DNA of 64,000 nucleotides from Candidatus Kapaibacterium sp. (GTDB lineage: Bacteria > Bacteroidota > Ignavibacteria > Kapaibacteriales > UBA2268). Positions 1 through 64,000 of this stretch are shown here, in pieces. How positions within the stretch are numbered: the stretch's first letter is position 1; each line of letters starts with the position of its first letter. The stretch lies in assembly GCA_963665665.1 (NCBI GenBank), contig OY762428.1, positions 3,904,001 to 3,968,000 on the forward strand. The letters are read 5' to 3'. A program made the translations under genes and the position numbers. The notes beneath the pieces were generated by a model. The model saw only the letters and a program-made list of their open reading frames with translations, did no database searches and had not been told where the DNA came from.

Positions 1-260
1 CATGCATCCATCTGTTCTTCATCAACTTGCTTGTAATCCTCGATAAAAATTGCAAGTATCTTCATTTCGTGAACAGGTGATTTCCATAATTCAGAAGCGA
101 GCTGATGATTTCTGCCAATATCTTTTGCCATTTGCCTGAGAACCGGGATCTTAATACCGAGTGCATGTTCTGACCTGATACCAAAGCGAGCCATACCGGC
201 AATATTTTTTTCATTTTTCAGCGGTTTTAGGTTTTCCAATATTTCATTGGATGTCAGCAT
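1..260 (-). CDS. DNA alkylation repair protein (AlkD-like), 3' end beyond window edge
   Basis: Manual translation from ATG at 258-260, which overlaps the holA stop as TAATG: MLTSNEILENLKPLKNEKNIAGMARFGIRSEHALGIKIPVLRQMAKEIGRNHQLASELW..., typical of the family N-terminus. Confidence 0.75.
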   Translation of the reverse strand, partial: MLTSNEILENLKPLKNEKNIAGMARFGIRSEHALGIKIPVLRQMAKDIGRNHQLASELWKSPVHEMKILAIFIEDYKQVDEEQMDA

Positions 261-1339
261 TATTTACCCTCGATAATTTTTAATATCATTTCCTGGAAAA
301 TGAGCACGACACTGGGATTTGTGGTTTTAAATTTATTTTCAGCTTCTTCTATTGCAATTAAAGCGTTTTCTATTTCGCCGGGAGAATAATTTCTGAGGAC
401 AGAGGTAAAATCCTTAAGGAAGAAATACGGAACGCCCACAGCTCTGGCAAGTTGGTATTGATTTTGTATAGTTGCCATTGCTTCGGGTAATTTAAACAGA
501 GTCAGGAAATAATTATAAAGAACAGATATAATTATCATTTCGCTGTCAATTGTTATCATCAGGGATTCAAGAATTTTCAATGCTTCGGCAAGATCTTTTT
601 TTCCGATAGCATTCCTGAGGTCGAAAGCATTGAATTCCCTGGAGGCACCGGCAACAAACTTAATATCTTCAACATTAACAATATCTCTGTCCTGAACATA
701 CATCAATATTTTTTCTATTTCATTTTTCAGGTTAAACAGGCTGTTTCCGGTTTGTGCCATAAGATTCGATGCAGCTTCAATATTTGTATTTTTCCCTGCC
801 ATACGAAATCTGGATATTATCCATTCAGGAATTTTATCATCCCAAAGTTTGGGGAATTCAATCCATTCTGCAAGTTGGATTATTTCATTGAACGGATATT
901 TAGCAGCATCAATTTTTTTTTCCGCTTCCGACCTTTTTGCATTGTTGGAGTATAGGCGGGCCAGCCCTTTCAATTTCGGCAAATCGGCTGTCATTATCAG
1001 GTATGTTGATTTTTCAGGTGATTTCAGGTATTTCAGGAATCCGGCAGCTTCCTTTTCTGATTTTTTTGATTTTCTGCCAGTGAATAATTTGTCCAAATGT
1101 TTTGCCAGAACAACACGATTTTCACTCATAAAAGGATATGCCTGGCATTTATCTGTCAGGGTCATAATGTCAATTTCATTGCAGTCAACAGAGTCGAAAT
1201 TATATTCGGCCATTTCATTCGGTAATGTTGTTGTAACCGCTTTTCCGACTGCCTCTTCAATCAGGAAGCTTTCCTCTCCAAATATCAGAATTGTGTGAGG
1301 GAAGTTGTTTTTTTCAATATTATTCAGAGTATCGAGCAT
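260..1339 (-). CDS. holA: DNA polymerase III subunit delta
   Basis: LIFGEESFLIEE, YPFMSENRVV, LKNEIEKI and FNAFDL motifs; 359 aa. Confidence 0.92.
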   Translation of the reverse strand: MLDTLNNIEKNNFPHTILIFGEESFLIEEAVGKAVTTTLPNEMAEYNFDSVDCNEIDIMTLTDKCQAYPFMSENRVVLAKHLDKLFTGRKSKKSEKEAAGFLKYLKSPEKSTYLIMTADLPKLKGLARLYSNNAKRSEAEKKIDAAKYPFNEIIQLAEWIEFPKLWDDKIPEWIISRFRMAGKNTNIEAASNLMAQTGNSLFNLKNEIEKILMYVQDRDIVNVEDIKFVAGASREFNAFDLRNAIGKKDLAEALKILESLMITIDSEMIIISVLYNYFLTLFKLPEAMATIQNQYQLARAVGVPYFFLKDFTSVLRNYSPGEIENALIAIEEAENKFKTTNPSVVLIFQEMILKIIEGK

Positions 1340-1345
1340 ATAAAT

Positions 1346-1741
1346 TTATTTTGCCTGCAATAAAGTATTAAGTATTTTTTGAATTTTCTCAAGAATAATA
1401 TCAGAATCTGATGATTTGAGAATATAGTCCATTATTCCAAGTCCTGATAGCTTTATGATCAAAGCCGGATCGCTCATGGCTGAACAGGCTACAACAGGAA
1501 CCTTTCTGGTTGACTTGTGGCTTCGAAGTATTTCCAGGGCTGTCAGGCCATCCATCAAAGGCATTTGCATATCCAGCATAATCAGGTCAGGAAGAGAATC
1601 TTTAATAGCATCAAACATCTGTTTGGGATTGTTAACTGAGTCAACATGACAATTGAATTTCTTCCTGATCAAAGTAGCAAAAAACTTTCTGTAAGTTTCT
1701 TCATCATCACATATCAATATTTTTAATCCTGAAAAATCCAT
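1346..1741 (-). CDS. Single-domain response regulator (CheY-like receiver)
   Basis: ILICDDE, LIMLDMQMPLMDG (phospho-Asp), DYILK. Confidence 0.92.
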   Translation of the reverse strand: MDFSGLKILICDDEETYRKFFATLIRKKFNCHVDSVNNPKQMFDAIKDSLPDLIMLDMQMPLMDGLTALEILRSHKSTRKVPVVACSAMSDPALIIKLSGLGIMDYILKSSDSDIILEKIQKILNTLLQAK

Positions 1742-1754
1742 TATTTACCTGAGA

Positions 1755-2693
1755 CTATTTTACAACTAAAATTTTATGAGGAATTTGCCCTGCTTCAGCA
1801 AATTTCAGAAGCATCTTTTTCATACTTCCGCTGATTTCCTCACCCTTTGCAGCAATCAGCATACCAAATGAAGTATAATAATCCTCAGCGAAAACCATCC
1901 CGCTGTCAACTTTATTTACCGGAACTCTCATCAGGTTCTTCCTTCCGAGATTTAATCTTTCGTAGTACATTATATGTGTAAAAGAATCAACTATTTTCTG
2001 GTTGAAAAGTATTTTTTTCTTTGAATGAATGTAATTCATCACTGAAGCATATTTTTTTTCGTTTGCTTCTACCATATTACCCTTGCTGTTTAGCTTAATA
2101 CTTGGAGTAGGGGTTAAAGTTTTATCACGTTTAATATGATGCATAGAACTATGATAGTAATCAACAACTGAAATTATCTGTGCCATCGGATGAATTTTAT
2201 CTTCTTTTAGGTGATTTGGGAAGCCTGAGCCATCCTGTTTCTCGTGATGCTGATAGACTACTTCGGCAATATCAGCAAACCCTTCGTGCTTCCTGAGAAT
2301 TTCACGGCCCAGGCGGCAATGTTTTGTGTAAAGGTCATAATCCCTGGGATTCATTGCCTGGTGATGCTTGGATAAAAGAAGGTCGCTGAAACCCAACTTG
2401 CCTATATCATGAAGAAGCCCTGCCGTGTGAATTGTAAATACATCCACTTCATTCATGCCCAGATCTTTTGCCACAGCCGCAGATTTATCAGCTACAAACC
2501 TTGAATGGCTACCCTCATAATATCGTTCAAGCAAAATCACAACAGCTCCGAGCAGATCAATTGTTTGTGAAAAATGCTCTGCCATACGTCCGGCAATATC
2601 ATCAACAAGAGCTTCAAGTTTACGGTTCTGCTCAGCTATTTCTGCACTTCCAGCCAGTGGATTAGTTTTTATTTTTTTGGTCTTGTCTTCCAT
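1755..2693 (-). CDS. HD-GYP family phosphohydrolase, partly degenerate
   Basis: GHS-like GSHS, LLHDIGK, QHHEKQDGSGFP. Confidence 0.85.
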   Translation of the reverse strand: MEDKTKKIKTNPLAGSAEIAEQNRKLEALVDDIAGRMAEHFSQTIDLLGAVVILLERYYEGSHSRFVADKSAAVAKDLGMNEVDVFTIHTAGLLHDIGKLGFSDLLLSKHHQAMNPRDYDLYTKHCRLGREILRKHEGFADIAEVVYQHHEKQDGSGFPNHLKEDKIHPMAQIISVVDYYHSSMHHIKRDKTLTPTPSIKLNSKGNMVEANEKKYASVMNYIHSKKKILFNQKIVDSFTHIMYYERLNLGRKNLMRVPVNKVDSGMVFAEDYYTSFGMLIAAKGEEISGSMKKMLLKFAEAGQIPHKILVVK

Positions 2694-2910
2694 TCATGCT
2701 CGCCTGATTTACAAATTATTCACAAGGATATAAACGTGAAATAAATTAAATAAAATTTTTAATATATCACAATGATTATGTTCTTTATTTGATTTTCTTT
2801 GTGAGAAAATCTGAACCTATTGGATACAATGTATCAAAATGATGTTTCGTGTGTAATTATAGTACGGCTGTCAGTAAAGGGAATATATTCTATAAAAGTC
2901 GGGAATCGAA

Positions 2911-5160
2911 ATGAAAAACATAATAATACTTCTTCTGATTTTTGCTTCTGCAGAGCTATTGGCGCAAAAAGATACGGAATTCTGGTTTGCAGCGCCTGAA
3001 ATTACAGGCGGGCACGGCGACGACCCGATTTATCTTACTGTTATGACTTTCGATGAAGATGCTGAAGTTGAAATCGATTTTCCGGCTAACAATGTGTTCA
3101 ATCCACTTAAATTTAATATTGCTAAGAATTCTTCCAGATCGATTAATATGACTTCTTATAAAAATTTTCTTGAACACAATGCAAATGACGCCGTTATGAA
3201 CAACGGGCTGCATATTACTTCCGATAACGACATTTCCTGCTATTACGAAGTAAACGGTGTAAATTTTTTCAGAGTTGTAATTAATTCGGATATTTTCTCT
3301 CTGAAAGGACGTAATGCCCTTGGACTGGATTTTATAATTCCGGGGCAGAGTGTATTCAGCAACAGCCTTGATTATAGTCCGGTTCCAAGAAACCGGGTAA
3401 TAATTGTTGCAACCGAAAACAACACCACTGTAGAACTTTTACCGTCAGCCGATTGCATGGGGCATAGTGCAGGTGTGAAATTTACTGTTGTTTTGCAAAA
3501 AGGCCAGACCTATTCGCTGAATGCTAAGAACAGCCAGGCCGGCCAGCACCTTGACGGGACAATTATCAGCAGCGACAAACCAATAGCAATTACAGTATCT
3601 GACGATTCAATTTACAGTTCATCACATCCCTGCAAAGATATGACCGGCGACCAGATAATACCTGTAAGTAAGGCTGGTAATAAATTTATTGCTATCCGTG
3701 GGGATCTCGACGGAGATATGGAACAGATATGTATTACAGCTACCGAAGATGATACTGAAATATATATTGGCGGCAATACTGTTCCTTACGATACAATTCA
3801 AAAGGCAGAAACTATTTGTATGACTTATGGAAGCAAAGCGCTTTTGATAGAAACAAGTAAGCCGGCCCTGACCTGGCAGATTACCGGCCATTCCTGCGAG
3901 ATGGGTGCTTCTCTACTTCCGCCGCTTGGGTGTACAGGTTCGCAAAGGGTGGTTGTAAACCGCCGGGATGCTGATTATTTTGCCGTAGCGATACTTACAG
4001 AGAACGGAAACCAAAATAATTTTACTCATAGCGGAATGCCAGGACTAATTGATGCCAATGATTTTCATGAAGTTGACGGCAGCAACGGGCAGTGGCTTTA
4101 CGCCCTGATTGATCTTTCCAATGGGATTTCAAAGAATAGCGAGTTTTCTGTTTCGAACAAGTCAGGATTGTTTCATTTGGGCGTGATAGCCGGTGAAGCT
4201 AACGACGCAACAAAATATGGCTATTTTTCAAATTTTGCAGCTATCGATGTCAATATTAGTACTAATGCTCCCGTTTGCGAGGGCGATACACTTGTTTTAG
4301 AAGCTGATGAACACGAGAATGCTTCTTATAAATGGACAGCTCCGAACGGTGATATATTTTCCGGAAATATCATAGCCATACCCAATGTTGATCTTGAATA
4401 TGAAGGTGTTTTCAGCCTTACTGTCAGCCTGGATGATTACCCGGAATGCGAATTTGACTATATCAGGAACATCGAACTTTACCCCACATTGAAATATAAA
4501 ATTTCCTCCGGCGATACATTGATTGCTCCGTCGCAGGCTGTTTCAGGCCATGTTTTTAAATTTTACAGCGATAGTTCGGATATTCCTTTCAAACTGGATA
4601 AGGTCAGCTTTAATATTGAGTATGATGCCGAATCATTTTTTCTTGAAAGCAGCGAGCCTGGCTTTAATAACTTTTATTATCAGAACGGCAAAGTAGTTCT
4701 GAACTATTCATGGAATGATTTTGTTATTGATGATACTGTTATTGATTTCCTGAGGCTTAACGGAAAGGTTATGCTTGGCGGTACAAAAAATCTGAAATTC
4801 GAGATTTCTGATTTTAATAAAGAAGCTGAAGGATGTGTATTTATAAATATTGAGCCCGGACAAATTATTAAGGATGTATGCTTTTACGATGGACGCCAGG
4901 TAATTATTTTCGATGAGCAGTATGTAAATATTTTCCCCAATCCTGTAAATGAAGAGATAAATTTGAAATTTAACTCCGGCCATGAAGATATTGAAATTGA
5001 ATTATGCAATACTTTAGGTGATGTGATATACAAATCCTTCGCTGAAAAAAATATTGAGAATATAATGATACCAGTTGATGAATTTAGCTCGGGTGTATAT
5101 TATATAAGGGTGCATAGCCCGACTTTCTATCATTGCAGAAAAATTGTTATTGTAAGATAG
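2911..5160 (+). CDS. Secreted IgGFc-binding-domain protein with T9SS type A C-terminal sorting domain
   Basis: Signal peptide, TEFWFAAPE, IIVATENNTTV, ISSDKPIAIT; C-terminal IFPNPV...SGVYYIRV...KIVIVR. Confidence 0.8.
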   Translation: MKNIIILLLIFASAELLAQKDTEFWFAAPEITGGHGDDPIYLTVMTFDEDAEVEIDFPANNVFNPLKFNIAKNSSRSINMTSYKNFLEHNANDAVMNNGLHITSDNDISCYYEVNGVNFFRVVINSDIFSLKGRNALGLDFIIPGQSVFSNSLDYSPVPRNRVIIVATENNTTVELLPSADCMGHSAGVKFTVVLQKGQTYSLNAKNSQAGQHLDGTIISSDKPIAITVSDDSIYSSSHPCKDMTGDQIIPVSKAGNKFIAIRGDLDGDMEQICITATEDDTEIYIGGNTVPYDTIQKAETICMTYGSKALLIETSKPALTWQITGHSCEMGASLLPPLGCTGSQRVVVNRRDADYFAVAILTENGNQNNFTHSGMPGLIDANDFHEVDGSNGQWLYALIDLSNGISKNSEFSVSNKSGLFHLGVIAGEANDATKYGYFSNFAAIDVNISTNAPVCEGDTLVLEADEHENASYKWTAPNGDIFSGNIIAIPNVDLEYEGVFSLTVSLDDYPECEFDYIRNIELYPTLKYKISSGDTLIAPSQAVSGHVFKFYSDSSDIPFKLDKVSFNIEYDAESFFLESSEPGFNNFYYQNGKVVLNYSWNDFVIDDTVIDFLRLNGKVMLGGTKNLKFEISDFNKEAEGCVFINIEPGQIIKDVCFYDGRQVIIFDEQYVNIFPNPVNEEINLKFNSGHEDIEIELCNTLGDVIYKSFAEKNIENIMIPVDEFSSGVYYIRVHSPTFYHCRKIVIVR

Positions 5161-5281
5161 ATTTCAATATTTTGATCTATAACAAATTCAAATCAATTAT
5201 TCCGAAAATCATACTAACCAGCGAATGGACTGAAAAATATATTGTTTATTTGAAATATGGATTTTTTTGCAGTTATAGTTA

Positions 5282-6220
5282 TTAATATAAAGGCCGCACA
5301 GGGATCTTTGATAATACAGAAGCCCTTTCGTATTCTACAAGGATTTCCTGTTTCATCACTTCAATAACGCTGTCGGGGGAGAGGATGTCGTTTTCACGGC
5401 TTATGGAACTAATTACCTCGTTGGCAAGGTAAAGTTGGGGCTGCATTACTTCCATCGACCATTTCTTGTAATCACTTTCCATCGAGAACCATTCGGCAAG
5501 AGCTACAATTGCTGTAAGCAGCTGCATTGTGTCTCCGTCTGTTTTATCTTTTTCGTTGTCAGATTCGGCATTTGCAACATCAACATAACTGTCGTGATGA
5601 TGAAGAATTGCCTGGCAAATATTTTCCGGGAGGTTCCACTTGCTTGCAAGCCAATGGCCTATCTCGCCGTGAGTACAGTTCAGTATTTTTAGTTCCGCTT
5701 CCTTCAGCGGGATACCTGTTTGTTTTTGCATTTCGGTAATTCTGACAAATTTATCAGTGAAATAACCGATAAGTATCAAAATACCAATATCATGCATCAG
5801 CCCCGATACAAATGCTTCGCCAGCCAGCCTGTAGCCAAGTTTTCTGGCAAGCACCCTGGAAGCGGCACCCGAATAAATAGAATACTGCCAGAATGAATTA
5901 ATGTCGAAAATATCCTTTCTTACTTTCGAAAAAAGCCTCTGGACTATCAGGCTAAGAACAATTTCTTTTATTGCTTCAAGGCCGAGCACAACAACAGCAA
6001 GATCGATTGTTGATATTCTCCGGACAAAGCCATAAAACGGAGAGTTAGCAACTTTCAGAACCCTTGCGGTAAGTGTCTGGTCACGCTCAATAAGTTCTGC
6101 AAGGCTTCCGGCGCTTGCATCAGGATTTTCCAATGAATTAAGAACTTCAGAAATAATATAGGGTATTGTGGGTAATTCCCTGACAGATTCTAATTTTCTG
6201 AGAACGGATCTGTCAAGCAT
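5282..6220 (-). CDS. HDOD domain signalling protein
   Basis: LPTIP, IERDQTLTARVLKVANSPFYG, GLMHDIG, LASKWNLP. Confidence 0.93.
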   Translation of the reverse strand: MLDRSVLRKLESVRELPTIPYIISEVLNSLENPDASAGSLAELIERDQTLTARVLKVANSPFYGFVRRISTIDLAVVVLGLEAIKEIVLSLIVQRLFSKVRKDIFDINSFWQYSIYSGAASRVLARKLGYRLAGEAFVSGLMHDIGILILIGYFTDKFVRITEMQKQTGIPLKEAELKILNCTHGEIGHWLASKWNLPENICQAILHHHDSYVDVANAESDNEKDKTDGDTMQLLTAIVALAEWFSMESDYKKWSMEVMQPQLYLANEVISSISRENDILSPDSVIEVMKQEILVEYERASVLSKIPVRPLY

Positions 6221-6992
6221 TATCGAACTCGTTAAGTTTTTTTCTCAGGTCTTTGATCACCTGTGTATGTATCTGGCAAATTCTGCTTTCGGATACATTT
6301 AGTACCGAACCGATTTCCTTGAATGTCAGGCTTTCATAATAATAAAGCATCATAACCATTTTTTTCTTGTGGGGAAGGATTTCAAGGAAAGAAGTGATAT
6401 AGTCAACCCTTTCTTCATTTTCCATAACCGTCAGGAAGGATTCCTGGTCAATATCCGGCAATTCATCCAGGGTATCGCGTTCTTCTTCGTCGCTGTTCTT
6501 TTGTGTTTGAGTATCGTAAAGGGATATCGATGCCCGTGCGGCAGCCGCAGCGGAAAGGTAAGTCTGGTATTGTTCCGGGGTAACATCAAGCTTTTCCATT
6601 ATTTCATAGGATGAAGCTTCCCGCCCCTGTTGGCTTCTTAATTGGTCTGTTGCATGAAGATAATCCTGTGCTTTCTTTCTGGCAGTGCGGGAAAGCCAGT
6701 CCAGTCTTCTGAGTTCATCCTGTATAGTTCCCCTTATACGTGGAATAGCATAGGACTCGAATTTGACGCCTCTTTCAGGGTCGAATCTAAGGATTGCTTC
6801 GTGAAGGCCAAGAATACCAATATTCAGGAAATCCTCGTCGGTTAAAATTGAATTAGTTGGTAGATTCATCTGATTCAGGACATACTTAACCAGCCAGATA
6901 TAATTTATTAATATCTTGTGTTTAGTATCAATTGATTGTGTTTCTTTAAATTCCTGCCAAAGATCCAGAATTTCTGTTTTTACTGCCTGCAT
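6213..6992 (-). CDS. fliA: RNA polymerase sigma-28 factor (FliA/WhiG family)
   Basis: RFDPERGVKFESYAIPRIRGTIQDELRRLDW; LYYYESLTFKEIGSVLNVSESRICQIH; lies downstream of flhF/flhG. Confidence 0.95.
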   Translation of the reverse strand: MQAVKTEILDLWQEFKETQSIDTKHKILINYIWLVKYVLNQMNLPTNSILTDEDFLNIGILGLHEAILRFDPERGVKFESYAIPRIRGTIQDELRRLDWLSRTARKKAQDYLHATDQLRSQQGREASSYEIMEKLDVTPEQYQTYLSAAAAARASISLYDTQTQKNSDEEERDTLDELPDIDQESFLTVMENEERVDYITSFLEILPHKKKMVMMLYYYESLTFKEIGSVLNVSESRICQIHTQVIKDLRKKLNEFDNA

Positions 6993-7125
6993 ACATCCGC
7001 CCGGTAAATTATCTTATGGTAAATGACGATGATATTCTAATTATTATTTTTCATTACCTTCGAAACCCGTCACATCTAAATAAAATGAAAATGCTCCATT
7101 TATGCAAGAAAAAAATTAATTTTTA

Positions 7126-7896
7126 TTAAGCCGGTGGTGCCGGGATGTCAAATTCATCCTCTTTCGGCGGAGCCGGGGCCTGGGGAGCCATCGGTTCCAT
7201 CGGCATATCCGGGATTTCCGGTATCTCCGGTAGTTCAGGTATTTCCGGAGCTTTTTCCAACTCCATGCCTTCGGTGTCGGTTTCTAACTCTTCCTGAACA
7301 AAATTATTAAGGAATTCGCTGTCTGGTATAGGAGTTTTATCTTCATCGTCGAAGTCAGGCAGGCCAGCATCGGCCAGTCCTTCGTCTATTGAAGAATCCA
7401 TAACATCGGCAGAATCATCGAAATCTGATTCGCTTTGGGTTTTTCTTTTTCTTTCCTGAATTACCTGTTCAAGTTTCGCGTATTCCTCTTCTTTTTTCTT
7501 CATTTCTTCAATTCTTTTCTCTTCTTCTTCTTTTTCCAACTGTTCCTTGACTTTAATGCGGTCTTCACTAATAATATAGAAGATTGTTACCATAATTATT
7601 CCTCCGCCGAGGTATATCATAGTAAATGTAAGGAATGAAATAAGCACAGATTCGTGAACAGCTTTGTCACTTCCGAAGTACAAAATTATAAATACCAGGC
7701 AACTAATAAGAAGTGATACCTGTGTCAGGAGCTTAAAAGGAAAGTTTATTACATTATTAATTTTCTTTTCTTCTTTGGCGATTCTTTTTTTCTTTCTTTT
7801 AGATTTCAGTTTTTGTTGTTTCGCCTCGAATTTTGCCTGTTTTTTTCTTTCCTTTTCCTGAATTTCTTCAGCTTTTGTTTTTTTCTTTTTAGCCAT
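7126..7896 (-). CDS. Hypothetical two-TM membrane protein with Lys-rich N-terminus and acidic Pro-rich tail
   Basis: 256-aa ORF co-oriented between flhG and fliA; two hydrophobic segments; PEIPELPEIPEIP repeats. Confidence 0.75.
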   Translation of the reverse strand: MAKKKKTKAEEIQEKERKKQAKFEAKQQKLKSKRKKKRIAKEEKKINNVINFPFKLLTQVSLLISCLVFIILYFGSDKAVHESVLISFLTFTMIYLGGGIIMVTIFYIISEDRIKVKEQLEKEEEEKRIEEMKKKEEEYAKLEQVIQERKRKTQSESDFDDSADVMDSSIDEGLADAGLPDFDDEDKTPIPDSEFLNNFVQEELETDTEGMELEKAPEIPELPEIPEIPDMPMEPMAPQAPAPPKEDEFDIPAPPA

Positions 7897-7921
7897 ATTT
7901 CAAAACCAGATCGTTCTTTTT

Positions 7922-8692
7922 TTAATAACCTGCTGTTACTGTTCTAACTTCATTAGCAATTTTTAAAGCAATTTTCCTTACAGCTTCCGATACTTCATCA
8001 TTCGGATCGGATTCGCAGAATAGTTTTTGATATAATATTGATTGCCTGACGATTCTTCCGTATGGGACAAATCCTTGAAAATCAAGTTTCAGCCCCAGAA
8101 ATTTTTCCGTGGCAAGGTTCAGTTTTTCATTTATTTCATTTGCATCCTCATTATCGATTACGTTATTTACCAGCAATCTGATATTATCGGTATTTATCAT
8201 TTGAATAATTACTTTAGTCAGTCCGTAAGCGTCCAGCAAAGATGTTGGTTCATCGGTTATAACAATATTTACCTGGTCGGCTATCTGGCACAAAGTGATA
8301 ATATTATCCGATGCTCCCGCCGGAGTATCAATAATTATGAAGTTAAAATCAGAGTTGTCGATAAGCTGGTTCCTGGTTGAAATAAGTTCAGTAGGCCCCG
8401 TGATAATTTCGTTTCCTGTTGCCGGAAGGTCGGCAAGAAGATAGAGGTTAGGTTTTACTTTGAATACTGCCGTATCTACATCAATATTACCATTGTAAAC
8501 ATCCCTGAGCCTGACCGGTGGTTCAACCCCAAGCAATAAATGCTGATTCGGAAAATACATATCGCCGTCCCAGATAAGAGTTTTACCCGAGTTTGCCAGT
8601 TCGGAAGCAATATTAGCTGCCAGTACACTTTTGCCTACCCCGCCTTTTCCACTACAAATAGAAATAATATATGGTTTGTTTCTTTCGTTCAT
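7922..8692 (-). CDS. flhG: MinD/ParA-family flagellar number regulator FlhG (FleN)
   Basis: SGKGGVGKS deviant Walker A, IDTPAG, EPTSLLDAYGLTK; overlaps flhF stop. Confidence 0.88.
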   Translation of the reverse strand: MNERNKPYIISICSGKGGVGKSVLAANIASELANSGKTLIWDGDMYFPNQHLLLGVEPPVRLRDVYNGNIDVDTAVFKVKPNLYLLADLPATGNEIITGPTELISTRNQLIDNSDFNFIIIDTPAGASDNIITLCQIADQVNIVITDEPTSLLDAYGLTKVIIQMINTDNIRLLVNNVIDNEDANEINEKLNLATEKFLGLKLDFQGFVPYGRIVRQSILYQKLFCESDPNDEVSEAVRKIALKIANEVRTVTAGY

Positions 8693-9870
8693 TCTGCCTC
8701 GCCAGCAATATGAGCAAATTTTTTAGTAAAAGATTTTTTAAATTTTTCTTCGAAAATATGATTTTTAAGATAATCTAATTCTGCCGGGAATATATCATCC
8801 GGGATTTGTTGTCCGGCGCTAATATAAGATATTGGGTAATTTACTTTTTTCATTGCTTCTATTACAATTCCGGGTTCGTATGTTTCATCCATTTTAGTCA
8901 GGATAATTGAACTGATACCAAGTTCAGAAAAATCTTCAATTGAGCGGGTAATATTCTGTTGGCTGTTAACAGCGCTGCAAAGATAAAAAGTAATATCTGG
9001 TTTAGCTGCATCGATATAGGGGAGAAGCCCGCTAATTTGTCTTTGATTTCTTGGATTGCGCCCAACAGTATCTAAGAATATGAAATCACGTTTTTTTTCC
9101 CGATTGAGGATTGTGCTGATCTCATCGGGAGTATAGGCCGATTCGAAAGGAATGCCTGCAATAGTAGAATATATCTGAAGCTGATCGCTTCCGCCTACTT
9201 TGTGTGTATCTGCACTGATAAGGAAGGTATCTGCTCCCATTGCCAGTTTGGCAACAACTGCAAGTTTAATCAAAGTAAGGGTTTTTCCGCTGCCCGTTGG
9301 GCCGGTGAAGCACAATACCTGCCTTTTTTCTTCTTTTTGAAACGGAGGTACAATATCAATTTTTTCTGTTAGAATATCTGTTGCTGAAGACAGAAATTCA
9401 TCAGGAGTAGTAATATTTCTTTCAGTTAACTTACCGATAACTGTCATTGCAGTGCTTTCGGAAAAGCCTGTATCTCTAAGTTCTTTATATAATATTTCGC
9501 CGGCTTTATTCTGCTTTCCGGTGAATTTATATCTCATACTGTCGGAGATATTTTCAATTTTCTGGTTAATATTGTTTATCTCGCTTAGAATTTTAGCCGT
9601 TAAATCGAAATCCTGCGCTGATTCTGCCCTTGGATATTTAATTTTTGGCGTTTCGTTGCCTGCTATTGACTGTTTTTGGGTAATTGGCTTTTTTTCCTGT
9701 TTGGATTTGTTCGGAGCCTGGTCCATAGCTGCAACAATTTCGTATTTAGTGATCCCGTCTTTGTCGGTAAATGTACGGTTTGACAAGATTATAGCATCGC
9801 TGCCAAGGTCTTCGATTATAAGTGTCTTGCCTTCTTTCAGAGTAGATGCAATATATTTTTTTATTTTCAT
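8689..9870 (-). CDS. flhF: Flagellar biosynthesis SRP-family GTPase FlhF
   Basis: MKIKKYIA...DLGSDAIILS N-terminus, GPTGSGKT, DTVGR, TKMDE, GQQIPDDI. Confidence 0.93.
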   Translation of the reverse strand: MKIKKYIASTLKEGKTLIIEDLGSDAIILSNRTFTDKDGITKYEIVAAMDQAPNKSKQEKKPITQKQSIAGNETPKIKYPRAESAQDFDLTAKILSEINNINQKIENISDSMRYKFTGKQNKAGEILYKELRDTGFSESTAMTVIGKLTERNITTPDEFLSSATDILTEKIDIVPPFQKEEKRQVLCFTGPTGSGKTLTLIKLAVVAKLAMGADTFLISADTHKVGGSDQLQIYSTIAGIPFESAYTPDEISTILNREKKRDFIFLDTVGRNPRNQRQISGLLPYIDAAKPDITFYLCSAVNSQQNITRSIEDFSELGISSIILTKMDETYEPGIVIEAMKKVNYPISYISAGQQIPDDIFPAELDYLKNHIFEEKFKKSFTKKFAHIAGEAE

Positions 9871-10017
9871 ATACTATCCGACAAACCAGTAATACCTGAA
9901 TAAACAAACCTAATTATCAGGTGATAATCAAGGAAAAATTATGCCAAGAATATACAGATGTTTTTTATCAATTCGAAGAGTTGATATAATATTATTTATG
10001 ATTCCTGGTGGGATATC

Positions 10018-10048
10018 TATGGCCGGTGATTTGTTATCAACGGCCATA
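10018..10048 (-). terminator. Hairpin immediately downstream of the decarboxylase gene
   Basis: TATGGCCGGTGAT-ttgtt-ATCAACGGCCATA inverted repeat; no strong U-tract. Confidence 0.45.
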
Positions 10049-10061
10049 TTACTATTGAAAT

Positions 10062-11471
10062 TTACTGTGTAGCATATTGCTTGATAACCTGCCATGCTTT
10101 TGCAGCATGACGTTCGGTCAGTTCTGTCTGGCCGAGCACCAGGCGGAGTGTATATTTTCCTTTTAATTTTGTATGTGTTATGTAAATTTCTCCGCTGGCA
10201 TTAATTTTTTTAAGAATACTTTCATTGATAGCATTTAGCTCCATTTCAGATTTTTCCGGATGGAAATACCGGAAACAAATAACGTTCAGGTTGACGGGAG
10301 CAAGTATTTCGAAATCTGGATGTGTTTCAATTTTTTCAGCAATATCTTTTGCAATATTGATATGACCACTAATTTTTTTCCTCAAACCTTCTGCGCCGAA
10401 AGATCGCAGAACAAACCACAATTTTAAAGCCCTGAATCGCCTTCCAAGCTGTATTCCCCAGTCCCGGTAATTATTTACAAACTTATCTTCTTCGGTTTTA
10501 AGATATTCAGGAAGTATGGAAAATGTTTTTATCAATGCTTCTTTGTCCCTTACGAAATAAGCAGAACAATCGAAGTTTGTAAACATCCATTTATGAGGAT
10601 TAAACACATAGCTGTCGGCCAGTTCAATTCCTTCAATCATATATCTGAATTCGGGAAGAATCATAGCTGTACCAGCGTGTGCTCCGTCCACGTGAAGCCA
10701 CAGGCCGCGTTTATTACATATATCTGAAATTTCCTTTAGCGGATCAATCGCAACGCTGCTCGTGGTTCCTATAGCAGCAATTACGGCAAGCGGCTGAACA
10801 TCATTATCGATGTCTTCTTCAATCATTCTGTTCAGTTCCGATGGTATCATAGCAAAATTTTCATCCGTACTAACTTTCTTCAAGGAGTCAGCTCCGAAGC
10901 CGGCTATCCTGACTGCTTTATCAATCGAGGAGTGAGCTTCGGCAGAACAATATATGGAATACTTTCTGCTTCCCCTGAATCCGTGGCGGTTAATATCGTA
11001 AGCGCTGACTTTTTCTCTTGCTGTCAGTATCGATACCAGAGTAGCAGTTGAAGCTGAATCCTGAATAACCCCGTGGAAATGTCCCGGCAATCCGCAAAGA
11101 TCCCTTAGCCATTCCATTACCCTTTGTTCCAATTCTGCTGCTGCCGGAGAAGTTTGCCAAATCATGCACTGCGCACCGATAGCAGTGCTTAGCATTTCTC
11201 CAAGAAAAGAAGGAAAACTGCCGTTAGAATTGAAATAAGCGTGGAAATTCGGATGCTGCCAATGAGTAATGCCTGGCATTATTATCGAGTCGAAATCCTT
11301 CAGTATCTGGTCGTAATCCTCAGGTTTTTCTGGTGCTTTTTCCGGAAGTTTATTAATTATATCACCGGGTGCTGCCTGTGATTTTACCGGTAATTTTTCA
11401 ATATTTTCATAATAATCAAAAATATAATCCAATGTTTTGTGCGCATTCTTTTTGAATTCTTTTATATCCAT
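10062..11471 (-). CDS. PLP-dependent group II decarboxylase (aromatic-L-amino-acid decarboxylase-like)
   Basis: IMPGITHWQHPNF, SPAAAELE, WLHVDGAHAG, FNPHKW (PLP lysine), LGRRFRALKLWF. Confidence 0.93.
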   Translation of the reverse strand: MDIKEFKKNAHKTLDYIFDYYENIEKLPVKSQAAPGDIINKLPEKAPEKPEDYDQILKDFDSIIMPGITHWQHPNFHAYFNSNGSFPSFLGEMLSTAIGAQCMIWQTSPAAAELEQRVMEWLRDLCGLPGHFHGVIQDSASTATLVSILTAREKVSAYDINRHGFRGSRKYSIYCSAEAHSSIDKAVRIAGFGADSLKKVSTDENFAMIPSELNRMIEEDIDNDVQPLAVIAAIGTTSSVAIDPLKEISDICNKRGLWLHVDGAHAGTAMILPEFRYMIEGIELADSYVFNPHKWMFTNFDCSAYFVRDKEALIKTFSILPEYLKTEEDKFVNNYRDWGIQLGRRFRALKLWFVLRSFGAEGLRKKISGHINIAKDIAEKIETHPDFEILAPVNLNVICFRYFHPEKSEMELNAINESILKKINASGEIYITHTKLKGKYTLRLVLGQTELTERHAAKAWQVIKQYATQ

Positions 11472-11691
11472 ATACTAACTTTCATTTCCTTAGGTAAATA
11501 TTCTTCAAACTAAAATTATAAAATATCATATTGATCATTAAATTAGTCCGAAAGGTAAAAATAAACAAATTTATTTATAATTGAGTCTTTAATTAAACTT
11601 TGTAAGGTTTCCTGATTCAATTTTATTTTTCTTACATTATTAAACTAAAATATTCGTATATTTCAATGTTAAATGTTGATAAGGAGTTTTT

Positions 11692-12663
11692 ATGCTGTCT
11701 TTGTTCAGGACGATTGCAAACAAAATTACAATGAAAAAGTTTCGTGATTCAAATCTTAATATATCAGGTGATAATTTCAAAAAAGAAGTAAAGATCAGGG
11801 CGATAGAGTTTTCTCATTTCCTTAAAGAATTAATTTTAATGGTGCTCGGTGTTTTCTCCGCTGGTTTTGGTCTGCGGGGATTTTTGCTGCCGAATTCTTT
11901 TATTGACGGAGGGGTAACCGGTATATCCCTTATTTCGGCCGAGGTTTCGGGGATTAATTTCTCGATTTTACTTGTTCTTATAAACCTTCCTTTTCTGCTT
12001 CTCGGCCTAAAGAGTATGGGGCTACGCTTTTTTATCAGAAGCATTATAGCAATTGCCCTTCTGGCTGTTGTTGCTCATGTTGTGCCTTATCCCGTGATTA
12101 CTGATGATAAACTGCTGATAGCTATTTTCGGAGGTTTCTTTCTCGGGCTTGGAATAGGCCTTGCCATCAGGGGCGGCGCAGTTATTGACGGCACAGAAGT
12201 ACTTGCTGTGTTTGTAAGCAGGAAAACGCCACTTAAGATTGGTGATGTAATTCTTATGTTCAACATTATGATATTTACTGTCGGAGCTTATGTATTTAAT
12301 ATTGAAGTAGCTTTATATGCTATTCTGACTTACCTTGCTGCTGCCAAAACTGTCGATTTCGTAGTGGAAGGTATCGAGGAATATATCGGTGTTACAATCA
12401 TTTCAGAAAAACAGGATGATATCCGCATTGCGATTATTGAAAAACTCGGCAGGGGCTGCACTGTTTATTCAGGCAAAAGGGGGTATGCGCCCCGGGGTGA
12501 AATTCTTAGTGATATGGATATTCTCTACACTCTTGTTACGCGTCTTGAAATATCCCGCCTTGAAACTGAAATTGATAAAATTGACCCCGGTGCATTTATT
12601 ATTATGCACAATGTTCACGATGCAAAAGGCGGCATGATAAAAAAACGGCCCATGAAAAAATAA
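11692..12663 (+). CDS. YitT family membrane protein
   Basis: FLLPNSFIDGGVTGIS, GGAVIDGTE, C-terminal LGRGCT/IDPGAF; AAGGAG RBS upstream. Confidence 0.9.
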   Translation: MLSLFRTIANKITMKKFRDSNLNISGDNFKKEVKIRAIEFSHFLKELILMVLGVFSAGFGLRGFLLPNSFIDGGVTGISLISAEVSGINFSILLVLINLPFLLLGLKSMGLRFFIRSIIAIALLAVVAHVVPYPVITDDKLLIAIFGGFFLGLGIGLAIRGGAVIDGTEVLAVFVSRKTPLKIGDVILMFNIMIFTVGAYVFNIEVALYAILTYLAAAKTVDFVVEGIEEYIGVTIISEKQDDIRIAIIEKLGRGCTVYSGKRGYAPRGEILSDMDILYTLVTRLEISRLETEIDKIDPGAFIIMHNVHDAKGGMIKKRPMKK

Positions 12664-12747
12664 ATAAAATAATCACGTAACCAAAACCATACCTTAGTTG
12701 TTATTCTTAAAAGACGTAATTGTTACCATTTTTCAAAAAGGATAATA

Positions 12748-14979
12748 ATGAGGAAATTTGTTGTGTCATTGCTTCTGGTATTTTCAGTTTTATATCTGAA
12801 TGCAGGCGAGGTTATTCAAAGTTTTTCATCTTCCGTATTATCCAAAATGAGCCCTAACCTGTTTGAAAAAATTGAATTCGATCGTGGTAAAGGCTGCTTC
12901 ATGCCCAAAATTCAAACAGAGAATAAACTGCATATATTGCTCAAAGTTTTTGATAGCGAGAAATTTAAATCAGAATATGCTGAGTATATCGGAACCTGTG
13001 CCGGAGATATCTTTACAGTGGTAATTCCTTCGATTAAAATTGACAATTTGATTTCTGACCCGAATATAATTTATTTGGAAAGCGAAGTTGTCGGTGGCCC
13101 GCACCTCGATATTGCCCGCGAGAAGACCTTAACCGATGAAGTATATTCCAACAACATGGGCCAGCTTCCTGATGAGTTCAGGGGCAAGGGGGTTGTTTGC
13201 GGAGTAGCGGATCATGGATTTGATTATAACCACCCACAGATATTTTCCGAAGACGGAAGCGAATACAGGTTGAAAAGGGTTTGGGAACAGGCCGGCAATG
13301 GCAACCCCCCGGCAGGTTTTGCTTATGGCAGGGAATTGATTGATGATGACATTATTATTGCAGCCGGAACTGATATGCAAAATATGTCCCATGGTACTCA
13401 TGTAGCAGGAATTATGGGTGGCAGTGGGTTCGGATCTGATGGAAAGTATCGCGGGGTTGCCTGTGAATCCGATCTTGTATATGTAAGTATCGATCCGGAA
13501 ATAGACGGGTGGGCCAAATTAAGCTGTCCGAAAATTATTGATGCATACAAGTATATTATTGATTATGCAGAAGAGCAGGGTAAACCCTGCGTGATAAACA
13601 ATAGCTGGGGGCATTATCTCGGGCCGAAGGACGGCAGTTCCCTGTTCAGCCAGGCATGTGAAAACCTGGCAGGCCCCGGGAAAATAATTGTTATTTCTGC
13701 CGGTAATGCCGGGATGTTCCCATGGCATATTCGAAAATCTTTTACAGAAAATGATACTTTAGTACAAACTTTTTTCCGGGCTGTAACAAATGAATCTACA
13801 GCCTACTGGGTAGATTTGTGGGGAGAAAAAGGATCAAACCCACAGGTACAATTTCTGATTTATAATACTGAAACTGATGAAGTTCAGGACTCCACTCAAT
13901 ATTATTCCACGCTAATGGATGTTAACCAGACAATAGATATGAGGGACGATCTCGATTCTGCCTGCAGGATCAAACTAACTGCAAGTGTTCCGGCTTACAA
14001 TTTCAGGCCGAGAGTATTTGCAAGGGTGAAATATTCAAACAAGGATAATAACTATAGGATACTTCTCAGGGTGAAGGACTGTTCAGGTACTGTGGATTTT
14101 ACCGGTTATCTGCGGACGGATGAAAATTTTTCTTTTAACATAAGCAATGAAGGTAAATCCTGGGCTGAAAGTGGTGACAGAAATATGATGATCAATGACT
14201 TTATTAGTGGAAGAAATATTATCGGTGTTGCTTCCTATACAACTAAACTTAGGGTGAAAAATATTAATGGAAATTATGAAAATCTCGGTCCCGGTGTTGT
14301 AGGACAAATATCTATGTTTTCCAGTATTGGCCCCACAACAGACGGCAGAATGCAACCGGTTATTGCAGCACCGGGTGAATATCTTGTGTCAGGATTGAGT
14401 GGATATGATAATGCCAGAATGAACTTAAGTTATTACAAAGACAGGATTGTTACTTGTTTTAATATGTACACCGACAATAAGGAGCATTGCTTTGTACCTA
14501 TGTGCGGTACTTCTATGTCCTCGCCGATGACGGCCGGGGCAATAGCTTTGATGCTTGAAATAAATCCCAAACTTGATCCTGAAAAGATCAAAACAATATT
14601 CTCAGAAACAGCTATCAAAGATTTCTATACGGGGCAGGCTCCTGATTCTTCAGAGTGGGGTTTCGGAAAGCTTAATGTGTTTGAGTGTGTTAAAGAAGCC
14701 CTGAAAACTACAGGAATAAGTGAAAATATGATAAACAGGCATGGATCGGCATTTCCAAATCCATGTAACGAATCAATTAATATCCCTCTGAAAGTCGAAA
14801 GCGGGGAAGTTCATATTGCATTGATAAACAGTATTGGTGAAATAATCAGTCAGGAAATTGCGATAAGTAACGGGAGGTATCTCAGCCTTAACCTGAAAGG
14901 TATCAGTCCCGGTGCGTATTTCGTTAAAGTTAGTTCCGGTGGTGAAGTACTTTCTTATAACCACTTTATTAAACAATAA
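12748..14979 (+). CDS. Secreted S8 (subtilisin-family) serine peptidase with T9SS sorting domain
   Basis: Catalytic triad GVADHG, HGTHVAG, GTSMSSP; C-terminal FPNP...GAYFVKV. Confidence 0.93.
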   Translation: MRKFVVSLLLVFSVLYLNAGEVIQSFSSSVLSKMSPNLFEKIEFDRGKGCFMPKIQTENKLHILLKVFDSEKFKSEYAEYIGTCAGDIFTVVIPSIKIDNLISDPNIIYLESEVVGGPHLDIAREKTLTDEVYSNNMGQLPDEFRGKGVVCGVADHGFDYNHPQIFSEDGSEYRLKRVWEQAGNGNPPAGFAYGRELIDDDIIIAAGTDMQNMSHGTHVAGIMGGSGFGSDGKYRGVACESDLVYVSIDPEIDGWAKLSCPKIIDAYKYIIDYAEEQGKPCVINNSWGHYLGPKDGSSLFSQACENLAGPGKIIVISAGNAGMFPWHIRKSFTENDTLVQTFFRAVTNESTAYWVDLWGEKGSNPQVQFLIYNTETDEVQDSTQYYSTLMDVNQTIDMRDDLDSACRIKLTASVPAYNFRPRVFARVKYSNKDNNYRILLRVKDCSGTVDFTGYLRTDENFSFNISNEGKSWAESGDRNMMINDFISGRNIIGVASYTTKLRVKNINGNYENLGPGVVGQISMFSSIGPTTDGRMQPVIAAPGEYLVSGLSGYDNARMNLSYYKDRIVTCFNMYTDNKEHCFVPMCGTSMSSPMTAGAIALMLEINPKLDPEKIKTIFSETAIKDFYTGQAPDSSEWGFGKLNVFECVKEALKTTGISENMINRHGSAFPNPCNESINIPLKVESGEVHIALINSIGEIISQEIAISNGRYLSLNLKGISPGAYFVKVSSGGEVLSYNHFIKQ

Positions 14980-15001
14980 AACATAAAACAACCCCCGCCT
15001 T

Positions 15002-15107
15002 TCATCAAATTCAATATCCAAGAGCTTTAGCTCATGGATAAAGACACCCTGGACGGAAGTAAAGAAAGATAACCACTCCTGTAGTCCACTCCTCTGTGAG
15101 GAGAGAA
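15002..15107. repeat. Degenerate REP-like palindrome, related to the copy at 55416-55517
   Basis: TCATCAAATTCAATATCCAAGAGCTTTAGCTCATGGATAA (15002-15041) matches 55416-55455 at 34/40; both are followed by an AAAGAAA...CCAC.CC...CTC...GAG motif. Confidence 0.65.
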
Positions 15108-15311
15108 TAAGAGATTAAATATCATAGAATTAGCCCCTGTTTTATATAGGCAACCCACGCAGCTACAAAATGATTACAATTATTATAAATGATTGAAGGA
15201 TAATAAAATAAAGCAATACCAAAAACGATTAAAAAGTGATCAACAAATACCGGTGGGCGGCAATGGTTTTTGTTCTTTACCAAAATAATATCGCCAGGCG
15301 GCAAAAAAAAA

Positions 15312-15371
15312 TCTGAACGCCGTGAAGAATTCCAAATCCGTATTGGCACAGAATTCTTCACATCGTTCAGA
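15312..15371. repeat. Long inverted repeat (MITE/REP-like), possible bidirectional terminator
   Basis: TCTGAACGCCGTGAAGAATTC-18 nt-GAATTCTTCACATCGTTCAGA, 19/21 paired. Confidence 0.8.
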
Positions 15372-15422
15372 AATTTAATTTTCAAACATGGGATTGAAAA
15401 GATTTACTTTTCAAATACACTA

Positions 15423-16904
15423 CTAAGCTTTATCGGGAAAAAGCTGTTTCAATGTTTCTTCATCAGGTTTCGGAGTCATAAGGCTGACTATTATCAGCGC
15501 ACCGATTGAAACGAACAGAGCCGGGAATATAATCGGAATACCCCAGGGATCCTCGCCAATCATAACTTCCGGTGCTATTGCAGGAAGCCCGAATTTCAGG
15601 AATATCGTAGAAAACGAACCAAGAACAATACTGGATAGTCCGCCGGCTTTTGTTGCACGCTTCCAGGCAAGAGCTGCCAGCAATGCCGGAGTAATTGCCA
15701 CGCCATAAATCGTATAGGCAAAGTATGCATATTCCAGAACTGAGATTGGTTTATTCAATACAGTAGGTATAAATACTATAAGAAAAGCTACAACGCCCAA
15801 TATAACAATTAATACTTTTTGCATTACAACCAGGTTTTTCTGGCTGCTGTTCTTATTCATAAATTTCGACCAGATGTCGTGCACAATATTCGTTGACGGA
15901 CTGAGCAGATAATTCATACCAGTGGATATAACAACAACAACGGCGGCAGCAAGCAACAGAACGCCAACCGGAGCCGGTACCATTTCCTTTGCAGCTTTCA
16001 GCACTACCATTGCAGGGTCAATCTGCGGATCGGCATTCCAGAAATAAACCGATGCATAAACAGCTATAACAATAACAACTGTTTCAACAACGATAGTACC
16101 AAGAACCCAAAGAGCTACGGCTTTCTTGGCATCACCGGGAGTTTTGGCGCTATAAAATTTCTGGTACATACTCTGAACACCGAGGAGAAGGAACATCGTG
16201 GCTAACATGTAAGAAATACCTTTCAGGAGCGGGTACTCGCCGAAATCTTCAGGAAATACCTGGAAGTGAGAGGCGGGCAAAACAGATGTGGCTGCACCAA
16301 CATCAACTGAAGTAACAACAACAAAAGGCACTGCAGCAAGACAGGCAATCATAATAATAATACCATTTGGAAGATCGGTGTGAGCAACGGCTATCATACC
16401 ACCTATTGCAGTAAACAGGATAACGAAACCTGCCGCAAGAGCCTGTCCCATTTCTACTGATATTGCTCCGTCACTGACAACATTGATAATCATGCCACCC
16501 GCGCGAAACTGGTAGGAAACAATAGTTACGAAAGAAATAATCAGCGCTAATGCACCAAAAAGCCTTGCATATTTTCCATATCGCACTTCGAGAATATCAC
16601 CAATTGTATATTGCCCGAATGTCCGGATCTTGCCGGCAAGGAAATAAATAATAATAATACCAATCCATGCGCCAACCGGCATCCATAACGAACTCCACCC
16701 TGCCCTGTAAGCATACTCAGCGCCTGAAATGAACGTTCCGGAACCAATCCAGGTACAAACAAGGGTGAAAACCATTTTGGTTACTCCAAGGCTTCGCCCT
16801 GCAACCATCATATCATCCTGGTTTTGTACTTTTTTAGCTTTGATAAAATTGAATATCGTCAAGCCAATCAGGTAAGCAAAAATAATCAGAATATAACTTG
16901 TCAT
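15423..16904 (-). CDS. Sodium:solute symporter family protein
   Basis: DMMVAGRSLG, TWIGSG, YTIGDILEVRYG, GGMIAVAHTD, many TM helices; start taken at MTSYIL (16904) rather than the TTG at 16985. Confidence 0.92.
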   Translation of the reverse strand: MTSYILIIFAYLIGLTIFNFIKAKKVQNQDDMMVAGRSLGVTKMVFTLVCTWIGSGTFISGAEYAYRAGWSSLWMPVGAWIGIIIIYFLAGKIRTFGQYTIGDILEVRYGKYARLFGALALIISFVTIVSYQFRAGGMIINVVSDGAISVEMGQALAAGFVILFTAIGGMIAVAHTDLPNGIIIMIACLAAVPFVVVTSVDVGAATSVLPASHFQVFPEDFGEYPLLKGISYMLATMFLLLGVQSMYQKFYSAKTPGDAKKAVALWVLGTIVVETVVIVIAVYASVYFWNADPQIDPAMVVLKAAKEMVPAPVGVLLLAAAVVVVISTGMNYLLSPSTNIVHDIWSKFMNKNSSQKNLVVMQKVLIVILGVVAFLIVFIPTVLNKPISVLEYAYFAYTIYGVAITPALLAALAWKRATKAGGLSSIVLGSFSTIFLKFGLPAIAPEVMIGEDPWGIPIIFPALFVSIGALIIVSLMTPKPDEETLKQLFPDKA

Positions 16905-17295
16905 GATAAAATCTTTAAATATGAATAATACTTGTATTTCAATTCCCATAAATAACAATATATGAAAAATGCTCACCCAATTCAAAATATTAATATCTTT
17001 TATTCATCATATCAGGCCTGATCCTTGTTCACAATTTGTCTTGGACTGTAAAGGCATATCGGGGATATCATGCGGACTAATTCGAAGAAGAATCTTTGCC
17101 ATTCATACATGAACGAGCTGAAAATTTTCAGATACGAAGCAAAAGCACAAAACGACAACATCTTCATAATTGAATAAATTATTAACGTGGGTTGTGTGGA
17201 TATCGGAAAAAATCATAAGGCCCTGGTAAGTTTAAAATGTTTTCATAATATTCGGGTAATTGCATTTTTACTAATTTTGCACAAGTTAAATAATG

Positions 17296-17319
17296 TTCCG
17301 GTAGATCCGGGAGTTTTTT
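17296..17319 (+). terminator. Terminator-like hairpin just upstream of dinB
   Basis: TTCCGG-taga-TCCGGGA followed by TTTTTT. Confidence 0.4.
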
Positions 17320-17351
17320 ATGATTAGAACCTTTTGCAGAAATGCTTATCT

Positions 17352-18446
17352 ATGATTAACAGCGGCAGGAAAATAATTCATGTGGATATGGATGCCTTTT
17401 ATGCATCGGTGGAACAAAGGGACCACCCCGAATTAAGAGGTAAACCTGTAGCTGTTGGAGGTAAAGGTCGCAGGGGAGTGGTAGCGGCAGCAAGTTATGA
17501 AGCCAGGAAGTTTGGTGTCCGGTCGGCTATGCCCACATTCATGGCTCTGGAAAAATGCCCTGATCTGTTGGTTGTCAGGGGGAGTTATGGAGTTTACCAG
17601 GAAGTTTCAGGACAAATCAGGGATGTTTTCAAAACATATACAGATATTATTGAACCGGTTTCGCTTGACGAAGCCTATCTTGATGTGACGGAAAATAAGA
17701 TGAGGAATCCTTCTGCTACGATTATTGCCCGGGAAATAAAGGATAAAATTAAAAACAAAACCGGGCTTACTGCATCTGCCGGAGTTTCGTTTGTCAAATT
17801 CCTTGCAAAGATCGCTTCGGATTATGATAAACCCGATGGCCTTACGGTAGTAACACCTAAACAGGCAATTGAATTCCTGGATCAACTTGAAGTTAAGGAA
17901 ATTCCGGGAGTAGGGAAAGTAACAGCCGAGAAAATGAAGGAACTCGGGATAATTTACGGGCGGGATCTTAGAAAACTCAGCAGGTTTGCTCTTGAAGAAA
18001 AATTTGGAAAATACGGTTCATACTTTTATGACCTTATAAGATGTGATTATAACAGCCCGGTTGTAACCGACAGGATAAGGAAGCAGGTCGGGGCGGAGCG
18101 AACATTTAGCCGGGATATTGCAAAACAGGAGGAAATGCTATACGAATTAAGGCATATTTCTGAAATTGTCAGCAACAGACTGAAGAAAAAGGACACAATG
18201 GGCAAAACTCTTACACTTAAAATAAAATATAACGATTTCGTTAGTCAAACAAGAAGTAAGACAATTAATCATCTGATACAGTCAGAGGCTGAAATATTTA
18301 TGATTGCCGAGGAATTGCTCGTAATACCTGTTCCCCCGATTAAACCTGTCAGGCTGCTCGGTATTTCAGTATCTAATCTTGATAATGAACCTTCGAGAAA
18401 TTTCGGCAGGCAGCTGGCTTTAGATTTTTACGGAAATGAATTTTAA
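17352..18446 (+). CDS. dinB: DNA polymerase IV (Y-family)
   Basis: IIHVDMDAFYASVE, AASYEARKFGVRSAMP, SLDEAYLD, KPDG; ATG at 17352 preferred. Confidence 0.96.
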   Translation: MINSGRKIIHVDMDAFYASVEQRDHPELRGKPVAVGGKGRRGVVAAASYEARKFGVRSAMPTFMALEKCPDLLVVRGSYGVYQEVSGQIRDVFKTYTDIIEPVSLDEAYLDVTENKMRNPSATIIAREIKDKIKNKTGLTASAGVSFVKFLAKIASDYDKPDGLTVVTPKQAIEFLDQLEVKEIPGVGKVTAEKMKELGIIYGRDLRKLSRFALEEKFGKYGSYFYDLIRCDYNSPVVTDRIRKQVGAERTFSRDIAKQEEMLYELRHISEIVSNRLKKKDTMGKTLTLKIKYNDFVSQTRSKTINHLIQSEAEIFMIAEELLVIPVPPIKPVRLLGISVSNLDNEPSRNFGRQLALDFYGNEF

Positions 18447-18466
18447 ACTTATTAACAAAGGTAAAT

Positions 18467-19024
18467 ATGAGAATAGATGTTAAATACGGATTATATATCG
18501 GGATTTTAAATTTTGTATGGCTGTTGTTGGAATATATCAGCGGCCTTCATGGGAAGTATATTGAATACCACTCCATTGTTACCTGGTTCTGGATTGTTAT
18601 TCCTATAGTCGGATATATTTTAATGTATCGCAAATTAAAATCGCTTGATCCTGATGGATACCTGAAATTTAGTACAACAATAAAATCCGGACTTGTTGCA
18701 GCAGGAATTACGGCCATAATTGCAATTCCTTCACAGACTTTGTATTTCTTTGTTATAAATCCGGGATGGACCGATTTCATGGTGGAACAGGCCAGGTTGA
18801 AAATAATGGCTACTACGTCGGATCCCGGTGAGATAGAAAGTGCAGTTTTAGCGGCAAAAAGTTATTTCTCTTATGTTTCGTATTTGATACAAAATGTTGC
18901 CGGATCGTTATTTATTGGATTTGCTCTTAGTATATTTATTGGCGTATTCATGAAAAAGGAAAAGCCAAAAATACCGCCTATTGAAGTATTGAAAAAGCTG
19001 GAAGAGGAACAAAAAGACAGATAA
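18467..19024 (+). CDS. DUF4199-like membrane protein
   Basis: KYGLYIG..W.LLEY..GLH N-terminus, VINP, four TM segments. Confidence 0.75.
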   Translation: MRIDVKYGLYIGILNFVWLLLEYISGLHGKYIEYHSIVTWFWIVIPIVGYILMYRKLKSLDPDGYLKFSTTIKSGLVAAGITAIIAIPSQTLYFFVINPGWTDFMVEQARLKIMATTSDPGEIESAVLAAKSYFSYVSYLIQNVAGSLFIGFALSIFIGVFMKKEKPKIPPIEVLKKLEEEQKDR

Positions 19025-19186
19025 AATTACAAAAAATAATAAAAATCAGATATCAGAAATACTTCAACAATACCTATTAAAATAAAAGCAGGATAATTGA
19101 AAATAAAATTATCCTGCCGGGTGTTGAAACTTCAATTTATGTGATTTTATATCAATAGGTTTTTAAAATCTGATACACAATCTGTA

Positions 19187-20533
19187 CTATTTCTTTTTGT
19201 TAATATGATCAAGATATTCATCACGTGACAAATTCTTTTTCCTGAATACAAATGAAATCGGAGTACCTGAAAAATCGAAATGTTTCCTTAGTGTTCTTTC
19301 CATAAATCGTTTGTATGAATCTTTTAAAAGTTTTGGGTGATTCAGGAAAAAAGCAAAAACAGGAGGTTCGGTTCCCACCTGGGTTACATAATTTATTCTC
19401 ATGTCCAGCCCGTGTGCCGAGGGTGGGGGAGTGCGGTCAAAATCAGCCATGAGAGTTTTGTTAAGCTCTGATGTTTTAATTCTTTTTTTACGCCTTTCAT
19501 TGATTCCCTGCGCCAATTTAATTATGTTTGTTGCACGTTGTTTGGTTTTTGCAGATACGTAAATAATCGGAACATAGTCGAAGGTTTTAATTGATTCATG
19601 AATTATTTCGGTGTATTGGTCAGCTGTTTTGGTATCTTTTTCAACTAAATCCCATTTGTTCACAGCAATAAGTAAGCCTTTACGAGCCTCGGCAGCCTGG
19701 TTAAGAATACGTTTATCCTGATCTTCCATACCAAGTGTGGCATCCACCATAATAACCGCAACGTCGCAACGCTCAATTGCCCGGGCTGTCCTTAAAGTTG
19801 AAAACATCTCTACATTTTCTTTAATCCTGGTTTTACGTCTTAGTCCGGCGGTATCAATCAGCACAACCTCATCGCCGTAATATTTAACAACGGAATCGGT
19901 TGCATCCCTTGTGGTTCCGGGTATATCTGTAACGATCATCCTGTCTTCACCTAAAAGAGCATTTGTCAGGCTGGATTTTCCTACATTCGGCCTTCCCACG
20001 AAAGCGATTTTCAATCTTTCATCATCCTCGTCATGGTCGTATTCAGTAAGAGAATCTGTAACATGGTCCAGGAAGTCACCTGTTCCGTGGCCGCTCAGGC
20101 CCGATACGGGAAAAGGTTCTCCAAGCCCGAGAGCATGAAATTCAAGGGCATCAAGATCCTGCCTGTTGTTGTCACATTTATTTACAACAAGAGTAACCGG
20201 TTTTTTTGATGTTCTCAGGATAGTTGAAATATCCTGATCGAAGGGAGTAATTCCGTCCCTGCCATCACAAACAAAAACGATTGCATCTGCTTCGTCAATA
20301 GCGATCATTGCCTGTTCGCGTATTGCTTTTTCCATCTTATCTTCGGTGCCGGGAATAAATCCTCCGGTATCAATTACGTGAAAGTATTTCCCGTTCCAGT
20401 CGGAAATTCCATACAGCCTGTCCCGTGTTACTCCGGGTTCAGATTCAACAATAGCATTTTTCTCACCTATCAGGCGGTTAAAAAGAGTGGATTTTCCGAC
20501 GTTGGGCCTGCCAACAATAGCAACGACATTCAT
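19187..20533 (-). CDS. der: Ribosome biogenesis GTPase Der (EngA)
   Basis: Two GRPNVGKS G-domains, DTGG/DTAG, NKCD/NKWD, KH-like tail. Confidence 0.98.
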   Translation of the reverse strand: MNVVAIVGRPNVGKSTLFNRLIGEKNAIVESEPGVTRDRLYGISDWNGKYFHVIDTGGFIPGTEDKMEKAIREQAMIAIDEADAIVFVCDGRDGITPFDQDISTILRTSKKPVTLVVNKCDNNRQDLDALEFHALGLGEPFPVSGLSGHGTGDFLDHVTDSLTEYDHDEDDERLKIAFVGRPNVGKSSLTNALLGEDRMIVTDIPGTTRDATDSVVKYYGDEVVLIDTAGLRRKTRIKENVEMFSTLRTARAIERCDVAVIMVDATLGMEDQDKRILNQAAEARKGLLIAVNKWDLVEKDTKTADQYTEIIHESIKTFDYVPIIYVSAKTKQRATNIIKLAQGINERRKKRIKTSELNKTLMADFDRTPPPSAHGLDMRINYVTQVGTEPPVFAFFLNHPKLLKDSYKRFMERTLRKHFDFSGTPISFVFRKKNLSRDEYLDHINKKK

Positions 20534-20728
20534 AATTTATCTGTTTTTCTTATACTTACATTTTCCGAACCTGCAAATTACGAAAAAATAAATATTTAAA
20601 GCAATTATAAATGGATTTAACGGATTACCTTGAAAAATTGAAATATTTTATTTCATTATACTTGTATATTGATCCATAATAATTTAAATTATTGATATTA
20701 AATTTGTTTAACGATTGCCGGTGACGGT

Positions 20729-22309
20729 ATGAGTTTATTTCAAATCATCATAATTCTGTTTTTCATACCAATATTGATACAGGCTGACGAACCCGATATT
20801 CTCTGGGAGTTTGATATAATGGATATGTCTTTCGGAAATGCCTGTGCAGGAGATATTGACGGCGATGGCAAACCGGAGATAGTATTTTCAACTTATTTCA
20901 ATGACGGACATATTTATGCTCTGAATTCGGAAGACGGAAGCCTTCTTTGGAAATATGATGTAAAAGGATGTTCTGATGCTGCCCCCTTACTTATTGATAT
21001 TAACAATGATGATGTTCCTGAAGTAATTCTTCACAGTTCGTCCGTTACATCAATGTTCTGCTTTAATGGCTCGGATGGTGAGCTGATCTGGAAAATAAAC
21101 TCAAGGGCAACGGATTCTCCACCATCAGGAAAGGACATTGACGACGACGGAATCCCTGAGATATTCGACGGGGATTTTGGAGGTTATGTAGCACGCTACG
21201 ATGCCCGCAACGGTGATAAAAAATGGGAAACCCGGATAGAGCGGGGCAGGGTTGTGCAAACAGCCCCTGTTATTGAAGATATAAACGGTGACGGTGATTA
21301 TGACCTTGCGGTTGCAACATATAGTTTTGATTCAACATGTATAATCGCTGCATTAAGAGCTGACAATGGAGAGTTCCTTTGGAAAAGTTCTGAAGTGACG
21401 GAAGCAATATATCATGGTCCCGCTGTTGCTGATGTTGATAACGATGGCGTAAATGAAGTTATTGTTTCTGATTATGGAGCCTGTATATTTTGTTTGAACG
21501 GTAAAGACGGATCGACAAAATGGAAATATAAATTTCCCGGGACATATTATTCGGGCACTCCGGTTACAATAGCTGATATTGATAATGACGGGAAGTATGA
21601 TATTATCTATTTTGCTGATAATAAGCTAATTGTTCTTGACGGAGATGGAAACCTGAAATGGCTTCATGAAATGATTGGCGGTAATTATTCATTTCGCGGG
21701 GCAGTTGCAGCAGATATAAATTCTGATTTATATCCCGATATAATATTTGGAGATAATAATGGCGGTTTGACGGCATTAAGCGGAAACAATGGTGATTTAA
21801 TCTGGTACTATGATTTTCAGAAAATTTACGATTCCCGGTTTGACCTTCTTCACGGTCCAGTTGTATCAGATTTTAACGCTGACGGGAAGTTGGAGATATT
21901 TTTTGTCGGAGGCTGGGCTGAGTATCCTGATATCGAAAATAATTACGGAAGGGCATACATGATTAATGCAGGCACAGGAAATGGCCCGGATTGGACGATG
22001 TTCAGAAGAGATGCCGCCAGAAATGCCGTACTGCCGATAATGGCAACAAGTGTTGGAGAAGATTATTCAGGTGATATTGATGCCAGAATTGTTGAAAATG
22101 CACTAAGGGTAAAATTAAAAAATGCTGATTTGAATTATACCGGAATTGAATTGTTTGATATATGCGGAAAAAAGATTCTCTCAGAAAGAATTAGTCATCC
22201 TAATCCTTTAATAAAATCAATAAAATGTGGAAATTTGCCGGCAGGAGTTTACTTTTTGTCATTATCATCAGGGATTAAAATTATTCGAAAACCAATAATG
22301 AAATTTTAA
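20729..22309 (+). CDS. Secreted FG-GAP/PQQ-like beta-propeller protein with T9SS-like tail
   Basis: Repeated D[IV][DN]xDG..E and GxLxW motifs; C-terminal LPAGVYFL. Confidence 0.85.
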   Translation: MSLFQIIIILFFIPILIQADEPDILWEFDIMDMSFGNACAGDIDGDGKPEIVFSTYFNDGHIYALNSEDGSLLWKYDVKGCSDAAPLLIDINNDDVPEVILHSSSVTSMFCFNGSDGELIWKINSRATDSPPSGKDIDDDGIPEIFDGDFGGYVARYDARNGDKKWETRIERGRVVQTAPVIEDINGDGDYDLAVATYSFDSTCIIAALRADNGEFLWKSSEVTEAIYHGPAVADVDNDGVNEVIVSDYGACIFCLNGKDGSTKWKYKFPGTYYSGTPVTIADIDNDGKYDIIYFADNKLIVLDGDGNLKWLHEMIGGNYSFRGAVAADINSDLYPDIIFGDNNGGLTALSGNNGDLIWYYDFQKIYDSRFDLLHGPVVSDFNADGKLEIFFVGGWAEYPDIENNYGRAYMINAGTGNGPDWTMFRRDAARNAVLPIMATSVGEDYSGDIDARIVENALRVKLKNADLNYTGIELFDICGKKILSERISHPNPLIKSIKCGNLPAGVYFLSLSSGIKIIRKPIMKF

Positions 22310-22399
22310 TATTGATTCTGCAATAACAGTTTAATTAAAGCGTTTGAGGATAAGAAATGATTAATAATTTATTCTTGTTACACTTATTAGGAATTGAAA

Positions 22400-22642
22400 A
22401 TGGGAGAAGCAAAAATTGCCGGTAAAGCTCCGATAGCAAAAGATCTGAAAGCTGGTAAATATTACTGGTGTGCCTGTGGCGAATCAAAAAATCAACCTTT
22501 CTGCGACGGATCTCATAAAGGATCGGATTTTGTACCTCTGGCTTTTGAACTTGAAGAAGATAAACAGGTTTGGCTTTGCAGCTGTAAAAAAACAAATAAC
22601 CCGCCATTCTGTGACGGATCGCATAAAAAAGTAATCGATTAG
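22400..22642 (+). CDS. CDGSH iron-sulfur protein with two CDGSH motifs
   Basis: WCACGESKNQPFCDGSH and LCSCKKTNNPPFCDGSH. Confidence 0.95.
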   Translation: MGEAKIAGKAPIAKDLKAGKYYWCACGESKNQPFCDGSHKGSDFVPLAFELEEDKQVWLCSCKKTNNPPFCDGSHKKVID

Positions 22643-22645
22643 GAT

Positions 22646-22672
22646 AAAGCAGAAATAATTTCTGCTTTTTCC
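22646..22672. terminator. Intrinsic terminator between convergent genes
   Basis: AAAGCAGAAA-taa-TTTCTGCTTTTT. Confidence 0.65.
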
Positions 22673-22778
22673 TTTATCAGAAAACTGTTTGTATGGGCTT
22701 CTTCACAGCTCGTACTATGCTATATTCTGTTTCGTAATCTTATATTGTTTAGCAAAAAAAATACTTTGATAAAGATTA

Positions 22779-23819
22779 TTACAGTTCAAACCTGCATTTT
22801 AATTCCGGTTCGTCGCTCTCGGCTTTAACTTCCTCAAGCTTATCACCAAAACCATTCAGGTAGTCTCTGTAATCATTCAGTATTGTATAGGCTTCGTCGA
22901 ATGTATCGATTCTTACAAGCTGCTGCCTGATCCTGGAAGCGCCATAGAGCCCTTTCAGGTATCCGGTGTAGTGCTTGCGAAATTCAATAAACCCACGGGG
23001 GTATCCGTTATAAATAATATTTAACTGAAGATGTTCCAGGCAACTGTCAATTCTTTCATCAACAGTCAGCGGAGCCGGAAATTCGTCATTATCCAGGAAG
23101 TATCTTATTCTTTTGAATAAAAATGGGTTGCCAACTGCTGCACGGCCTATCATTATGGCATCGCATCCGGTTTCATCAAAAGCTCTCCTGGCATCTTCCG
23201 GAGTTTTTACATCACCGTTAAGTATTATCGGCATTTCTTTTACAGCTTTTTTTACAATGGGTATCCAGGACCAGTCGGCATCGCCTTTGATAGCCATATC
23301 CCTTGTCCGGCAGTGAATGGCCAGGGCTTTGCATCCTGCCTGCTCGAGCATGGGGGCAACTTCATGAATCACTATAGAATTATGATCCCAGCCAAGCCTT
23401 GTTTTAACTGTTACCGGAACGTCAACTGCCTCGGCAATTGTCCTCGTCATTTCCGCCATCAGGTCGGGATATTTCAGCATAGCTGCGCCGGCATTGCTGT
23501 TTACAACTTTTTTAACCCAGCAGCCCATATTTATATCAATAATATCTGCTCCTCCGTCCTCAATAATTTTTGCTGATTCCACGAGGGAATCTATATTCGG
23601 GCCGAACATCTGAATTGCAACCGGACGTTCCAGTTCGGAAATATCCATTTTTCTTTTCGAGGGGCGGGCATTTCGGATTAGCGCCTCGGATGCTATGAAT
23701 TCCGAATAAACAATATCTGCTCCCATGTCCCTGCATATTATCCTGAATGGCAGGTCTGTTATTCCTTCCATCGGGGCCAGCAGCAGCCCCTTGTCAACTT
23801 CAACTTTTCCGATTTTCAT
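22779..23819 (-). CDS. dusB: tRNA-dihydrouridine synthase B
   Basis: LAPMEGITDLPFR, IDINMGC, VTVKTRLGW, NGDV, IMIGRAAVGNP. Confidence 0.93.
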   Translation of the reverse strand: MKIGKVEVDKGLLLAPMEGITDLPFRIICRDMGADIVYSEFIASEALIRNARPSKRKMDISELERPVAIQMFGPNIDSLVESAKIIEDGGADIIDINMGCWVKKVVNSNAGAAMLKYPDLMAEMTRTIAEAVDVPVTVKTRLGWDHNSIVIHEVAPMLEQAGCKALAIHCRTRDMAIKGDADWSWIPIVKKAVKEMPIILNGDVKTPEDARRAFDETGCDAIMIGRAAVGNPFLFKRIRYFLDNDEFPAPLTVDERIDSCLEHLQLNIIYNGYPRGFIEFRKHYTGYLKGLYGASRIRQQLVRIDTFDEAYTILNDYRDYLNGFGDKLEEVKAESDEPELKCRFEL

Positions 23820-24197
23820 CTATAATGTCCGAATTTATTTCATTCAAATTAAATAATCTTACAAAATTAATTATTTTTGGCAGAATATAACACGTAAATT
23901 TAAAGCCTGCCTGTTTTTAGCATAACCTGACATCCTTTAGATTAATTTTATGCCCGAAATCGGAATTATTTTTATTTCCGGACTAAACCATTTTATTAGT
24001 TAGAAATCCAACTAATATAATTATTGGATGATTAATAACAGGAAATCGAATACTAATACAAGGCATTTATTCTCTATTTACCGCCCAAAATTTGAAATCT
24101 CGCTAAACTGTATTAATTTGCGAAGTTATAATTCAATGAAAATTGAAATGATAAAAAATAATTTGAAAATCAGGTTTTAATATAATAAGAGTTTGAA

Positions 24198-25409
24198 ATG
24201 TTTCCTTCTTTGAATGAACAGATGGACCTTATCAGGTCCGGCGCTATCGAGGTTTTACCGGAAGAAGAACTGGTAAAAAAAATTGAAAAATCGATAAAAA
24301 AGAATAAACCAATGAATATCAAGCTTGGGTGCGACCCAAGCAAACCCGACCTGCATATAGGCCATGCCGTGGTGCTGAATAAGCTGCGGCACTTCCAGGA
24401 CCTCGGCCACAAGGCCATACTGATTGTTGGCGATTTTACCGCAATGATCGGCGACCCATCAGGTAAGTCCAAAACCAGGCCACAACTTACAATGGAAGAA
24501 ACCCGCGTAAATGGCCAATCCTACCTTGATCAGGCTACGATGATCCTTGCAGAGGAAAATATGGAGGTGCGCTATAATTCGGAGTGGCTTGGCAAAATGA
24601 ACTTCACAGACGTAATAAATCTTGCATCGAAATATACCGTGGCCCAGCTGCTGGAAAGAGACGATTTCGACAAAAGGTATAAATCCGGTCTGCCGATCAG
24701 CATGCACGAACTGCTTTATCCCCTTGCCCAGGCCATGGATTCGGCAGCAATTAAATCCGATGTGGAGCTTGGCGGAACAGACCAGAAATTCAATCTTATC
24801 GTTGGCCGTGAAATTCAGAAATCAGACGGGCAGGAACCTCAGTGCATTGTAACGCTGCCGATACTGGAAGGCACAGACGGCGTTGAAAAAATGAGTAAAT
24901 CGCTAAATAACTATATTGCATTGACTGACGTGCCGAGGGAAATTTTCGGCAAGGTAATGTCTATTCCTGATAACCTGATCACCAGGTATTTCCGTTATGC
25001 AGCCTGGGCCGCGGAAGATGAAATAGTAAAAATGGAAAACGGCCTGAAGGACGGAAGCGTTCACCCGCGTAATGCCAAAGTTGAAACAGCCATCCGAATT
25101 GTGGCCAAGTATCATGACGAACAGGCCGGAAAAGACGCACTTGAAGAATTTGAAAGGATGTTCAAAAACAAAGGGCTGCCGGACGATATACCCGAAATGA
25201 CTTTTGATGAGAAAGAAATGCCGATAATGGATATTATGGTGCAGGCAAAAATGGCTCCATCCAAGAAACAGGCAAGGGCTTTTATCGAGCAGAACGCAGT
25301 TTCCGTTGATGGCGAGAAAGTCTCTGACTTATTCGAAAAAATTGATATAAGTAGTGAAAGGCTGATAAAAGTCGGAAAAAGGAAATTCATGAAGGTTAAA
25401 GCTAAATAA
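24198..25409 (+). CDS. tyrS: Tyrosine--tRNA ligase
   Basis: HIGH and KMSKS motifs, GGTDQKFN, S4-like tail KVGKRKF. Confidence 0.98.
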   Translation: MFPSLNEQMDLIRSGAIEVLPEEELVKKIEKSIKKNKPMNIKLGCDPSKPDLHIGHAVVLNKLRHFQDLGHKAILIVGDFTAMIGDPSGKSKTRPQLTMEETRVNGQSYLDQATMILAEENMEVRYNSEWLGKMNFTDVINLASKYTVAQLLERDDFDKRYKSGLPISMHELLYPLAQAMDSAAIKSDVELGGTDQKFNLIVGREIQKSDGQEPQCIVTLPILEGTDGVEKMSKSLNNYIALTDVPREIFGKVMSIPDNLITRYFRYAAWAAEDEIVKMENGLKDGSVHPRNAKVETAIRIVAKYHDEQAGKDALEEFERMFKNKGLPDDIPEMTFDEKEMPIMDIMVQAKMAPSKKQARAFIEQNAVSVDGEKVSDLFEKIDISSERLIKVGKRKFMKVKAK

Positions 25410-25488
25410 GACCTGGTATAATTACCGTGATATTACTATATTAATTCAGCATGAACAAGTGAAATCCGGCAATGAGATGTTAAATTGT

Positions 25489-25516
25489 ACAACCTCAGGG
25501 TTAACCCTGAGGTTGT
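25489..25516. terminator. Perfect 28-bp palindrome, bidirectional terminator
   Basis: ACAACCTCAGGGTTAACCCTGAGGTTGT between convergent tyrS and the Omp28-like gene. Confidence 0.8.
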
Positions 25517-25535
25517 TTGTAAATAGATAAATCAA

Positions 25536-27656
25536 TCACTTAGAAACAACAAACGGAATCGTTTTGATAAGCTTCCCGCCTGAATAAATCGCAGCGTAAT
25601 AAACTCCGGAAGAAAGTCCGCTTGTTGAAATATTTATTCCCGAACCTGACAGCGTGTGTCGGGTATTTACAGATTTTCCGGTCATATCCTGAATAACTAC
25701 ATTGCCAACATCCAATCCGTTAAAATCAATCATTACATTTTCTTTTGCAGGGTTTGGATATGAGAATAATTGCGCTATTTCCTTCTCGTATTCCACTCCG
25801 GTTATTTTTCCGTGGAACCAGTCGTCGGTGCGCCTGATAACCCAACTTCTGACGTCTTCGTCCTGAATCATTTCCAGGCTGATGCCGAAATAAACAATTT
25901 TATAAACATCGTTCTGTAATCTTATACCGCCGACTTTACTGTCGTCGTTATTATAATAGAACAGAGGGCGGGCGCTTCCGAGCGGAGTAATGACATCAGG
26001 ATACATGTATGGATTGCCACTGTTGTCGGTTCCGTATTTATTTTCCAGCATTGAAGAGCTTAGCGAGCCCATCAGAGTTTCGCCATCAATAAAACTGATA
26101 GAACTGTTGGCAGTACTTCCGTCGTCAACAAAATCAAGCCTGAGGTAATCTTTCATGAATTGCTGTGTAACGAGTGTTCCGTTGCCTCTTTCAAGGTCGA
26201 AATTATCCCAGGCAAAATCCTGTCCGGAAAGGAATATATTGCCGCCTCTATCCAGGAACTTCTTAAAATTATCAACTGTCTGTTCAGTCAGGGAAGGGAA
26301 AGTCCACCCTACATTGTAGTAGATATTTTCGATATTGGCATCGATCTCTGCATTTACAATATCAGTATAATCGCCAAGCATCATGCTGCAAAATGCAGGA
26401 TTTGAATTTGCCTCAAGCCCGTTCAGGTAATCATCCTGGTAATAGGATGCGTCGTTATCTGAATTATCTCCCCAGCCAACATCATTGTTAATAACAACAT
26501 CTTTAACTCCCGAGAGCATCAATATTTTACTGCTGATGCGCGTGGGGGCTTCGGGATTATCAATTGATTTTACAATTACATAATATTTACCAAGGCCGGG
26601 AACATCACCCGGATCAACCGTTAATCCAAATTCGGCAGCCATGTTTTGTGAAACGTTGATATTAACTTCCTGTCCGCTCTCATTGGCGGTAAGCAAGTTC
26701 GCTGACCATCCTTCCGGCTGATCGGATACAAGAGAAAGTGTAAATGAGTTACCTTCAATTTTTGATTCAAATAAAAGGTCGAAATTTGTCAATTCCGGAA
26801 CTGATTGGTATAAGTTTCTTGTGCCGCTGATATCAACTTTACCAATATATAAAGTTGTTCCTCCGTCAGCTTTGATGTTAACGCCGGTATAGATATTCTT
26901 AGTATTTTCCACTGCATAAACGGCAATATCGCAGTTATCCGCATTCCATTCTTCCTGAAGAGTGTACTCGTAGGTTTTCTCAACGAATGAACCCTGCTGA
27001 AGATCTGAAAATGTTTCGCCCCACTGTCCGGTAATAAAATCCCTGAGCATGTGCATGTGTGCATAATTTGTTGGTATCGGGGCTCCAGACTGCGGCCCGA
27101 CAACGTTGTTTTCAAGAACTGCAATATTCAGGTTCAGCGCATCGTTGCTTAGTTCGCCGGTAACATATAATTCAATGTTTATTGTAAGTTTCCTTGTTTC
27201 AGGATCGAAAGTTGATTCTGCTCCGACATTTACGGGTGAATCCTCAGGGAAAACAATTTTTGCCGCGGCCTCCCACTGGCCCCTGTTTAGTGAAAGTTCG
27301 CCTTCTGCTGTCAGCCCGGAGAACTCTCTTCGGTTTACCGTACCGGCAGGATAACCTGATACTTTTGCCTGGTTGGCAAGGGCATTGCCCCATTCAGTGC
27401 GATAATCCGGCTCACCGGAACCCGGAGCTGCAAAAGATCCCTGGTGAATATTAAGAAGAACAACCTGGCCGGGATATTTATCATGAAGTGCTTTAGCCAG
27501 TTTATGGCCTTCGGGACACCAGCCGCAGTGGATTCCCGTATATTCCTCGAGAACTACATTTTTCTTTTCCACAGAAGTGGGAACTAATCTCTGGGCTGCT
27601 GCAAAACTGCTGAATACAACAAATAAAATGATAAAAATTGATATTGTTTTTTTCAT
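25536..27656 (-). CDS. Omp28-related thioredoxin-like secreted protein with T9SS sorting domain
   Basis: VVLEEYTGIHCGWCP, GYPAGTVNR, HMHMLRD; C-terminal YPNPA...SGVYY. Confidence 0.88.
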   Translation of the reverse strand: MKKTISIFIILFVVFSSFAAAQRLVPTSVEKKNVVLEEYTGIHCGWCPEGHKLAKALHDKYPGQVVLLNIHQGSFAAPGSGEPDYRTEWGNALANQAKVSGYPAGTVNRREFSGLTAEGELSLNRGQWEAAAKIVFPEDSPVNVGAESTFDPETRKLTINIELYVTGELSNDALNLNIAVLENNVVGPQSGAPIPTNYAHMHMLRDFITGQWGETFSDLQQGSFVEKTYEYTLQEEWNADNCDIAVYAVENTKNIYTGVNIKADGGTTLYIGKVDISGTRNLYQSVPELTNFDLLFESKIEGNSFTLSLVSDQPEGWSANLLTANESGQEVNINVSQNMAAEFGLTVDPGDVPGLGKYYVIVKSIDNPEAPTRISSKILMLSGVKDVVINNDVGWGDNSDNDASYYQDDYLNGLEANSNPAFCSMMLGDYTDIVNAEIDANIENIYYNVGWTFPSLTEQTVDNFKKFLDRGGNIFLSGQDFAWDNFDLERGNGTLVTQQFMKDYLRLDFVDDGSTANSSISFIDGETLMGSLSSSMLENKYGTDNSGNPYMYPDVITPLGSARPLFYYNNDDSKVGGIRLQNDVYKIVYFGISLEMIQDEDVRSWVIRRTDDWFHGKITGVEYEKEIAQLFSYPNPAKENVMIDFNGLDVGNVVIQDMTGKSVNTRHTLSGSGINISTSGLSSGVYYAAIYSGGKLIKTIPFVVSK

Positions 27657-27791
27657 CGGGCACCTTTATTAAATTTCGAAACATTCTTTCCTAAACTTTA
27701 AATATTAAGATAATAATTATATAATAAATTTGTAAGCAAAAAATCATATATGTATTTTCGAAAGTTGTTATTAATTACTTCTGTAAAAGTT

Positions 27792-28562
27792 ATGGATATT
27801 TTCGATAAAGCAATAAATTATTTACAAAGAGTCAGTGAATTGGAAGGGGACTTCCTGTTTCTTGACAGTATTCCCGACCTGACTCCTGAAGAAAAAGATA
27901 TTGATTCACCAAAATTAAAGTCTTATACTCCTGATTCTGAAAAATTCCAATTAAAAAATGAACAGGTTAAGACTGAAAAGGTTACAGCCGAATGGCAAAA
28001 AGCTTCATCACTTCAGGAATTATACAATCAGATTCACGAATGCAGGAACTGTCCGCTTGGGAATACCAGGACGAAATTTGTTTTCGGTGCCGGAAGTCCC
28101 AATGCCGATATTATGATTATTGGCGAAGCCCCCGGAAGGGATGAAGATATGCAGGGTATTCCATTTATTGGACGGGCTGGTCAGTTGCTGACAAAGATAC
28201 TTGCAGCAATAAATCTCAGCCGGGAAGAAGTTTTTATTGGCAATATCATTAAATGCCGTCCGCCGAATAACCGACGCCCCCAGGAAAATGAAGTTGCTGA
28301 ATGCGAACCCTACCTGATGAAGCAGATTGAGCTTATAAATCCAAAATTTATCCTGGCATTGGGGCTTACTGCCGTAGATACATTATTGAAAAAGAAACAC
28401 CGTATGGCGGATATCCGTGGTGAATTCATGGATTACCACGGCAGACAGATGATGGTTACTTACCATCCTGCTGCCCTGCTCAGGAATAATAACCTGAAAC
28501 GTCCGGTATGGGAGGACGTGAAGAAATTAAGAAGACATTACGATGAGTTTCTGAAAGAATAA
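27792..28562 (+). CDS. Uracil-DNA glycosylase family 4 (Fe-S)
   Basis: [34 protein letters not shown]. Confidence 0.94.
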
Positions 28563-28593
28563 GTTGATAGGGGTTGTCTTAAACCTGGAAACC

Positions 28594-28620
28594 TGTCATT
28601 CGGAGCGCAGAGAAGAATCC
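28594..28620. repeat. Half copy of the MITE-like repeat family seen at 15312-15371
   Basis: TGTCATTCGGAGCGCAGAGAAGAATCC resembles the TCTGAACGCCGTGAAGAATTC arm. Confidence 0.45.
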
Positions 28621-28748
28621 AGCATTAATTCAAATTTTTGATTCTTTATATAAAATTTTTAGAGAAATGAATTATTCAGTTTTAAAAGTCCATCGGAATG
28701 AAAACAACAACGATGATTTGATCAAATTATAAATATATTGGAAAGATT

Positions 28749-29783
28749 ATGAAAATAGCAGTAGTATTTGGCGGTATTTCACCGGAAAGAAATGTATCAA
28801 TTTCCGGCGGCCTGGCCGTTATTAAAGCATTAAAAAGCCTCGGGCATGAAGTTGTAGCAATTGATCCGGCCTATGGGAAATACTGCCTGAGAAATATTGA
28901 AGATATTGAACCGAGAACCGGCTACCCATCCAAAGAGGAACTTGCAGAATTCCCGCCCCGCAACCTGATCGACGCTGTTAATTCAGATGCATTTGACGGC
29001 GTTGAGCTTGCATTCCTGGTACTTCACGGCCAATACGGCGAAGACGGAAAAATTCAGGCATTGCTTGACCTGAGGGGTATCCCTTATACGGGATCCAATG
29101 TTAAAGCAAGTTCGCTTGCTATTGACAAAATTTCTTCGAAAATGATATTCATGGCAGCCGGTATACCTACCCCGGAATGGATTGTAATTACAAAAGATCA
29201 TATTGATAATTACGATGCCTATGAAGAAATTCGCGAGCAGCTTGGCAACCATATCGTTATAAAGCCAAACGACCAGGGGTCGACAATAGGTATTTCGATT
29301 GTAAAAGGCGGAAACCTGGATGATATAGGCGATGCTATCAAGGAAGCTTTTAAATACTCCGATAAAGTGCTGGTAGAAAAATTTATTGAGGGCCGGGAAC
29401 TTACCGTTGGTGTTATAGGCGACGAAGCACTTCCGGTAATTGAGATTGCACCTCAGGACGGATTCTACGATTACGAGCATAAATATCAGAAGGGTATGAC
29501 GGAGTATATCTGCCCGGCTGATATTTCTCATGATATTGCAGATTTTACTATGAACTCAGGTTATACTGCTTTCAGGGCTTTGGGATGTTCCGGTTTTGGA
29601 AGAACTGATTTCAGGCTGGATAATGACGGAATGATTTATTGCCTGGAAGTAAACACAATTCCGGGATTCACGGAAACAAGCCTTGTGCCGATGGCAGCAG
29701 CGGAAGTTGAAATAGAGTTCCCCGAGCTATGTGAAAGAATAATAAATATTGCATTAAATATTGAACAGGAAGAAGATGAATAA
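28749..29783 (+). CDS. ddl: D-alanine--D-alanine ligase
   Basis: GGISPERNVS, LHGQYGEDG, GSTIG, FYDYEHKY, LEVNTIPG. Confidence 0.96.
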   Translation: MKIAVVFGGISPERNVSISGGLAVIKALKSLGHEVVAIDPAYGKYCLRNIEDIEPRTGYPSKEELAEFPPRNLIDAVNSDAFDGVELAFLVLHGQYGEDGKIQALLDLRGIPYTGSNVKASSLAIDKISSKMIFMAAGIPTPEWIVITKDHIDNYDAYEEIREQLGNHIVIKPNDQGSTIGISIVKGGNLDDIGDAIKEAFKYSDKVLVEKFIEGRELTVGVIGDEALPVIEIAPQDGFYDYEHKYQKGMTEYICPADISHDIADFTMNSGYTAFRALGCSGFGRTDFRLDNDGMIYCLEVNTIPGFTETSLVPMAAAEVEIEFPELCERIINIALNIEQEEDE

Positions 29784-30759
29784 AAATATTGAGCTGACAG
29801 CTTTTGGAAATGCTTTAGTTGACTTACAGTTTAAAGTGGATGACGCGTTGTTCGATACCCTGAATACAAAAAGAGGGATAATGGAACTTACTGATGCCGG
29901 AGTTCAAAAGGATTTACTTGCAAAACTTTCGGAATGTAACTTCAATCGTTGCAGCGGGGGTTCTGCGGCAAACAGCGTTATTGCGTTCAGCAAATTCGGT
30001 GGCACGGCAGCCTACAAATCCGTTATTGGTAATGACGAGATGGGCGCTTTTTACGAGAATGAATTCAAAGAACTGGGAATTGAACTTGTAGCCCCTAAAC
30101 TTGATACCGATCCGACAGGAACATGCGTGGTTGTAATAACCCCCGACGCGGAACGTACAATGTTCACATGCCTTGGAGCGAGCGGTAAATTCAAAAAAGA
30201 ATATCTAAACGAGGAAATTATTGCCCGCTCACAGTGGCTCTACCTGGAAGGATACGAACTCTTTTCTCCGAACGGCAGCGAAGCAACACTGGAAGCTGCC
30301 ATGATGGCCAAGGATAACAATACAAAAATAGCTTTCACATTTTCCGATCTCTCGGTTATAAATTTCTGTGGTGATAAACTTGATAAAATCGCAGGTATGT
30401 CCGACCTGATATTCTGCAATGAATCCGAGGCTATGGAATTCAGTAAGAAAGATAATTTCGATGCTGCCTATAAATATATTGCCAATGAATTTCCGAATGC
30501 AGCAGTTACCATGGGCGCAAAAGGCTCGGTAGTGAAATGGGACGGCAAAGATTATGAAATCCCTTCATTCCCCGTAAAACCCGTTGATACTACCGGTGCG
30601 GGTGATATGTTCGCGGGAGCTTTCTTCTATGGTATTATCAAATCAGGTGATGCTATTAAAGCCGGCAAACTTGCCTCGATGGCTTCATCGCGAGTTGTAG
30701 CTCAGCTGGGTGCCCGCCTTGCCGAGGACCATAAGGAACTTGCGAAGCAGGTATTATAA
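29776..30759 (+). CDS. PfkB-family kinase (adenosine kinase-like)
   Basis: GNALVD, SGGSAAN, ERTM, DTTGAGDMFAG; ATG overlaps ddl end. Confidence 0.9.
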   Translation: MNKNIELTAFGNALVDLQFKVDDALFDTLNTKRGIMELTDAGVQKDLLAKLSECNFNRCSGGSAANSVIAFSKFGGTAAYKSVIGNDEMGAFYENEFKELGIELVAPKLDTDPTGTCVVVITPDAERTMFTCLGASGKFKKEYLNEEIIARSQWLYLEGYELFSPNGSEATLEAAMMAKDNNTKIAFTFSDLSVINFCGDKLDKIAGMSDLIFCNESEAMEFSKKDNFDAAYKYIANEFPNAAVTMGAKGSVVKWDGKDYEIPSFPVKPVDTTGAGDMFAGAFFYGIIKSGDAIKAGKLASMASSRVVAQLGARLAEDHKELAKQVL

Positions 30760-30784
30760 TTTATATCAATTCATCCGGTGGCTA

Positions 30785-32902
30785 TTAGTCATCGGATGGA
30801 TCATATCTTTCATCTTGTCCCAGCATATCTTTCAATTCATCCGGATTTGTTACAGGTTTGTTGCAGGTATAGTTCCTGCAAAGATATGCCGCCGGTTGTC
30901 CGTTTATCGGCAGTTGAGATGCAGTGAACGGAGCTATAGAACTGATTTCGCTGTTAACTCCTTCAGGCCTGTGAATTATCACCATGTTTGGATTATATAA
31001 ATCCTTTGCTGTTTCCAGAAGTTTAATTGTTGCAGGATTATCAATATTGCCGGAAATCACAAGTTCTGATGAATTGTTGCCCAGCATTTCCAATCCGCTG
31101 AGGAAAAATGTGTAACCCGAGGGGAAACTGCTGACTTTATGGCCAAATGCCCTGGCCTGTTTTCCGGCATACTCTCTGAATATTTTATTGGCCGTTATCT
31201 TGGATAATTGGGACAGAACCAACATCATAACTGAATTGCCGGATGGAATTGCTCCGTCGTAAAGTTCTTTTTTTCGTGCTATCAGGTCTTCTGCTTCGGC
31301 AGTAGCAGAGAAAAAACCACCATTATCTTCATCGAAGAAATTTGCAATTACGTTTTCAACTAATCCGATAGCAATTTTTAAATACCTGACTTCAAATGTT
31401 GACATGTAAAGTTCAATCAGGCCCCAGGATAGAAAAGCATAATCACTGATCATGCCCCTTATTCCGGCATCTCCATCGCGGTATCTGTGGAGTAGTTCAA
31501 ATTTACCGGCAGTTTTCTGCATCATTCTATTTATAATAAATTCAGCAGCGGATATGGCTTCACGGGTGAATGTTTCATCTTTGAATATATTTCCTGCTTT
31601 TGCCAGTGCAGCGATAGCTAATCCGTTCCAATCTGTAAGAATTTTATCATCGAGTAGCGGCCTGACGCGTTCTTTCCGGATATTGAAAAGTTTTACCCGA
31701 AAATCTTCAAGTTCTTTTTTAAAATTGTTTCTGTCGGTAAGTTCCTTATCTGCAAATTCTTCCGGCAGGAAATCTGAATGAAGAATATTTTTCCCGGTCT
31801 GATGTCCGGTGGATTCATCCGAGAAATTCCCGTCATTTCTGATATTATAGAATTTCAGAATTTTTTCATACGAAAGTCCGGCCTTTTCAAGTTCTTTCTT
31901 ATCCCAAACGTAAAATTTACCTTCGACTCCTTCGCTGTCAGCATCTTCGGCTGAATAGAACGCGCCCTCCGGTGATTTCAGATCTCTTTTAAGGTATTCC
32001 AGTATTTCCAGGGCGATATTTTTATAATAGTCTTTTTTACTTATCTGGTAAGCTTCGGAAAGTACATTCAGCATCATTGCCTGATCGTAGAGCATTTTCT
32101 CGAAATGTGGCAGCAGCCACCTGCTGTCGGTTGAATACCTGTGAAAACCGAATCCAACCTGGTCGAAAATACCACCCTTGCGCATTTCAAGTAATGTTTT
32201 TTCAACCATTTCAAGGGCTTTTTCATCATTATGCTTTTTAAAATATCTCATTAGAAACAGCATATTATGCGGAATGGGAAACTTGGGTGCACTGCCAAAT
32301 CCACCTTTATATTTATCATAGCTGGTGCTCAATTCGTTGAAGCATTGCACGAAATGCTGATCCTCCACCACAGGGCCATCCATTGTTGTTATACTTCCCT
32401 GTAGTGAATTGGCAATATCATCGGATGATTTCCTGACATCATCCCGCCTTGTGTTCCATACTTCCATCACCTTGGGAATTAATTCAGTAAGGCCTGTTCG
32501 TCCGTGAACGCTGTTTTTGGGGAAGTATGTACCTGCAAAGAAAGGCTTGCGGTCTGGAGTCAGCAAAACAGTTAACGGCCATCCGCCGCCGCCTGTCATC
32601 ATCTGGCAAACAGTCATGTAAATTTCATCAATATCCGGGCGTTCCTCACGGTCAACCTTTATACAAATAAAATTATCATTGAGCAGTTTTGCAACCTGTT
32701 CATCCTCGAAAGATTCATGTTCCATAACGTGACACCAATGGCAGGTTGCATATCCTATTGACAGAAAAACCGGTTTATCCTTTTCTTCAGCCATTTTAAA
32801 AGCAGCTTTGCCCCAGGGCTGCCAGTTTACCGGATTGTGTGCATGCTGTAATAAATACGGACTTTTTTCATTTATCAGACTATTAGTATATTTTTCTTTC
32901 AT
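30785..32902 (-). CDS. YyaL/DUF255 thioredoxin-domain protein with six-hairpin glycosidase-like domain
   Basis: [51 protein letters not shown]. Confidence 0.95.
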
Positions 32903-32977
32903 TCTTTTTCCGATCAGTTCAGTTTAATATTTATGTTATGGCGTATTGTCACAAGTTTTATTGAGGATCAAATTCCA

Positions 32978-33014
32978 CTTTCCATTTGCTTTCCTGCTTT
33001 TCTTTATGTAGATT
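32978..33014 (+). promoter_or_regulatory. 37-bp direct repeat, copy 1, containing sigma70-like TTGCTT-N17-TAGATT
   Basis: 35/37 identical to 34446-34482. Confidence 0.65.
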
Positions 33015-33349
33015 AATCATTGGTTATGAATTTTAATCTGAACATAAGATAATATAAAAAAGGTGGAGTTGATTTCTCTGCTGGAAAAATTAAGGGTAAT
33101 TTATGAATAGAAGAATATCGAGAATTGAAAACGATGTACAGGATAGACAATCAGAAGCCTGGAAACAAAAGGAAAACTAAAAAAGTAAAGAAAATTTTGC
33201 ATGGGTTGGTTATTAGCGCGATTGTTGATCTTTTAAAAATCAACAAAATTTCGTATAAAATCAGCTCAAATTATTTCATATTTTTCGAATCATTATCGAA
33301 TATTAACGAATCATATCGTATCAGAAGATTTTTTTTTGTATTTTTATTT

Positions 33350-34390
33350 ATGGAAAACAGGGTATATATATTTGGACTAAAAATTGATTGGAATCTTATC
33401 CGAATGATAAGCCAAATTGACAGATTTGACGCTTCATGGTCTTCAATCGAAAAAAAAGAAGGTTCGAGTTTAAAGCAATTAAAAACAATTGCAACTATTA
33501 GAAGTGTCGGAGCTTCCACTAGGATTGAAGGCTCAAATATGTCTGACAAAGAAATTGAAGCGTTGCTTAATGAAATTGACATTACAAAATTAGTAGATAG
33601 AGATTCTCAAGAAGTAGTAGGATATTTCGAAACTTTAGATTTGATTTCAGAGTCTTATAAAGATATTTCAATCTCTGAAAACAGTTTGAAACATTTGCAC
33701 AATGTTTTATTGAGACACAGCAAGAAAGATCTGTGGCATAAAGGAGATTATAAGCAACACAGTAATATAGTAGAAGCGAAATTTCCCGATGGTACTCAGC
33801 AGGTGATATTTCGAACTACAGAGGCCGGATTTCCTACTAAAGATGCAATGAGGCAATTAATAAATTGGTATTCTAATGACTCAGAGACTCATCCACTTGT
33901 GAAATGCGCATTATTTGTTTATGAATTTGTAAGTATTCACCCATTCCAAGACGGAAACGGAAGATTAAGCAGATTGCTTTCTTCCTTATTACTTTTAAAA
34001 AATGGATATAAATGGATTGAATATGTGAGCTTTGAACATGAAATTGAAAGCAGAAAAACTGAATATTACAGAGTATTAAGAATGTGTCAGGCACGTAGGC
34101 CTAATGAAGATGTAACAGAATGGATTCAATTTTTTTTCGATGCACTTGGAAATATTCAAAAACAATTAATGATAAAACTCGAAAGAAAGGGAATTGAAAC
34201 AAGATTATCTCCGCGTGAAAAATCTATTTTAATATTTATTGAAAATAATGCAGGTTGTAAATCCGGTGATATAGCTAAACGTCTCGGAATACCCAGCCCA
34301 ACAGTTAAGAAAATTTTACCTGAATTGATAAAACAAAACTTAATTGAAAAATATGGTTCCGGGCCGGGAACTAATTATTCAATAAAATAA
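33350..34390 (+). CDS. Fic-domain protein (class II) with C-terminal HTH
   Basis: HPFQDGNGRLSR catalytic motif; N-terminal STRIEG inhibitory motif; start at MENRV preferred over TTG 33125. Confidence 0.93.
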   Translation: MENRVYIFGLKIDWNLIRMISQIDRFDASWSSIEKKEGSSLKQLKTIATIRSVGASTRIEGSNMSDKEIEALLNEIDITKLVDRDSQEVVGYFETLDLISESYKDISISENSLKHLHNVLLRHSKKDLWHKGDYKQHSNIVEAKFPDGTQQVIFRTTEAGFPTKDAMRQLINWYSNDSETHPLVKCALFVYEFVSIHPFQDGNGRLSRLLSSLLLLKNGYKWIEYVSFEHEIESRKTEYYRVLRMCQARRPNEDVTEWIQFFFDALGNIQKQLMIKLERKGIETRLSPREKSILIFIENNAGCKSGDIAKRLGIPSPTVKKILPELIKQNLIEKYGSGPGTNYSIK

Positions 34391-34445
34391 ATGTCTTTAA
34401 ATAAATTATAGGTAATGGCAGGGAGATAAATATCATAAAACATCC

Positions 34446-34482
34446 CTTTCCACTTGCTTTCCTGCTTCTCTTTATGTAGATT
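34446..34482 (+). promoter_or_regulatory. 37-bp direct repeat, copy 2, promoter-like
   Basis: CTTTCCACTTGCTTTCCTGCTTCTCTTTATGTAGATT. Confidence 0.65.
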
Positions 34483-34540
34483 TCTATTTTAAAAAGAAGT
34501 TGCTGAAGATAAAATATTATTAACTCATATAAACGAAGAA

Positions 34541-34855
34541 GTGAGAGAATTACCAGAAGATATTATTGAGGAAATGAAAACACGATTTGGCTCTGAATTC
34601 AATTCAGCGATTAAAATTCTGGCCGAATATTTGGAAAAATATAATTATTTAGATTCTGACAGAATTGTTCGCTGTTCAATTTTTTTAACTCAAAACAGAA
34701 TTGAACACTGGAAGTCAAATTTGGATTCTGCAAAAACTGACCCGAGAGATATTATGTTTTGGGCAGAATACGAAAACCGAAATGATGATAAACCAAATAG
34801 GGTTAGAGATTTTAATAAGACATTTGCAGAAAATAATGTCAAAACTGATTATTGA
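34541..34855 (+). CDS. Hypothetical protein
   Basis: 104-aa ORF with DPRDIMFWAEY...RDFNKTF; co-oriented in AT-rich cluster. Confidence 0.7.
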   Translation: MRELPEDIIEEMKTRFGSEFNSAIKILAEYLEKYNYLDSDRIVRCSIFLTQNRIEHWKSNLDSAKTDPRDIMFWAEYENRNDDKPNRVRDFNKTFAENNVKTDY

Positions 34856-34887
34856 AAATGCTTTTATGAAATAAATCTAAGCATGAT

Positions 34888-35760
34888 ATGAAAGATAATA
34901 CGAAACACATAGAAGTTCATGACACAATTATCCATATTACAAGGCAGAGGGATGAAGATTATATTAGTTTGACTGATATGCTGAAATATAAGGAAAGTGG
35001 TGGATTAATTTTTAAGTGGTTAAGCAATAAAAATACGATTGAGTTTCTTGGAGTATGGGAAAAAATTTATAATCCGGATTTTAATTACACCGAATTCGGT
35101 GTAATTATGTCGGAAGCTGGAGTTAATAGATTTACAATGTCTGTAAAACAATGGATTGAGAGAACCAATGCCATTGGAATCTTTGCAAAAACAGGAAGAT
35201 ATGGCGGAACTTATGCTCATAAAGATATTGCTTTTGAACTTGGAACATGGATAAGCCCCGAGTTCAAATTACTTGTTATTAGAGAGTTTCAGAGATTAAA
35301 AGAAATTGAGAGTAATCTATACAATTTAGAATGGAATGTAAAGAGAATTTTAAGTAAGACAAACTATCACATTCATACTGATGCAATCAAAAACTTTATC
35401 ATTCCAGAAATTAATTATGATAAAGATAAACAATGGTTGCTCTATGCAGAGGAAGCTGATTTATTGAATGTTGCACTATTTAAATGTTCGGCAAAAGATT
35501 GGCGTGAATCCAACCCGGAATTGAAAACCAAAGGAATGAATATTAGAGATATTGCCAGTATAAATGAACTTGCTGTTTTGTCAAACCTTGAAACTCTTAA
35601 TGCAGAGATGATTTCGAAAGGGTACAGCAAAAATGACAGGTACAAACGTTTGAAAGAAATATCAGAATATCAATTAATAATAATGAATGAAAAAGATTTT
35701 ATGAAAGCTCTGAAAAAACTGAATGAAAAAGTGTATATTGAAAATAAAACAAGAAAATAA
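34888..35760 (+). CDS. KilA-N domain DNA-binding protein
   Basis: DYISLTD, TIEFLGVWE..YNPDF, GRYGGTYAHKDIAFE..WISPEFKL. Confidence 0.92.
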   Translation: MKDNTKHIEVHDTIIHITRQRDEDYISLTDMLKYKESGGLIFKWLSNKNTIEFLGVWEKIYNPDFNYTEFGVIMSEAGVNRFTMSVKQWIERTNAIGIFAKTGRYGGTYAHKDIAFELGTWISPEFKLLVIREFQRLKEIESNLYNLEWNVKRILSKTNYHIHTDAIKNFIIPEINYDKDKQWLLYAEEADLLNVALFKCSAKDWRESNPELKTKGMNIRDIASINELAVLSNLETLNAEMISKGYSKNDRYKRLKEISEYQLIIMNEKDFMKALKKLNEKVYIENKTRK

Positions 35761-35819
35761 TATAATGTCTATATATCTAATAATTACAAGAATTTGTTGA
35801 AAATGTCATCAAAAAATCA

Positions 35820-36194
35820 ATGAAACTAAAAGATATAACAGGAATATTTGTTTTTTGTTTAGGCGTATTACTTACATCTTGTAATCATGATGTCAAATTT
35901 GATAGCAGAAAATGGAAGGAAAACGGAGGAGATAACATTACTCTTGATACAAGGGCTAATATGGTTAACGATTTAATTAAAAGTAAAATTCTAATAAATA
36001 AAACAATTTTTGAGATTGAAGAGCTGATCGGTTGTAGTGTTAATATAGCCAATGAAAATAATAGTCTTTATAGATATTATATTATACAGGAGAAATACGG
36101 ATGGGATATAGATCCGAAGGAAATAACCTTACTCAAAGTACATTACGATGAGAAAGGAATATCCGATTCTGTTGAACTATATAAGACTAAATGA
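35820..36194 (+). CDS. Hypothetical lipoprotein
   Basis: Lipobox LLTSC; 124 aa. Confidence 0.75.
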   Translation: MKLKDITGIFVFCLGVLLTSCNHDVKFDSRKWKENGGDNITLDTRANMVNDLIKSKILINKTIFEIEELIGCSVNIANENNSLYRYYIIQEKYGWDIDPKEITLLKVHYDEKGISDSVELYKTK

Positions 36195-36334
36195 TAAAAT
36201 GAATTACTTCAGTAAATTCCATTAACCAATCCCCCAAAAACAAATAATCACATTTAGCTCACCCACCATAATATTCGATATTTGGCTTGCTTTTTGTTAG
36301 TACAAGCATTAAGTAGTTGTAAAACAAAAGATAT

Positions 36335-37735
36335 ATGATGTTCGGCAAAAAGTCTGATAAGGAAAATACACAGAAAAGCGGGCATGGCAGGTTATTCCGG
36401 CCGGTCAGTACTGTGGATGTAATGGAGGAAAGAGAAAAATTTTCCGCCACGGCAGAGAATTTTATCCAAACCCAACCCGGATTTATCCTTAAAGGCCCAA
36501 TATATATAATATTTATCATACTTTTTACAGCTGTTATTTACAGCTTTTACGCTGTTGTTGATACAAAGGTTACTACGACGCTGGCAGTACTCGGTGAGGA
36601 ATATATTGTGCAAAGCCCGGTTGCCGGTTCGGTCGGGTCGGTATTTGTAGAGCAAAACGACGACGTTTCATACCAGCAGCAGCTTTTGAGTATTATGTCG
36701 GAGTCGGCCCTTGCTTCCGAGTATGACCTCGAGGAGCTTAAGGTTGAACTGGAACTGCTCAGGAAAAAATATTTGCAGGTGGATGTATCCATCGAAAAAA
36801 TTAAATCTATTGCCAATGATTATGGTGGCAGGGACGGACGCTTTGTTGTGGAATTTGCAACGGGCCTGAGAAGAAACGGATTGATTGACCCGGCAGAAAT
36901 TCCGGAAAATGGGATTAGGGACAGCATCTGGAAAGCCTCGGAGTATTTCAACTTAGTGCAGAAGCTATCAGCAAATTCCGACAGGCTGTGGAATTCGTAT
37001 AACCGTTCGCTGGACCTTGAAAAGAAGCAATCTGCAATCTATCAGCAGGATATTATCCTTTTTGATAAAAAAGTGATAACCGAATACCAGATAGCCGCTT
37101 CAAGAGAAAAATACCTCGGGCTTGTGTCCCAGACCGAAGCCCTTATAAATAGTTACCGCGTGGAAATCTATTCGAACCTTCAGCTTCTCGACGACCTGCT
37201 TGAAAGCATAGCTAAGGAATACAGATCGACCGGTTCGGAGGTAAAGGAATTGGAAATACTGGAGGATGAAGTGATCCTGAAAGACCGCCAGGTGATAATG
37301 AAATCCAAGTACCCAGGCGTGGTTGCGGAAATTTACCCGAAATCTTACGAATATATCGGCAAGGGCGTTTCCCTGCTCAGGATTATCAGGGACGACCTGC
37401 CCAAAACAGGAATGATTTACATTTCAGACCAGAATGTTGGAAAAGTGAAAAAAGGCCAGACAGTATCAATTAAATTCGATGCCTATCCATACCAGGATTT
37501 CGGAATTCAGCTTGGGCGAGTTATTGATATTTCGCCCGATCCGCAGGTTGTTGAAGGGTACGGGCTGGTTTATGAATCAAAAGTTGTTTTCGATAAAATC
37601 AATCCTAAGATAAATTTAAAATATGGGATGCGCGGCGTGGCAGAAGTTTCTACGGGTTCGAAAAGAATGATAGAAACAGTATTCGCGCCAATATCAAAAG
37701 TATTTGATTACATAAGAGGCAAAAAATCAGACTAA
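36335..37735 (+). CDS. HlyD-family type I secretion membrane-fusion protein
   Basis: N-terminal TM, VQSPVAGSV, coiled coil, IKFDAYPYQDFG, ISPD, LKYGMRG.AEV. Confidence 0.92.
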   Translation: MMFGKKSDKENTQKSGHGRLFRPVSTVDVMEEREKFSATAENFIQTQPGFILKGPIYIIFIILFTAVIYSFYAVVDTKVTTTLAVLGEEYIVQSPVAGSVGSVFVEQNDDVSYQQQLLSIMSESALASEYDLEELKVELELLRKKYLQVDVSIEKIKSIANDYGGRDGRFVVEFATGLRRNGLIDPAEIPENGIRDSIWKASEYFNLVQKLSANSDRLWNSYNRSLDLEKKQSAIYQQDIILFDKKVITEYQIAASREKYLGLVSQTEALINSYRVEIYSNLQLLDDLLESIAKEYRSTGSEVKELEILEDEVILKDRQVIMKSKYPGVVAEIYPKSYEYIGKGVSLLRIIRDDLPKTGMIYISDQNVGKVKKGQTVSIKFDAYPYQDFGIQLGRVIDISPDPQVVEGYGLVYESKVVFDKINPKINLKYGMRGVAEVSTGSKRMIETVFAPISKVFDYIRGKKSD

Positions 37736-37743
37736 TATAAATT

Positions 37744-40700
37744 ATGGCAGACAACAACGCAAATATTAAACTTGATCCGGATCCGATTAAATCGGGTATC
37801 AGGGATATTATAAATGAAATTGACCTGTTCGCGGCACTGAGCGATTCGGATAAGGATAAACTGGCGGGGCATTTCGAATTTAAAAAACTTGGCCTCGGCG
37901 ACCCGATTTCGGAAGTTGGCAAGCCTTGTAATAATTTTATCTATGTTTACAAGGGCGCTATCAGGAAAAAGATCACTGCCGACGGCATCATCCGCAGCCT
38001 TGGGCGCGTTGAGGAAAAAGGCTTTACCGGGGAAATCTCACTTGTGGATGATACGCCCTGGAATTATTCTGTTTCAGCCGCCGACCCTGATACACATTTG
38101 CTTATTTTAGATTCCGTCAATCCTGAAGTAAGGTCTGTTGCTGTTTCTGCCAAAGAAAAAATTGCCGCATCCCTGCTTGAACACAAGATCAGGGATATAT
38201 TCAAATCAAAACTTATTGATGAAGACCTGGTTAAAGATATTGCCGACAGCGCATTTATCGAAAGGCACGACAAGGGAGAAATTATATTCAACCAGGGTGA
38301 AGAAAATAATTCACTATATATTATACTTCGCGGAATAGTTGATATCTACCGCGAGAACCTGGAAAATGACGGGCTTGTTGGCGTTGCCGGACGCGACGAC
38401 ATGATTGGCGAGTACGGCGTAGTTAGCGGCAAGCAGCAGGGCTACAGGGCCATAGCAAATGAAGAAACCGTTATGGTTGAAATCCCATACCAGCTTGTAT
38501 CGCAATTATTCAGCCATGATGACGGACTAAAAGAATTATTTGAAAGCAGAATTAAAAATTTTGAAGAAGAACTTGCCAAGATAACCGGTGGCGAGGCCGA
38601 TGACGAGAATAAAAAGATTTATCCAGAATTCAAAGATACGGGCGAAAAAAAGATCAGGCATTTCCCCTGGTTGCAGCAGCACGACGAAAGTGACTGCGGC
38701 CCCGCTTGTATTACCATGATCTCGAAATTTTACGGCAAGAAGCTGAGCATGGGGCAGGTTAGGGAAATGGCAAACGTATCGGTTGAAGGTGCCTCGATGG
38801 GGGCAGTTTGCCGGGCCTCGGAAAACCTTGGCTACAGGGCAAGGCCGTATAAACTCAGCTATCCCGGCCTTAAAAACCTGAAACTGCCGGCAATTGTCCA
38901 TTGGGAAGGCTATCACTGGACTGTATTGTTTAAAATAGATCCAAAAAATATATGGCTGGCAGACCCCGGTATCGGTATCAGAAAGCTGACACACGAACAA
39001 TTTAAAAAATCATGGACACGCTACGCGATAGAGTTAGAGCCTACACCGGCATTTAAAAGCCTGAAGCCGGCAAAAACTCCGGTATTCCGCTTCGTTAAAT
39101 ATCTGCTTCCGTATAAATTCTTCTTCTTTGAAATATTTATCGGGGCATTAGTTCTGAATGTACTTGGACTGGCATCTCCATTATTCATACAAAGTATTAT
39201 CGATAATGTTATCGTATATAAAAATGTTTCATTATTAAATATGATGCTGATGGGTATGGTGCTCGTCACCTTCTTCTCTACACTTACTTCAAGCATTCAG
39301 TCCCTGGTGATGATCTACGTAACCACACGCCTGGACTTGAAGCTGCTGGCGGATTTCTATAAGCACGTGCTAAGCCTGCCTATGAAATTCTTCTACTCGC
39401 GCAAAACGGGTGATATAATAACCCGCTTCGGCGAGAATAGCAAAGTAAGGGCTATTCTCTCGGGTTCGGCAATTTCCACCGTACTCAACGTGATAATGGT
39501 GGTTGTATATATATCAATGATGTTTGCCTATAGTGCCCCGCTTTCATTTGTTGTGCTTGCATTCCTGCCATTTTTCGTGGGGCTGACTCTCGTATTTTCA
39601 CCGATAATAAAAAGAATATCCAACGATATATTTATGTCCAACAGCGACCAAAGCTCGCTGATGATAGAATCCATACAGGGTATTGAAACCATCAAGGCAA
39701 ACTCGACAGAATGGAACGTAAGGACGAAATGGGAAGATTCATACGTTAACAACGTGAACCTTTCCGCCAAGATGCAGAAAACGCAGATGCTGGCAGGGAT
39801 TATAAGCCAGGTTGTAAACACAGCGTCGAGTATAACGCTGCTCTGGTATGGCGCCCACCTTGTAATGGAAGGCAGCATATCCGTAGGTGAGTTTATGGGA
39901 TTCAACGCAATAGTCGGTTCTGTGATGGGGCCAATAATGGGGCTGGTAGGGCTTTACGATCAGTTCCAGAATGTATCTACAAGTATGGAAAGGCTGAACG
40001 ACGTTCTTGAGATGGAACCCGAGGAAAAGCCACCGGCTGAAGAAGACAAACCAAAAGTATTTATCAAGAAGGCCAAAGGTGCCCTGAACTTCAAAGACGT
40101 GAATTTCCGCTACGGATCGGAGGATTCGCCGCTGGTCATCAATAATATGAACCTGGAAGTTCCGCCCGGCAAGGTAGTTGCATTTGTCGGCAAGTCCGGC
40201 TGTGGTAAGAGCACCCTGATGAAGATGCTGGCCGGCTTTAACATACCCACCTCCGGCGAACTGATGATCGACGGCATAGACCTTAAGAATATTGATATAA
40301 TGTCGCTGCGCCGGAATATTGGCTGGGTGCTGCAGGACAGTTTCCTGTTCAGTGGTTCGGTAATTGATAATATTGCCCTCGGCGATTTAAACCCGGATAT
40401 AGATAAGGTTAGAAAAGCTGCGGTGCTTGCCGCTGCTGATGAATTTATTAAGGATTTCCCGATGGGATACAAAACCATTGTCGGAGAAAAAGGCATGGCT
40501 GTTTCCGGAGGGCAGAGACAGAGATTATGCATAGCCCGCGCCCTTTACCGCGACCCCCAGATACTGCTAATGGACGAGGCCACATCCTCGCTTGACGCCG
40601 AATCGGAAAGAAGGATACAGGAGAACCTTGATAAAATTCTCGTGGGGCGCACGGCGGTAATTATTGCCCACCGCCTCAGTACCGTTCGCAACGCCGACAT

Positions 40701-40815
40701 GATATGCTACCTTGAAGGCGGCCGCGTAGCGGAAAAAGGCACCCACAGCGAACTGTTAAAAGCCCGCGGCCTATACTATGCCATGGCCTCCGAACAAATT
40801 GGCGGAGAAGATTGA
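37744..40815 (+). CDS. Peptidase-containing ABC exporter (two cNMP-binding domains, C39 peptidase, TMD, NBD)
   Basis: Two cNMP-like repeats (FTGEISL; IFNQGE...IGEYGV), QQHDESDCGPAC, HWEGYHW, ADPG, GKSGCGKS, SGGQRQR, LMDEATS. Confidence 0.93.
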   Translation: MADNNANIKLDPDPIKSGIRDIINEIDLFAALSDSDKDKLAGHFEFKKLGLGDPISEVGKPCNNFIYVYKGAIRKKITADGIIRSLGRVEEKGFTGEISLVDDTPWNYSVSAADPDTHLLILDSVNPEVRSVAVSAKEKIAASLLEHKIRDIFKSKLIDEDLVKDIADSAFIERHDKGEIIFNQGEENNSLYIILRGIVDIYRENLENDGLVGVAGRDDMIGEYGVVSGKQQGYRAIANEETVMVEIPYQLVSQLFSHDDGLKELFESRIKNFEEELAKITGGEADDENKKIYPEFKDTGEKKIRHFPWLQQHDESDCGPACITMISKFYGKKLSMGQVREMANVSVEGASMGAVCRASENLGYRARPYKLSYPGLKNLKLPAIVHWEGYHWTVLFKIDPKNIWLADPGIGIRKLTHEQFKKSWTRYAIELEPTPAFKSLKPAKTPVFRFVKYLLPYKFFFFEIFIGALVLNVLGLASPLFIQSIIDNVIVYKNVSLLNMMLMGMVLVTFFSTLTSSIQSLVMIYVTTRLDLKLLADFYKHVLSLPMKFFYSRKTGDIITRFGENSKVRAILSGSAISTVLNVIMVVVYISMMFAYSAPLSFVVLAFLPFFVGLTLVFSPIIKRISNDIFMSNSDQSSLMIESIQGIETIKANSTEWNVRTKWEDSYVNNVNLSAKMQKTQMLAGIISQVVNTASSITLLWYGAHLVMEGSISVGEFMGFNAIVGSVMGPIMGLVGLYDQFQNVSTSMERLNDVLEMEPEEKPPAEEDKPKVFIKKAKGALNFKDVNFRYGSEDSPLVINNMNLEVPPGKVVAFVGKSGCGKSTLMKMLAGFNIPTSGELMIDGIDLKNIDIMSLRRNIGWVLQDSFLFSGSVIDNIALGDLNPDIDKVRKAAVLAAADEFIKDFPMGYKTIVGEKGMAVSGGQRQRLCIARALYRDPQILLMDEATSSLDAESERRIQENLDKILVGRTAVIIAHRLSTVRNADMICYLEGGRVAEKGTHSELLKARGLYYAMASEQIGGED

Positions 40816-40912
40816 GGGATGAAAATTTTTTTTGATACTGCGATTATATTGATGGAATTTGTATTTTAGGGAAGTAGTTGATGAGGTAATTAAACAAGAC
40901 AGAAAGTATTAA

Positions 40913-41500
40913 ATGGACACATTTTTCTTCATAGGCATCTTAATACTTATATTTATTGGAATACCTATTGGTATTGGACTTCTACTATATTTCGTTCCAA
41001 AGCGACTCGGATTTCCGAAAACGTCAAAATATCTTACAATTTCCTATGGAATTCTTGTTCTGACAATTGCTTTCTTCATAATTTTCGAAGATCAACTTTT
41101 TTCCAAAAATGATGCAAAGGAACTTTTAATAGAGCAAGGAATTGAATTATCTGATGATTTTAAAATACTTCATAATGAAACAGTTTCAGCATTAGCCGAT
41201 AGTTACCATACTTTTACTCTTGAAATATCAGAGCAGGACAAAAGACATGCTATTTCTGAAATTCAAAATTCTGACAACTTTGATCAGGACAATAGATCAA
41301 TCATTGAAATGGTGTTTCAGAGGGAGAATAGATATTTTGGCTCTGTTGTGAAACTAAAATATCAAACAGAAAATGATTTTATCAGAGAATATTTCAAACC
41401 AAGTGGCAAAGAAGGTTATGCACCTACTTTCAGACGTATTTCAATATTAAAGTTTGAAGATATAGTAGAATATAAAAACTTAAAAAGATACATAAAGTAA
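40913..41500 (+). CDS. Hypothetical membrane-anchored protein
   Basis: 195-aa AT-rich ORF with two N-terminal TM segments. Confidence 0.7.
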   Translation: MDTFFFIGILILIFIGIPIGIGLLLYFVPKRLGFPKTSKYLTISYGILVLTIAFFIIFEDQLFSKNDAKELLIEQGIELSDDFKILHNETVSALADSYHTFTLEISEQDKRHAISEIQNSDNFDQDNRSIIEMVFQRENRYFGSVVKLKYQTENDFIREYFKPSGKEGYAPTFRRISILKFEDIVEYKNLKRYIK

Positions 41501-41592
41501 TTGTGCCAATGTAACTAATGTTAATAGTGAAAAAAGGCATTAAATCACCAAAAAACCTCTATTATTAAAGATAACAGAAAGAGTATGAATTA

Positions 41593-42513
41593 ATGGAAGA
41601 GACATTTAACGAACAATCGACTGCTGTAATGACAAAACCGCGAAAAACTGTTCTAGCGTTTTTGTTTTCGCTATTACTTCCCGGGTTCGGGCAAATTTAC
41701 AATGGACAGCTAATAAAAGGTATTGTGTTTTTTGTTTTAATTCATTCTGTTACTTATATATTTGCCCTAACACGTGCTGCAACATCATTATATGGCCTGA
41801 TTGCATGGTTTGTACTCGAAATAGCGCTTCTGATTTTTATAATCTATGACGGAGTAAAGAACGCCAGGCGACAAAAGCAGTATATCTTAAAACCATATAA
41901 CAGGTGGTACTATCATTTACTTTTTGCTATAGGGATGGTTAGTATTTTAATTTTTTTAGACATTTCTTTTTACAGTTTAGGTATAAAAAATTTTAAGATT
42001 ACCGGCTCCGGTAACAAACCGACTTTTCAAATTGGCGACCGTGTAGTTGCAGATGAGAAAGCATACAACAACAAGAAACCTGATTATGGCGATATTGTTG
42101 CCTTTTCAAGGCCTGACGGAAAGATATGGTTTTTTAGAATTGTAGGGCTTCCATTTGATATGATTGATTTAAATGATAATAATGTGTGTATTAACGGCAA
42201 GCCCGGTAAGGAAAAATTTATTTCGGAGACGAAAAGTGATGGCGTTCCGGTTCTTGAATTTGAAGAAGAGCTTCCAAACGGGCACAAATACCTGATCTAC
42301 AAAATGAAATATCCTTATGACAGTTCAAAAGCAAATATAAAACAAATCTTTGTGCCTCATGGAAGTTATTATGTAATGGGAGACAATCGTAACAGATCAT
42401 TAGATAGCAGGCATATTGGTTTCATAGATGAAGATAGTATCATAGGGCGCATTATTTATACTTATTGGGGAGACTCATTCGACAGAATAAATATTGATTT
42501 CAGAAACAAATAA
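41593..42513 (+). CDS. Signal peptidase I (S26) homologue with N-terminal TM bundle, catalytic residues atypical
   Basis: PT..IGDRV, RIVGLPFD, YYVMGDNRNRSLDSRHIG; LLPGFGQIYNG N-terminus. Confidence 0.85.
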   Translation: MEETFNEQSTAVMTKPRKTVLAFLFSLLLPGFGQIYNGQLIKGIVFFVLIHSVTYIFALTRAATSLYGLIAWFVLEIALLIFIIYDGVKNARRQKQYILKPYNRWYYHLLFAIGMVSILIFLDISFYSLGIKNFKITGSGNKPTFQIGDRVVADEKAYNNKKPDYGDIVAFSRPDGKIWFFRIVGLPFDMIDLNDNNVCINGKPGKEKFISETKSDGVPVLEFEEELPNGHKYLIYKMKYPYDSSKANIKQIFVPHGSYYVMGDNRNRSLDSRHIGFIDEDSIIGRIIYTYWGDSFDRINIDFRNK

Positions 42514-42578
42514 TATTTGCTGTTAAACTTATAATCCGGCCATCAACCTGGTCGATATGAAATATGATTTAACTTTTA

Positions 42579-42646
42579 CGAACTGATAAAAGCCCGCGGC
42601 CTTTACTACGCCATGGCTTCCGAACAGCTGGGCGGCGAAGATTGAG
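42579..42646 (+). repeat. Diverged duplicate of the last 68 bp of the ABC exporter gene (40749-40816)
   Basis: 60/68 identical; encodes ELIKARGLYYAMASEQLGGED* versus ELLKARGLYYAMASEQIGGED*. Confidence 0.92.
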
Positions 42647-42654
42647 TGGTCGGG

Positions 42655-43998
42655 TTATTTCTCGTTCAATTCAAAATTATCCAGGAATTTCTGCAGGAAG
42701 TAATTATCTTCAAAATCATCATCGGGGCACAATATCTGCAAAATATATATTTTATTTCCATTTTCAACTGACAGGGTATACTCGTATAATTCATTTTCCC
42801 TTTCAATAATAACTTCCCGTGCCGGGTATTTATCATGAAATAAAATTTCATCTTCATCATCAATTTTATTATCAGTGCCGGCAATTTTTGTTTTTTGGAT
42901 AAACTGGTCAATCATCGGGTCAGGGTTTGTACCGTCGGGCATGCCGATGGAAGTTATATAATAAGCTTTATTATTATCGCCCTTTATAGGAACCGAAGCA
43001 TGATTATAGAAGAATACATCACCGCCTATGCTTTTCCGGTTTTCTGTTTCTTCAGGAGCTGTCGGAAACAAAGCTGAAAATCCCGCAGGAATAAAATCAA
43101 ATTTCTCCCATTTCACGAAATCCCTTCCTGTCAGTTCAAGTTCCTCATCGTATCCCACGGACCTGACGGCGTAGCCTTTCATTTTCAAAATATTCAGAAT
43201 TCCCTCATCCCCGGCAAGGTGTGCTGCCCCGACAACTGCAAAGCATGGCATTTTTTGGGATAGCTCGTCTATTCTCTCAGCCATTTTCCTGTTTCTTTTT
43301 CCAAGCAAAACTGATGACATCTCGCTGCCAGTTCTGGATTTTATAATCCTTTCATGCAGGCCGCCAATATCCTCATCAATGTAGTACTCCAGGTTTGCTT
43401 CGGATTCCTCAAGGTAATTGTCAGGGTTTTTAAAGAAATTATAATAGAATGACATTGGTATTTTATCAATAGTACCAATCTGATCGCCCAATTCTTCAAG
43501 GCCCTCAATTATCAGTCCCTTCTCCTCTGCTTTTAACTTCAGAAATCCATCTATAGTTTCCGGAAAATCGCTTTTCTGTATAACCTTGCGAATAAAATTA
43601 TAAACAGCAAAAAGCCTGAATTGGCCGAACAGGTCAGGCTCCTTTTTAAGATATTTTTTAATTGCCGCTGCCATTGGATTATAAATAGAATCGGGGAGAA
43701 TATTGATCAGCCTCTCGTTATTATCAAGATACATCGCACGCCCGGCAGCATCCGTTTCCTCGTCGCTTAGGCTAAGTTCCGGTGAAAACACTTTACATTT
43801 TCCAAGGCAAATCAGAACAGAATCGCCAAATTCAAAAGCCCTTTTATCCTTCACGTGCATACTGCCGAATACATAAGATTTGTGGTTTTGGTTTTCCTTC
43901 GAAATTTCCCAGAGCAGAGAGTTCTCAATTTCATCAGATAATAACAATCCTGAAGAAAAAATAATCAGTACGAATATTGTTTTGAAAAGTTGATTCAT
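42655..43998 (-). CDS. TraB/GumN family protein with C-terminal extension
   Basis: SLLWEIS...SYVFGSMH, GLE...Q, LLGKRN..M, VVGAAHL.G..GI; signal peptide from MNQLFK. Confidence 0.9.
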   Translation of the reverse strand: MNQLFKTIFVLIIFSSGLLLSDEIENSLLWEISKENQNHKSYVFGSMHVKDKRAFEFGDSVLICLGKCKVFSPELSLSDEETDAAGRAMYLDNNERLINILPDSIYNPMAAAIKKYLKKEPDLFGQFRLFAVYNFIRKVIQKSDFPETIDGFLKLKAEEKGLIIEGLEELGDQIGTIDKIPMSFYYNFFKNPDNYLEESEANLEYYIDEDIGGLHERIIKSRTGSEMSSVLLGKRNRKMAERIDELSQKMPCFAVVGAAHLAGDEGILNILKMKGYAVRSVGYDEELELTGRDFVKWEKFDFIPAGFSALFPTAPEETENRKSIGGDVFFYNHASVPIKGDNNKAYYITSIGMPDGTNPDPMIDQFIQKTKIAGTDNKIDDEDEILFHDKYPAREVIIERENELYEYTLSVENGNKIYILQILCPDDDFEDNYFLQKFLDNFELNEK

Positions 43999-44494
43999 GT
44001 AATTCAATTTTATAATTTCTAATTTCAAATTTCCTGATCAATAGAATTTAGTATTTATAAGCCCTGCCAATCAATTGAAATCAGGGTGCTTAGTGTACTT
44101 TAATTCAGAATTCTTTTTTTAAATATAATCCTGCAATATTTATATCTCAATTATTATCAAATTTTAGTATTAGTAACATACAAAATCATACAATATTTCA
44201 TACAAATTTAACAAAAGGAAAGAAAAAAGTATAATAATTTGGGTTAAATATTGGCCATCGTATTGTTTTAAAGGAATAATCTTTTTTAGCCTGTGCCCTG
44301 AAGGTGACAGAAACAGATTATTCAAAAATATTCAGCCTGTCCGGCAATGGATAGTCTTTGTGCAAGTTTATCTAAATTATAACTACCACAGCTTATCAGT
44401 ATTTCGTATCTTTGTACTTTCCGAAAATTTGAAAAACGTATGAATTGAAAATAGATAAAATGAAGCAGATCAAGATATTTTGAAAGGATTTTAA

Positions 44495-46417
44495 ATGGCA
44501 AAGTTTCAGTTTAAGCCGTTCGAGGAAATGACCGAAGACGATTACAGGGAGATCGGCTTTAAATCCGGGCTGGAAGTGCATCAGCAGCTTCTTACCGAGA
44601 AAAAACTATTCTGCCGCTGTCCTGCAGGCAGGTACTCCAAAGAATATAACGCGGAAATTCTCCGCCACATGAGGCCCACGCTTTCCGAGCTTGGCGAATA
44701 TGACGGCACAGCCCTCATGGAATTTAAAACAAAGAAAAATATTACTTACAGAATTAACCGCGAAACAGTATGTACCTACGAAATGGACGATACACCGCCT
44801 TTCGAAATAAATGAACAGGCTTTGGACATCGCTTTTGAAATTGGTATGCTGCTTGACGCAACGCTGGTGGACGAGCTTCATATTGCCAGGAAGCAGTATC
44901 TGGACGGATCAATTCCTACAGGGTTTCAGCGTACAGCTATTACATGCGTTAACGGTGAAGTTCCTTACAAAGACAGAATTATTCACATTATTCAGATGTC
45001 GATAGAAGAGGACTCATGCCGTGAAGCTTCTGATTTGGGCCATGAGAGAATTTATCTGACCGACCGGCTTGGAACTCCCCTGATTGAAACGGTTACTGCT
45101 CCTGAAATGAAAACACCTCAGGAAGTTGCCGAAGTAAACCAGATATTGCGTAAGCTGGTACGTTCAACAGGGCACGTTCGTACTGGTATTGGCGCCGGCC
45201 GCCAGGATGTTAACGTCAGCGTTACAGGTGGAACAAGAATCGAGATCAAGGGCGTTTCAAGAATTCCTTATATTCCACGCCTGACTTATAACGAAGCAAT
45301 GAGGCAGTGGAACCTGTTATTGCTCAGGGATGAACTTCATTCCCGCGGAATTACGGAAGAAACTTTCAAAGCTGATTATACTGACGTAACAAAAGCACTT
45401 AAGAAAACTCTTTACAAACCTGTTCACCAGGCTATTGCAGATGGTAAAACAGTTAACTGCGTAGCGCTGAAAGGATATAAAGGACTTCTTAACTGGCAAA
45501 CACAGACAGATACTTATTTCTCGAAGGAAATATCCGACAGGGTAAGGGTGATTGCATGTATTTCTGAAATACCAAACATTCTTCATTCGGATACCCCGAT
45601 GGACTCCATTTCCACAGCCGAATGGCAAAAGCTCAGGAAACAGATGGAAGCCGATGAAAATGATACTCTCGTTTTGGTTTGGGGATGCCCGGGCGATGCA
45701 GAGACAGGCGCTAAAGAAATTATTATCCGCGCTAAGGAAGCAACAATTGGTATTCCTTCGGAAACCAGGCAGGCTCTGAGGGACGGAACAAATGGCTTTG
45801 AACGTATACTGCCGGGCCCGGAAAGAATGTATCCGGATACCGACCTTCCGCCAAAACGCATAACAGAAGACAGAAAAGCAAGACTCAGGGAAGGACTCCC
45901 GAAATATTTCTGGGACAACATGAAATGGTATTACGAACTCGGTATTCCTGAAGATACAATCGAGCCTCTCTCCTATTCAAAATATGCTCCTCTGTTCGAA
46001 AAACTTGTGAAAGAGCACGAAGTCAGCCCGGTTCTTGCTGCCGTGGTATTAGTTCAAAATATCAAGCGACTGAAAAAACAGGGACTGGATATATTGAAAC
46101 TGACCGACGACATCCTTGAAAATATTTTAATCCTGAATAAAGACGGCCTGCTGCCGGCGGATGCCATTCTTTTTGCAATGCGGGATGCTGTTAAAACAGG
46201 AAAATTTGACAAGGAAATGATCCCCGAAGCAATAAAAGAAGATCAGCTTGAAAAAGAATTTGGCGCAGCTGACAGGAAATTCGGCGACATGGAGATAATC
46301 AATCCGCAAAGCAAACACAAAATCATGGCAGGAATAATGATGGAAGGGCTTCGCTACAGGATTGAAGCAGCTAAAGTTAATGAATTTTTGAAAAATAAAC
46401 TGAACGGGGAGGGCTGA
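44495..46417 (+). CDS. gatE: Glu-tRNA(Gln) amidotransferase subunit E (archaeal type)
   Basis: GLEVHQQL..KKLFCRCP, RPTLSELGEYD, DGSIPTGFQRT, DRLGTPLIE, RQDVNVS..GG.RIEIKGV, ILHSD insertion domain, PGPERMYPDTDLP; 640 aa, longer than GatB. Confidence 0.93.
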   Translation: MAKFQFKPFEEMTEDDYREIGFKSGLEVHQQLLTEKKLFCRCPAGRYSKEYNAEILRHMRPTLSELGEYDGTALMEFKTKKNITYRINRETVCTYEMDDTPPFEINEQALDIAFEIGMLLDATLVDELHIARKQYLDGSIPTGFQRTAITCVNGEVPYKDRIIHIIQMSIEEDSCREASDLGHERIYLTDRLGTPLIETVTAPEMKTPQEVAEVNQILRKLVRSTGHVRTGIGAGRQDVNVSVTGGTRIEIKGVSRIPYIPRLTYNEAMRQWNLLLLRDELHSRGITEETFKADYTDVTKALKKTLYKPVHQAIADGKTVNCVALKGYKGLLNWQTQTDTYFSKEISDRVRVIACISEIPNILHSDTPMDSISTAEWQKLRKQMEADENDTLVLVWGCPGDAETGAKEIIIRAKEATIGIPSETRQALRDGTNGFERILPGPERMYPDTDLPPKRITEDRKARLREGLPKYFWDNMKWYYELGIPEDTIEPLSYSKYAPLFEKLVKEHEVSPVLAAVVLVQNIKRLKKQGLDILKLTDDILENILILNKDGLLPADAILFAMRDAVKTGKFDKEMIPEAIKEDQLEKEFGAADRKFGDMEIINPQSKHKIMAGIMMEGLRYRIEAAKVNEFLKNKLNGEG

Positions 46418-46418
46418 T

Positions 46419-47810
46419 ATGTCTGTAAGTGAAGATTATAAAGGCTACTGGGGCAAAGTGCTCGAAACCCTGCAAAAATTTGAAGCAAAAGTATGGAGCG
46501 ACGTTGAAATATTTACTAATGCGGATGACCACTATATCGGCCTTATTCTGCCACGTTCCGAAACTGCTGACGACCTGCACGTTGTTTTGAAGCTTCGTAC
46601 CGGATATAATGTTGGCATAGCAGTTGAAAAAATTACTGATATTAAAATAAACGGCCGTAAGATTGCCAATTATAAAATTCCGGAACAGGAATTCCCGACA
46701 GATCCTGTGAAACCGAGAGTAAAACTTTTCGGTACCGGCGGAACTATTGCCAGCCGCCTGGACTATCGTACAGGCGCGGTTATACCGGCATTCTCGCCCG
46801 GCGAACTTTATGGTTCGGTGCCGGAACTTGCAGATTATTGCAACCTTGAAACAGAAAAATTATACGGCGTTTTCAGCGAGAATATGGGCCCGGACCAGTG
46901 GAAAGGTACTGCCGAAGCCATTGCAGCCGAAATTGAAAAAGGCGTGCAGGGAATTGTTATCGGGCATGGGACAGATACAATGCACCATACCGCTGCAATT
47001 CTTTCATTCATGATCCAGAACTCGCCGGTTCCTATCGTGATGGTAGGTTCGCAGCGTTCCAGCGACAGGCCGTCGTCCGATGCCGCGCTAAACCTGATCC
47101 ACTCGATAAAAACAGCCTCCGAGTCCGATATAGCTGAAGTAATGGTTTGCATGTTCGGCCCGACTTCAGACACTTACGGCCTGCTGCACCGCGGTACAAG
47201 AGTTAGGAAAATGCACTCCAGCTACCGTTCTACTTTCCGTACAATCGGCGATATTCCTATCGCAATGGTTGACAAGGAAAACATCACACCCATAAGGAAT
47301 GACTACAAACGCAGAAGGCACGACAAAGACTTTATTCTGAAGCCTTATTTCGAGGAAAAAGTAGGGATTCTCTATTATTATCCCAACATGCAGCCTGATA
47401 TGGTGGACATGATGATTGATAATGGCTATAAAGGTATCGTATTTGCCGGAACAGGACTCGGCCATGTGAACAAACCGCTTTACGCAGCGCTGAAACGCGC
47501 TCAGGACAAGGGTGTTGCTGTTTACATGACTGTTCAGACCCTCTGGGGTTACGTGCAGATGTACGTTTACGAAACAGGGCGCGAAATGATGGAACTCGGC
47601 GTTGTGCCTACAGCCAACATGCTTCCCGAAGTTGCTTACATGAAACTTGCATGGGCGCTCGGCCAAACCGACGACCTTGAGAAAGTAAAAGATATAATGC
47701 TCACTCCGGTTGCAGGAGAAATAACCGAACGCGAACCGAGCAACGGTTACCTGATATACCAGGGCGGCATTCCCGAAGTGGAAGAATTTATTTCCAAATA
47801 CAGGAAATAA
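46419..47810 (+). CDS. gatD: Glu-tRNA(Gln) amidotransferase subunit D (asparaginase-like glutaminase)
   Basis: N-terminal VLKLRTGYNVG domain, TGGTIASRLDYRTGAV, SENM, HGTDTM, GSQRSSDRPSSD, GTRVRKMHSS.R, MLPEVAYMKLAW. Confidence 0.95.
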   Translation: MSVSEDYKGYWGKVLETLQKFEAKVWSDVEIFTNADDHYIGLILPRSETADDLHVVLKLRTGYNVGIAVEKITDIKINGRKIANYKIPEQEFPTDPVKPRVKLFGTGGTIASRLDYRTGAVIPAFSPGELYGSVPELADYCNLETEKLYGVFSENMGPDQWKGTAEAIAAEIEKGVQGIVIGHGTDTMHHTAAILSFMIQNSPVPIVMVGSQRSSDRPSSDAALNLIHSIKTASESDIAEVMVCMFGPTSDTYGLLHRGTRVRKMHSSYRSTFRTIGDIPIAMVDKENITPIRNDYKRRRHDKDFILKPYFEEKVGILYYYPNMQPDMVDMMIDNGYKGIVFAGTGLGHVNKPLYAALKRAQDKGVAVYMTVQTLWGYVQMYVYETGREMMELGVVPTANMLPEVAYMKLAWALGQTDDLEKVKDIMLTPVAGEITEREPSNGYLIYQGGIPEVEEFISKYRK

Positions 47811-47831
47811 CAAAAACCGCCATATATTTAT

Positions 47832-47869
47832 ACTCATCCGATGATTTCTTTCGTCGGGTGAGTTTTTTT
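47832..47869 (+). terminator. Intrinsic terminator of the gatED operon
   Basis: ACTCATCCGATGA-loop-TCGTCGGGTGAGT followed by a T-run. Confidence 0.85.
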
Positions 47870-47950
47870 ATTATTCAACAGCTCGAAACATTAATACCGT
47901 ACTTCCGCGTAAAAACCTAAGAATTAGTAAAAGCGCTGGCGTTTGCAAAT

Positions 47951-48056
47951 TGTCATCCGCCTGTCCCGACTCGTCGGGGCCGTCGGGTGACATGGCGGTA
48001 TATCTTTTATTGTCCCCCGCTGGCGGGGGTGACCGTTAGGCCGGGGGTGGACTCTT
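47951..48056. repeat. GC-rich REP-like palindromes left of the tandem array
   Basis: TGTCATCCG...CGGGTGACA with internal CCCGACTCGTCGGG; TCCCCCGCTGGCGGGGG...GGGGTGGACTCTT. Confidence 0.65.
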
Positions 48057-48311
48057 CAATCCGTAAATCCGAAGAAGCTTGCGACTGAAAAATCCATATT
48101 CCTAACCCTCCTGCCCGATAACTTAACCCACAGCAACAGCAACGATACAGGAACAAGAAACATTTGCGGGAATAATAAAGATTGATTAAGTTCCGGTAAT
48201 CAATAACAATGCGAAAAAGTTTGAGACCAAATTGAATTTGATATGTTACTAACTATATATAAATAATACTACCCGATGGTAGTAATGTAAAAACAATTAT
48301 AGGGCTTTACC

Positions 48312-49571
48312 ATGAAGAAACTAATTTTACTGGCAGCAATTTTATCATTTTTATTTTCTGCCGGGGCAAGGGCACAGGCCGATTCCCTCGTGATGTGGAC
48401 TTATGGAAATACAAGGTTTTCAACACAGCCGCGAGTACATCCCAACGGCAATGTTTTCATCGGAGATAATCAGGCAAATATAATGGAAATTGACGGTTTA
48501 ACAGGAGAACTTATAAGAAAAATAGCTTTGCCTGCCGGAACAACAAGTTTGGAATTGTCTTTGGATGGTTCGAAAATGGCGGCGGCAGGATATATAATTG
48601 ATGTAGAAAGTGGAGAAGTAATTAAAGCACATCCTGAAGCTTACAAGATAAAATTTCTCCATCCTGACAATTCTAAAATTATTTATGCACCTTTTAATCA
48701 GGCAGAATACAACTTCTTTGTATGGGATATTGAAACCGGGGAATCAGAAAGTTTTGATATCGGAAAAAAATTAATAACTGCGCTGGAAGTATCAAATAAC
48801 GGCAAATTCTTTGCAATTGCAACATTGGAAACCGGATACGATGACGAAGAACACACCCACTTCTACCTTTTCGATGCGCAAACAATGCAGTTTATTAAGG
48901 AACTGGAAGACTATCCTGACAATGGCAGAAGAATTGAGTATATTCAGTTTTCTGAAAATGCTAAGTATGTATGTTATGGGCAAAACAGGTTAGGTTCAAT
49001 AAAAGGTTCATTTTTCTTAACGGAAGCACCGTATTCCAAGTGGATGTTAATAACAGAAACAACCCCGCCTAAAGGTTTTTGGGGTTTAGGTCTGATTGAT
49101 GATAATTATGTTTTTGCAACATCAGATAATGGGCTTGATTTTTATTCAATTATATGGGATATTGATAATGAAAAAGAAATATATTTTTCATCAGAATATG
49201 GTTCTTCAAATCCGCTATACAACTATGCAGCTAAAAATATAATTGTACACGATAATGGAAATCGTACTATTGTCGCCCTTGATTTCGAAAAAATCCTGAG
49301 TACCGTAGGCGTTAAAGATGAGTTGGATACAAACGCGTTCAGGGCTGAATACTCGGGCGGCATACTGACAATAAACGGACTTGAAAGCCAAAGCGTAGAA
49401 ATCAACCTTACAATTAATAATATTCAGGGGGAAGTGGTTTTTTCTCAAAATATCGCTGCTGTTCATGGCTCGCAAATATCGTTGTCCGTATCATTGCCCT
49501 CGGGGGTTTATATTGCCCGAATCAGGACGGGAGAAAATAATTATTCCTCAAAATTTTTAGTGGTGAACTAA
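48312..49571 (+). CDS. Secreted WD40/YVTN-like beta-propeller protein with T9SS-like tail, copy 1 (block type AAAA)
   Basis: Signal peptide ...ARA-Q, repeats such as LELSLDGSK, LEVSNNGKF, IQFSENAKY, WDIE; tail LPSGVYIARI...SKFLVVN. Confidence 0.85.
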   Translation: MKKLILLAAILSFLFSAGARAQADSLVMWTYGNTRFSTQPRVHPNGNVFIGDNQANIMEIDGLTGELIRKIALPAGTTSLELSLDGSKMAAAGYIIDVESGEVIKAHPEAYKIKFLHPDNSKIIYAPFNQAEYNFFVWDIETGESESFDIGKKLITALEVSNNGKFFAIATLETGYDDEEHTHFYLFDAQTMQFIKELEDYPDNGRRIEYIQFSENAKYVCYGQNRLGSIKGSFFLTEAPYSKWMLITETTPPKGFWGLGLIDDNYVFATSDNGLDFYSIIWDIDNEKEIYFSSEYGSSNPLYNYAAKNIIVHDNGNRTIVALDFEKILSTVGVKDELDTNAFRAEYSGGILTINGLESQSVEINLTINNIQGEVVFSQNIAAVHGSQISLSVSLPSGVYIARIRTGENNYSSKFLVVN

Positions 49572-49739
49572 CTCCGCCCCCGCTTTCAGCGCTGACAGGT
49601 TCAACATTGAAAGCGGCGGCTGGAAAAATGAAGAAAAAGCAGGGAATATTGAGACCAAATTGAATTTGATATGTTACTAACTATATATAAATAATACTAC
49701 CCGATGGTAGTAATGTAAAAACAATTATAGGGCTTTACC

Positions 49740-51008
49740 ATGAAAAAACTAATTTTACTGGCAGCGTTTTTATCATTCTTATTTTCTGCCGGGGCAAGGG
49801 CGCAGGCCGATTCCCTCGTGATGTGGACTAATAATGAGGTTCAATTCCACTCCATGCCTGCAATTCATCCCAACGGGAACGTGTTGATACGAAGCCATTA
49901 CGATATCCTGGAAATTAACGGTTTAACCGGCGAAATTATGAGGAATATCAATGTTCCTTTTACAGGTATTGTTAGCGATTGGATTGATATTTCTAAGGAT
50001 GGCACACGTTTCGTAGCTTGCCGGAAGATCGTTAATTTTGAGACAGGGGAAATTATCGGAGAACTGCCGGAGGAAACTGCAATTGTAAAATTTCTCCATC
50101 CTGACAATTCTAAAATTATTTATGCACCTTTTAATCAGGCAGAATACAACTTCTTTGTATGGGATATTGAAACCGGGGAATCAGAAGGTTTTGATATCGG
50201 AAAAAAATTAATAACTGCGCTGGAAGTATCAAATAACGGCAAATTCTTTGCAATTGCAACATTGGAAACCGGATACGATGAAGAAGAACACACCCACTTC
50301 TACCTTTTCGATGCGCAAACAATGCAGTTTATTAAGGAGCTTGAAGACTACCCTGCCAATGGCAGGACAATTGAGTATATTCAGTTTTCTGAAAATGCTA
50401 AATATGTATGTTATGGGCAAAACAGGTTAGGTTCAATAAAAGGTTCATTTTTCTTAACGGAAGCACCGTATTCCAAGTGGATGTTAATAACAGAAACAAC
50501 CCCGCCTAAAGGTTTTTGGGGTTTAGGTCTGATTGATGATAATTATGTTTTTGCAACATCAGATAATGGGCTTGATTTTTATTCAATTATATGGGATATT
50601 GATAATGAAAAAGAAATATATTTTTCATCAGAATATGGCTCTTCAAATCCGCTATACAACTATGCAGCTAAAAATATAATTGTACACGATAATGGAAATC
50701 GTACTATTGTCGCCCTTGATTTCGAAAAAATCCTGAGTACCGTAGGCGTTAAAGATGAGTTGGATACAAACGCGTTCAGGGCTGAATACTCGGGCGGCAT
50801 ACTGACAATAAACGGACTTGAAAGCCAAAGCGTAGAAATCAACCTTACAATTAATAATATTCAGGGGGAAGTGGTTTTTTCTCAAAATATCGCTGCTGTT
50901 CATGGCTCGCAAATATCGTTGCCCGTATCATTGCCCTCGGGGGTTTATATTGCCCGAATCAGGACGGGAGAAAATAATTATTCCTCAAAATTTTTAGTGG
51001 TGAACTAA
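49740..51008 (+). CDS. Beta-propeller/T9SS paralogue, copy 2 (BAAA)
   Basis: N-terminal block like copy 3, remainder like copy 1. Confidence 0.85.
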   Translation: MKKLILLAAFLSFLFSAGARAQADSLVMWTNNEVQFHSMPAIHPNGNVLIRSHYDILEINGLTGEIMRNINVPFTGIVSDWIDISKDGTRFVACRKIVNFETGEIIGELPEETAIVKFLHPDNSKIIYAPFNQAEYNFFVWDIETGESEGFDIGKKLITALEVSNNGKFFAIATLETGYDEEEHTHFYLFDAQTMQFIKELEDYPANGRTIEYIQFSENAKYVCYGQNRLGSIKGSFFLTEAPYSKWMLITETTPPKGFWGLGLIDDNYVFATSDNGLDFYSIIWDIDNEKEIYFSSEYGSSNPLYNYAAKNIIVHDNGNRTIVALDFEKILSTVGVKDELDTNAFRAEYSGGILTINGLESQSVEINLTINNIQGEVVFSQNIAAVHGSQISLPVSLPSGVYIARIRTGENNYSSKFLVVN

Positions 51009-51175
51009 CTCCGCCCCCGCTTTCAGCGCTGACAGGTTCAACATTGAAAGCGGCGGCTGGAAAAATGAAGAAAAAAAGCCGGGAATAATGAGACCAAATT
51101 GAATTTGATATGTTACTATGAATACAAAAACTACCCCTTATGGTAGTAATGTAAAAACAATTATGGGGCTTTACC

Positions 51176-52444
51176 ATGAAAAAACTAATTTTACTGGCAG
51201 CAATTTTATCATTTTTATTTTCCACCGGGGCAAGGGCGCAGGCCGATTCCCTCGTGATGTGGACTAATAATGAGGTATCATTCCACTCCATGCCTGCAAT
51301 TCATCCCAACGGGAACGTGTTGATACGAAGCCATTACGATATCCTGGAAATTAACGGTTTAACCGGCGAAATTATAAGAAATATCAATGTTCCTTTTACA
51401 GGCTATATTAGCGATTTGATTGATATTTCTACGGACGGCACACGTTTCGTAGCTTGCCGGAAAATCGTTGATTTCGAGACAGGGGAAATTATCGGAGAAC
51501 TGCCGGAGGAAACTGCATACGTTAAATTTTTTCATCCGAATAATAATTTGTTGATCTACAAAATAAATACTCTGGAAAATAACCGCTGGTTTATCATGAA
51601 TATTGATCAGGGTAATTCAATTATAGTTGAAAATTTGTCGAATTATACAACAGCCTTTGAAGTATCACTTGACGGCAGGTTTTTAGCACTTGCAACATTA
51701 GAAAACTACGACACAGAAGATGAATCTACCTACTTCTACCTTTTCGATGCGCAAACAATGCAGTTTATCAAGGAGCTTGAAGACTACCCTGCCAATGGCA
51801 GAAGAATTGAGTATATTCAGTTTTCTGAAAATGCTAAATATGTAAGTTATGGACTTAATCATTCTGGCTCACCAAAAGCTGCCATTTTTTTAACGGAAAC
51901 GCCGTATTCAGGGTGGATATTAAAAACTGAAACAACTCCGCCCAAAGGATTTTATGGATTAGGTATGATTGGTGATAAATATGTTTTTGCAACATCAGCT
52001 ATTGGAAATGATTTTCATTCAATTATATGGGATATTGATAATGAAAAAGAAATATATTTTTCATCAGAATATGGTTCTTCAAATCCGCTATACAACTATG
52101 CAGCTAAAAATATAATTGTACACGATAATGGAAATTATACATTAGTCGCCCTTGATTTCGAAAAAATCCTTAGTACCGTGGGCGTTAAAGAAGAAGAGGA
52201 TGCAAACGCGTTCAGGGCTGAATACTCGGGCGGCATATTGACAATAAACGGGCTTGAAAGCCAAAGCGTAGAAATCAACCTTACAATTAATAATATTCAG
52301 GGGGAATTAGTATTTTCTCAAAATATTGCTGCTGTTCATGGCTCGCAAATATCGTTGCCCGTATCATTGCCCTCGGGGGTTTATATTGCCCGGATCAGGA
52401 CGAGAGAAAATAATTATTCCTCTAAATTTTTGGTGGTTAATTAA
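51176..52444 (+). CDS. Beta-propeller/T9SS paralogue, copy 3 (BBBB)
   Basis: Alternative sequence in all four variable blocks. Confidence 0.85.
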   Translation: MKKLILLAAILSFLFSTGARAQADSLVMWTNNEVSFHSMPAIHPNGNVLIRSHYDILEINGLTGEIIRNINVPFTGYISDLIDISTDGTRFVACRKIVDFETGEIIGELPEETAYVKFFHPNNNLLIYKINTLENNRWFIMNIDQGNSIIVENLSNYTTAFEVSLDGRFLALATLENYDTEDESTYFYLFDAQTMQFIKELEDYPANGRRIEYIQFSENAKYVSYGLNHSGSPKAAIFLTETPYSGWILKTETTPPKGFYGLGMIGDKYVFATSAIGNDFHSIIWDIDNEKEIYFSSEYGSSNPLYNYAAKNIIVHDNGNYTLVALDFEKILSTVGVKEEEDANAFRAEYSGGILTINGLESQSVEINLTINNIQGELVFSQNIAAVHGSQISLPVSLPSGVYIARIRTRENNYSSKFLVVN

Positions 52445-52612
52445 CCCCGCCCCCGCTTTCAGCGCTGACAGGTTCAACATTGAAAGCGGCGGCTGGAAAA
52501 ATGAAGAAAAAGCAGGGAATATTGAGACCAAATTGAATTTGATATGTTACTAACTATATATAAATAATACTACCCGATGGTAGTAATGTAAAAACAATTA
52601 TAGGGCTTTACC

Positions 52613-53872
52613 ATGAAGAAACTAATTTTACTGGCAGCAATTTTATCATTTTTATTTTCTGCCGGGGCAAGGGCACAGGCCGATTCCCTCGTGATGTGGA
52701 CTTATGGAAATACAAGGTTTTCAACACAGCCGCGAGTACATCCCAACGGCAATGTTTTCATCGGAGATAATCAGGCAAATATAATGGAAATTGACGGTTT
52801 AACAGGAGAACTTATAAGAAAAATAGCTTTGCCTGCCGGAACAACAAGTTTGGAATTGTCTTTGGATGGTTCGAAAATGGCGGCGGCAGGATATATAATT
52901 GATGTAGAAAGTGGAGAAGTAATTAAAGCACATCCTGAAGCTTACAAGATAAAATTTCTCCATCCTGACAATTCTAAAATTATTTATGCACCTTTTAATC
53001 AGGCAGAATACAACTTCTTTGTATGGGATATTGAAACCGGGGAATCAGAAAGTTTTGATATCGGAAAAAAATTAATAACTGCGCTGGAAGTATCAAATAA
53101 CGGCAAATTCTTTGCAATTGCAACATTGGAAACCGGATACGATGACGAAGAACACACCCACTTCTACCTTTTCGATGCGCAAACAATGCAGTTTATTAAG
53201 GAACTGGAAGACTATCCTGACAATGGCAGAAGAATTGAGTATATTCAGTTTTCTGAAAATGCTAAGTATGTATGTTATGGGCAAAACAGGTTAGGTTCAA
53301 TAAAAGGTTCATTTTTCTTAACGGAAGCACCGTATTCCAAGTGGATGTTAATAACAGAAACAACCCCGCCTAAAGGTTTTTGGGGTTTAGGTCTGATTGA
53401 TGATAATTATGTTTTTGCAACATCAGATAATGGGCTTGATTTTTATTCAATTATATGGGATATTGATAATGAAAAAGAAATATATTTTTCATCAGAATAT
53501 GGTTCTTCAAATCCGCTATACAACTATGCAGCTAAAAATATAATTGTACACGATAATGGAAATCGTACTATTGTCGCCCTTGATTTCGAAAAAATCCTGA
53601 GTACCGTAGGCGTTAAAGATGAGTTGGATACAAACGCGTTCAGGGCTGAATACTCGGGCGGCATACTGACAATAAACGGACTTGAAAGCCAAAGCGTAGA
53701 AATCAACCTTACAATTAATAATATTCAGGGGGAAGTGGTTTTTTCTCAAAATATCGCTGCTGTTCATGGTTCGCAAATATCGTTGTCCGTATCATTGCCC
53801 TCGGGGGTTTATATTGCCCGAATCAGGACGGGAGAAAATAATTATTCCTCAAAATTTTTAGTGGTGAACTAA
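52613..53872 (+). CDS. Beta-propeller/T9SS paralogue, copy 4 (AAAA)
   Basis: Protein identical to copy 1; one synonymous GGC/GGT difference seen near 53770. Confidence 0.85.
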   Translation: MKKLILLAAILSFLFSAGARAQADSLVMWTYGNTRFSTQPRVHPNGNVFIGDNQANIMEIDGLTGELIRKIALPAGTTSLELSLDGSKMAAAGYIIDVESGEVIKAHPEAYKIKFLHPDNSKIIYAPFNQAEYNFFVWDIETGESESFDIGKKLITALEVSNNGKFFAIATLETGYDDEEHTHFYLFDAQTMQFIKELEDYPDNGRRIEYIQFSENAKYVCYGQNRLGSIKGSFFLTEAPYSKWMLITETTPPKGFWGLGLIDDNYVFATSDNGLDFYSIIWDIDNEKEIYFSSEYGSSNPLYNYAAKNIIVHDNGNRTIVALDFEKILSTVGVKDELDTNAFRAEYSGGILTINGLESQSVEINLTINNIQGEVVFSQNIAAVHGSQISLSVSLPSGVYIARIRTGENNYSSKFLVVN

Positions 53873-54040
53873 CTCCGCCCCCGCTTTCAGCGCTGACAGG
53901 TTCAACATTGAAAGCGGCGGCTGGAAAAATGAAGAAAAAGCAGGGAATATTGAGACCAAATTGAATTTGATATGTTACTAACTATATATAAATAATACTA
54001 CCCGATGGTAGTAATGTAAAAACAATTATGGGGCTTTACC

Positions 54041-55300
54041 ATGAAAAAACTAATTTTATTCACAGCAATTTTATCATTTTTATTATCTGCCGGGGCAAGG
54101 GCACAGGCCGATTCCCTCGTGATGTGGACTTATGGAAATACAAGGTTTTCAACACAGCCGCGAGTACATCCCAACGGCAATGTTTTCATCGGAGATAATC
54201 AGGCAAATATAATGGAAATTGACGGTTTAACAGGAGAACTTATAAGAAAAATAGCTTTGCCTGCCGGAACAACAAGTTTGGAATTGTCTTTGGATGGTTC
54301 GAAAATGGCGGCGGCAGGATATATAATTGATGTAGAAAGTGGAGAAGTAATTAAAGCACATCCTGCAGCTTACAAGATAAAATTTCTCCATCCTGACAAT
54401 TCTAAAATTATTTATGCACCTTTTAATCAGGCAGAATACAACTTCTTTGTATGGGATATTGAAACCGGGGAATCAGAAAGTTTTGATATCGGAAAAAAAT
54501 TAATAACTGCGCTGGAAGTATCAAATAACGGCAAATTCTTTGCAATTGCAACATTGGAAACCGGATACGATGACGAAGAACACACCCACTTCTACCTTTT
54601 CGATGCGCAAACAATGCAGTTTATTAAGGAGCTTGAAGACTACCCTGCCAATGGCAGAAGAATTGAGTATATTCAGTTTTCTGAAAATGCTAAGTATGTA
54701 AGTTATGGACTTAATCATTCTGGCTCACCAAAAGCTGCCATTTTTTTAACGGAAACGCCGTATTCAGGGTGGATATTAAAAACTGAAACAACTCCGCCCA
54801 AAGGATTTTATGGATTAGGTATGATTGGTGATAAATATGTTTTTGCAACATCAGCTATTGGAAATGATTTTCATTCAATTATATGGGATATTGATAATGA
54901 AAAAGAAATATATTTTTCATCAGAATATGGTTCTTCAAATCCGCTATACAACTATGCAGCTAAAAATATAATTGTACACGATAATGGAAATTATACATTA
55001 GTCGCCCTTGATTTCGAAAAAATCCTTAGTACCGTGGGCGTTAAAGAAGAAGAGGATGCAAACGCGTTCAGGGCTGAATACTCTGGCGGGATACTGACAA
55101 TAAACGGGCTTGAAAGCCAAAGCGTAGAAATCAACCTTACAATTAATAATATTCAGGGGGAAGTGGTTTTTTCTCAAAATATTGCTGCTGTTCAGGGTTC
55201 GCAAATATCGTCGCCCGTATCATTGCCCTCGGGGGTTTATATTGCCCGGATCAGGACGGGAGAAAATAATTATTCCTCAAAATTTATCGTGGTTAACTAA
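54041..55300 (+). CDS. Beta-propeller/T9SS paralogue, copy 5 (AABB)
   Basis: First half like copies 1 and 4, second half like copy 3. Confidence 0.85.
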   Translation: MKKLILFTAILSFLLSAGARAQADSLVMWTYGNTRFSTQPRVHPNGNVFIGDNQANIMEIDGLTGELIRKIALPAGTTSLELSLDGSKMAAAGYIIDVESGEVIKAHPAAYKIKFLHPDNSKIIYAPFNQAEYNFFVWDIETGESESFDIGKKLITALEVSNNGKFFAIATLETGYDDEEHTHFYLFDAQTMQFIKELEDYPANGRRIEYIQFSENAKYVSYGLNHSGSPKAAIFLTETPYSGWILKTETTPPKGFYGLGMIGDKYVFATSAIGNDFHSIIWDIDNEKEIYFSSEYGSSNPLYNYAAKNIIVHDNGNYTLVALDFEKILSTVGVKEEEDANAFRAEYSGGILTINGLESQSVEINLTINNIQGEVVFSQNIAAVQGSQISSPVSLPSGVYIARIRTGENNYSSKFIVVN

Positions 55301-55343
55301 GGGGTAAAAAATGAAAAAGATAATTCACAATAGTATTTATTGA
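55301..55343 (+). pseudogene. Possible 5' remnant of a deleted secreted-protein gene
   Basis: AAGGGG RBS plus ATG AAA AAG ATA ATT (MKKII), fused to the array's 3' hairpin sequence. Confidence 0.4.
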
Positions 55344-55415
55344 ACTAACCCCGCCCACGCTTTCAGCGCTGATAAGTTCAGGATTGAAAGCGGCGGCTGT
55401 CCCTCAACTCAACCA

Positions 55416-55600
55416 TCATCCAATTCAATAGCCACGTGCTTTAGCTCGTGGGTAAGGGAGGCAAAGAAAAAGAATCCACCCCGACTCGCTGCGCTCGCCA
55501 CCCCTCAACGAGGGGAATTTTCCGGAAGTCCATACCCGTCTGCTTGCGCAGACACCTCCTGCCTGTCCCGCTCCATCGGAAATAGATCGGAGTCGGCGAA
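55416..55600. repeat. Cluster of REP-like palindromes right of the array
   Basis: CCACGTGCTTTAGCTCGTGG; TCCACCCCGACTCGCTGCGCTCGCCACCCCTCAACGAGGGGA; GCCTGTCCCG shared with 47959. Confidence 0.7.
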
Positions 55601-55660
55601 AGCTGGGAATTAAACAGATGCAAAACAATTTAAAAGTGTACCAAATAGGATTGTATTTTA

Positions 55661-57775
55661 TTATTCCACTACCAGCGGCCTGCCCTTAAAATTGCCATCA
55701 ATATCCAAAATGACGAGAATATAAACTCCTTTTGGTAATTCTCTAATATTCATCCGAAGATCATAACCGGCTGAAGTTAGCTGTTTGATATTTTTTTTCT
55801 TTACTACCTGTCCTGCAAGATTATAAATAATGATATCATTCAGGTAAATACTTTCATTAATTGTGATATTGATATTTTCATTTGCAGGAATCGGATAAAT
55901 GAAGAAGTCTTTACCAATTTTAGCAATTTCCGGATTATCTTCAACCGAAACGGGATCCGGTTTATATTTTACAATACCATTGCTTGTTGTAATCCAAAAA
56001 TATCCTTTTGAATCCTGAAATATATCCGTTAACCAATTTGAAGGCAAATTACTATTTAGAATATTAAATACTTTCCAGTCCTGCCGATCAAAGACAGCAA
56101 GGCCTTTATATTGAGAAGCAACCCAAATATTGTTCTGTATATCAGAAATTATTGAATTTACAAACTTACAGATACCAGGAATATCAAACGGGTAAGCCTT
56201 ATTCCAGGTTTGAACGTTAAATCGATATAATTGGTCACAGAATAAACCGACCCATAAATCGCCATTAGTTTCCCTAAAAATCGATCTGACCGGCTTGCCG
56301 TTCATAGTGCTGTCTGATACCGAAAATGCGGACCATTCGTTTCCGTTAAAACAAAGTAAACTGCGATTATACATTCCGAACCAGATATTTTTTTCCGAAT
56401 CTTCATAAATACTTGTTACTTTGATGTCAGGAATGTTACTATTAGCCGAATTAAATGTTACCCAGTTATAACCATCAAATCTGAAAATATTGTTTTCTTC
56501 ATCACTAATCCAGATATTATTTTTGGAATCAATGAAAAATGTATTGATCTTGATAAATGGATATCCATTTTCAGTTGAATCTAGCTGTATCAATTTATTT
56601 CCGGTAAGTTTGTAAATACTGTTTTCCGTGGCAAACCAAATATTTTTCGTATCGTCAATTTCGATTCCGAATATATAATTGTGGGGCAGGATTGTATCAG
56701 GCTTTAAATTATTCCATTTTCCATCCTGATAAAACATTATCTGATCTAAGAATTTCCCGGTCCAGATTGTTCCGTTTTTTCCTTCGAGTAGATAATTGAA
56801 ATGAGAATCCGGTAGAGCCGAATTACTAAGATTTCTTGCAGACCACTCGAGACCATCAAACTTATCAAGCATTCCATATGCATTACCAACCCAAATATTT
56901 CCAGCAGAATCAAAGTATAACGAATTAATACCATCATCTGATAATCCTGAATTATCTGAAGTAAAATTTATCCATTCGGAATTACTTTGTTTCAGGAGGC
57001 CTGATGATTTTGTTCCCAGCCATAAATTACCTTCCTTATCCTCGCTGATAGCAGTAATCTCGCAATCTGGAATATTAGAATTGCCATAAAATTGCACTGT
57101 CCAATGTCCATCATCGTACTTAGTTATACCTTTATCCGTGCCAAACCAGATGTTTCCTTTCGAATCACAATAGGCAGAATGAATTGAAAGACTCAACAAA
57201 GCTGAATTATTTTCATAAAAAGTCTTGAAGCTTTCTCCGTCATATTGTGTTACTCCTTTACTCGTTACAAACCATATATTACCGGATTTATCTCCGAAAA
57301 TTTTTGTAACTCTTCTGTCGGCAAGCCCATCTTCAGTAGAATAGCAAGTAGTATCTTTTCCATCGTAAAAAATTACACCGTGATTATCTGTACCAAACCA
57401 GAAATTTTGATCCGAATCAATATAGAAACATATAGGATATCCATAGGTATCAGAATATTGTGATAATATATCAAATTTTAAATTTTCTGTATTCATCCTA
57501 TATAGATATCTTCCAAATAAAAATATTTCATTGTTTTCATTTATTTGAATATCATGAAAATTATAAGATTTCAGATCTGTATTTGTAGGATTGTAATGAC
57601 TTATGGTTTCGCTTGTTTTATCCATTCTAACCAGCCCTTTGTCCGTTGCAAACCAAATATAATTTCCATTTTCAAGAATGTCATCTATATTTTGTATTTT
57701 ACTGTAAACAGTCCACTCCTCAGCGTGGATATATGATACAAATACAATCATTAATAAAATTGTAAGTCTTTTCAT
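55661..57775 (-). CDS. Secreted two-component-regulator-propeller (Reg_prop) repeat protein with T9SS sorting domain
   Basis: Many D..GN[IL]W[FV]GT..G repeats with NS.LP spacers; tail IYPIPA...LPKGVYIL. Confidence 0.88.
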   Translation of the reverse strand: MKRLTILLMIVFVSYIHAEEWTVYSKIQNIDDILENGNYIWFATDKGLVRMDKTSETISHYNPTNTDLKSYNFHDIQINENNEIFLFGRYLYRMNTENLKFDILSQYSDTYGYPICFYIDSDQNFWFGTDNHGVIFYDGKDTTCYSTEDGLADRRVTKIFGDKSGNIWFVTSKGVTQYDGESFKTFYENNSALLSLSIHSAYCDSKGNIWFGTDKGITKYDDGHWTVQFYGNSNIPDCEITAISEDKEGNLWLGTKSSGLLKQSNSEWINFTSDNSGLSDDGINSLYFDSAGNIWVGNAYGMLDKFDGLEWSARNLSNSALPDSHFNYLLEGKNGTIWTGKFLDQIMFYQDGKWNNLKPDTILPHNYIFGIEIDDTKNIWFATENSIYKLTGNKLIQLDSTENGYPFIKINTFFIDSKNNIWISDEENNIFRFDGYNWVTFNSANSNIPDIKVTSIYEDSEKNIWFGMYNRSLLCFNGNEWSAFSVSDSTMNGKPVRSIFRETNGDLWVGLFCDQLYRFNVQTWNKAYPFDIPGICKFVNSIISDIQNNIWVASQYKGLAVFDRQDWKVFNILNSNLPSNWLTDIFQDSKGYFWITTSNGIVKYKPDPVSVEDNPEIAKIGKDFFIYPIPANENINITINESIYLNDIIIYNLAGQVVKKKNIKQLTSAGYDLRMNIRELPKGVYILVILDIDGNFKGRPLVVE

Positions 57776-57978
57776 GGCTAAGCCTCTCTATTATAAATAG
57801 TAATAATAATAGGACAAGATAAATATATAAATTCAAACAAGCAAGAATTATTTTTCATAAATATAAATATTTACAAGCATTTATTTAAAGCATCCCCTAT
57901 ATGTCAATATTCCTTAAATATCATAAAAAAAGCCGCCCTTCAGGACAGCTCTTTTTAAACTTATTTTATTGTCATTTT

Positions 57979-58434
57979 TTACTCTGCTGCAAATGGCTTC
58001 AGGCGGGAATAGTCGTCGCCGAGAACAACCGTGCAGTGAAGGAAAAGATTGGAGTCAATTTTTGATACTACCATTGAATCGCTGATTCCCAATGCGTAGG
58101 CCACTTTTTTTGCCGATTCAATATTTCCTAATCTGTCAATAACCATTGATTTTGCAGCTTTGTCCTTGTTGTTTCCTATTTCTACAACGTCGAAGCCGCG
58201 ATAACGCATAAATTCTTTTGTCCCGGCGGCAAGGCCCGCTACTCCGCATCCATTCATAATATTTACCTGGATAACTTCCTCAAGGTCTTCGGTATATTCT
58301 CCCGAAGACGGGTCTACCGGCGGTGATATTATCATACGTGATACAAAGGAGCTTAGCATGGCAATAACAATAATTGAAAACAACCCGAGGAATACCCAGC
58401 TTGCAATTTCTTTTCCGTCTCCGAATCTGAACAT
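57979..58434 (-). CDS. LytR C-terminal domain membrane protein
   Basis: N-terminal TM; IQVNIMNGCGVAGLA, GFDVVEIGN, VVLGDDY. Confidence 0.88.
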   Translation of the reverse strand: MFRFGDGKEIASWVFLGLFSIIVIAMLSSFVSRMIISPPVDPSSGEYTEDLEEVIQVNIMNGCGVAGLAAGTKEFMRYRGFDVVEIGNNKDKAAKSMVIDRLGNIESAKKVAYALGISDSMVVSKIDSNLFLHCTVVLGDDYSRLKPFAAE

Positions 58435-58581
58435 TTTTTCTCCGTATTTAATTATTAAAAACTAAGACTGAATAATCAATTACTATGCCACAGAATCTGC
58501 CGGGCTTTACTAAACTATTATTTTGCGGTAAATAAAATCATGATTAAATTACCGACCATTGTAAAATATAGAAGTGCAAAA

Positions 58582-59859
58582 ATGAAAGCTTATAGGGGCA
58601 TAATATTAAGCGGGAAATCGGCTGGTGAAGTAAAAATCTTCCGGGACGGCTTGCTGCTCGTGGATGGAGAGGGAAAAATACAATTCTGCGGTGACTTCCG
58701 GAAATCCGGTATTGATACGAAAAGATACAAAATCGAAACTGTTGGATTAATCCTTCCCGGTTTTATTGATATGCATACGCACCTTCCACAATTCAGGGCT
58801 GTTGGTATGGGTGGCGGCCAGCTTCTTGAATGGCTCGTGAACCATATCTTTCCCCTTGAATCCAATTATTCCGATAATAGCTATGCCCAAAAAGAATCGG
58901 GTATTTTCTTTGAAAAGATAATCCGCGAAGGGACAACAACAGCAGTAATTTATTCAGCCCCATTCGAAAGAGCGTGCGATATAGCTTTCCAGTCTGCTGA
59001 AAAATGCGGGATCAGAGCCTTCACAGGCCGGACAATGATGGATATAAACTCACCGGTTGATTTAATGGATAAAACCGATTCCATACTGGAAAGTGTTAAA
59101 TCTCTGATTTCAAAATGGCACGGGCATGATTCGGGAAGATTGAACTATATCCTTACGCCGCGATTTGCCGGGAGTTGCTCCACCAGTTTAATGAAAAAAT
59201 GCGCTGAAATTTCTAATTCGGAAAATATTTTCGTACAAACTCATTTATCCGAGAATAGAAAAGAACTCGAACTGATGAAGGAATTGCATCCGGGTTATAA
59301 AAATTACACTGATATTTATGACAAATCAGGCTTAATAGGTGATAAAACACTTCTTGCACACGGCATATACCTTAGTGATGAAGAATTGAAAATAATCAAA
59401 GACAAAGGGGCTGCAATTGTTCATTGCCCGGCATCAAACAGCTATTTGTCCAGCGGAATAATGCCCTTGTCGGATTATATTAATAGAAAGATAAAAATTG
59501 GTATTGGTACTGATATTGCAGGCGGCTGGAACTTTTCAATGCTTGATGAAGGGCGGGAGGCACTGGAATCAGCAAAAAAACTTGCTGCGATTAAAAATAT
59601 TGATAATGAAATAAATCTAAGAAGCATATTTAATATGATAACTATTAATGCCGCTGAAACCCTTGGAATAAACAATGTTACCGGCAGCCTTGAGAATGGC
59701 AAAGATGCAGATTTTTTAACTGCTGATTTTTCAGAAAAAATCAATGCCGTCAAAATAGATACAGATGAACTGCTATCGCTCCTTTTCTATCGGAAACAGG
59801 ATTATAATATAACCGGTATTTATGTCAGGGGGAGAAATATATCAATAAAAATGGATTAA
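58582..59859 (+). CDS. guaD: Guanine deaminase (amidohydrolase family)
   Basis: PGFIDMHTHLPQ, LLEWL...FPLE, TPRFA.SCS, QTHLSEN, HCPASN.YL.SG, GTDIAGG. Confidence 0.92.
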   Translation: MKAYRGIILSGKSAGEVKIFRDGLLLVDGEGKIQFCGDFRKSGIDTKRYKIETVGLILPGFIDMHTHLPQFRAVGMGGGQLLEWLVNHIFPLESNYSDNSYAQKESGIFFEKIIREGTTTAVIYSAPFERACDIAFQSAEKCGIRAFTGRTMMDINSPVDLMDKTDSILESVKSLISKWHGHDSGRLNYILTPRFAGSCSTSLMKKCAEISNSENIFVQTHLSENRKELELMKELHPGYKNYTDIYDKSGLIGDKTLLAHGIYLSDEELKIIKDKGAAIVHCPASNSYLSSGIMPLSDYINRKIKIGIGTDIAGGWNFSMLDEGREALESAKKLAAIKNIDNEINLRSIFNMITINAAETLGINNVTGSLENGKDADFLTADFSEKINAVKIDTDELLSLLFYRKQDYNITGIYVRGRNISIKMD

Positions 59860-59961
59860 AATCGCTTTACCGAATATGATATTTGCCTGTTTTTTTTTAT
59901 CTTATTTTTTTGAAAATAGCTTACTTTACCAAAAGAATATAATTTCTAAAAAGATGATATA

Positions 59962-61743
59962 ATGGATGAAAATATTAAAATCGAAGAATTTGTAGTTACT
60001 GCCAGAAAATTCCGTCCTATGCGGTTTTCAGACGTTGTCGGGCAGGATCATGTTACGAAAACACTGCAAAATTCAATAAAGAACAACCGTGTGCACCATG
60101 CTTTTCTGTTCTGCGGCCCGCGCGGAGTCGGTAAAACTACTACCGCGAGGATACTTGCCAGGGCGCTGAACTGCCTTTCCCCGGTGAACAACGAACCATG
60201 CAACGAGTGTGATAATTGCAAAGCTGTGATAAACAACCGTTCCATGGATATAATTGAAATTGACGGCGCTTCGAATAATGGTGTGGATGATATCAGGAAT
60301 CTGCGGGAGAATGCAAAATACCCTCCGGTGAACGGTAAGTATAAAATGTATATTATCGATGAAGTGCACATGCTGTCAAAATCTGCATTCAATGCGCTGC
60401 TGAAAATACTTGAGGAACCCCCGAAACATCTTCTGTTTGTTTTTGCAACAACTGAATCCCACAAGGTTCTGCCTACAATAATCAGCCGCTGCCAACGATA
60501 TGATTTCCGACGGATGGAAATTAACGACATAATTAAGCAGCTGTCCTTTATTGCAAAACGTGAAAATATTACAATCGAAGAAGAGGCCCTTGTTACTATA
60601 GCAAAAAAAGCTGACGGCTCAATGCGCGATTCCGAGAGTATATTCGACCAGGTAGTGGCATTCTGCGGAAAAGATATTAAATATTCAGATATGGCCGAAT
60701 CGCTAAACCTTATCGATGTGGATTTCTTCTTCAGGATAAGTGATGCTATCGCAGGAAAGAATATTTCTGAAATGTTCAATATTACCCGGGAAGTCGTCAG
60801 AAAAGGATATGACCTTCAGGAATGTCTCCATGGTATTCTGGAACACTTCAGGAATTTGCTTACGATAAAAGTTACCAACGATACCTCGCTAATTGAGAGT
60901 TCAGAATCTTATCTTGAAAAATATAGAGCAAGCGCCCTGGAATTTACCAAAACAGATATTCTCAGGGTTTTGAACCTCGTTGTTAGTACCGACCAGGAAA
61001 TCAGGTTTGCCCCGCAGCCAAAAATACGTTTTGAACTTTCCCTGGTACAGCTTGCGTCGATTGATAAGGGGCATGAGATAACGGAATTACTTGCCCAACT
61101 AAAAAATCTTCAAAAACACGGGCCTGCCAATACGGATTCAGGAACAACAATATCTCATGCAAGAGAAATTTCAGAAGTTTACAGCGCTGCACCAACAAGT
61201 CCGCCGCCAATTAATCAGAATAAAGAAAAAACAGAACTATCAGCACATGCAACCCCGCCGGATTTGCTGAAAAAAGAAGAACCTGCCGTTGAAAATACTA
61301 AGCCTGAGTCAGCTCAGGATATTGAACCGGAAAATGTTCCTGAACCGCAAAAAAATCCGGACTGGGCGGGTTTTCTTCAAAAATATGGAAGCTCGGCTTA
61401 TGGATTGACTCTTCTTTCAAGCATGGAAACTGATTTCAGGGATAACTGCCTTGTAATTAATTGCCGCTCTGATTTCGAGGACGATAGCATTAAGCAGAAT
61501 AAATCCAAACTGATAGAGTTGCTGAATGATTATTTTGGCAAAAAGATCGATTTGATCATTAGTTGTCCGGGAACTGATACCGGGTCGAAAAATTCCAAAA
61601 ATAATGAAGTGGATAACACGGATATTAATTCAGCTTCGTCACAAAATAATGAATCCGGGCAAGATAATGATAATAAAGGCCGGCATCCGGTTGAAAAGAA
61701 AATAATTGAATTATTTGATGCCCGCGAGATCAGAGTGAATTAG
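59962..61743 (+). CDS. dnaX: DNA polymerase III subunit gamma/tau
   Basis: ARKFRP..F.DVVGQ, GPRGVGKTT, Zn cysteines, EIDGASN, IDEVHML, SRCQ. Confidence 0.97.
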   Translation: MDENIKIEEFVVTARKFRPMRFSDVVGQDHVTKTLQNSIKNNRVHHAFLFCGPRGVGKTTTARILARALNCLSPVNNEPCNECDNCKAVINNRSMDIIEIDGASNNGVDDIRNLRENAKYPPVNGKYKMYIIDEVHMLSKSAFNALLKILEEPPKHLLFVFATTESHKVLPTIISRCQRYDFRRMEINDIIKQLSFIAKRENITIEEEALVTIAKKADGSMRDSESIFDQVVAFCGKDIKYSDMAESLNLIDVDFFFRISDAIAGKNISEMFNITREVVRKGYDLQECLHGILEHFRNLLTIKVTNDTSLIESSESYLEKYRASALEFTKTDILRVLNLVVSTDQEIRFAPQPKIRFELSLVQLASIDKGHEITELLAQLKNLQKHGPANTDSGTTISHAREISEVYSAAPTSPPPINQNKEKTELSAHATPPDLLKKEEPAVENTKPESAQDIEPENVPEPQKNPDWAGFLQKYGSSAYGLTLLSSMETDFRDNCLVINCRSDFEDDSIKQNKSKLIELLNDYFGKKIDLIISCPGTDTGSKNSKNNEVDNTDINSASSQNNESGQDNDNKGRHPVEKKIIELFDAREIRVN

Positions 61744-61772
61744 AATGTTGAATTAAAATACAGGATATAACA

Positions 61773-62249
61773 ATGGCTCTTGAAATTGGAACAAAAGCTC
61801 CGGAATTTTCCGCTGAAATAGATGGCGGAGAAAAAATTAATATTAGTGATTACAAAGGAAAATGGGTTGTTCTTTATTTCTACCCAAAGGATAATACTCC
61901 CGGCTGCACGAAAGAAGCCTGTTCGTTCAACGATAACCTTGATGCTCTAACTGAACTCGGAGCTGAAGTTATCGGAATCAGCCCCGACAGTGTAAAATCT
62001 CATGATAAATTCAAGGAAAAATTTAACCTGAATTTCCATCTTGTTTCCGATCCTGAAAAAGAAATCTGCAAATCTTATGATATTCTTGGCGAGAAATCCA
62101 TGTTTGGCAAGAAATATTTCGGAGTGATCCGCTCCACTTATATCATCGATCCGGATGGAAACATTGCAAAAGTTTATAAAAAAGTAAAAGTTGCCGGCCA
62201 CACGGAAAAGGTAATGGAAGATTTGAAAAAATTGCAGGAAAATAAATAA
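61773..62249 (+). CDS. bcp: Peroxiredoxin Q/BCP
   Basis: YFYPKDNTPGCTKEAC, RSTYIID. Confidence 0.95.
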   Translation: MALEIGTKAPEFSAEIDGGEKINISDYKGKWVVLYFYPKDNTPGCTKEACSFNDNLDALTELGAEVIGISPDSVKSHDKFKEKFNLNFHLVSDPEKEICKSYDILGEKSMFGKKYFGVIRSTYIIDPDGNIAKVYKKVKVAGHTEKVMEDLKKLQENK

Positions 62250-62332
62250 TTATATTATTTTTGTAATCATGTGCCGGGAAATTTATAATAAATAGTTGTT
62301 TTTGATATTATCCCGAAAAAATATTCAATACG

Positions 62333-63814
62333 ATGATAGATACACACGCTCATATTAATACCGAAGCCTTTGATGAGGACAGGGAAGAAATAATCAGGGA
62401 TTCTTTCAGCGAAGGCCTGGAATATATTATTATTCCCGCCATTGAACCAAAAGAATTTCAATCGCTTTTTGATACTGCAAATATGGACCCGCGAATTTAC
62501 TGCGGAATAGGTATTCACCCGCACAATGCCAATGAAGTAAACGACGAAACTCTGCGCAGGATTGAAGAGCTTTCGGAATCAGAAAAAGTAGTTGCCATTG
62601 GCGAGATCGGATTGGATTATTTCTATGATTTCAATCCGAAAGAGCTGCAGCAGGAAGCTTTCAGGAAGCAATTGCAAATAGCAAAACGGAAAAACCTTCC
62701 CGTGATAATTCACAACAGGGAATCCGATGAGGATTTGATTCGCATTCTTGAAGAAGAGCAGAACGGTGCGCTACGGGGAGTGCTTCATTGCTTTTCCGGT
62801 GATTTGAAAATGCTTGAAAAAGCCCTTGAAATGGGCTTCCATGTATCATTTACCGGTAATATTACTTTTAAGAAAACCAAACTTGCTGAAATAGTTAAGG
62901 CTGCCCCCCTGGAAAAGATAATGATAGAAACAGATTCCCCCTACATGACTCCCGTACCATTCAGAGGTAAACGTAATAGGCCTTCCTTAGTTAAATATGT
63001 AGCAGAAAAAATTGCTGAATATAAATCAATATCAATAAATGAGGTGATTTCGATGACAAGCGAAAACGCTAAAAAATTATTCAAATTGTCTGTCTTGGCA
63101 CTTATCTTTTCTTTCTCGGCTGCTTTAGTTTACGGCCAGGAAGAAGTTGATGATGAAACAGGCTATTACGAAGACGATGAATTCCTTGATGAACAGATGG
63201 AAGAAGATAATTGGCAGCCATTCAACAAAACTCTGGGATTTGGCCCGGTAGTAGGTTTCCTGACAGTTGTTGAAACCAGGTATCTGGATTATCTGACCCC
63301 CCCTCAGGACTATGAAGAAACCCACGAAGGTATTGTGGCTTTTGGCGGAAACGTATCATACAGCCCTCTTAATTTCCTTATTCTCGATTTAACCTATTTG
63401 TGGGGAAAGGATACAAAAACTTCAGATAAATGGGACGGCCTTGTTGAGCCAAGTACATACCAGGTTATTGAACTCAGCAGCCACTGGATATCTAACCCTA
63501 ACAGCCGGATAAATATATATGCCATGGGCGGTGCTAATGTTTTCCTGACTGAAATTGGCGGACAAAATAATACAACAATTTCAGATACTCATTTTGGTGT
63601 TCATTTCGGGCTCGGTTTCATGGCCAATATCGAAACCGGATACGGCTTAATTACTCCCAAACTGGAATGGCGTGTAGACTTTGCATTCGGCAGGGGAGAG
63701 GGAAACCATATTGAACCAATTTCCGGAACCAACAATGTTGATGTGAAGCAGATTGATAATTCAATTTTCTTTTCAATTCCAAGGGTAGTTATTAATTGGT
63801 GTCCTGATATTTAA
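62333..63814 (+). CDS. tatD: TatD-family DNase fused in frame to a putative outer-membrane beta-barrel protein
   Basis: IDTHAH, GIHPH, AIGEIGLD, IHNR, LHCFSG, ETDSPY, PFRGKRN; then a hydrophobic signal-like segment and about 225 aa of amphipathic beta strands. Confidence 0.88.
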   Translation: MIDTHAHINTEAFDEDREEIIRDSFSEGLEYIIIPAIEPKEFQSLFDTANMDPRIYCGIGIHPHNANEVNDETLRRIEELSESEKVVAIGEIGLDYFYDFNPKELQQEAFRKQLQIAKRKNLPVIIHNRESDEDLIRILEEEQNGALRGVLHCFSGDLKMLEKALEMGFHVSFTGNITFKKTKLAEIVKAAPLEKIMIETDSPYMTPVPFRGKRNRPSLVKYVAEKIAEYKSISINEVISMTSENAKKLFKLSVLALIFSFSAALVYGQEEVDDETGYYEDDEFLDEQMEEDNWQPFNKTLGFGPVVGFLTVVETRYLDYLTPPQDYEETHEGIVAFGGNVSYSPLNFLILDLTYLWGKDTKTSDKWDGLVEPSTYQVIELSSHWISNPNSRINIYAMGGANVFLTEIGGQNNTTISDTHFGVHFGLGFMANIETGYGLITPKLEWRVDFAFGRGEGNHIEPISGTNNVDVKQIDNSIFFSIPRVVINWCPDI

Positions 63815-63899
63815 ACTTTTAATATCAGCTTCCCGGAAAATAATTGAACTTTTCTGACATTTTGTAGCACTGGAACATAAAACAGCTGATGATATCTAT

Positions 63900-63938
63900 A
63901 AAAAATTCATCCCGGGGAAATGCCGGGATGAATTTTTT
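63900..63938. terminator. Bidirectional intrinsic terminator
   Basis: AAAAAATTCATCCCGG-ggaaatg-CCGGGATGAATTTTTT. Confidence 0.85.
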
Positions 63939-64000
63939 ATTATTCCTCCTGATTTCAATTAAACATGTTTTTATTGTAAAAATCAATATTCTGAGTCATA

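What the first reader, a model, noticed from the sequence alone, without database searches (positions are those of the whole stretch)
44495..47869. Complete archaeal-type GatDE amidotransferase operon in a bacterial chromosome
Seen in the sequence: gatE has GatE-type motifs (RPTLSELGE, DGS..GFQRT, central insertion domain with ILHSD) rather than the GatB YFYPDLPK motif. gatD has the GatD N-terminal domain plus TGGTIASRLDYRTGAV, HGTDT and SQRSSDRPSSD. The genes are 1 nt apart with a GGGGAGGG RBS and end in a clean bacterial-style terminator. Neighbours are clearly bacterial (ddl, fliA, dnaX), and no mobility genes are nearby. Established: GatDE is regarded as the archaeal route to Gln-tRNA(Gln), while bacteria use GatCAB or GlnRS; GatDE recognises archaeal tRNA(Gln) with an A1-U72 pair, whereas bacterial tRNA(Gln) typically has U1-A72. 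Inference: an old, domesticated cross-domain transfer of translation machinery, which either co-evolved with the host tRNA(Gln) or took on a new amidation substrate. The RKQYLDGSIPTG motif differs from the archaeal RKxxIDGSNTxG pattern as I recall it, hinting at a distinct bacterial clade. Similar annotations may already exist in MAG databases, so novelty needs checking.
Basis: partly seen in the sequence, partly recalled or inferred. Interest (0 to 1): 0.85.

Follow-up and report, generated by a model that had tools for sequence, protein, structure and literature searches.

The report
Archaeal-type GatDE operon in a bacterium
This bacterial chromosome carries an intact pair of genes for GatDE, an enzyme that textbooks assign only to archaea and that turns wrongly loaded glutamate into glutamine on its transfer RNA; the pair belongs to a large, old and so far little-discussed bacterial branch of that enzyme family.

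Summary
gatE (44495-46417, 640 aa) and gatD (46419-47810, 463 aa) lie 1 nt apart and end in a terminator. Both pass NCBI's GatE and GatD equivalog cut-offs, while GatB models fail. The GatE model folds like solved archaeal GatE.

It is not an assembly artefact or a recent import. The genome is one 5.46 Mb contig, and contigs from two studies bridge the upstream flank.

GatE occurs in 32 of 41 genera of the host's family. In trees it sits in a clade holding every bacterial-labelled sequence, next to Heimdall- and Thorarchaeota sequences.

The host does not need GatDE as its only route: it has GlnRS, AsnRS and two AsnB. Both tRNA-Gln are bacterial U1-A72.

Its GatCAB looks eroded: no GatC, and low-scoring GatA and GatB. 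In the family, full-score GatB occurs only without GlnRS, yet GatDE persists in 26 of 28 GlnRS-bearing genomes.

Best reading: a working Glu-tRNA(Gln) amidotransferase adapted to bacterial tRNA. Databases name these genes, but the reviews I read say GatDE is archaeal only.

The parts
44208..44235 (+). sigma-70-like promoter match (TTAACA, 16 nt, TATAAT) about 260 nt upstream of gatE; a lead only
   Evidence: 11 of 12 hexamer positions match. The region gave 17 such matches against 8.5 +/- 3.5 in shuffles, so a single site is weak evidence.
44484..44488 (+). AAGGA, a possible ribosome-binding site 6 nt before the gatE ATG
   Evidence: Read directly from the sequence.
44495..46417 (+). gatE, 640 aa: the tRNA-dependent kinase/transamidase subunit
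   Evidence: ORF. NF003107 523 bits (cut-off 456) over model positions 2-625 of 630. phmmer against P. abyssi GatE 1zq1_C gives E 1.2e-96 and against M. thermautotrophicus 2d6f_C E 2.3e-89. AF2 model pLDDT 91.1; best fold match 1zq1_C, E 2.9e-49, TMt 0.84.
45428..45688 (+). AspRS-like (GAD) insertion domain of GatE, residues 312-398; GatB lacks this part
   Evidence: Pfam PF02938 scores 24.7 bits (cut-off 23.4). The alignment to P. abyssi GatE runs through it. The model gives local fold matches to AspRS chains (ranks 18-32).
46406..46413 (+). GGGGAGGG ribosome-binding site for gatD, inside the end of gatE
   Evidence: 5 nt lie between it and the ATG at 46419.
46419..47810 (+). gatD, 463 aa: the asparaginase-type glutaminase subunit with a GatD N-terminal domain
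   Evidence: ORF. TIGR02153 509.6 bits (cut-off 324). PF18195 GatD_N 47.5 bits at residues 29-76, plus Asparaginase N and C domains. phmmer against P. abyssi GatD 1zq1_A gives E 5.1e-119, with GTGGTIASR, HGTDTM, QRSSDRPSSDA and VRKMH aligned identically.
47832..47870 (+). intrinsic terminator: 13-pair stem, 6-nt loop, T run
   Evidence: Short-read contigs of four runs end at 47863, where repeated DNA begins.

Best explanation
The two genes encode a working GatDE. By homology it is an alpha2-beta2 enzyme. GatD would free ammonia from glutamine or asparagine. GatE would phosphorylate the glutamate on Glu-tRNA(Gln) and amidate it to Gln-tRNA(Gln).

The genes entered Bacteria long ago from an archaeon near today's Asgard lineages. 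They spread or were inherited through several mostly FCB-group phyla, and are inherited vertically in the host's family.

This enzyme must work on bacterial tRNA-Gln with U1-A72, not the archaeal A1-U72. Its substrate would come from the host's single GluRS. That GluRS is inferred to be non-discriminating, because its closest orthologues serve genomes that have no GlnRS.

In this genome GatDE runs beside GlnRS. It seems to have taken over the amidotransferase role from a GatCAB that has lost GatC and is diverging.

Shown: gene identity, intact motifs, fold, operon conservation, distribution, tree position, tRNA first base pairs and the state of GatCAB. Inferred: the substrate, the non-discriminating GluRS and the take-over.
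For: Identity and integrity:
- Equivalog scores, domains and fold are as given in the observation check and parts.
- 57 GatE positions are at least 95% identical across 119 sequences.

Selection:
- gatD lies downstream of gatE in 35 of 37 fetched relatives; the other 2 stretches are cut by a contig end.
- Identity to the window is 71-82% for GatD and 56-65% for GatE. For GluRS it is 45-64% across the class sample, which overlaps those relatives.

Real bacterial locus:
- The genome is one 5,458,198-base contig, 99.48% complete.
- A 12,655-nt contig in runs X1 and X3 covers 42500-47863 with 0 differences. A second study (X4, X5) bridges the upstream ORF and the gatE start.

Age and origin:
- GatE is found in 32 of 41 family genomes, and the 21 family rows fetched form one group, SH-aLRT 89.
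- A 33-row clade (SH-aLRT 100) holds all 16 bacterial-labelled rows and the window. Its sister is a Heimdallarchaeota-labelled sequence (98). A clade with a Thorarchaeota-labelled one comes next (99).

Substrate logic:
- U1-A72 occurs only in the two tRNA-Gln and in tRNA-Asn.
- The host GluRS is 60-64% identical to the GluRS of 6 family genomes. Five of these lack GlnRS and have one GluRS plus GatB.

GatCAB erosion in the host:
- No GatC with TIGR00135 or PF02686, or by tblastn with GatC of 5 relatives. GatC was found in 17 of 21 genomes of the order.
- GatA scores 471.9 bits, below the 481.1 cut-off, against 558-614 in 18 relatives.
- GatB scores 442.8, against 568-608 in the 11 family genomes without GlnRS.

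Codon make-up: gatE and gatD have GC3 of 44% and 49%. The genome mean is 37%, while gatB has 33% and gatA 36%.
Against: - No activity, RNA or protein data exist here.
- The host has GlnRS at 756.5 bits, so Gln-tRNA(Gln) does not depend on GatDE.
- Non-discrimination by GluRS is inferred only. The host GluRS has Arg at the position aligned with T. thermophilus Arg358, the residue I recall as marking discriminating enzymes. That marker proved uninformative here: 21 of 27 GlnRS-less, GatE-less genomes also carry Arg.
- The characterised archaeal enzyme recognises A1-U72 (PMC2330236, passages read). No tRNA-Gln here has that pair.
- In the family, all 5 well-covered genomes with GatDE but no GlnRS keep a full-score GatB. 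No clear 'GatDE only' genome was seen; G549 is 87% complete. So GatDE has not been seen carrying Gln-tRNA(Gln) supply alone.
- gatA and gatB of the host are still open frames, and GatB keeps its YFYPD motif. GatAB may therefore still work.
- Nine of 41 family genomes lack GatE, so it is dispensable.
Confidence: 0.55

Rival explanations
1. The bacterial GatDE has changed or widened its job. It might amidate Asp-tRNA(Asn) as well, as bacterial GatCAB does, or act on another acyl-tRNA. Alternatively it could provide a glutamine-sparing, asparagine-fed route used under particular conditions. On this view it is kept for a reason that neither GlnRS nor GatCAB covers.
For: - In the family sample GatDE persists in 26 of 28 genomes with GlnRS. 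GatB is absent in 22 of those 28, low-scoring in 5 and intermediate (529 bits) in 1.
- All 5 well-covered GatDE-positive genomes without GlnRS still keep a full-score GatB. This would fit a GatDE that cannot replace GatCAB.
- tRNA-Asn and both tRNA-Gln of the host share U1-A72. The first-pair cue that the archaeal enzyme uses to reject tRNA-Asn (PMC2330236) is therefore not available.
- The clade has its own near-invariant residues beside the catalytic DGS..GFQRT motif: I140 and P141 in place of N and T.
Against: - AsnRS is present in 147 of 151 class genomes and in the host, and the host has two AsnB. No need for Asp-tRNA(Asn) amidation is visible.
- All domains that bind tRNA-Gln in the archaeal enzyme are kept.
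- The co-occurrence counts come from related genomes. On the family GatE tree only 2 independent pairs lie on supported branches, and the sign test gives p = 0.5.
Confidence: 0.2
2. The operon is a dispensable leftover. It was once useful, GlnRS now makes it redundant, and it is on its way out, with no present role in this genome.
For: - GlnRS, AsnRS and AsnB make both direct routes complete.
- GatE was not found in 9 of 41 family genomes or in 119 of 151 class genomes, so losses are common.
Against: - Both frames are intact and every conserved motif is kept.
- GatD is 71-82% identical across families whose GluRS is 45-64% identical.
- The overlap-style junction, ribosome-binding site and terminator are intact.
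- GC3 is above the genome mean, whereas gatA and gatB lie below it.
- The operon is kept in 26 of 28 GlnRS-bearing family genomes.
Confidence: 0.15
3. The locus is an assembly chimera, archaeal contamination, or a very recent import from an archaeon.
For: gatE (44.6% GC) and gatD (47.2%) are richer in GC than the mean of 39.7% (sd 4.1) for long ORFs.
Against: - The chromosome is a single contig, and contigs from two studies bridge the upstream join.
- Close relatives at 62-70% identity are all bacterial-labelled, against 33-39% identity to solved archaeal GatE.
- Family-wide inheritance is shown.
- asnS, which is near-universal in the class, is just as GC-rich at 48.6%.
Confidence: 0.02

Closest known systems
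Archaeal GatDE (solved: Pyrococcus abyssi 1ZQ1; Methanothermobacter thermautotrophicus 2D6F with tRNA-Gln)
   Same: - Same two subunits in one operon.
- Same domain order: GatD_N plus asparaginase; GatE cradle with AspRS-like insertion, helical part and tail.
- Same conserved motifs and same fold.
   Different: - Bacterial host.
- 33-39% identity to the solved GatE chains.
- Its own clade with signature residues, RKQYLDGSIPTG.
- Host tRNA-Gln is U1-A72, not A1-U72 (identity rules from PMC2330236).
- It coexists with GlnRS. The 2022 review PMC9499178 describes GlnRS as absent from all archaeal species (passages read).
Bacterial GatCAB
   Same: - GatE is a paralogue of GatB, and the GatB fold is the next-best match (ranks 4-17).
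- Same chemistry by homology.
- GatCAB is the enzyme known to read U1-A72 in bacterial tRNA-Gln and tRNA-Asn (PMC2330236).
   Different: - GatB models score far below their cut-offs.
- There is no GatB-type YFYPD motif.
- It has the insertion domain, pairs with an asparaginase-type GatD rather than the amidase GatA, and has no GatC.
- The host's own GatA and GatB lie elsewhere in the genome.
Type I L-asparaginase (AnsA)
   Same: The GatD core matches TIGR00519 at 388.1 bits and solved asparaginases at E 1e-40.
   Different: GatD models score higher (509.6 bits). It has the extra GatD_N domain and is translationally coupled to gatE.
Bacteria that keep an amidotransferase beside the direct synthetases (Bdellovibrio, Deinococcus and Thermus with AsnRS, GlnRS and GatCAB)
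   Same: An indirect-route enzyme is retained although the direct routes exist (abstract of PMC4206432 as shown in the listing).
   Different: In those organisms the enzyme is GatCAB, and according to that abstract the question concerns asparagine. Here it is GatDE, and asparagine synthesis is covered by two AsnB.

Membership tests
GatE protein family | Scores over the curated GatE equivalog cut-offs and below those of GatB | tested here: met
   NF003107 523 vs 456; TIGR00134 438.8 vs 319.55. The best GatB model scores 130.5 vs 338.
GatE protein family | AspRS-like insertion domain inside the catalytic cradle (absent from GatB) | tested here: met
   Pfam GAD at residues 312-398, 24.7 bits vs 23.4. 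The alignment to 1zq1_C runs through it. Local fold matches to AspRS chains.
GatE protein family | C-terminal helical and YqeY-like tail that holds the tRNA D-loop | tested here: inconclusive
   The GatE model aligns to position 625 of 630. 2d6f_C aligns over residues 16-636. The AF2 model is helical from 458 to 638. But Pfam GatB_Yqey was not hit at E <= 0.001, and the YqeY fold match is weak (rank 38, E 0.41).
GatE protein family | Conserved catalytic core and GatE fold | tested here: met
   57 positions are at least 95% identical in 119 sequences. Best fold matches are 1zq1_C (E 2.9e-49) and 2d6f (E 8e-44). Which residues do what is recalled, not tested.
GatD protein family | Scores over the GatD equivalog cut-offs and carries the GatD N-terminal domain | tested here: met
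   TIGR02153 and NF003217 both 509.6 bits, vs 324 and 310. PF18195 47.5 vs 25.7.
GatD protein family | Asparaginase-type active site (Thr nucleophile and Thr-Asp-Lys triad) | tested here: met
   GTGGTIASR, HGTDTM and VRKMH align identically with P. abyssi GatD. The triad is described in PMC2330236.
GatDE enzyme (pair) | gatE and gatD encoded together | tested here: met
   1 nt apart in the window. gatD lies downstream in 35 of 37 relatives, the other 2 being cut by contig ends.
GatDE enzyme (pair) | Converts Glu-tRNA(Gln) to Gln-tRNA(Gln) | not testable with these tools
   Needs enzyme assays.
Archaeal GatDE system (enzyme with its tRNA identity set and genomic setting) | tRNA-Gln carries A1-U72, which the enzyme reads | tested here: not met
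   Both tRNA-Gln are U1-A72. A1-U72 occurs only in tRNA-Trp. The rule comes from PMC2330236.
Archaeal GatDE system (enzyme with its tRNA identity set and genomic setting) | Sole route to Gln-tRNA(Gln); no GlnRS | tested here: not met
   GlnRS at 756.5 bits, over its cut-off of 425.8. GlnRS is also present in 26 of 32 GatE-positive family genomes.
GatB (considered and rejected for the first gene) | Passes a GatB equivalog cut-off | tested here: not met
   six GatB models score 48-130 bits against cut-offs of 315-680. The host's real GatB lies elsewhere and scores 442.8.

The most novel reading that the evidence does not exclude
Bacterial GatDE is not a spare copy of the glutamine route. It is a re-tuned enzyme with a role of its own. 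After crossing from an Asgard-like archaeon it switched to reading the bacterial U1-A72 pair, which tRNA-Gln and tRNA-Asn share. It then became the amidotransferase that these bacteria keep once GlnRS arrives, while GatCAB is lost. It may have widened substrate or donor use, for example Asp-tRNA(Asn) or an asparagine-fed, glutamine-sparing route.
Probability: 0.2. Interest if true: 0.85.

Novelty: new variant of a known kind. Interest (0 to 1): 0.6.

Why it matters
Reviews from 2021 and 2022 still state that GatDE is found only in archaea (PMC8007984 and PMC9499178, passages read). They build co-evolution arguments on that claim: GatDE with archaeal tRNA-Gln, and the absence of GlnRS from archaea.

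A large bacterial clade breaks both premises. It works in cells whose tRNA-Gln is U1-A72, and it lives side by side with GlnRS.

This offers three things:
- a natural experiment in how an amidotransferase changes tRNA identity rules;
- a dated case of a translation component moving from archaea, apparently Asgard-like, into bacteria;
- a family in which all stages of replacing one route to Gln-tRNA by another can be compared genome by genome.

The gene calls themselves are already in public annotation, so the value lies in the biology, not in the discovery of the ORFs.

Tried and rejected
1. A wrong turn, corrected. The class, phylum and order samples held only GatE-negative members of the host's family and order. 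From these I first concluded that this genome was the only holder in its order and had gained the operon by transfer within the class (tree). The family-level sample, one genome per genus, overturned this: 32 of 41 have GatE, and family sequences group together.

2. GluRS discrimination marker. The host GluRS has Arg at the position aligned with T. thermophilus Arg358 (the meaning of that residue is recalled). However, 21 of 27 GlnRS-less, GatE-less genomes have Arg too, so the marker says nothing here.

3. Synteny test for an insertion. The upstream flanking ORF has only 25-28% identical matches in 6 of 10 family genomes, so no orthologous empty site could be defined.

4. Expression. No RNA holder was listed.

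5. Statistics on co-occurrence. On the family GatE tree only 2 independent pairs lie on supported branches, and the sign test gives p = 0.5. The counts are therefore descriptive only.

6. Names for tree tips. Three cluster look-ups covered 30 representatives and gave taxon names for 6 of them. The Atlas search added little.

7. Literature.
- No paper holds GatDE together with Ignavibacteri*.
- None holds the phrase 'bacterial GatDE'.
- None of the 15 papers listed holds GatDE together with Calditrich*, Latescibacteria, Aminicenantes, KSB1 or Asgard. All 15 show 0 occurrences of GatDE, and 182 papers met the two-term filter.
- The 34 papers matching at least 3 of GatE, GatD, Ignavibacterium, Melioribacter, Kapabacteria and Chlorobi showed no GatD use among the 20 listed.
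- The Melioribacter genome paper PMC3534657 has 0 occurrences of 'amidotransferase'.
- Of 29 papers since 2016 that hold 'GatDE', 27 were listed. By title none concerns bacteria with GatDE.
- I read passages in three of them only.
- Sheppard and Soll 2008 (J Mol Biol) could not be read.
- Subscription journals and supplementary files were not searched and may hold a mention.

Full report
WHAT IS THERE. One search lists two same-strand ORFs, 44495-46417 (640 aa) and 46419-47810 (463 aa). The first stops at TGA 46415-46417 and the second starts at ATG 46419. GGGGAGGG lies at 46406-46413. A 13-pair hairpin with a T run follows at 47832-47863.

The first protein passes both NCBI GatE equivalog models (523 bits against 456; 438.8 against 319.55). 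It fails all six GatB models that matched (at most 130.5 against 338). The second passes both GatD models (509.6 against 324 and 310) and scores lower as a plain type I asparaginase (388.1).

Pfam finds the GatB/GatE catalytic domain split by a GAD (AspRS-like) insertion in GatE. In GatD it finds GatD_N plus the two asparaginase domains.

Against solved structures the best sequence matches are the Pyrococcus abyssi and Methanothermobacter GatE and GatD chains (E 1e-96 to 1e-119). The asparaginase active-site motifs align identically.

An AlphaFold model of GatE (pLDDT 91.1) matches GatE of 1ZQ1 and 2D6F best (E 2.9e-49 and 8e-44). GatB comes next, and there are local matches to AspRS.

IS THE LOCUS REAL AND BACTERIAL. 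The window lies in a single 5,458,198-base contig rated 99.48% complete. The surrounding genes are bacterial:
- signal peptidase I, a HlyB/HlyD-type exporter, T9SS-sorted proteins and a PorZ-like protein;
- guanine deaminase, DnaX, TatD, Ddl, TyrRS, Der and DinB;
- an FlhF/FlhG/FliA-type cluster.

The best named relatives of DnaX carry Kapabacteria or Kapaibacterium labels at about 50% identity. Together with the T9SS domains, this places the host in the Kapabacteria/Ignavibacteria part of the Bacteroidota (FCB) group.

In public runs, a 12,655-nt contig of X1 and X3 (one sample) covers 42500-47863 without a difference. Contigs of a second study (X4, X5) cover both genes and bridge the upstream ORF and the gatE start with few differences. 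Downstream, contigs stop at the terminator, where repeated DNA begins.

gatE and gatD are somewhat GC-rich (44.6% and 47.2%, against 39.7% with sd 4.1 for long ORFs). So are glnS and the vertically inherited asnS. A chimera or a recent import is therefore very unlikely.

HOW COMMON AND HOW OLD. A protein search gave thousands of GatE relatives. The best 120 were 62-70% identical. Where named, they carried Kapabacteria, Ignavibacteria, Bacteroidota or FCB labels and were often already called GatE.

A scan of one genome per species found 340 close relatives. The 80 best include records labelled Ignavibacterium, Melioribacter, Stygiobacter and Kapaibacterium.

In whole-genome samples GatE passed its cut-off in:
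- 32 of 151 genomes of the host's class;
- 16 of 401 genomes of its phylum, all 16 from that class;
- 30 of 41 genomes of its family, sampled one per genus, with 32 of 41 at E <= 1e-60.

The smaller samples had by chance drawn only GatE-negative members of the family. That misled me for a while (see Tried and rejected).

In a tree of 48 GatE sequences, the 21 family rows form one group (SH-aLRT 89). The window lies among them, as expected for vertical descent.

gatD follows gatE in 35 of 37 fetched relatives. The other two stretches end at a contig end.

CROSS-DOMAIN ORIGIN. A search of 50%-identity representatives gave 646 proteins at E <= 1e-30. The scores step from relatives at 40-59% identity down to the archaeal level of 31-37%.

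In a FastTree of 120 rows and an IQ-TREE of 64 rows rooted on the host's own GatB, the window falls in a strongly supported clade: 42 rows with support 100 in the first, and 33 rows with SH-aLRT 100 in the second.

Every taxon-labelled member of that clade is bacterial. The labels are Kapabacteria, Ignavibacteria, Bacteroidota, Calditrichia, KSB1, Krumholzibacteria, Latescibacteria, Aminicenantes, Desulfaltia, two Deltaproteobacteria, CSSED10-310 and one 'Clostridiales'.

Its sister is a cluster that contains a Heimdallarchaeota-labelled protein (98). The next clade contains a Thorarchaeota-labelled one (99).

The clade has its own signature. RKQYLDGSIPTG is nearly invariant in 42 of 42 rows. 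The 77 other representatives read RK[T/I]V[I/V]DGSN[T/V][S/T]G.

Caveats:
- most outgroup rows bear no taxon label;
- MAG labels can be wrong;
- the root rests on one GatB;
- composition is uneven;
- I had no archaeal GatD sequences for a second tree.

With these limits, an old transfer from an Asgard-like archaeon into bacteria is the best reading.

WHAT THE HOST NEEDS IT FOR. The host has:
- GlnRS at 756.5 bits, AsnRS at 498.8 and two AsnB-type asparagine synthetases, but no AsnA;
- one GluRS;
- a GatA-like gene at 471.9 bits, just under its cut-off, and a GatB at 442.8.

No GatC was found by two models or by tblastn with the GatC of five relatives. GatC was found in 17 of 21 genomes of the order. 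GatA scores 558-614 in 18 of them.

Both tRNA-Gln and tRNA-Asn have U1-A72. A1-U72 occurs only in tRNA-Trp.

According to the 2008 review (PMC2330236, passages read), the archaeal enzyme reads A1-U72 and the D-loop, while bacterial GatCAB reads U1-A72. So the tRNA did not move towards the archaeal rule. If GatDE acts on tRNA-Gln here, the enzyme changed.

THE FAMILY PATTERN. I combined by hand for 41 genomes, of which 31 are at least 90% complete.
- GatDE and GlnRS: 26 genomes. GatB is absent in 20. It scores 386-443 bits in 5, the host among them, and 529 in 1.
- GatDE without GlnRS: 6 genomes. GatB scores 577-608 in 5. It is absent in one genome that is 87% complete.
- Neither GatDE nor GlnRS: 7 genomes. 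GatB scores 568-585 in 6. It is absent in one genome that is 91% complete.
- GlnRS only: 2 genomes, without GatB.

Thus all 11 full-score GatB genes sit in genomes without GlnRS. All 28 GlnRS-bearing genomes have lost or altered GatB, yet 26 of these 28 keep GatDE.

The class sample agrees:
- 31 of 32 GatE-positive genomes have GlnRS, against 46 of 119 GatE-negative ones;
- GatB is missing in 10 of 32 against 5 of 119;
- AsnRS is near-universal, in 147 of 151.

These genomes are kin. On the poorly resolved family tree only two independent contrasts exist, so the numbers describe rather than prove.

HOW IT MOST LIKELY WORKS. The chemistry follows from homology. GatD frees ammonia. GatE activates and amidates Glu on tRNA-Gln.

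The host's GluRS is 60-64% identical to that of six family genomes. Five of these have no GlnRS, a single GluRS and a GatB, so their GluRS must mischarge tRNA-Gln. I infer the same for the host.

An amidotransferase is then still needed to clear Glu-tRNA(Gln) even with GlnRS present. GatDE looks the fitter candidate in this genome: it is intact, strongly conserved, and its codon make-up is above the genome mean. GatCAB, by contrast, has no GatC, low-scoring GatA and GatB, and GC3 below the mean. I put this reading at 0.55.

The main rival, at 0.2, is that GatDE has a job of its own. GatCAB goes when GlnRS comes but GatDE stays. GatDE is never clearly seen as the sole route. And tRNA-Asn shares the U1-A72 pair.

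A dispensable leftover (0.15) fits the frequent losses but not the conservation. An artefact or recent import (0.02) is contradicted.

NOVELTY. By every tested defining feature the two proteins are members of the GatE and GatD families. The tail domain was only partly confirmed.

The system differs from the characterised archaeal one in two tested respects, the tRNA first pair and the coexistence with GlnRS. It also forms a separate clade with signature residues. I therefore file it as a new variant of a known kind.

The genes are already named in public annotation. In the searchable literature I found no description of bacterial GatDE. Two recent reviews state that GatDE occurs only in archaea. 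Subscription journals, supplements and the 2008 evolution paper were out of reach.

Interest is 0.6. The finding is surprising to specialists and directly testable, but it is one instance of something already visible in databases, and no function has been shown.

Noticed in passing
window 48312-55300: Five tandem paralogues of about 420 aa with signal peptides and T9SS sorting tails. Their C-terminal halves are nearly identical. The DNA from about 47990 onward has 5 to 10 times the depth of the operon in short-read contigs, so it is repeated in the genome.
   Followed up: partly
window 33125-36000: A Fic-domain ORF (33125-34390) with a weak match to 'mobile mystery protein B'. It lies beside the lowest-GC stretch of the window (29.7% at 34001-36000). 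This may be a small foreign island about 10 kb upstream of gatE.
   Followed up: no
window 36335-40815: A HlyD-type adaptor and a 1023-aa HlyB/bacteriocin-type ABC exporter. The exporter's first 300 residues or so lie outside the transporter models.
   Followed up: no
window 6213-9870: FlhF-like (SRP54-type GTPase), FlhG/MinD-like ATPase and a FliA-type sigma factor lie in a row, in a genome that also uses T9SS sorting domains.
   Followed up: no
G000:C1:45632-46951 and G000:C1:1626063-1627472 (outside the window): The host's gatA and gatB are open frames but score about 100-150 bits below those of relatives, and no gatC was found. Four other family genomes (G516, G519, G526, G534) share the low-scoring GatB. 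This could be a GatAB that works without GatC, or one in decay.
   Followed up: partly
class relatives, e.g. G005, G038, G074 (family f9), G029 (f20), G065 (f23), G004 (f8), G041 (f21): These families carry two GluRS genes. The copy I fetched has Tyr or His where T. thermophilus GluRS has Arg358. This may be a GluRS1/GluRS2 split like that known in Helicobacter.
   Followed up: partly
G061:C45:508058-512933: In this relative glnS lies about 1.4 kb from gatE on the opposite strand. Elsewhere, the host included, the two are far apart.
   Followed up: no
G000:C1:1891309-1892135 (outside the window): ARAGORN calls two 'tRNA-Cys(GCA)' of 91 and 93 nt beside tRNA-Ser(GCU). Their variable arm, T arm and 3' end equal those of the tRNA-Ser, but the acceptor and D stems are broken. 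They are probably partial duplicates rather than working tRNAs.
   Followed up: partly

Follow-up and report, generated by a model that had tools for sequence, protein, structure and literature searches.

Mosaic WD40-like propeller genes with type IX sorting domains in a Candidatus Kapaibacterium genome: old sequence blocks probably re-assorted by ordinary recombination

Multigene families whose members become mosaics through gene conversion are textbook material for a handful of pathogens. In the pilE/pilS and vlsE systems, segmental gene conversion makes mosaic surface proteins, and does so from truncated, silent donor copies into a single expression site, with the help of dedicated cis elements; the mosaics of the Neisseria opa genes come from recombination among loci. 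Few such families are on record from environmental bacteria that have not been cultured, since short-read assembly fragments or collapses them, and while mosaic protein sets are well known in pathogens, we know of none described for T9SS propellers or for the bacterial group considered here. The multigene family described below belongs to a bacterium of the Kapabacteria type and is restricted to its lineage; unlike pilE/pilS and vlsE, it consists of copies that are all complete, and we found no such cis element in it.

The Neisseria opa family (PMC13183285) consists of several complete, expressible genes at dispersed loci; a conserved framework carries a small number of variable regions, each existing in discrete allelic forms, and near-identical pairs occur within a genome and need long reads to be resolved. 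The propeller family resembles opa in these respects: it occupies several complete loci between which discrete variable-region alleles are re-assorted, and it has a near-identical pair (u1 and u4, below). Opa is an 8-stranded outer-membrane barrel of a human pathogen, phase-variable via a coding pentamer repeat, whereas here we deal with a WD40-like propeller, probably T9SS-secreted, in an uncultured environmental lineage, at an array where a phase-variation repeat was not found; the exchanged units are also larger, about two blades at ~40% identity as compared to the short loops of opa. Alternatively, the family may be set beside the het-d/het-e/NWD genes of Podospora anserina (PMC1805685; see also PMC2873952), in which a WD40 propeller is diversified by exchange of repeats in and between ~10 loci, with concerted evolution and with variability concentrated on the interaction face. 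Those proteins are eukaryotic and intracellular (NLR-like), near-identical repeats are shuffled between positions, and four codons are positively selected (PMC1805685), whereas exchange in the bacterial family is positional, the same block at the same place, with dN/dS below 1. A third likeness is to the Porphyromonas gingivalis gingipain/HagA proteins, T9SS cargo with discrete domain variants whose mosaics are unrelated to genome phylogeny and are credited by the authors of PMC5266723 to domain rearrangement and genetic exchange. There, it is the adhesin and catalytic domains of large proteases that vary, mainly through exchange between pathogen strains, as opposed to sub-domain blocks of one closed propeller exchanged among 8 paralogs within a genome.

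The window, that is, the whole stretch of 64,000 nucleotides that was analysed, carries a tandem array of five genes (48312-55300, all on the plus strand) with products of 419-422 aa. These are u1 (48312..49571, 419 aa), u2 (49740..51008, 422 aa), u3 (51176..52444, 422 aa), u4 (52613..53872, 419 aa) and u5 (54041..55300, 419 aa), and the proteins of u2 to u5 are 87%, 71%, 100% and 92% identical to that of u1. Between them lie spacers of 168, 167, 168 and 168 bp (49572..49739, 51009..51175, 52445..52612 and 53873..54040), of which the second is the most diverged at ~91% identity to the first. Spacer 1 consists of a stem-loop (~49573-49624; dG -26.4 kcal/mol, z -3.8, without a U run) followed by a 91-bp upstream region. 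That region is first met ahead of u1 (48221..48311, plus strand), where it marks the start of the repeat unit; it precedes every copy, holds a promoter-like TTGATA-18-AATAAT and a small hairpin, and is 87-100% identical before u2-u5 and before the paralogs p6, p7, p8, q10 and q11 introduced below. By BLAST and alignment, a more distal part of the same 5' module (48073..48220, plus strand) is found solely ahead of whichever gene comes first at a locus. The array closes with a terminal copy of the stem-loop (approximately 55351..55397, plus strand; dG -23.6 kcal/mol, z -3.2), shifted by a ~48-bp insertion 3' of the u5 stop codon, so that the boundaries given by the first-pass annotation are borne out at 48221 on the left and by this terminal hairpin on the right. 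With a conserved upstream region of its own and a strong stem-loop at its 3' side, each gene looks as if it could be expressed; the locus was found in none of the RNA runs.

The protein encoded by u1 begins with MKK, a hydrophobic helix (aa 2-18) and A-R-A (aa 19-21), continues as a seven-bladed WD40-like propeller (aa 27-324) and ends, after a linker, in a T9SS type A sorting domain (aa 344-417). The AlphaFold2 model (pLDDT 88.3) has 28 strands within aa 27-324 and a beta-sandwich over aa 344-417; from the strand order of the model, the propeller would be closed by an N-terminal 'velcro' strand. The best Foldseek matches are seven-bladed WD40 domains (5yzv_B, WDR5, Swd1; E ~1e-13, TM 0.65-0.73 on the target). 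No Pfam WD40 or propeller model scored above its cut-off (Beta-prop_EML_2 18.8 bits against 90, PQQ_2 15.8 against 27.6), which places the propeller outside every curated sequence family. The sorting domain scored above cut-off with both PF18962 (34.5 bits, cut-off 27; aa 350-417) and TIGR04183 (34.2 bits, cut-off 23), and the genome encodes PorU (NF033707, 853 bits against a cut-off of 420) and SprA (TIGR04189, 957 bits against 200). The earlier reading of these genes as secreted or surface beta-propellers thus fits both the sorting signals and the model, and the combination of putative Sec signal peptide, propeller and sorting domain makes type IX export, followed by surface display or release, most likely. 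The family is probably an uncharacterised group of T9SS cargo.

At the DNA level the array genes are clean mosaics of two haplotypes, A and B (u3 serving as the B reference), with block patterns AAAA, BAAA, BBBB, AAAA and AABB from u1 to u5. DNA and protein comparison returned these patterns just as they had been read at first pass, together with the five tandem genes, all of the spacers quoted as conserved, and V1-V4 as blocks with two alleles each. u2 is B-like, if somewhat diverged, over 49802-50085 and A-like from 50087, with a small B patch at 50339-50402, and u5 is A-like up to 54625 and B-like over 54631-55058, with mixed sites in its sorting domain; the switches had been placed near 50088 and at 54590-54630, which is correct. 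The maximum chi-square is 228.5 for u2 (272 informative sites) and 231.9 for u5 (278 informative sites), with none of 2000 permutations as high in either case, and the control u4 is A-like at 279 of 279 informative sites. Including the dispersed paralog p6, each of these mosaics has a single main breakpoint, with maximum chi-square values of 194-232 (again 0/2000 permutations as high). Neighbouring informative sites have an incompatibility of 0.20, as compared to 0.40 +/- 0.006 when the sites are permuted, with 0 of 300 permutations as low.

Three further close paralogs, p6, p7 and p8, lie at two distant loci of the same genome with the patterns BBAA, BCBB and BBDD, bringing the close family to 8 complete genes at 3 loci. 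One genome therefore holds every combination of A and B halves (u1 AA-AA, u5 AA-BB, p6 BB-AA, u3 BB-BB), and the BBAA form that had been proposed as something to search for turned up in p6 (G000:4783082-4784350). Exact-identity tracts cross the variable blocks of genes at distant loci, for instance 267 bp between u1 and p6, 381 bp between p6 and p8, and 233, 224 and 184 bp between u3 and p7. The chi-square values and these shared tracts agree with the proposal that the mosaics arose by recombination or gene conversion among paralogs at the conserved spacers. The array alone does not show that four blocks assort independently, each mosaic there having one main breakpoint between two parental haplotypes; this becomes visible only with the paralogs at the other loci and in other assemblies. 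Three cousins (q) also occur in this genome, and while their mature proteins are 26% identical to u1, the 5' module (~-240 to +57) is 92-99% identical before u1, p6, p8, q10 and q11, the BLAST matches upstream of u1 showing 92-99% identity over 224-244 bp ahead of p6, p8, q10 and q11.

Could the mosaics, or the number and order of the copies, be chimeras that an assembler joined through identical spacers, the true genes being unmixed? The identical joints are long, one measuring 119 bp (49144-49262) and another, within the spacer, 100 bp; the short-read contigs of four runs are fragmented in the array into pieces of at most ~450 bp, none of them spanning, and a related strain with other block combinations is present in another sample, which makes mixed populations possible. 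We nevertheless think such an artefact very unlikely. All 5,458,198 bases of the genome (5.46 Mb; completeness 99.5%, contamination 0.8%) lie on one closed contig, and u1 and u4 are placed separately although they differ at a single site (49469) across the 1451-bp unit 48221-49671, with identical tracts of 1248 and 259 bp; this implies spanning long reads, as short reads alone would be unable to resolve the pair. Moreover, the loci of p6 and of p8/p7 are also mosaic and are flanked by unique DNA, and the breakpoints are clean across 50-150 consecutive informative sites. In a MAG of a different species, two genes (L016 and L017) are alike in V1 and V3 and unlike in V2, the joints being those seen here; contigs of this MAG end inside these genes, breaking at the joints as opposed to reading through them. 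A second assembly shows the patterns AAEE, AAFF, BCBA, BADD, BCEE, BBDD and BBFF, for a total of 13 distinct patterns in 15 proteins, although in this assembly and in the other-species MAG, if they are short-read, identical joints of up to 119 bp may have yielded chimeric genes.

The ages of adjacent blocks are very unlike, as dS between u1 and u3 differs strongly from block to block: 3.1 in V1, 0.82 in V2, 0.30 in S2, 0.52 in V3, 0 in S3, 0.36 in V4 and 0.20 in the sorting domain. A-B synonymous divergence is thus nil in one spacer and saturated in V1, with the other segments in between, which argues that old block alleles persist while their flanks are homogenised. At least two alleles are found for V1, three for V2 and five for V3/V4. 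Homologues from other organisms at 44-48% identity have a V1 nearer to A (54 v 41%) or to B (50 v 40%) and a V2 nearer to the C form (53 v 30% or less), and their sorting domains are 25-48% identical to those of the family, which are 92-100% identical within this genome.

In the model, V1 spans blades 1-2, whereas V2 and V3 both begin at a strand B and extend to the strand B of the blade after it; the joints are made up of a blade's strands C-D and of strand A in the following blade. The idea that the exchanged blocks correspond to blades is therefore right as to a propeller and wrong as to the unit, since the blocks are not single blades. With faces assigned from the DSSP strings of one model and the canonical WD40 topology, not from coordinates, u1 and u3 are identical at 33 of 73 top-face loop residues as compared to 47 of 65 on the bottom face (Fisher p 0.0018).

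We consider it likely that this is a mosaic family of T9SS propellers evolving by ordinary homology-dependent recombination that re-assorts old blocks. The routes would be unequal crossing-over among the tandem copies and, for loci separated by 0.8-2 Mb, gene conversion. Exchange points would sit in near-identical stretches, namely the 5' module together with the putative signal peptide, blade 3's KF[LF]HP strand, strands C-D of blade 4 with strand A of blade 5, strands C-D of blade 6 with strands A-B of blade 7, and the sorting domain, and the old, very different block alleles between these joints would be re-assorted without being homogenised. The promoter-plus-signal-peptide module, the sorting domain and the internal joints would then evolve in concert while the blocks of the binding face stay old and distinct, and the outcome would be a set of co-encoded, perhaps co-expressed propellers differing by approximately two-blade sets, chiefly in the canonical top-face loops.

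Whether this re-assortment brings a benefit is another matter, and old tandem paralogs might simply recombine now and then with no adaptive role, divergent blocks persisting only because mismatches halt the conversion tracts. We regard this neutral reading as possible, if somewhat doubtful. All blocks give dN/dS values under 1 when the alleles are compared (0.04-0.77), with no sign of positive selection, so that of the earlier proposal of diversification by block swapping the recombination stands and the diversifying function is at most suggested. The order u1-u2-u3 (A, B/A, B) is just what a single unequal crossover in an A-B pair would leave as its duplication product, and a search for inverted repeats, nearby tyrosine recombinases, G4 motifs and short repeats brought up no specialised machinery. 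Set against this are the retention of A- or B-like V1 and C-like V2 in the homologues from other organisms with flanks homogenised genome by genome, the recurrence of the same joints in another species, the lower identity of the top-face loops, and the V2 value of 0.77.

To a programmed system, in which the propeller would be switched by the donation of cassettes to a single expression site, by site-specific inversion or through a diversity-generating retroelement, we give almost no credence. A mosaic surface-protein family has a general likeness to antigenic-variation loci, and the 5' module is very highly conserved, but 8/8 close copies are full length with upstream region, putative signal peptide and sorting domain, and the five array genes all lie on one strand. 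The likeness invoked in the first-pass annotation holds for the opa-like type, with multiple loci and all copies complete, and fails for the cassette, inversion and phase-variation types. A shufflon or invertase was rejected as the best inverted repeats at the array reach only 79% over 19-26 nt and PF00589 has no match in the window; its 10 matches in the genome include none within 30 kb of the family loci, so that the remark that the window has no recombinase holds for tyrosine recombinases. Cassette-type variation was set aside because neither an expression site nor truncated donor copies were found, the search for silent cassettes yielding none and each copy having a start codon, putative signal peptide and stop codon. 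A retroelement target seems unlikely, as the allele differences include indels and ~60% amino-acid divergence over whole blocks. Tandem repeats suited to phase variation were also absent (longest homopolymer 7, the only short repeat being (TA)4), as were G4 motifs.

If the diversity is functional, the family would offer a testable model of surface-recognition repertoires beyond host-pathogen systems. We may speculate, as a rather improbable extension of the recombination reading, that the propellers form a cell-surface recognition repertoire in which the conserved strands of blades 3, 4-5 and 6-7 act as built-in joints and old, trans-species two-blade modules are recombined into new top-face surfaces. 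Such a repertoire might serve kin or non-self discrimination, recognition of partners or prey, or escape from phages that use the propellers as receptor, and would represent a prokaryotic extracellular counterpart of fungal WD40 allorecognition, with balancing selection keeping the block alleles. A closed seven-bladed propeller with interchangeable parts at ~40% identity also bears on the tolerance of blade-set swaps and may be of interest for the engineering of chimeric propellers. Blades within one protein have no mutual similarity detectable at the DNA level. Across 1.84 billion cluster representatives, 153 matched the family at E <= 0.001, and these carry generic annotations only.

The mosaic structure of the array holds at the DNA level. 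With u1 representing haplotype A and u3 haplotype B, we found that u2 is B-like over 49802-50085, where some 15 sites are private or in a third state, and is A-like from 50087 to its end, with an additional B patch of five sites at 50339-50402, and that u5 is A-like up to 54625 and B-like over 54631-55058. The gene u4 matches haplotype A at all 306 informative sites and has one private change. A recombination breakpoint analysis, which the first-pass annotation had proposed as a check, gave maximum chi-square values of 228.5 for u2 (from 272 sites), 231.9 for u5 (from 278) and 194.4 for p6, a dispersed copy (from 274), each unequalled in 2000 permutations, and found no breakpoint in the u4 control. 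Across eight paralogs, the incompatibility of adjacent informative sites was 0.20 as compared to 0.40 +/- 0.006 when permuted (0 of 300 permutations as low).

The genome that carries the array is closed (a single contig of 5,458,198 bases, completeness 99.5%, contamination 0.8%). The array consists of five ORFs in the same orientation, with products of 419-422 aa and spacers of 167-168 bp: u1 (48312-49571, +), u2 (49740-51008, +), u3 (51176-52444, +), u4 (52613-53872, +) and u5 (54041-55300, +), the last four having 87%, 71%, 100% and 92% protein identity to u1, respectively. ORF calls, alignment and the site-by-site haplotype comparison bore out the coordinates, motifs and block patterns of the first-pass annotation throughout. 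The repeat unit starts at 48221 and is about 1430 bp long, and u1 and u4 differ by a single base over 48221-49671. At the head of each spacer stands a strong stem-loop that lacks a U run (dG -26.4 kcal/mol, z -3.8), and the spacer ends with a 91-bp region bearing promoter-like hexamers, which is also present 5' of u1; a final copy of the stem-loop ends the array at ~55351-55397. Tandem Repeats Finder reported no match in the array, the unit exceeding the tool's longest period, and the Rfam search returned a single sub-threshold chance match, located outside the array.

Searching the genome with u1 yielded 13 matches: the five array genes, the close paralogs p6, p7 and p8, the distant cousins q9-q11, and two that match in the sorting domain alone. 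The paralog p6 (4783082-4784350, minus strand) has the pattern BBAA, one of the further combinations that had been named as worth seeking. The tandem pair p8-p7 (2804054-2806790) comprises p8, which is BBDD and differs in its C-terminal half, and p7, which is B-C-B-B, its V2 being a third allele. The presence of AA-AA, AA-BB, BB-AA and BB-BB in one genome requires recombination. Furthermore, loci separated by 0.8-2 Mb share tracts of exact identity that cross variable blocks (267 bp for u1-p6; 233, 224 and 184 bp for u3-p7; 381 bp for p6-p8), which indicates that exchange or copying has been recent. The genes flanking the three family loci are unrelated and, by inspection, include no obvious mobile element. 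Directly 3' of p7, at 2806891-2807914, we note a highly repetitive stretch with overlapping ORFs in several frames that encode short peptide repeats.

Further combinations were found beyond this genome. In a second assembly, two contigs (147,302 and 38,723 bases) encode seven proteins with the patterns AAEE, AAFF, BCBA, BADD, BCEE, BBDD and BBFF, which brings the two assemblies to 13 distinct block patterns among 15 proteins, and a 444-bp contig in a run of another study joins a B-type V3 to an A-type V4, as in the BCBA pattern. The BADD protein of the second assembly, P0008, loses its frame within the sorting domain, its last ~21 residues being unrelated; either the gene is a pseudogene or the assembly has an indel there. 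The search for related loci, which used an alignment of the 15 closer sequences, also led to a MAG of another species (~47% identity), in which two genes, L016 and L017, have V1 and V3 in common and the same joints but a different V2; contigs of this MAG break off within genes of this type, as would be expected where a repeated family is assembled from short reads. Among 40 GTDB relatives searched, three genomes match at E <= 1e-10, with one match each at no more than 32% identity, and of 1.84 billion cluster representatives 153 match the family at E <= 0.001 (42 at E <= 1e-10). This propeller family is small and unnamed.

In the protein, the only match to a curated model is the C-terminal T9SS type A sorting domain (PF18962, 34.5 bits; TIGR04183, 34.2 bits; both above cut-off), sequence models of propellers scoring far under their cut-offs; PorU and SprA genes are present in the genome. 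An AlphaFold2 model built from 58 family sequences (pLDDT 88.3, pTM 0.74) has 28 strands at aa 27-324, a short helix, a low-confidence linker at aa 333-340 and a beta-sandwich at aa 344-417. By Foldseek the propeller belongs with WD40 domains of seven blades, among them WDR5, Swd1 and one from Thermomonospora (E about 1e-13; TM 0.65-0.73 relative to the target), and an ESM Atlas look-up gave, as a lead, generic propeller clusters with scores of at most 0.84. When the model strands are read in fours, with the N-terminal strand taken as closing blade 7, V1 covers blades 1-2, the KF[LF]HP joint is strand A of blade 3, V2 covers strands B-D of blade 3 and A-B of blade 4, S2 covers strands C-D of blade 4 and A of blade 5, V3 covers strands B-D of blade 5 and A-B of blade 6, S3 covers strands C-D of blade 6 and A-B of blade 7, and V4 comprises the final strand of blade 7 and the linker. 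From this layout the exchanged blocks are two-blade-sized units, offset from the blade boundaries; of the original proposal that blades are swapped, the exchange of propeller parts therefore stands, and single blades as its units do not.

The blocks have very different apparent ages. Between u1 and u3, dS is 3.1 (saturated) in V1, 0.82 in V2, 0.30 in S2, 0.52 in V3, 0 in S3, 0.36 in V4 and 0.20 in the sorting domain. Homologues that are 44-48% identical, in records under Candidatus Kapaibacterium and similar labels, group with either A or B in V1 and with C in V2. Their sorting domains are only 25-48% identical to those of the genome studied here, within which the identity is 92-100%. The block alleles thus predate the species, and by the same comparison the flanks and joints are in concerted evolution. 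Concerted evolution also takes in the 5' module, a promoter-like region and signal peptide of ~300 bp (about -240 to codon 19) that is 92-99% identical before u1, p6, p8, q10 and q11; this identity collapses where the signal peptide ends, and the mature q proteins are 26% identical to u1. The cousins q11 (658025-659302), q10 (3437647-3438924) and q9 (3451463-3452740) are 425-aa proteins with a propeller and a sorting domain, likewise at 26% identity to u1 and yet preceded by this 5' module. The first two form a 1611-bp duplicate at 98.7% identity with 2.8 Mb between the copies, and the 3' stem-loop of the array genes also follows both.

That other species have kept these allele classes favors the view that the divergent blocks may be maintained by selection as different binding surfaces, and so does a bias of u1-u3 divergence to the top loops: with faces assigned by the canonical WD40 topology, and compared via strand and loop classes rather than 3-D coordinates, identical residues number 33/73 on the top face versus 47/65 on the bottom face (Fisher p 0.0018), and 23/61 versus 27/44 in V1-V3 only (p 0.019), a hint only that top-face loops may be less conserved than bottom loops. 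However, dN/dS between u1 and u3 lies below 1 in every block (0.04-0.77, V2 highest), which lends selection no positive support. Alternatively, the divergent blocks may persist simply because mismatches stop conversion tracts.

With regard to mechanism, all observations fit homology-dependent recombination without special machinery, and the block data, breakpoints and identity tracts agree with the earlier attribution of the mosaic to recombination or gene conversion. Starting from an A-B gene pair, a single unequal crossover of its B gene with its A gene would produce the order u1 (A), u2 (B/A), u3 (B), an exact match to the array. The gene u4 was copied or converted from u1 very recently, u5 requires one further exchange, in S2, and small patches, among them 50339-50402 and isolated sorting-domain sites, resemble short tracts of conversion. 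The breakpoints are located at the edges of conserved joints, where crossovers of diverged sequences can happen and be detected. Specialized systems were considered and rejected: cassette-type antigenic variation, since every copy is complete; a shufflon, since the five array genes share one strand, no convincing inverted repeats were found, and the genome's 10 tyrosine recombinase matches all lie more than 30 kb from every family locus and, as first noted, outside the window; phase variation, since there is no homopolymer longer than 7 and no short repeat longer than (TA)4; and G4-dependent conversion, since no G4 motif was found.

As far as the accessible text of the respective accounts goes, the Neisseria opa family comes nearest in kind, with multiple complete loci and discrete variable-region alleles, as here (PMC13183285). 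The Podospora NWD/het-e family of WD-repeat proteins, which undergoes concerted evolution and exchange between loci, is nearest in fold (PMC1805685), and the domain mosaicism of the P. gingivalis gingipains and HagA is nearest in secretion route (PMC5266723). Unlike all of these, so far as described there, the present family is a T9SS-secreted closed propeller in which two-blade blocks swap position for position, with no phase-variation repeat and in an uncultured environmental organism. Literature searches on Kapabacteria type IX secretion and on mosaic or gene-converted beta-propeller paralogs with type IX secretion returned no account of the family in the accessible text.

It is the assembly that supports the order of the array, its number of copies and the continuity across the two breakpoints. 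Eight public runs are listed for the locus, none of them recorded as RNA; the data of runs X1, X3, X4 and X6 are all short-read contigs, fragmented in the array with no piece spanning it, and their depth is uninformative for the array copies since the pieces fit several of them. An exact 60-nt word over the u5 breakpoint had no match in metagenome_contigs. The apparent joints 51447>54568 and 54714>55010 probably reflect contigs of p7 (C block) and p8 (D block) rather than deletions.

The array is bordered by short repeats. Directly 3' of it, at 55400-55640, lies a dispersed repeat with 122 BLAST hits in the genome (78-94% identity over ~110-190 bp) and very high depth in short-read contigs, which looks like a REP/MITE-like element family; directly 5' of the 5' module, at 48011-48054, a second repeat of ~43 nt has at least 15 more genome copies at 88-91% identity. 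The convergent neighbour (55661-57775, minus strand) encodes 704 aa that include seven Reg_prop repeats and a sorting domain for T9SS, and resembles PorZ in part, below threshold (98 bits, the cut-off being 260). On the other side, GatE and GatD genes of archaeal type adjoin each other at 44495-47810 (+), passing the NCBIfam equivalog cut-offs (523 and 439 bits for GatE, 510 bits for GatD), so that archaeal-type Glu-tRNA(Gln) amidotransferase genes sit in an otherwise bacterial, T9SS-bearing genome.
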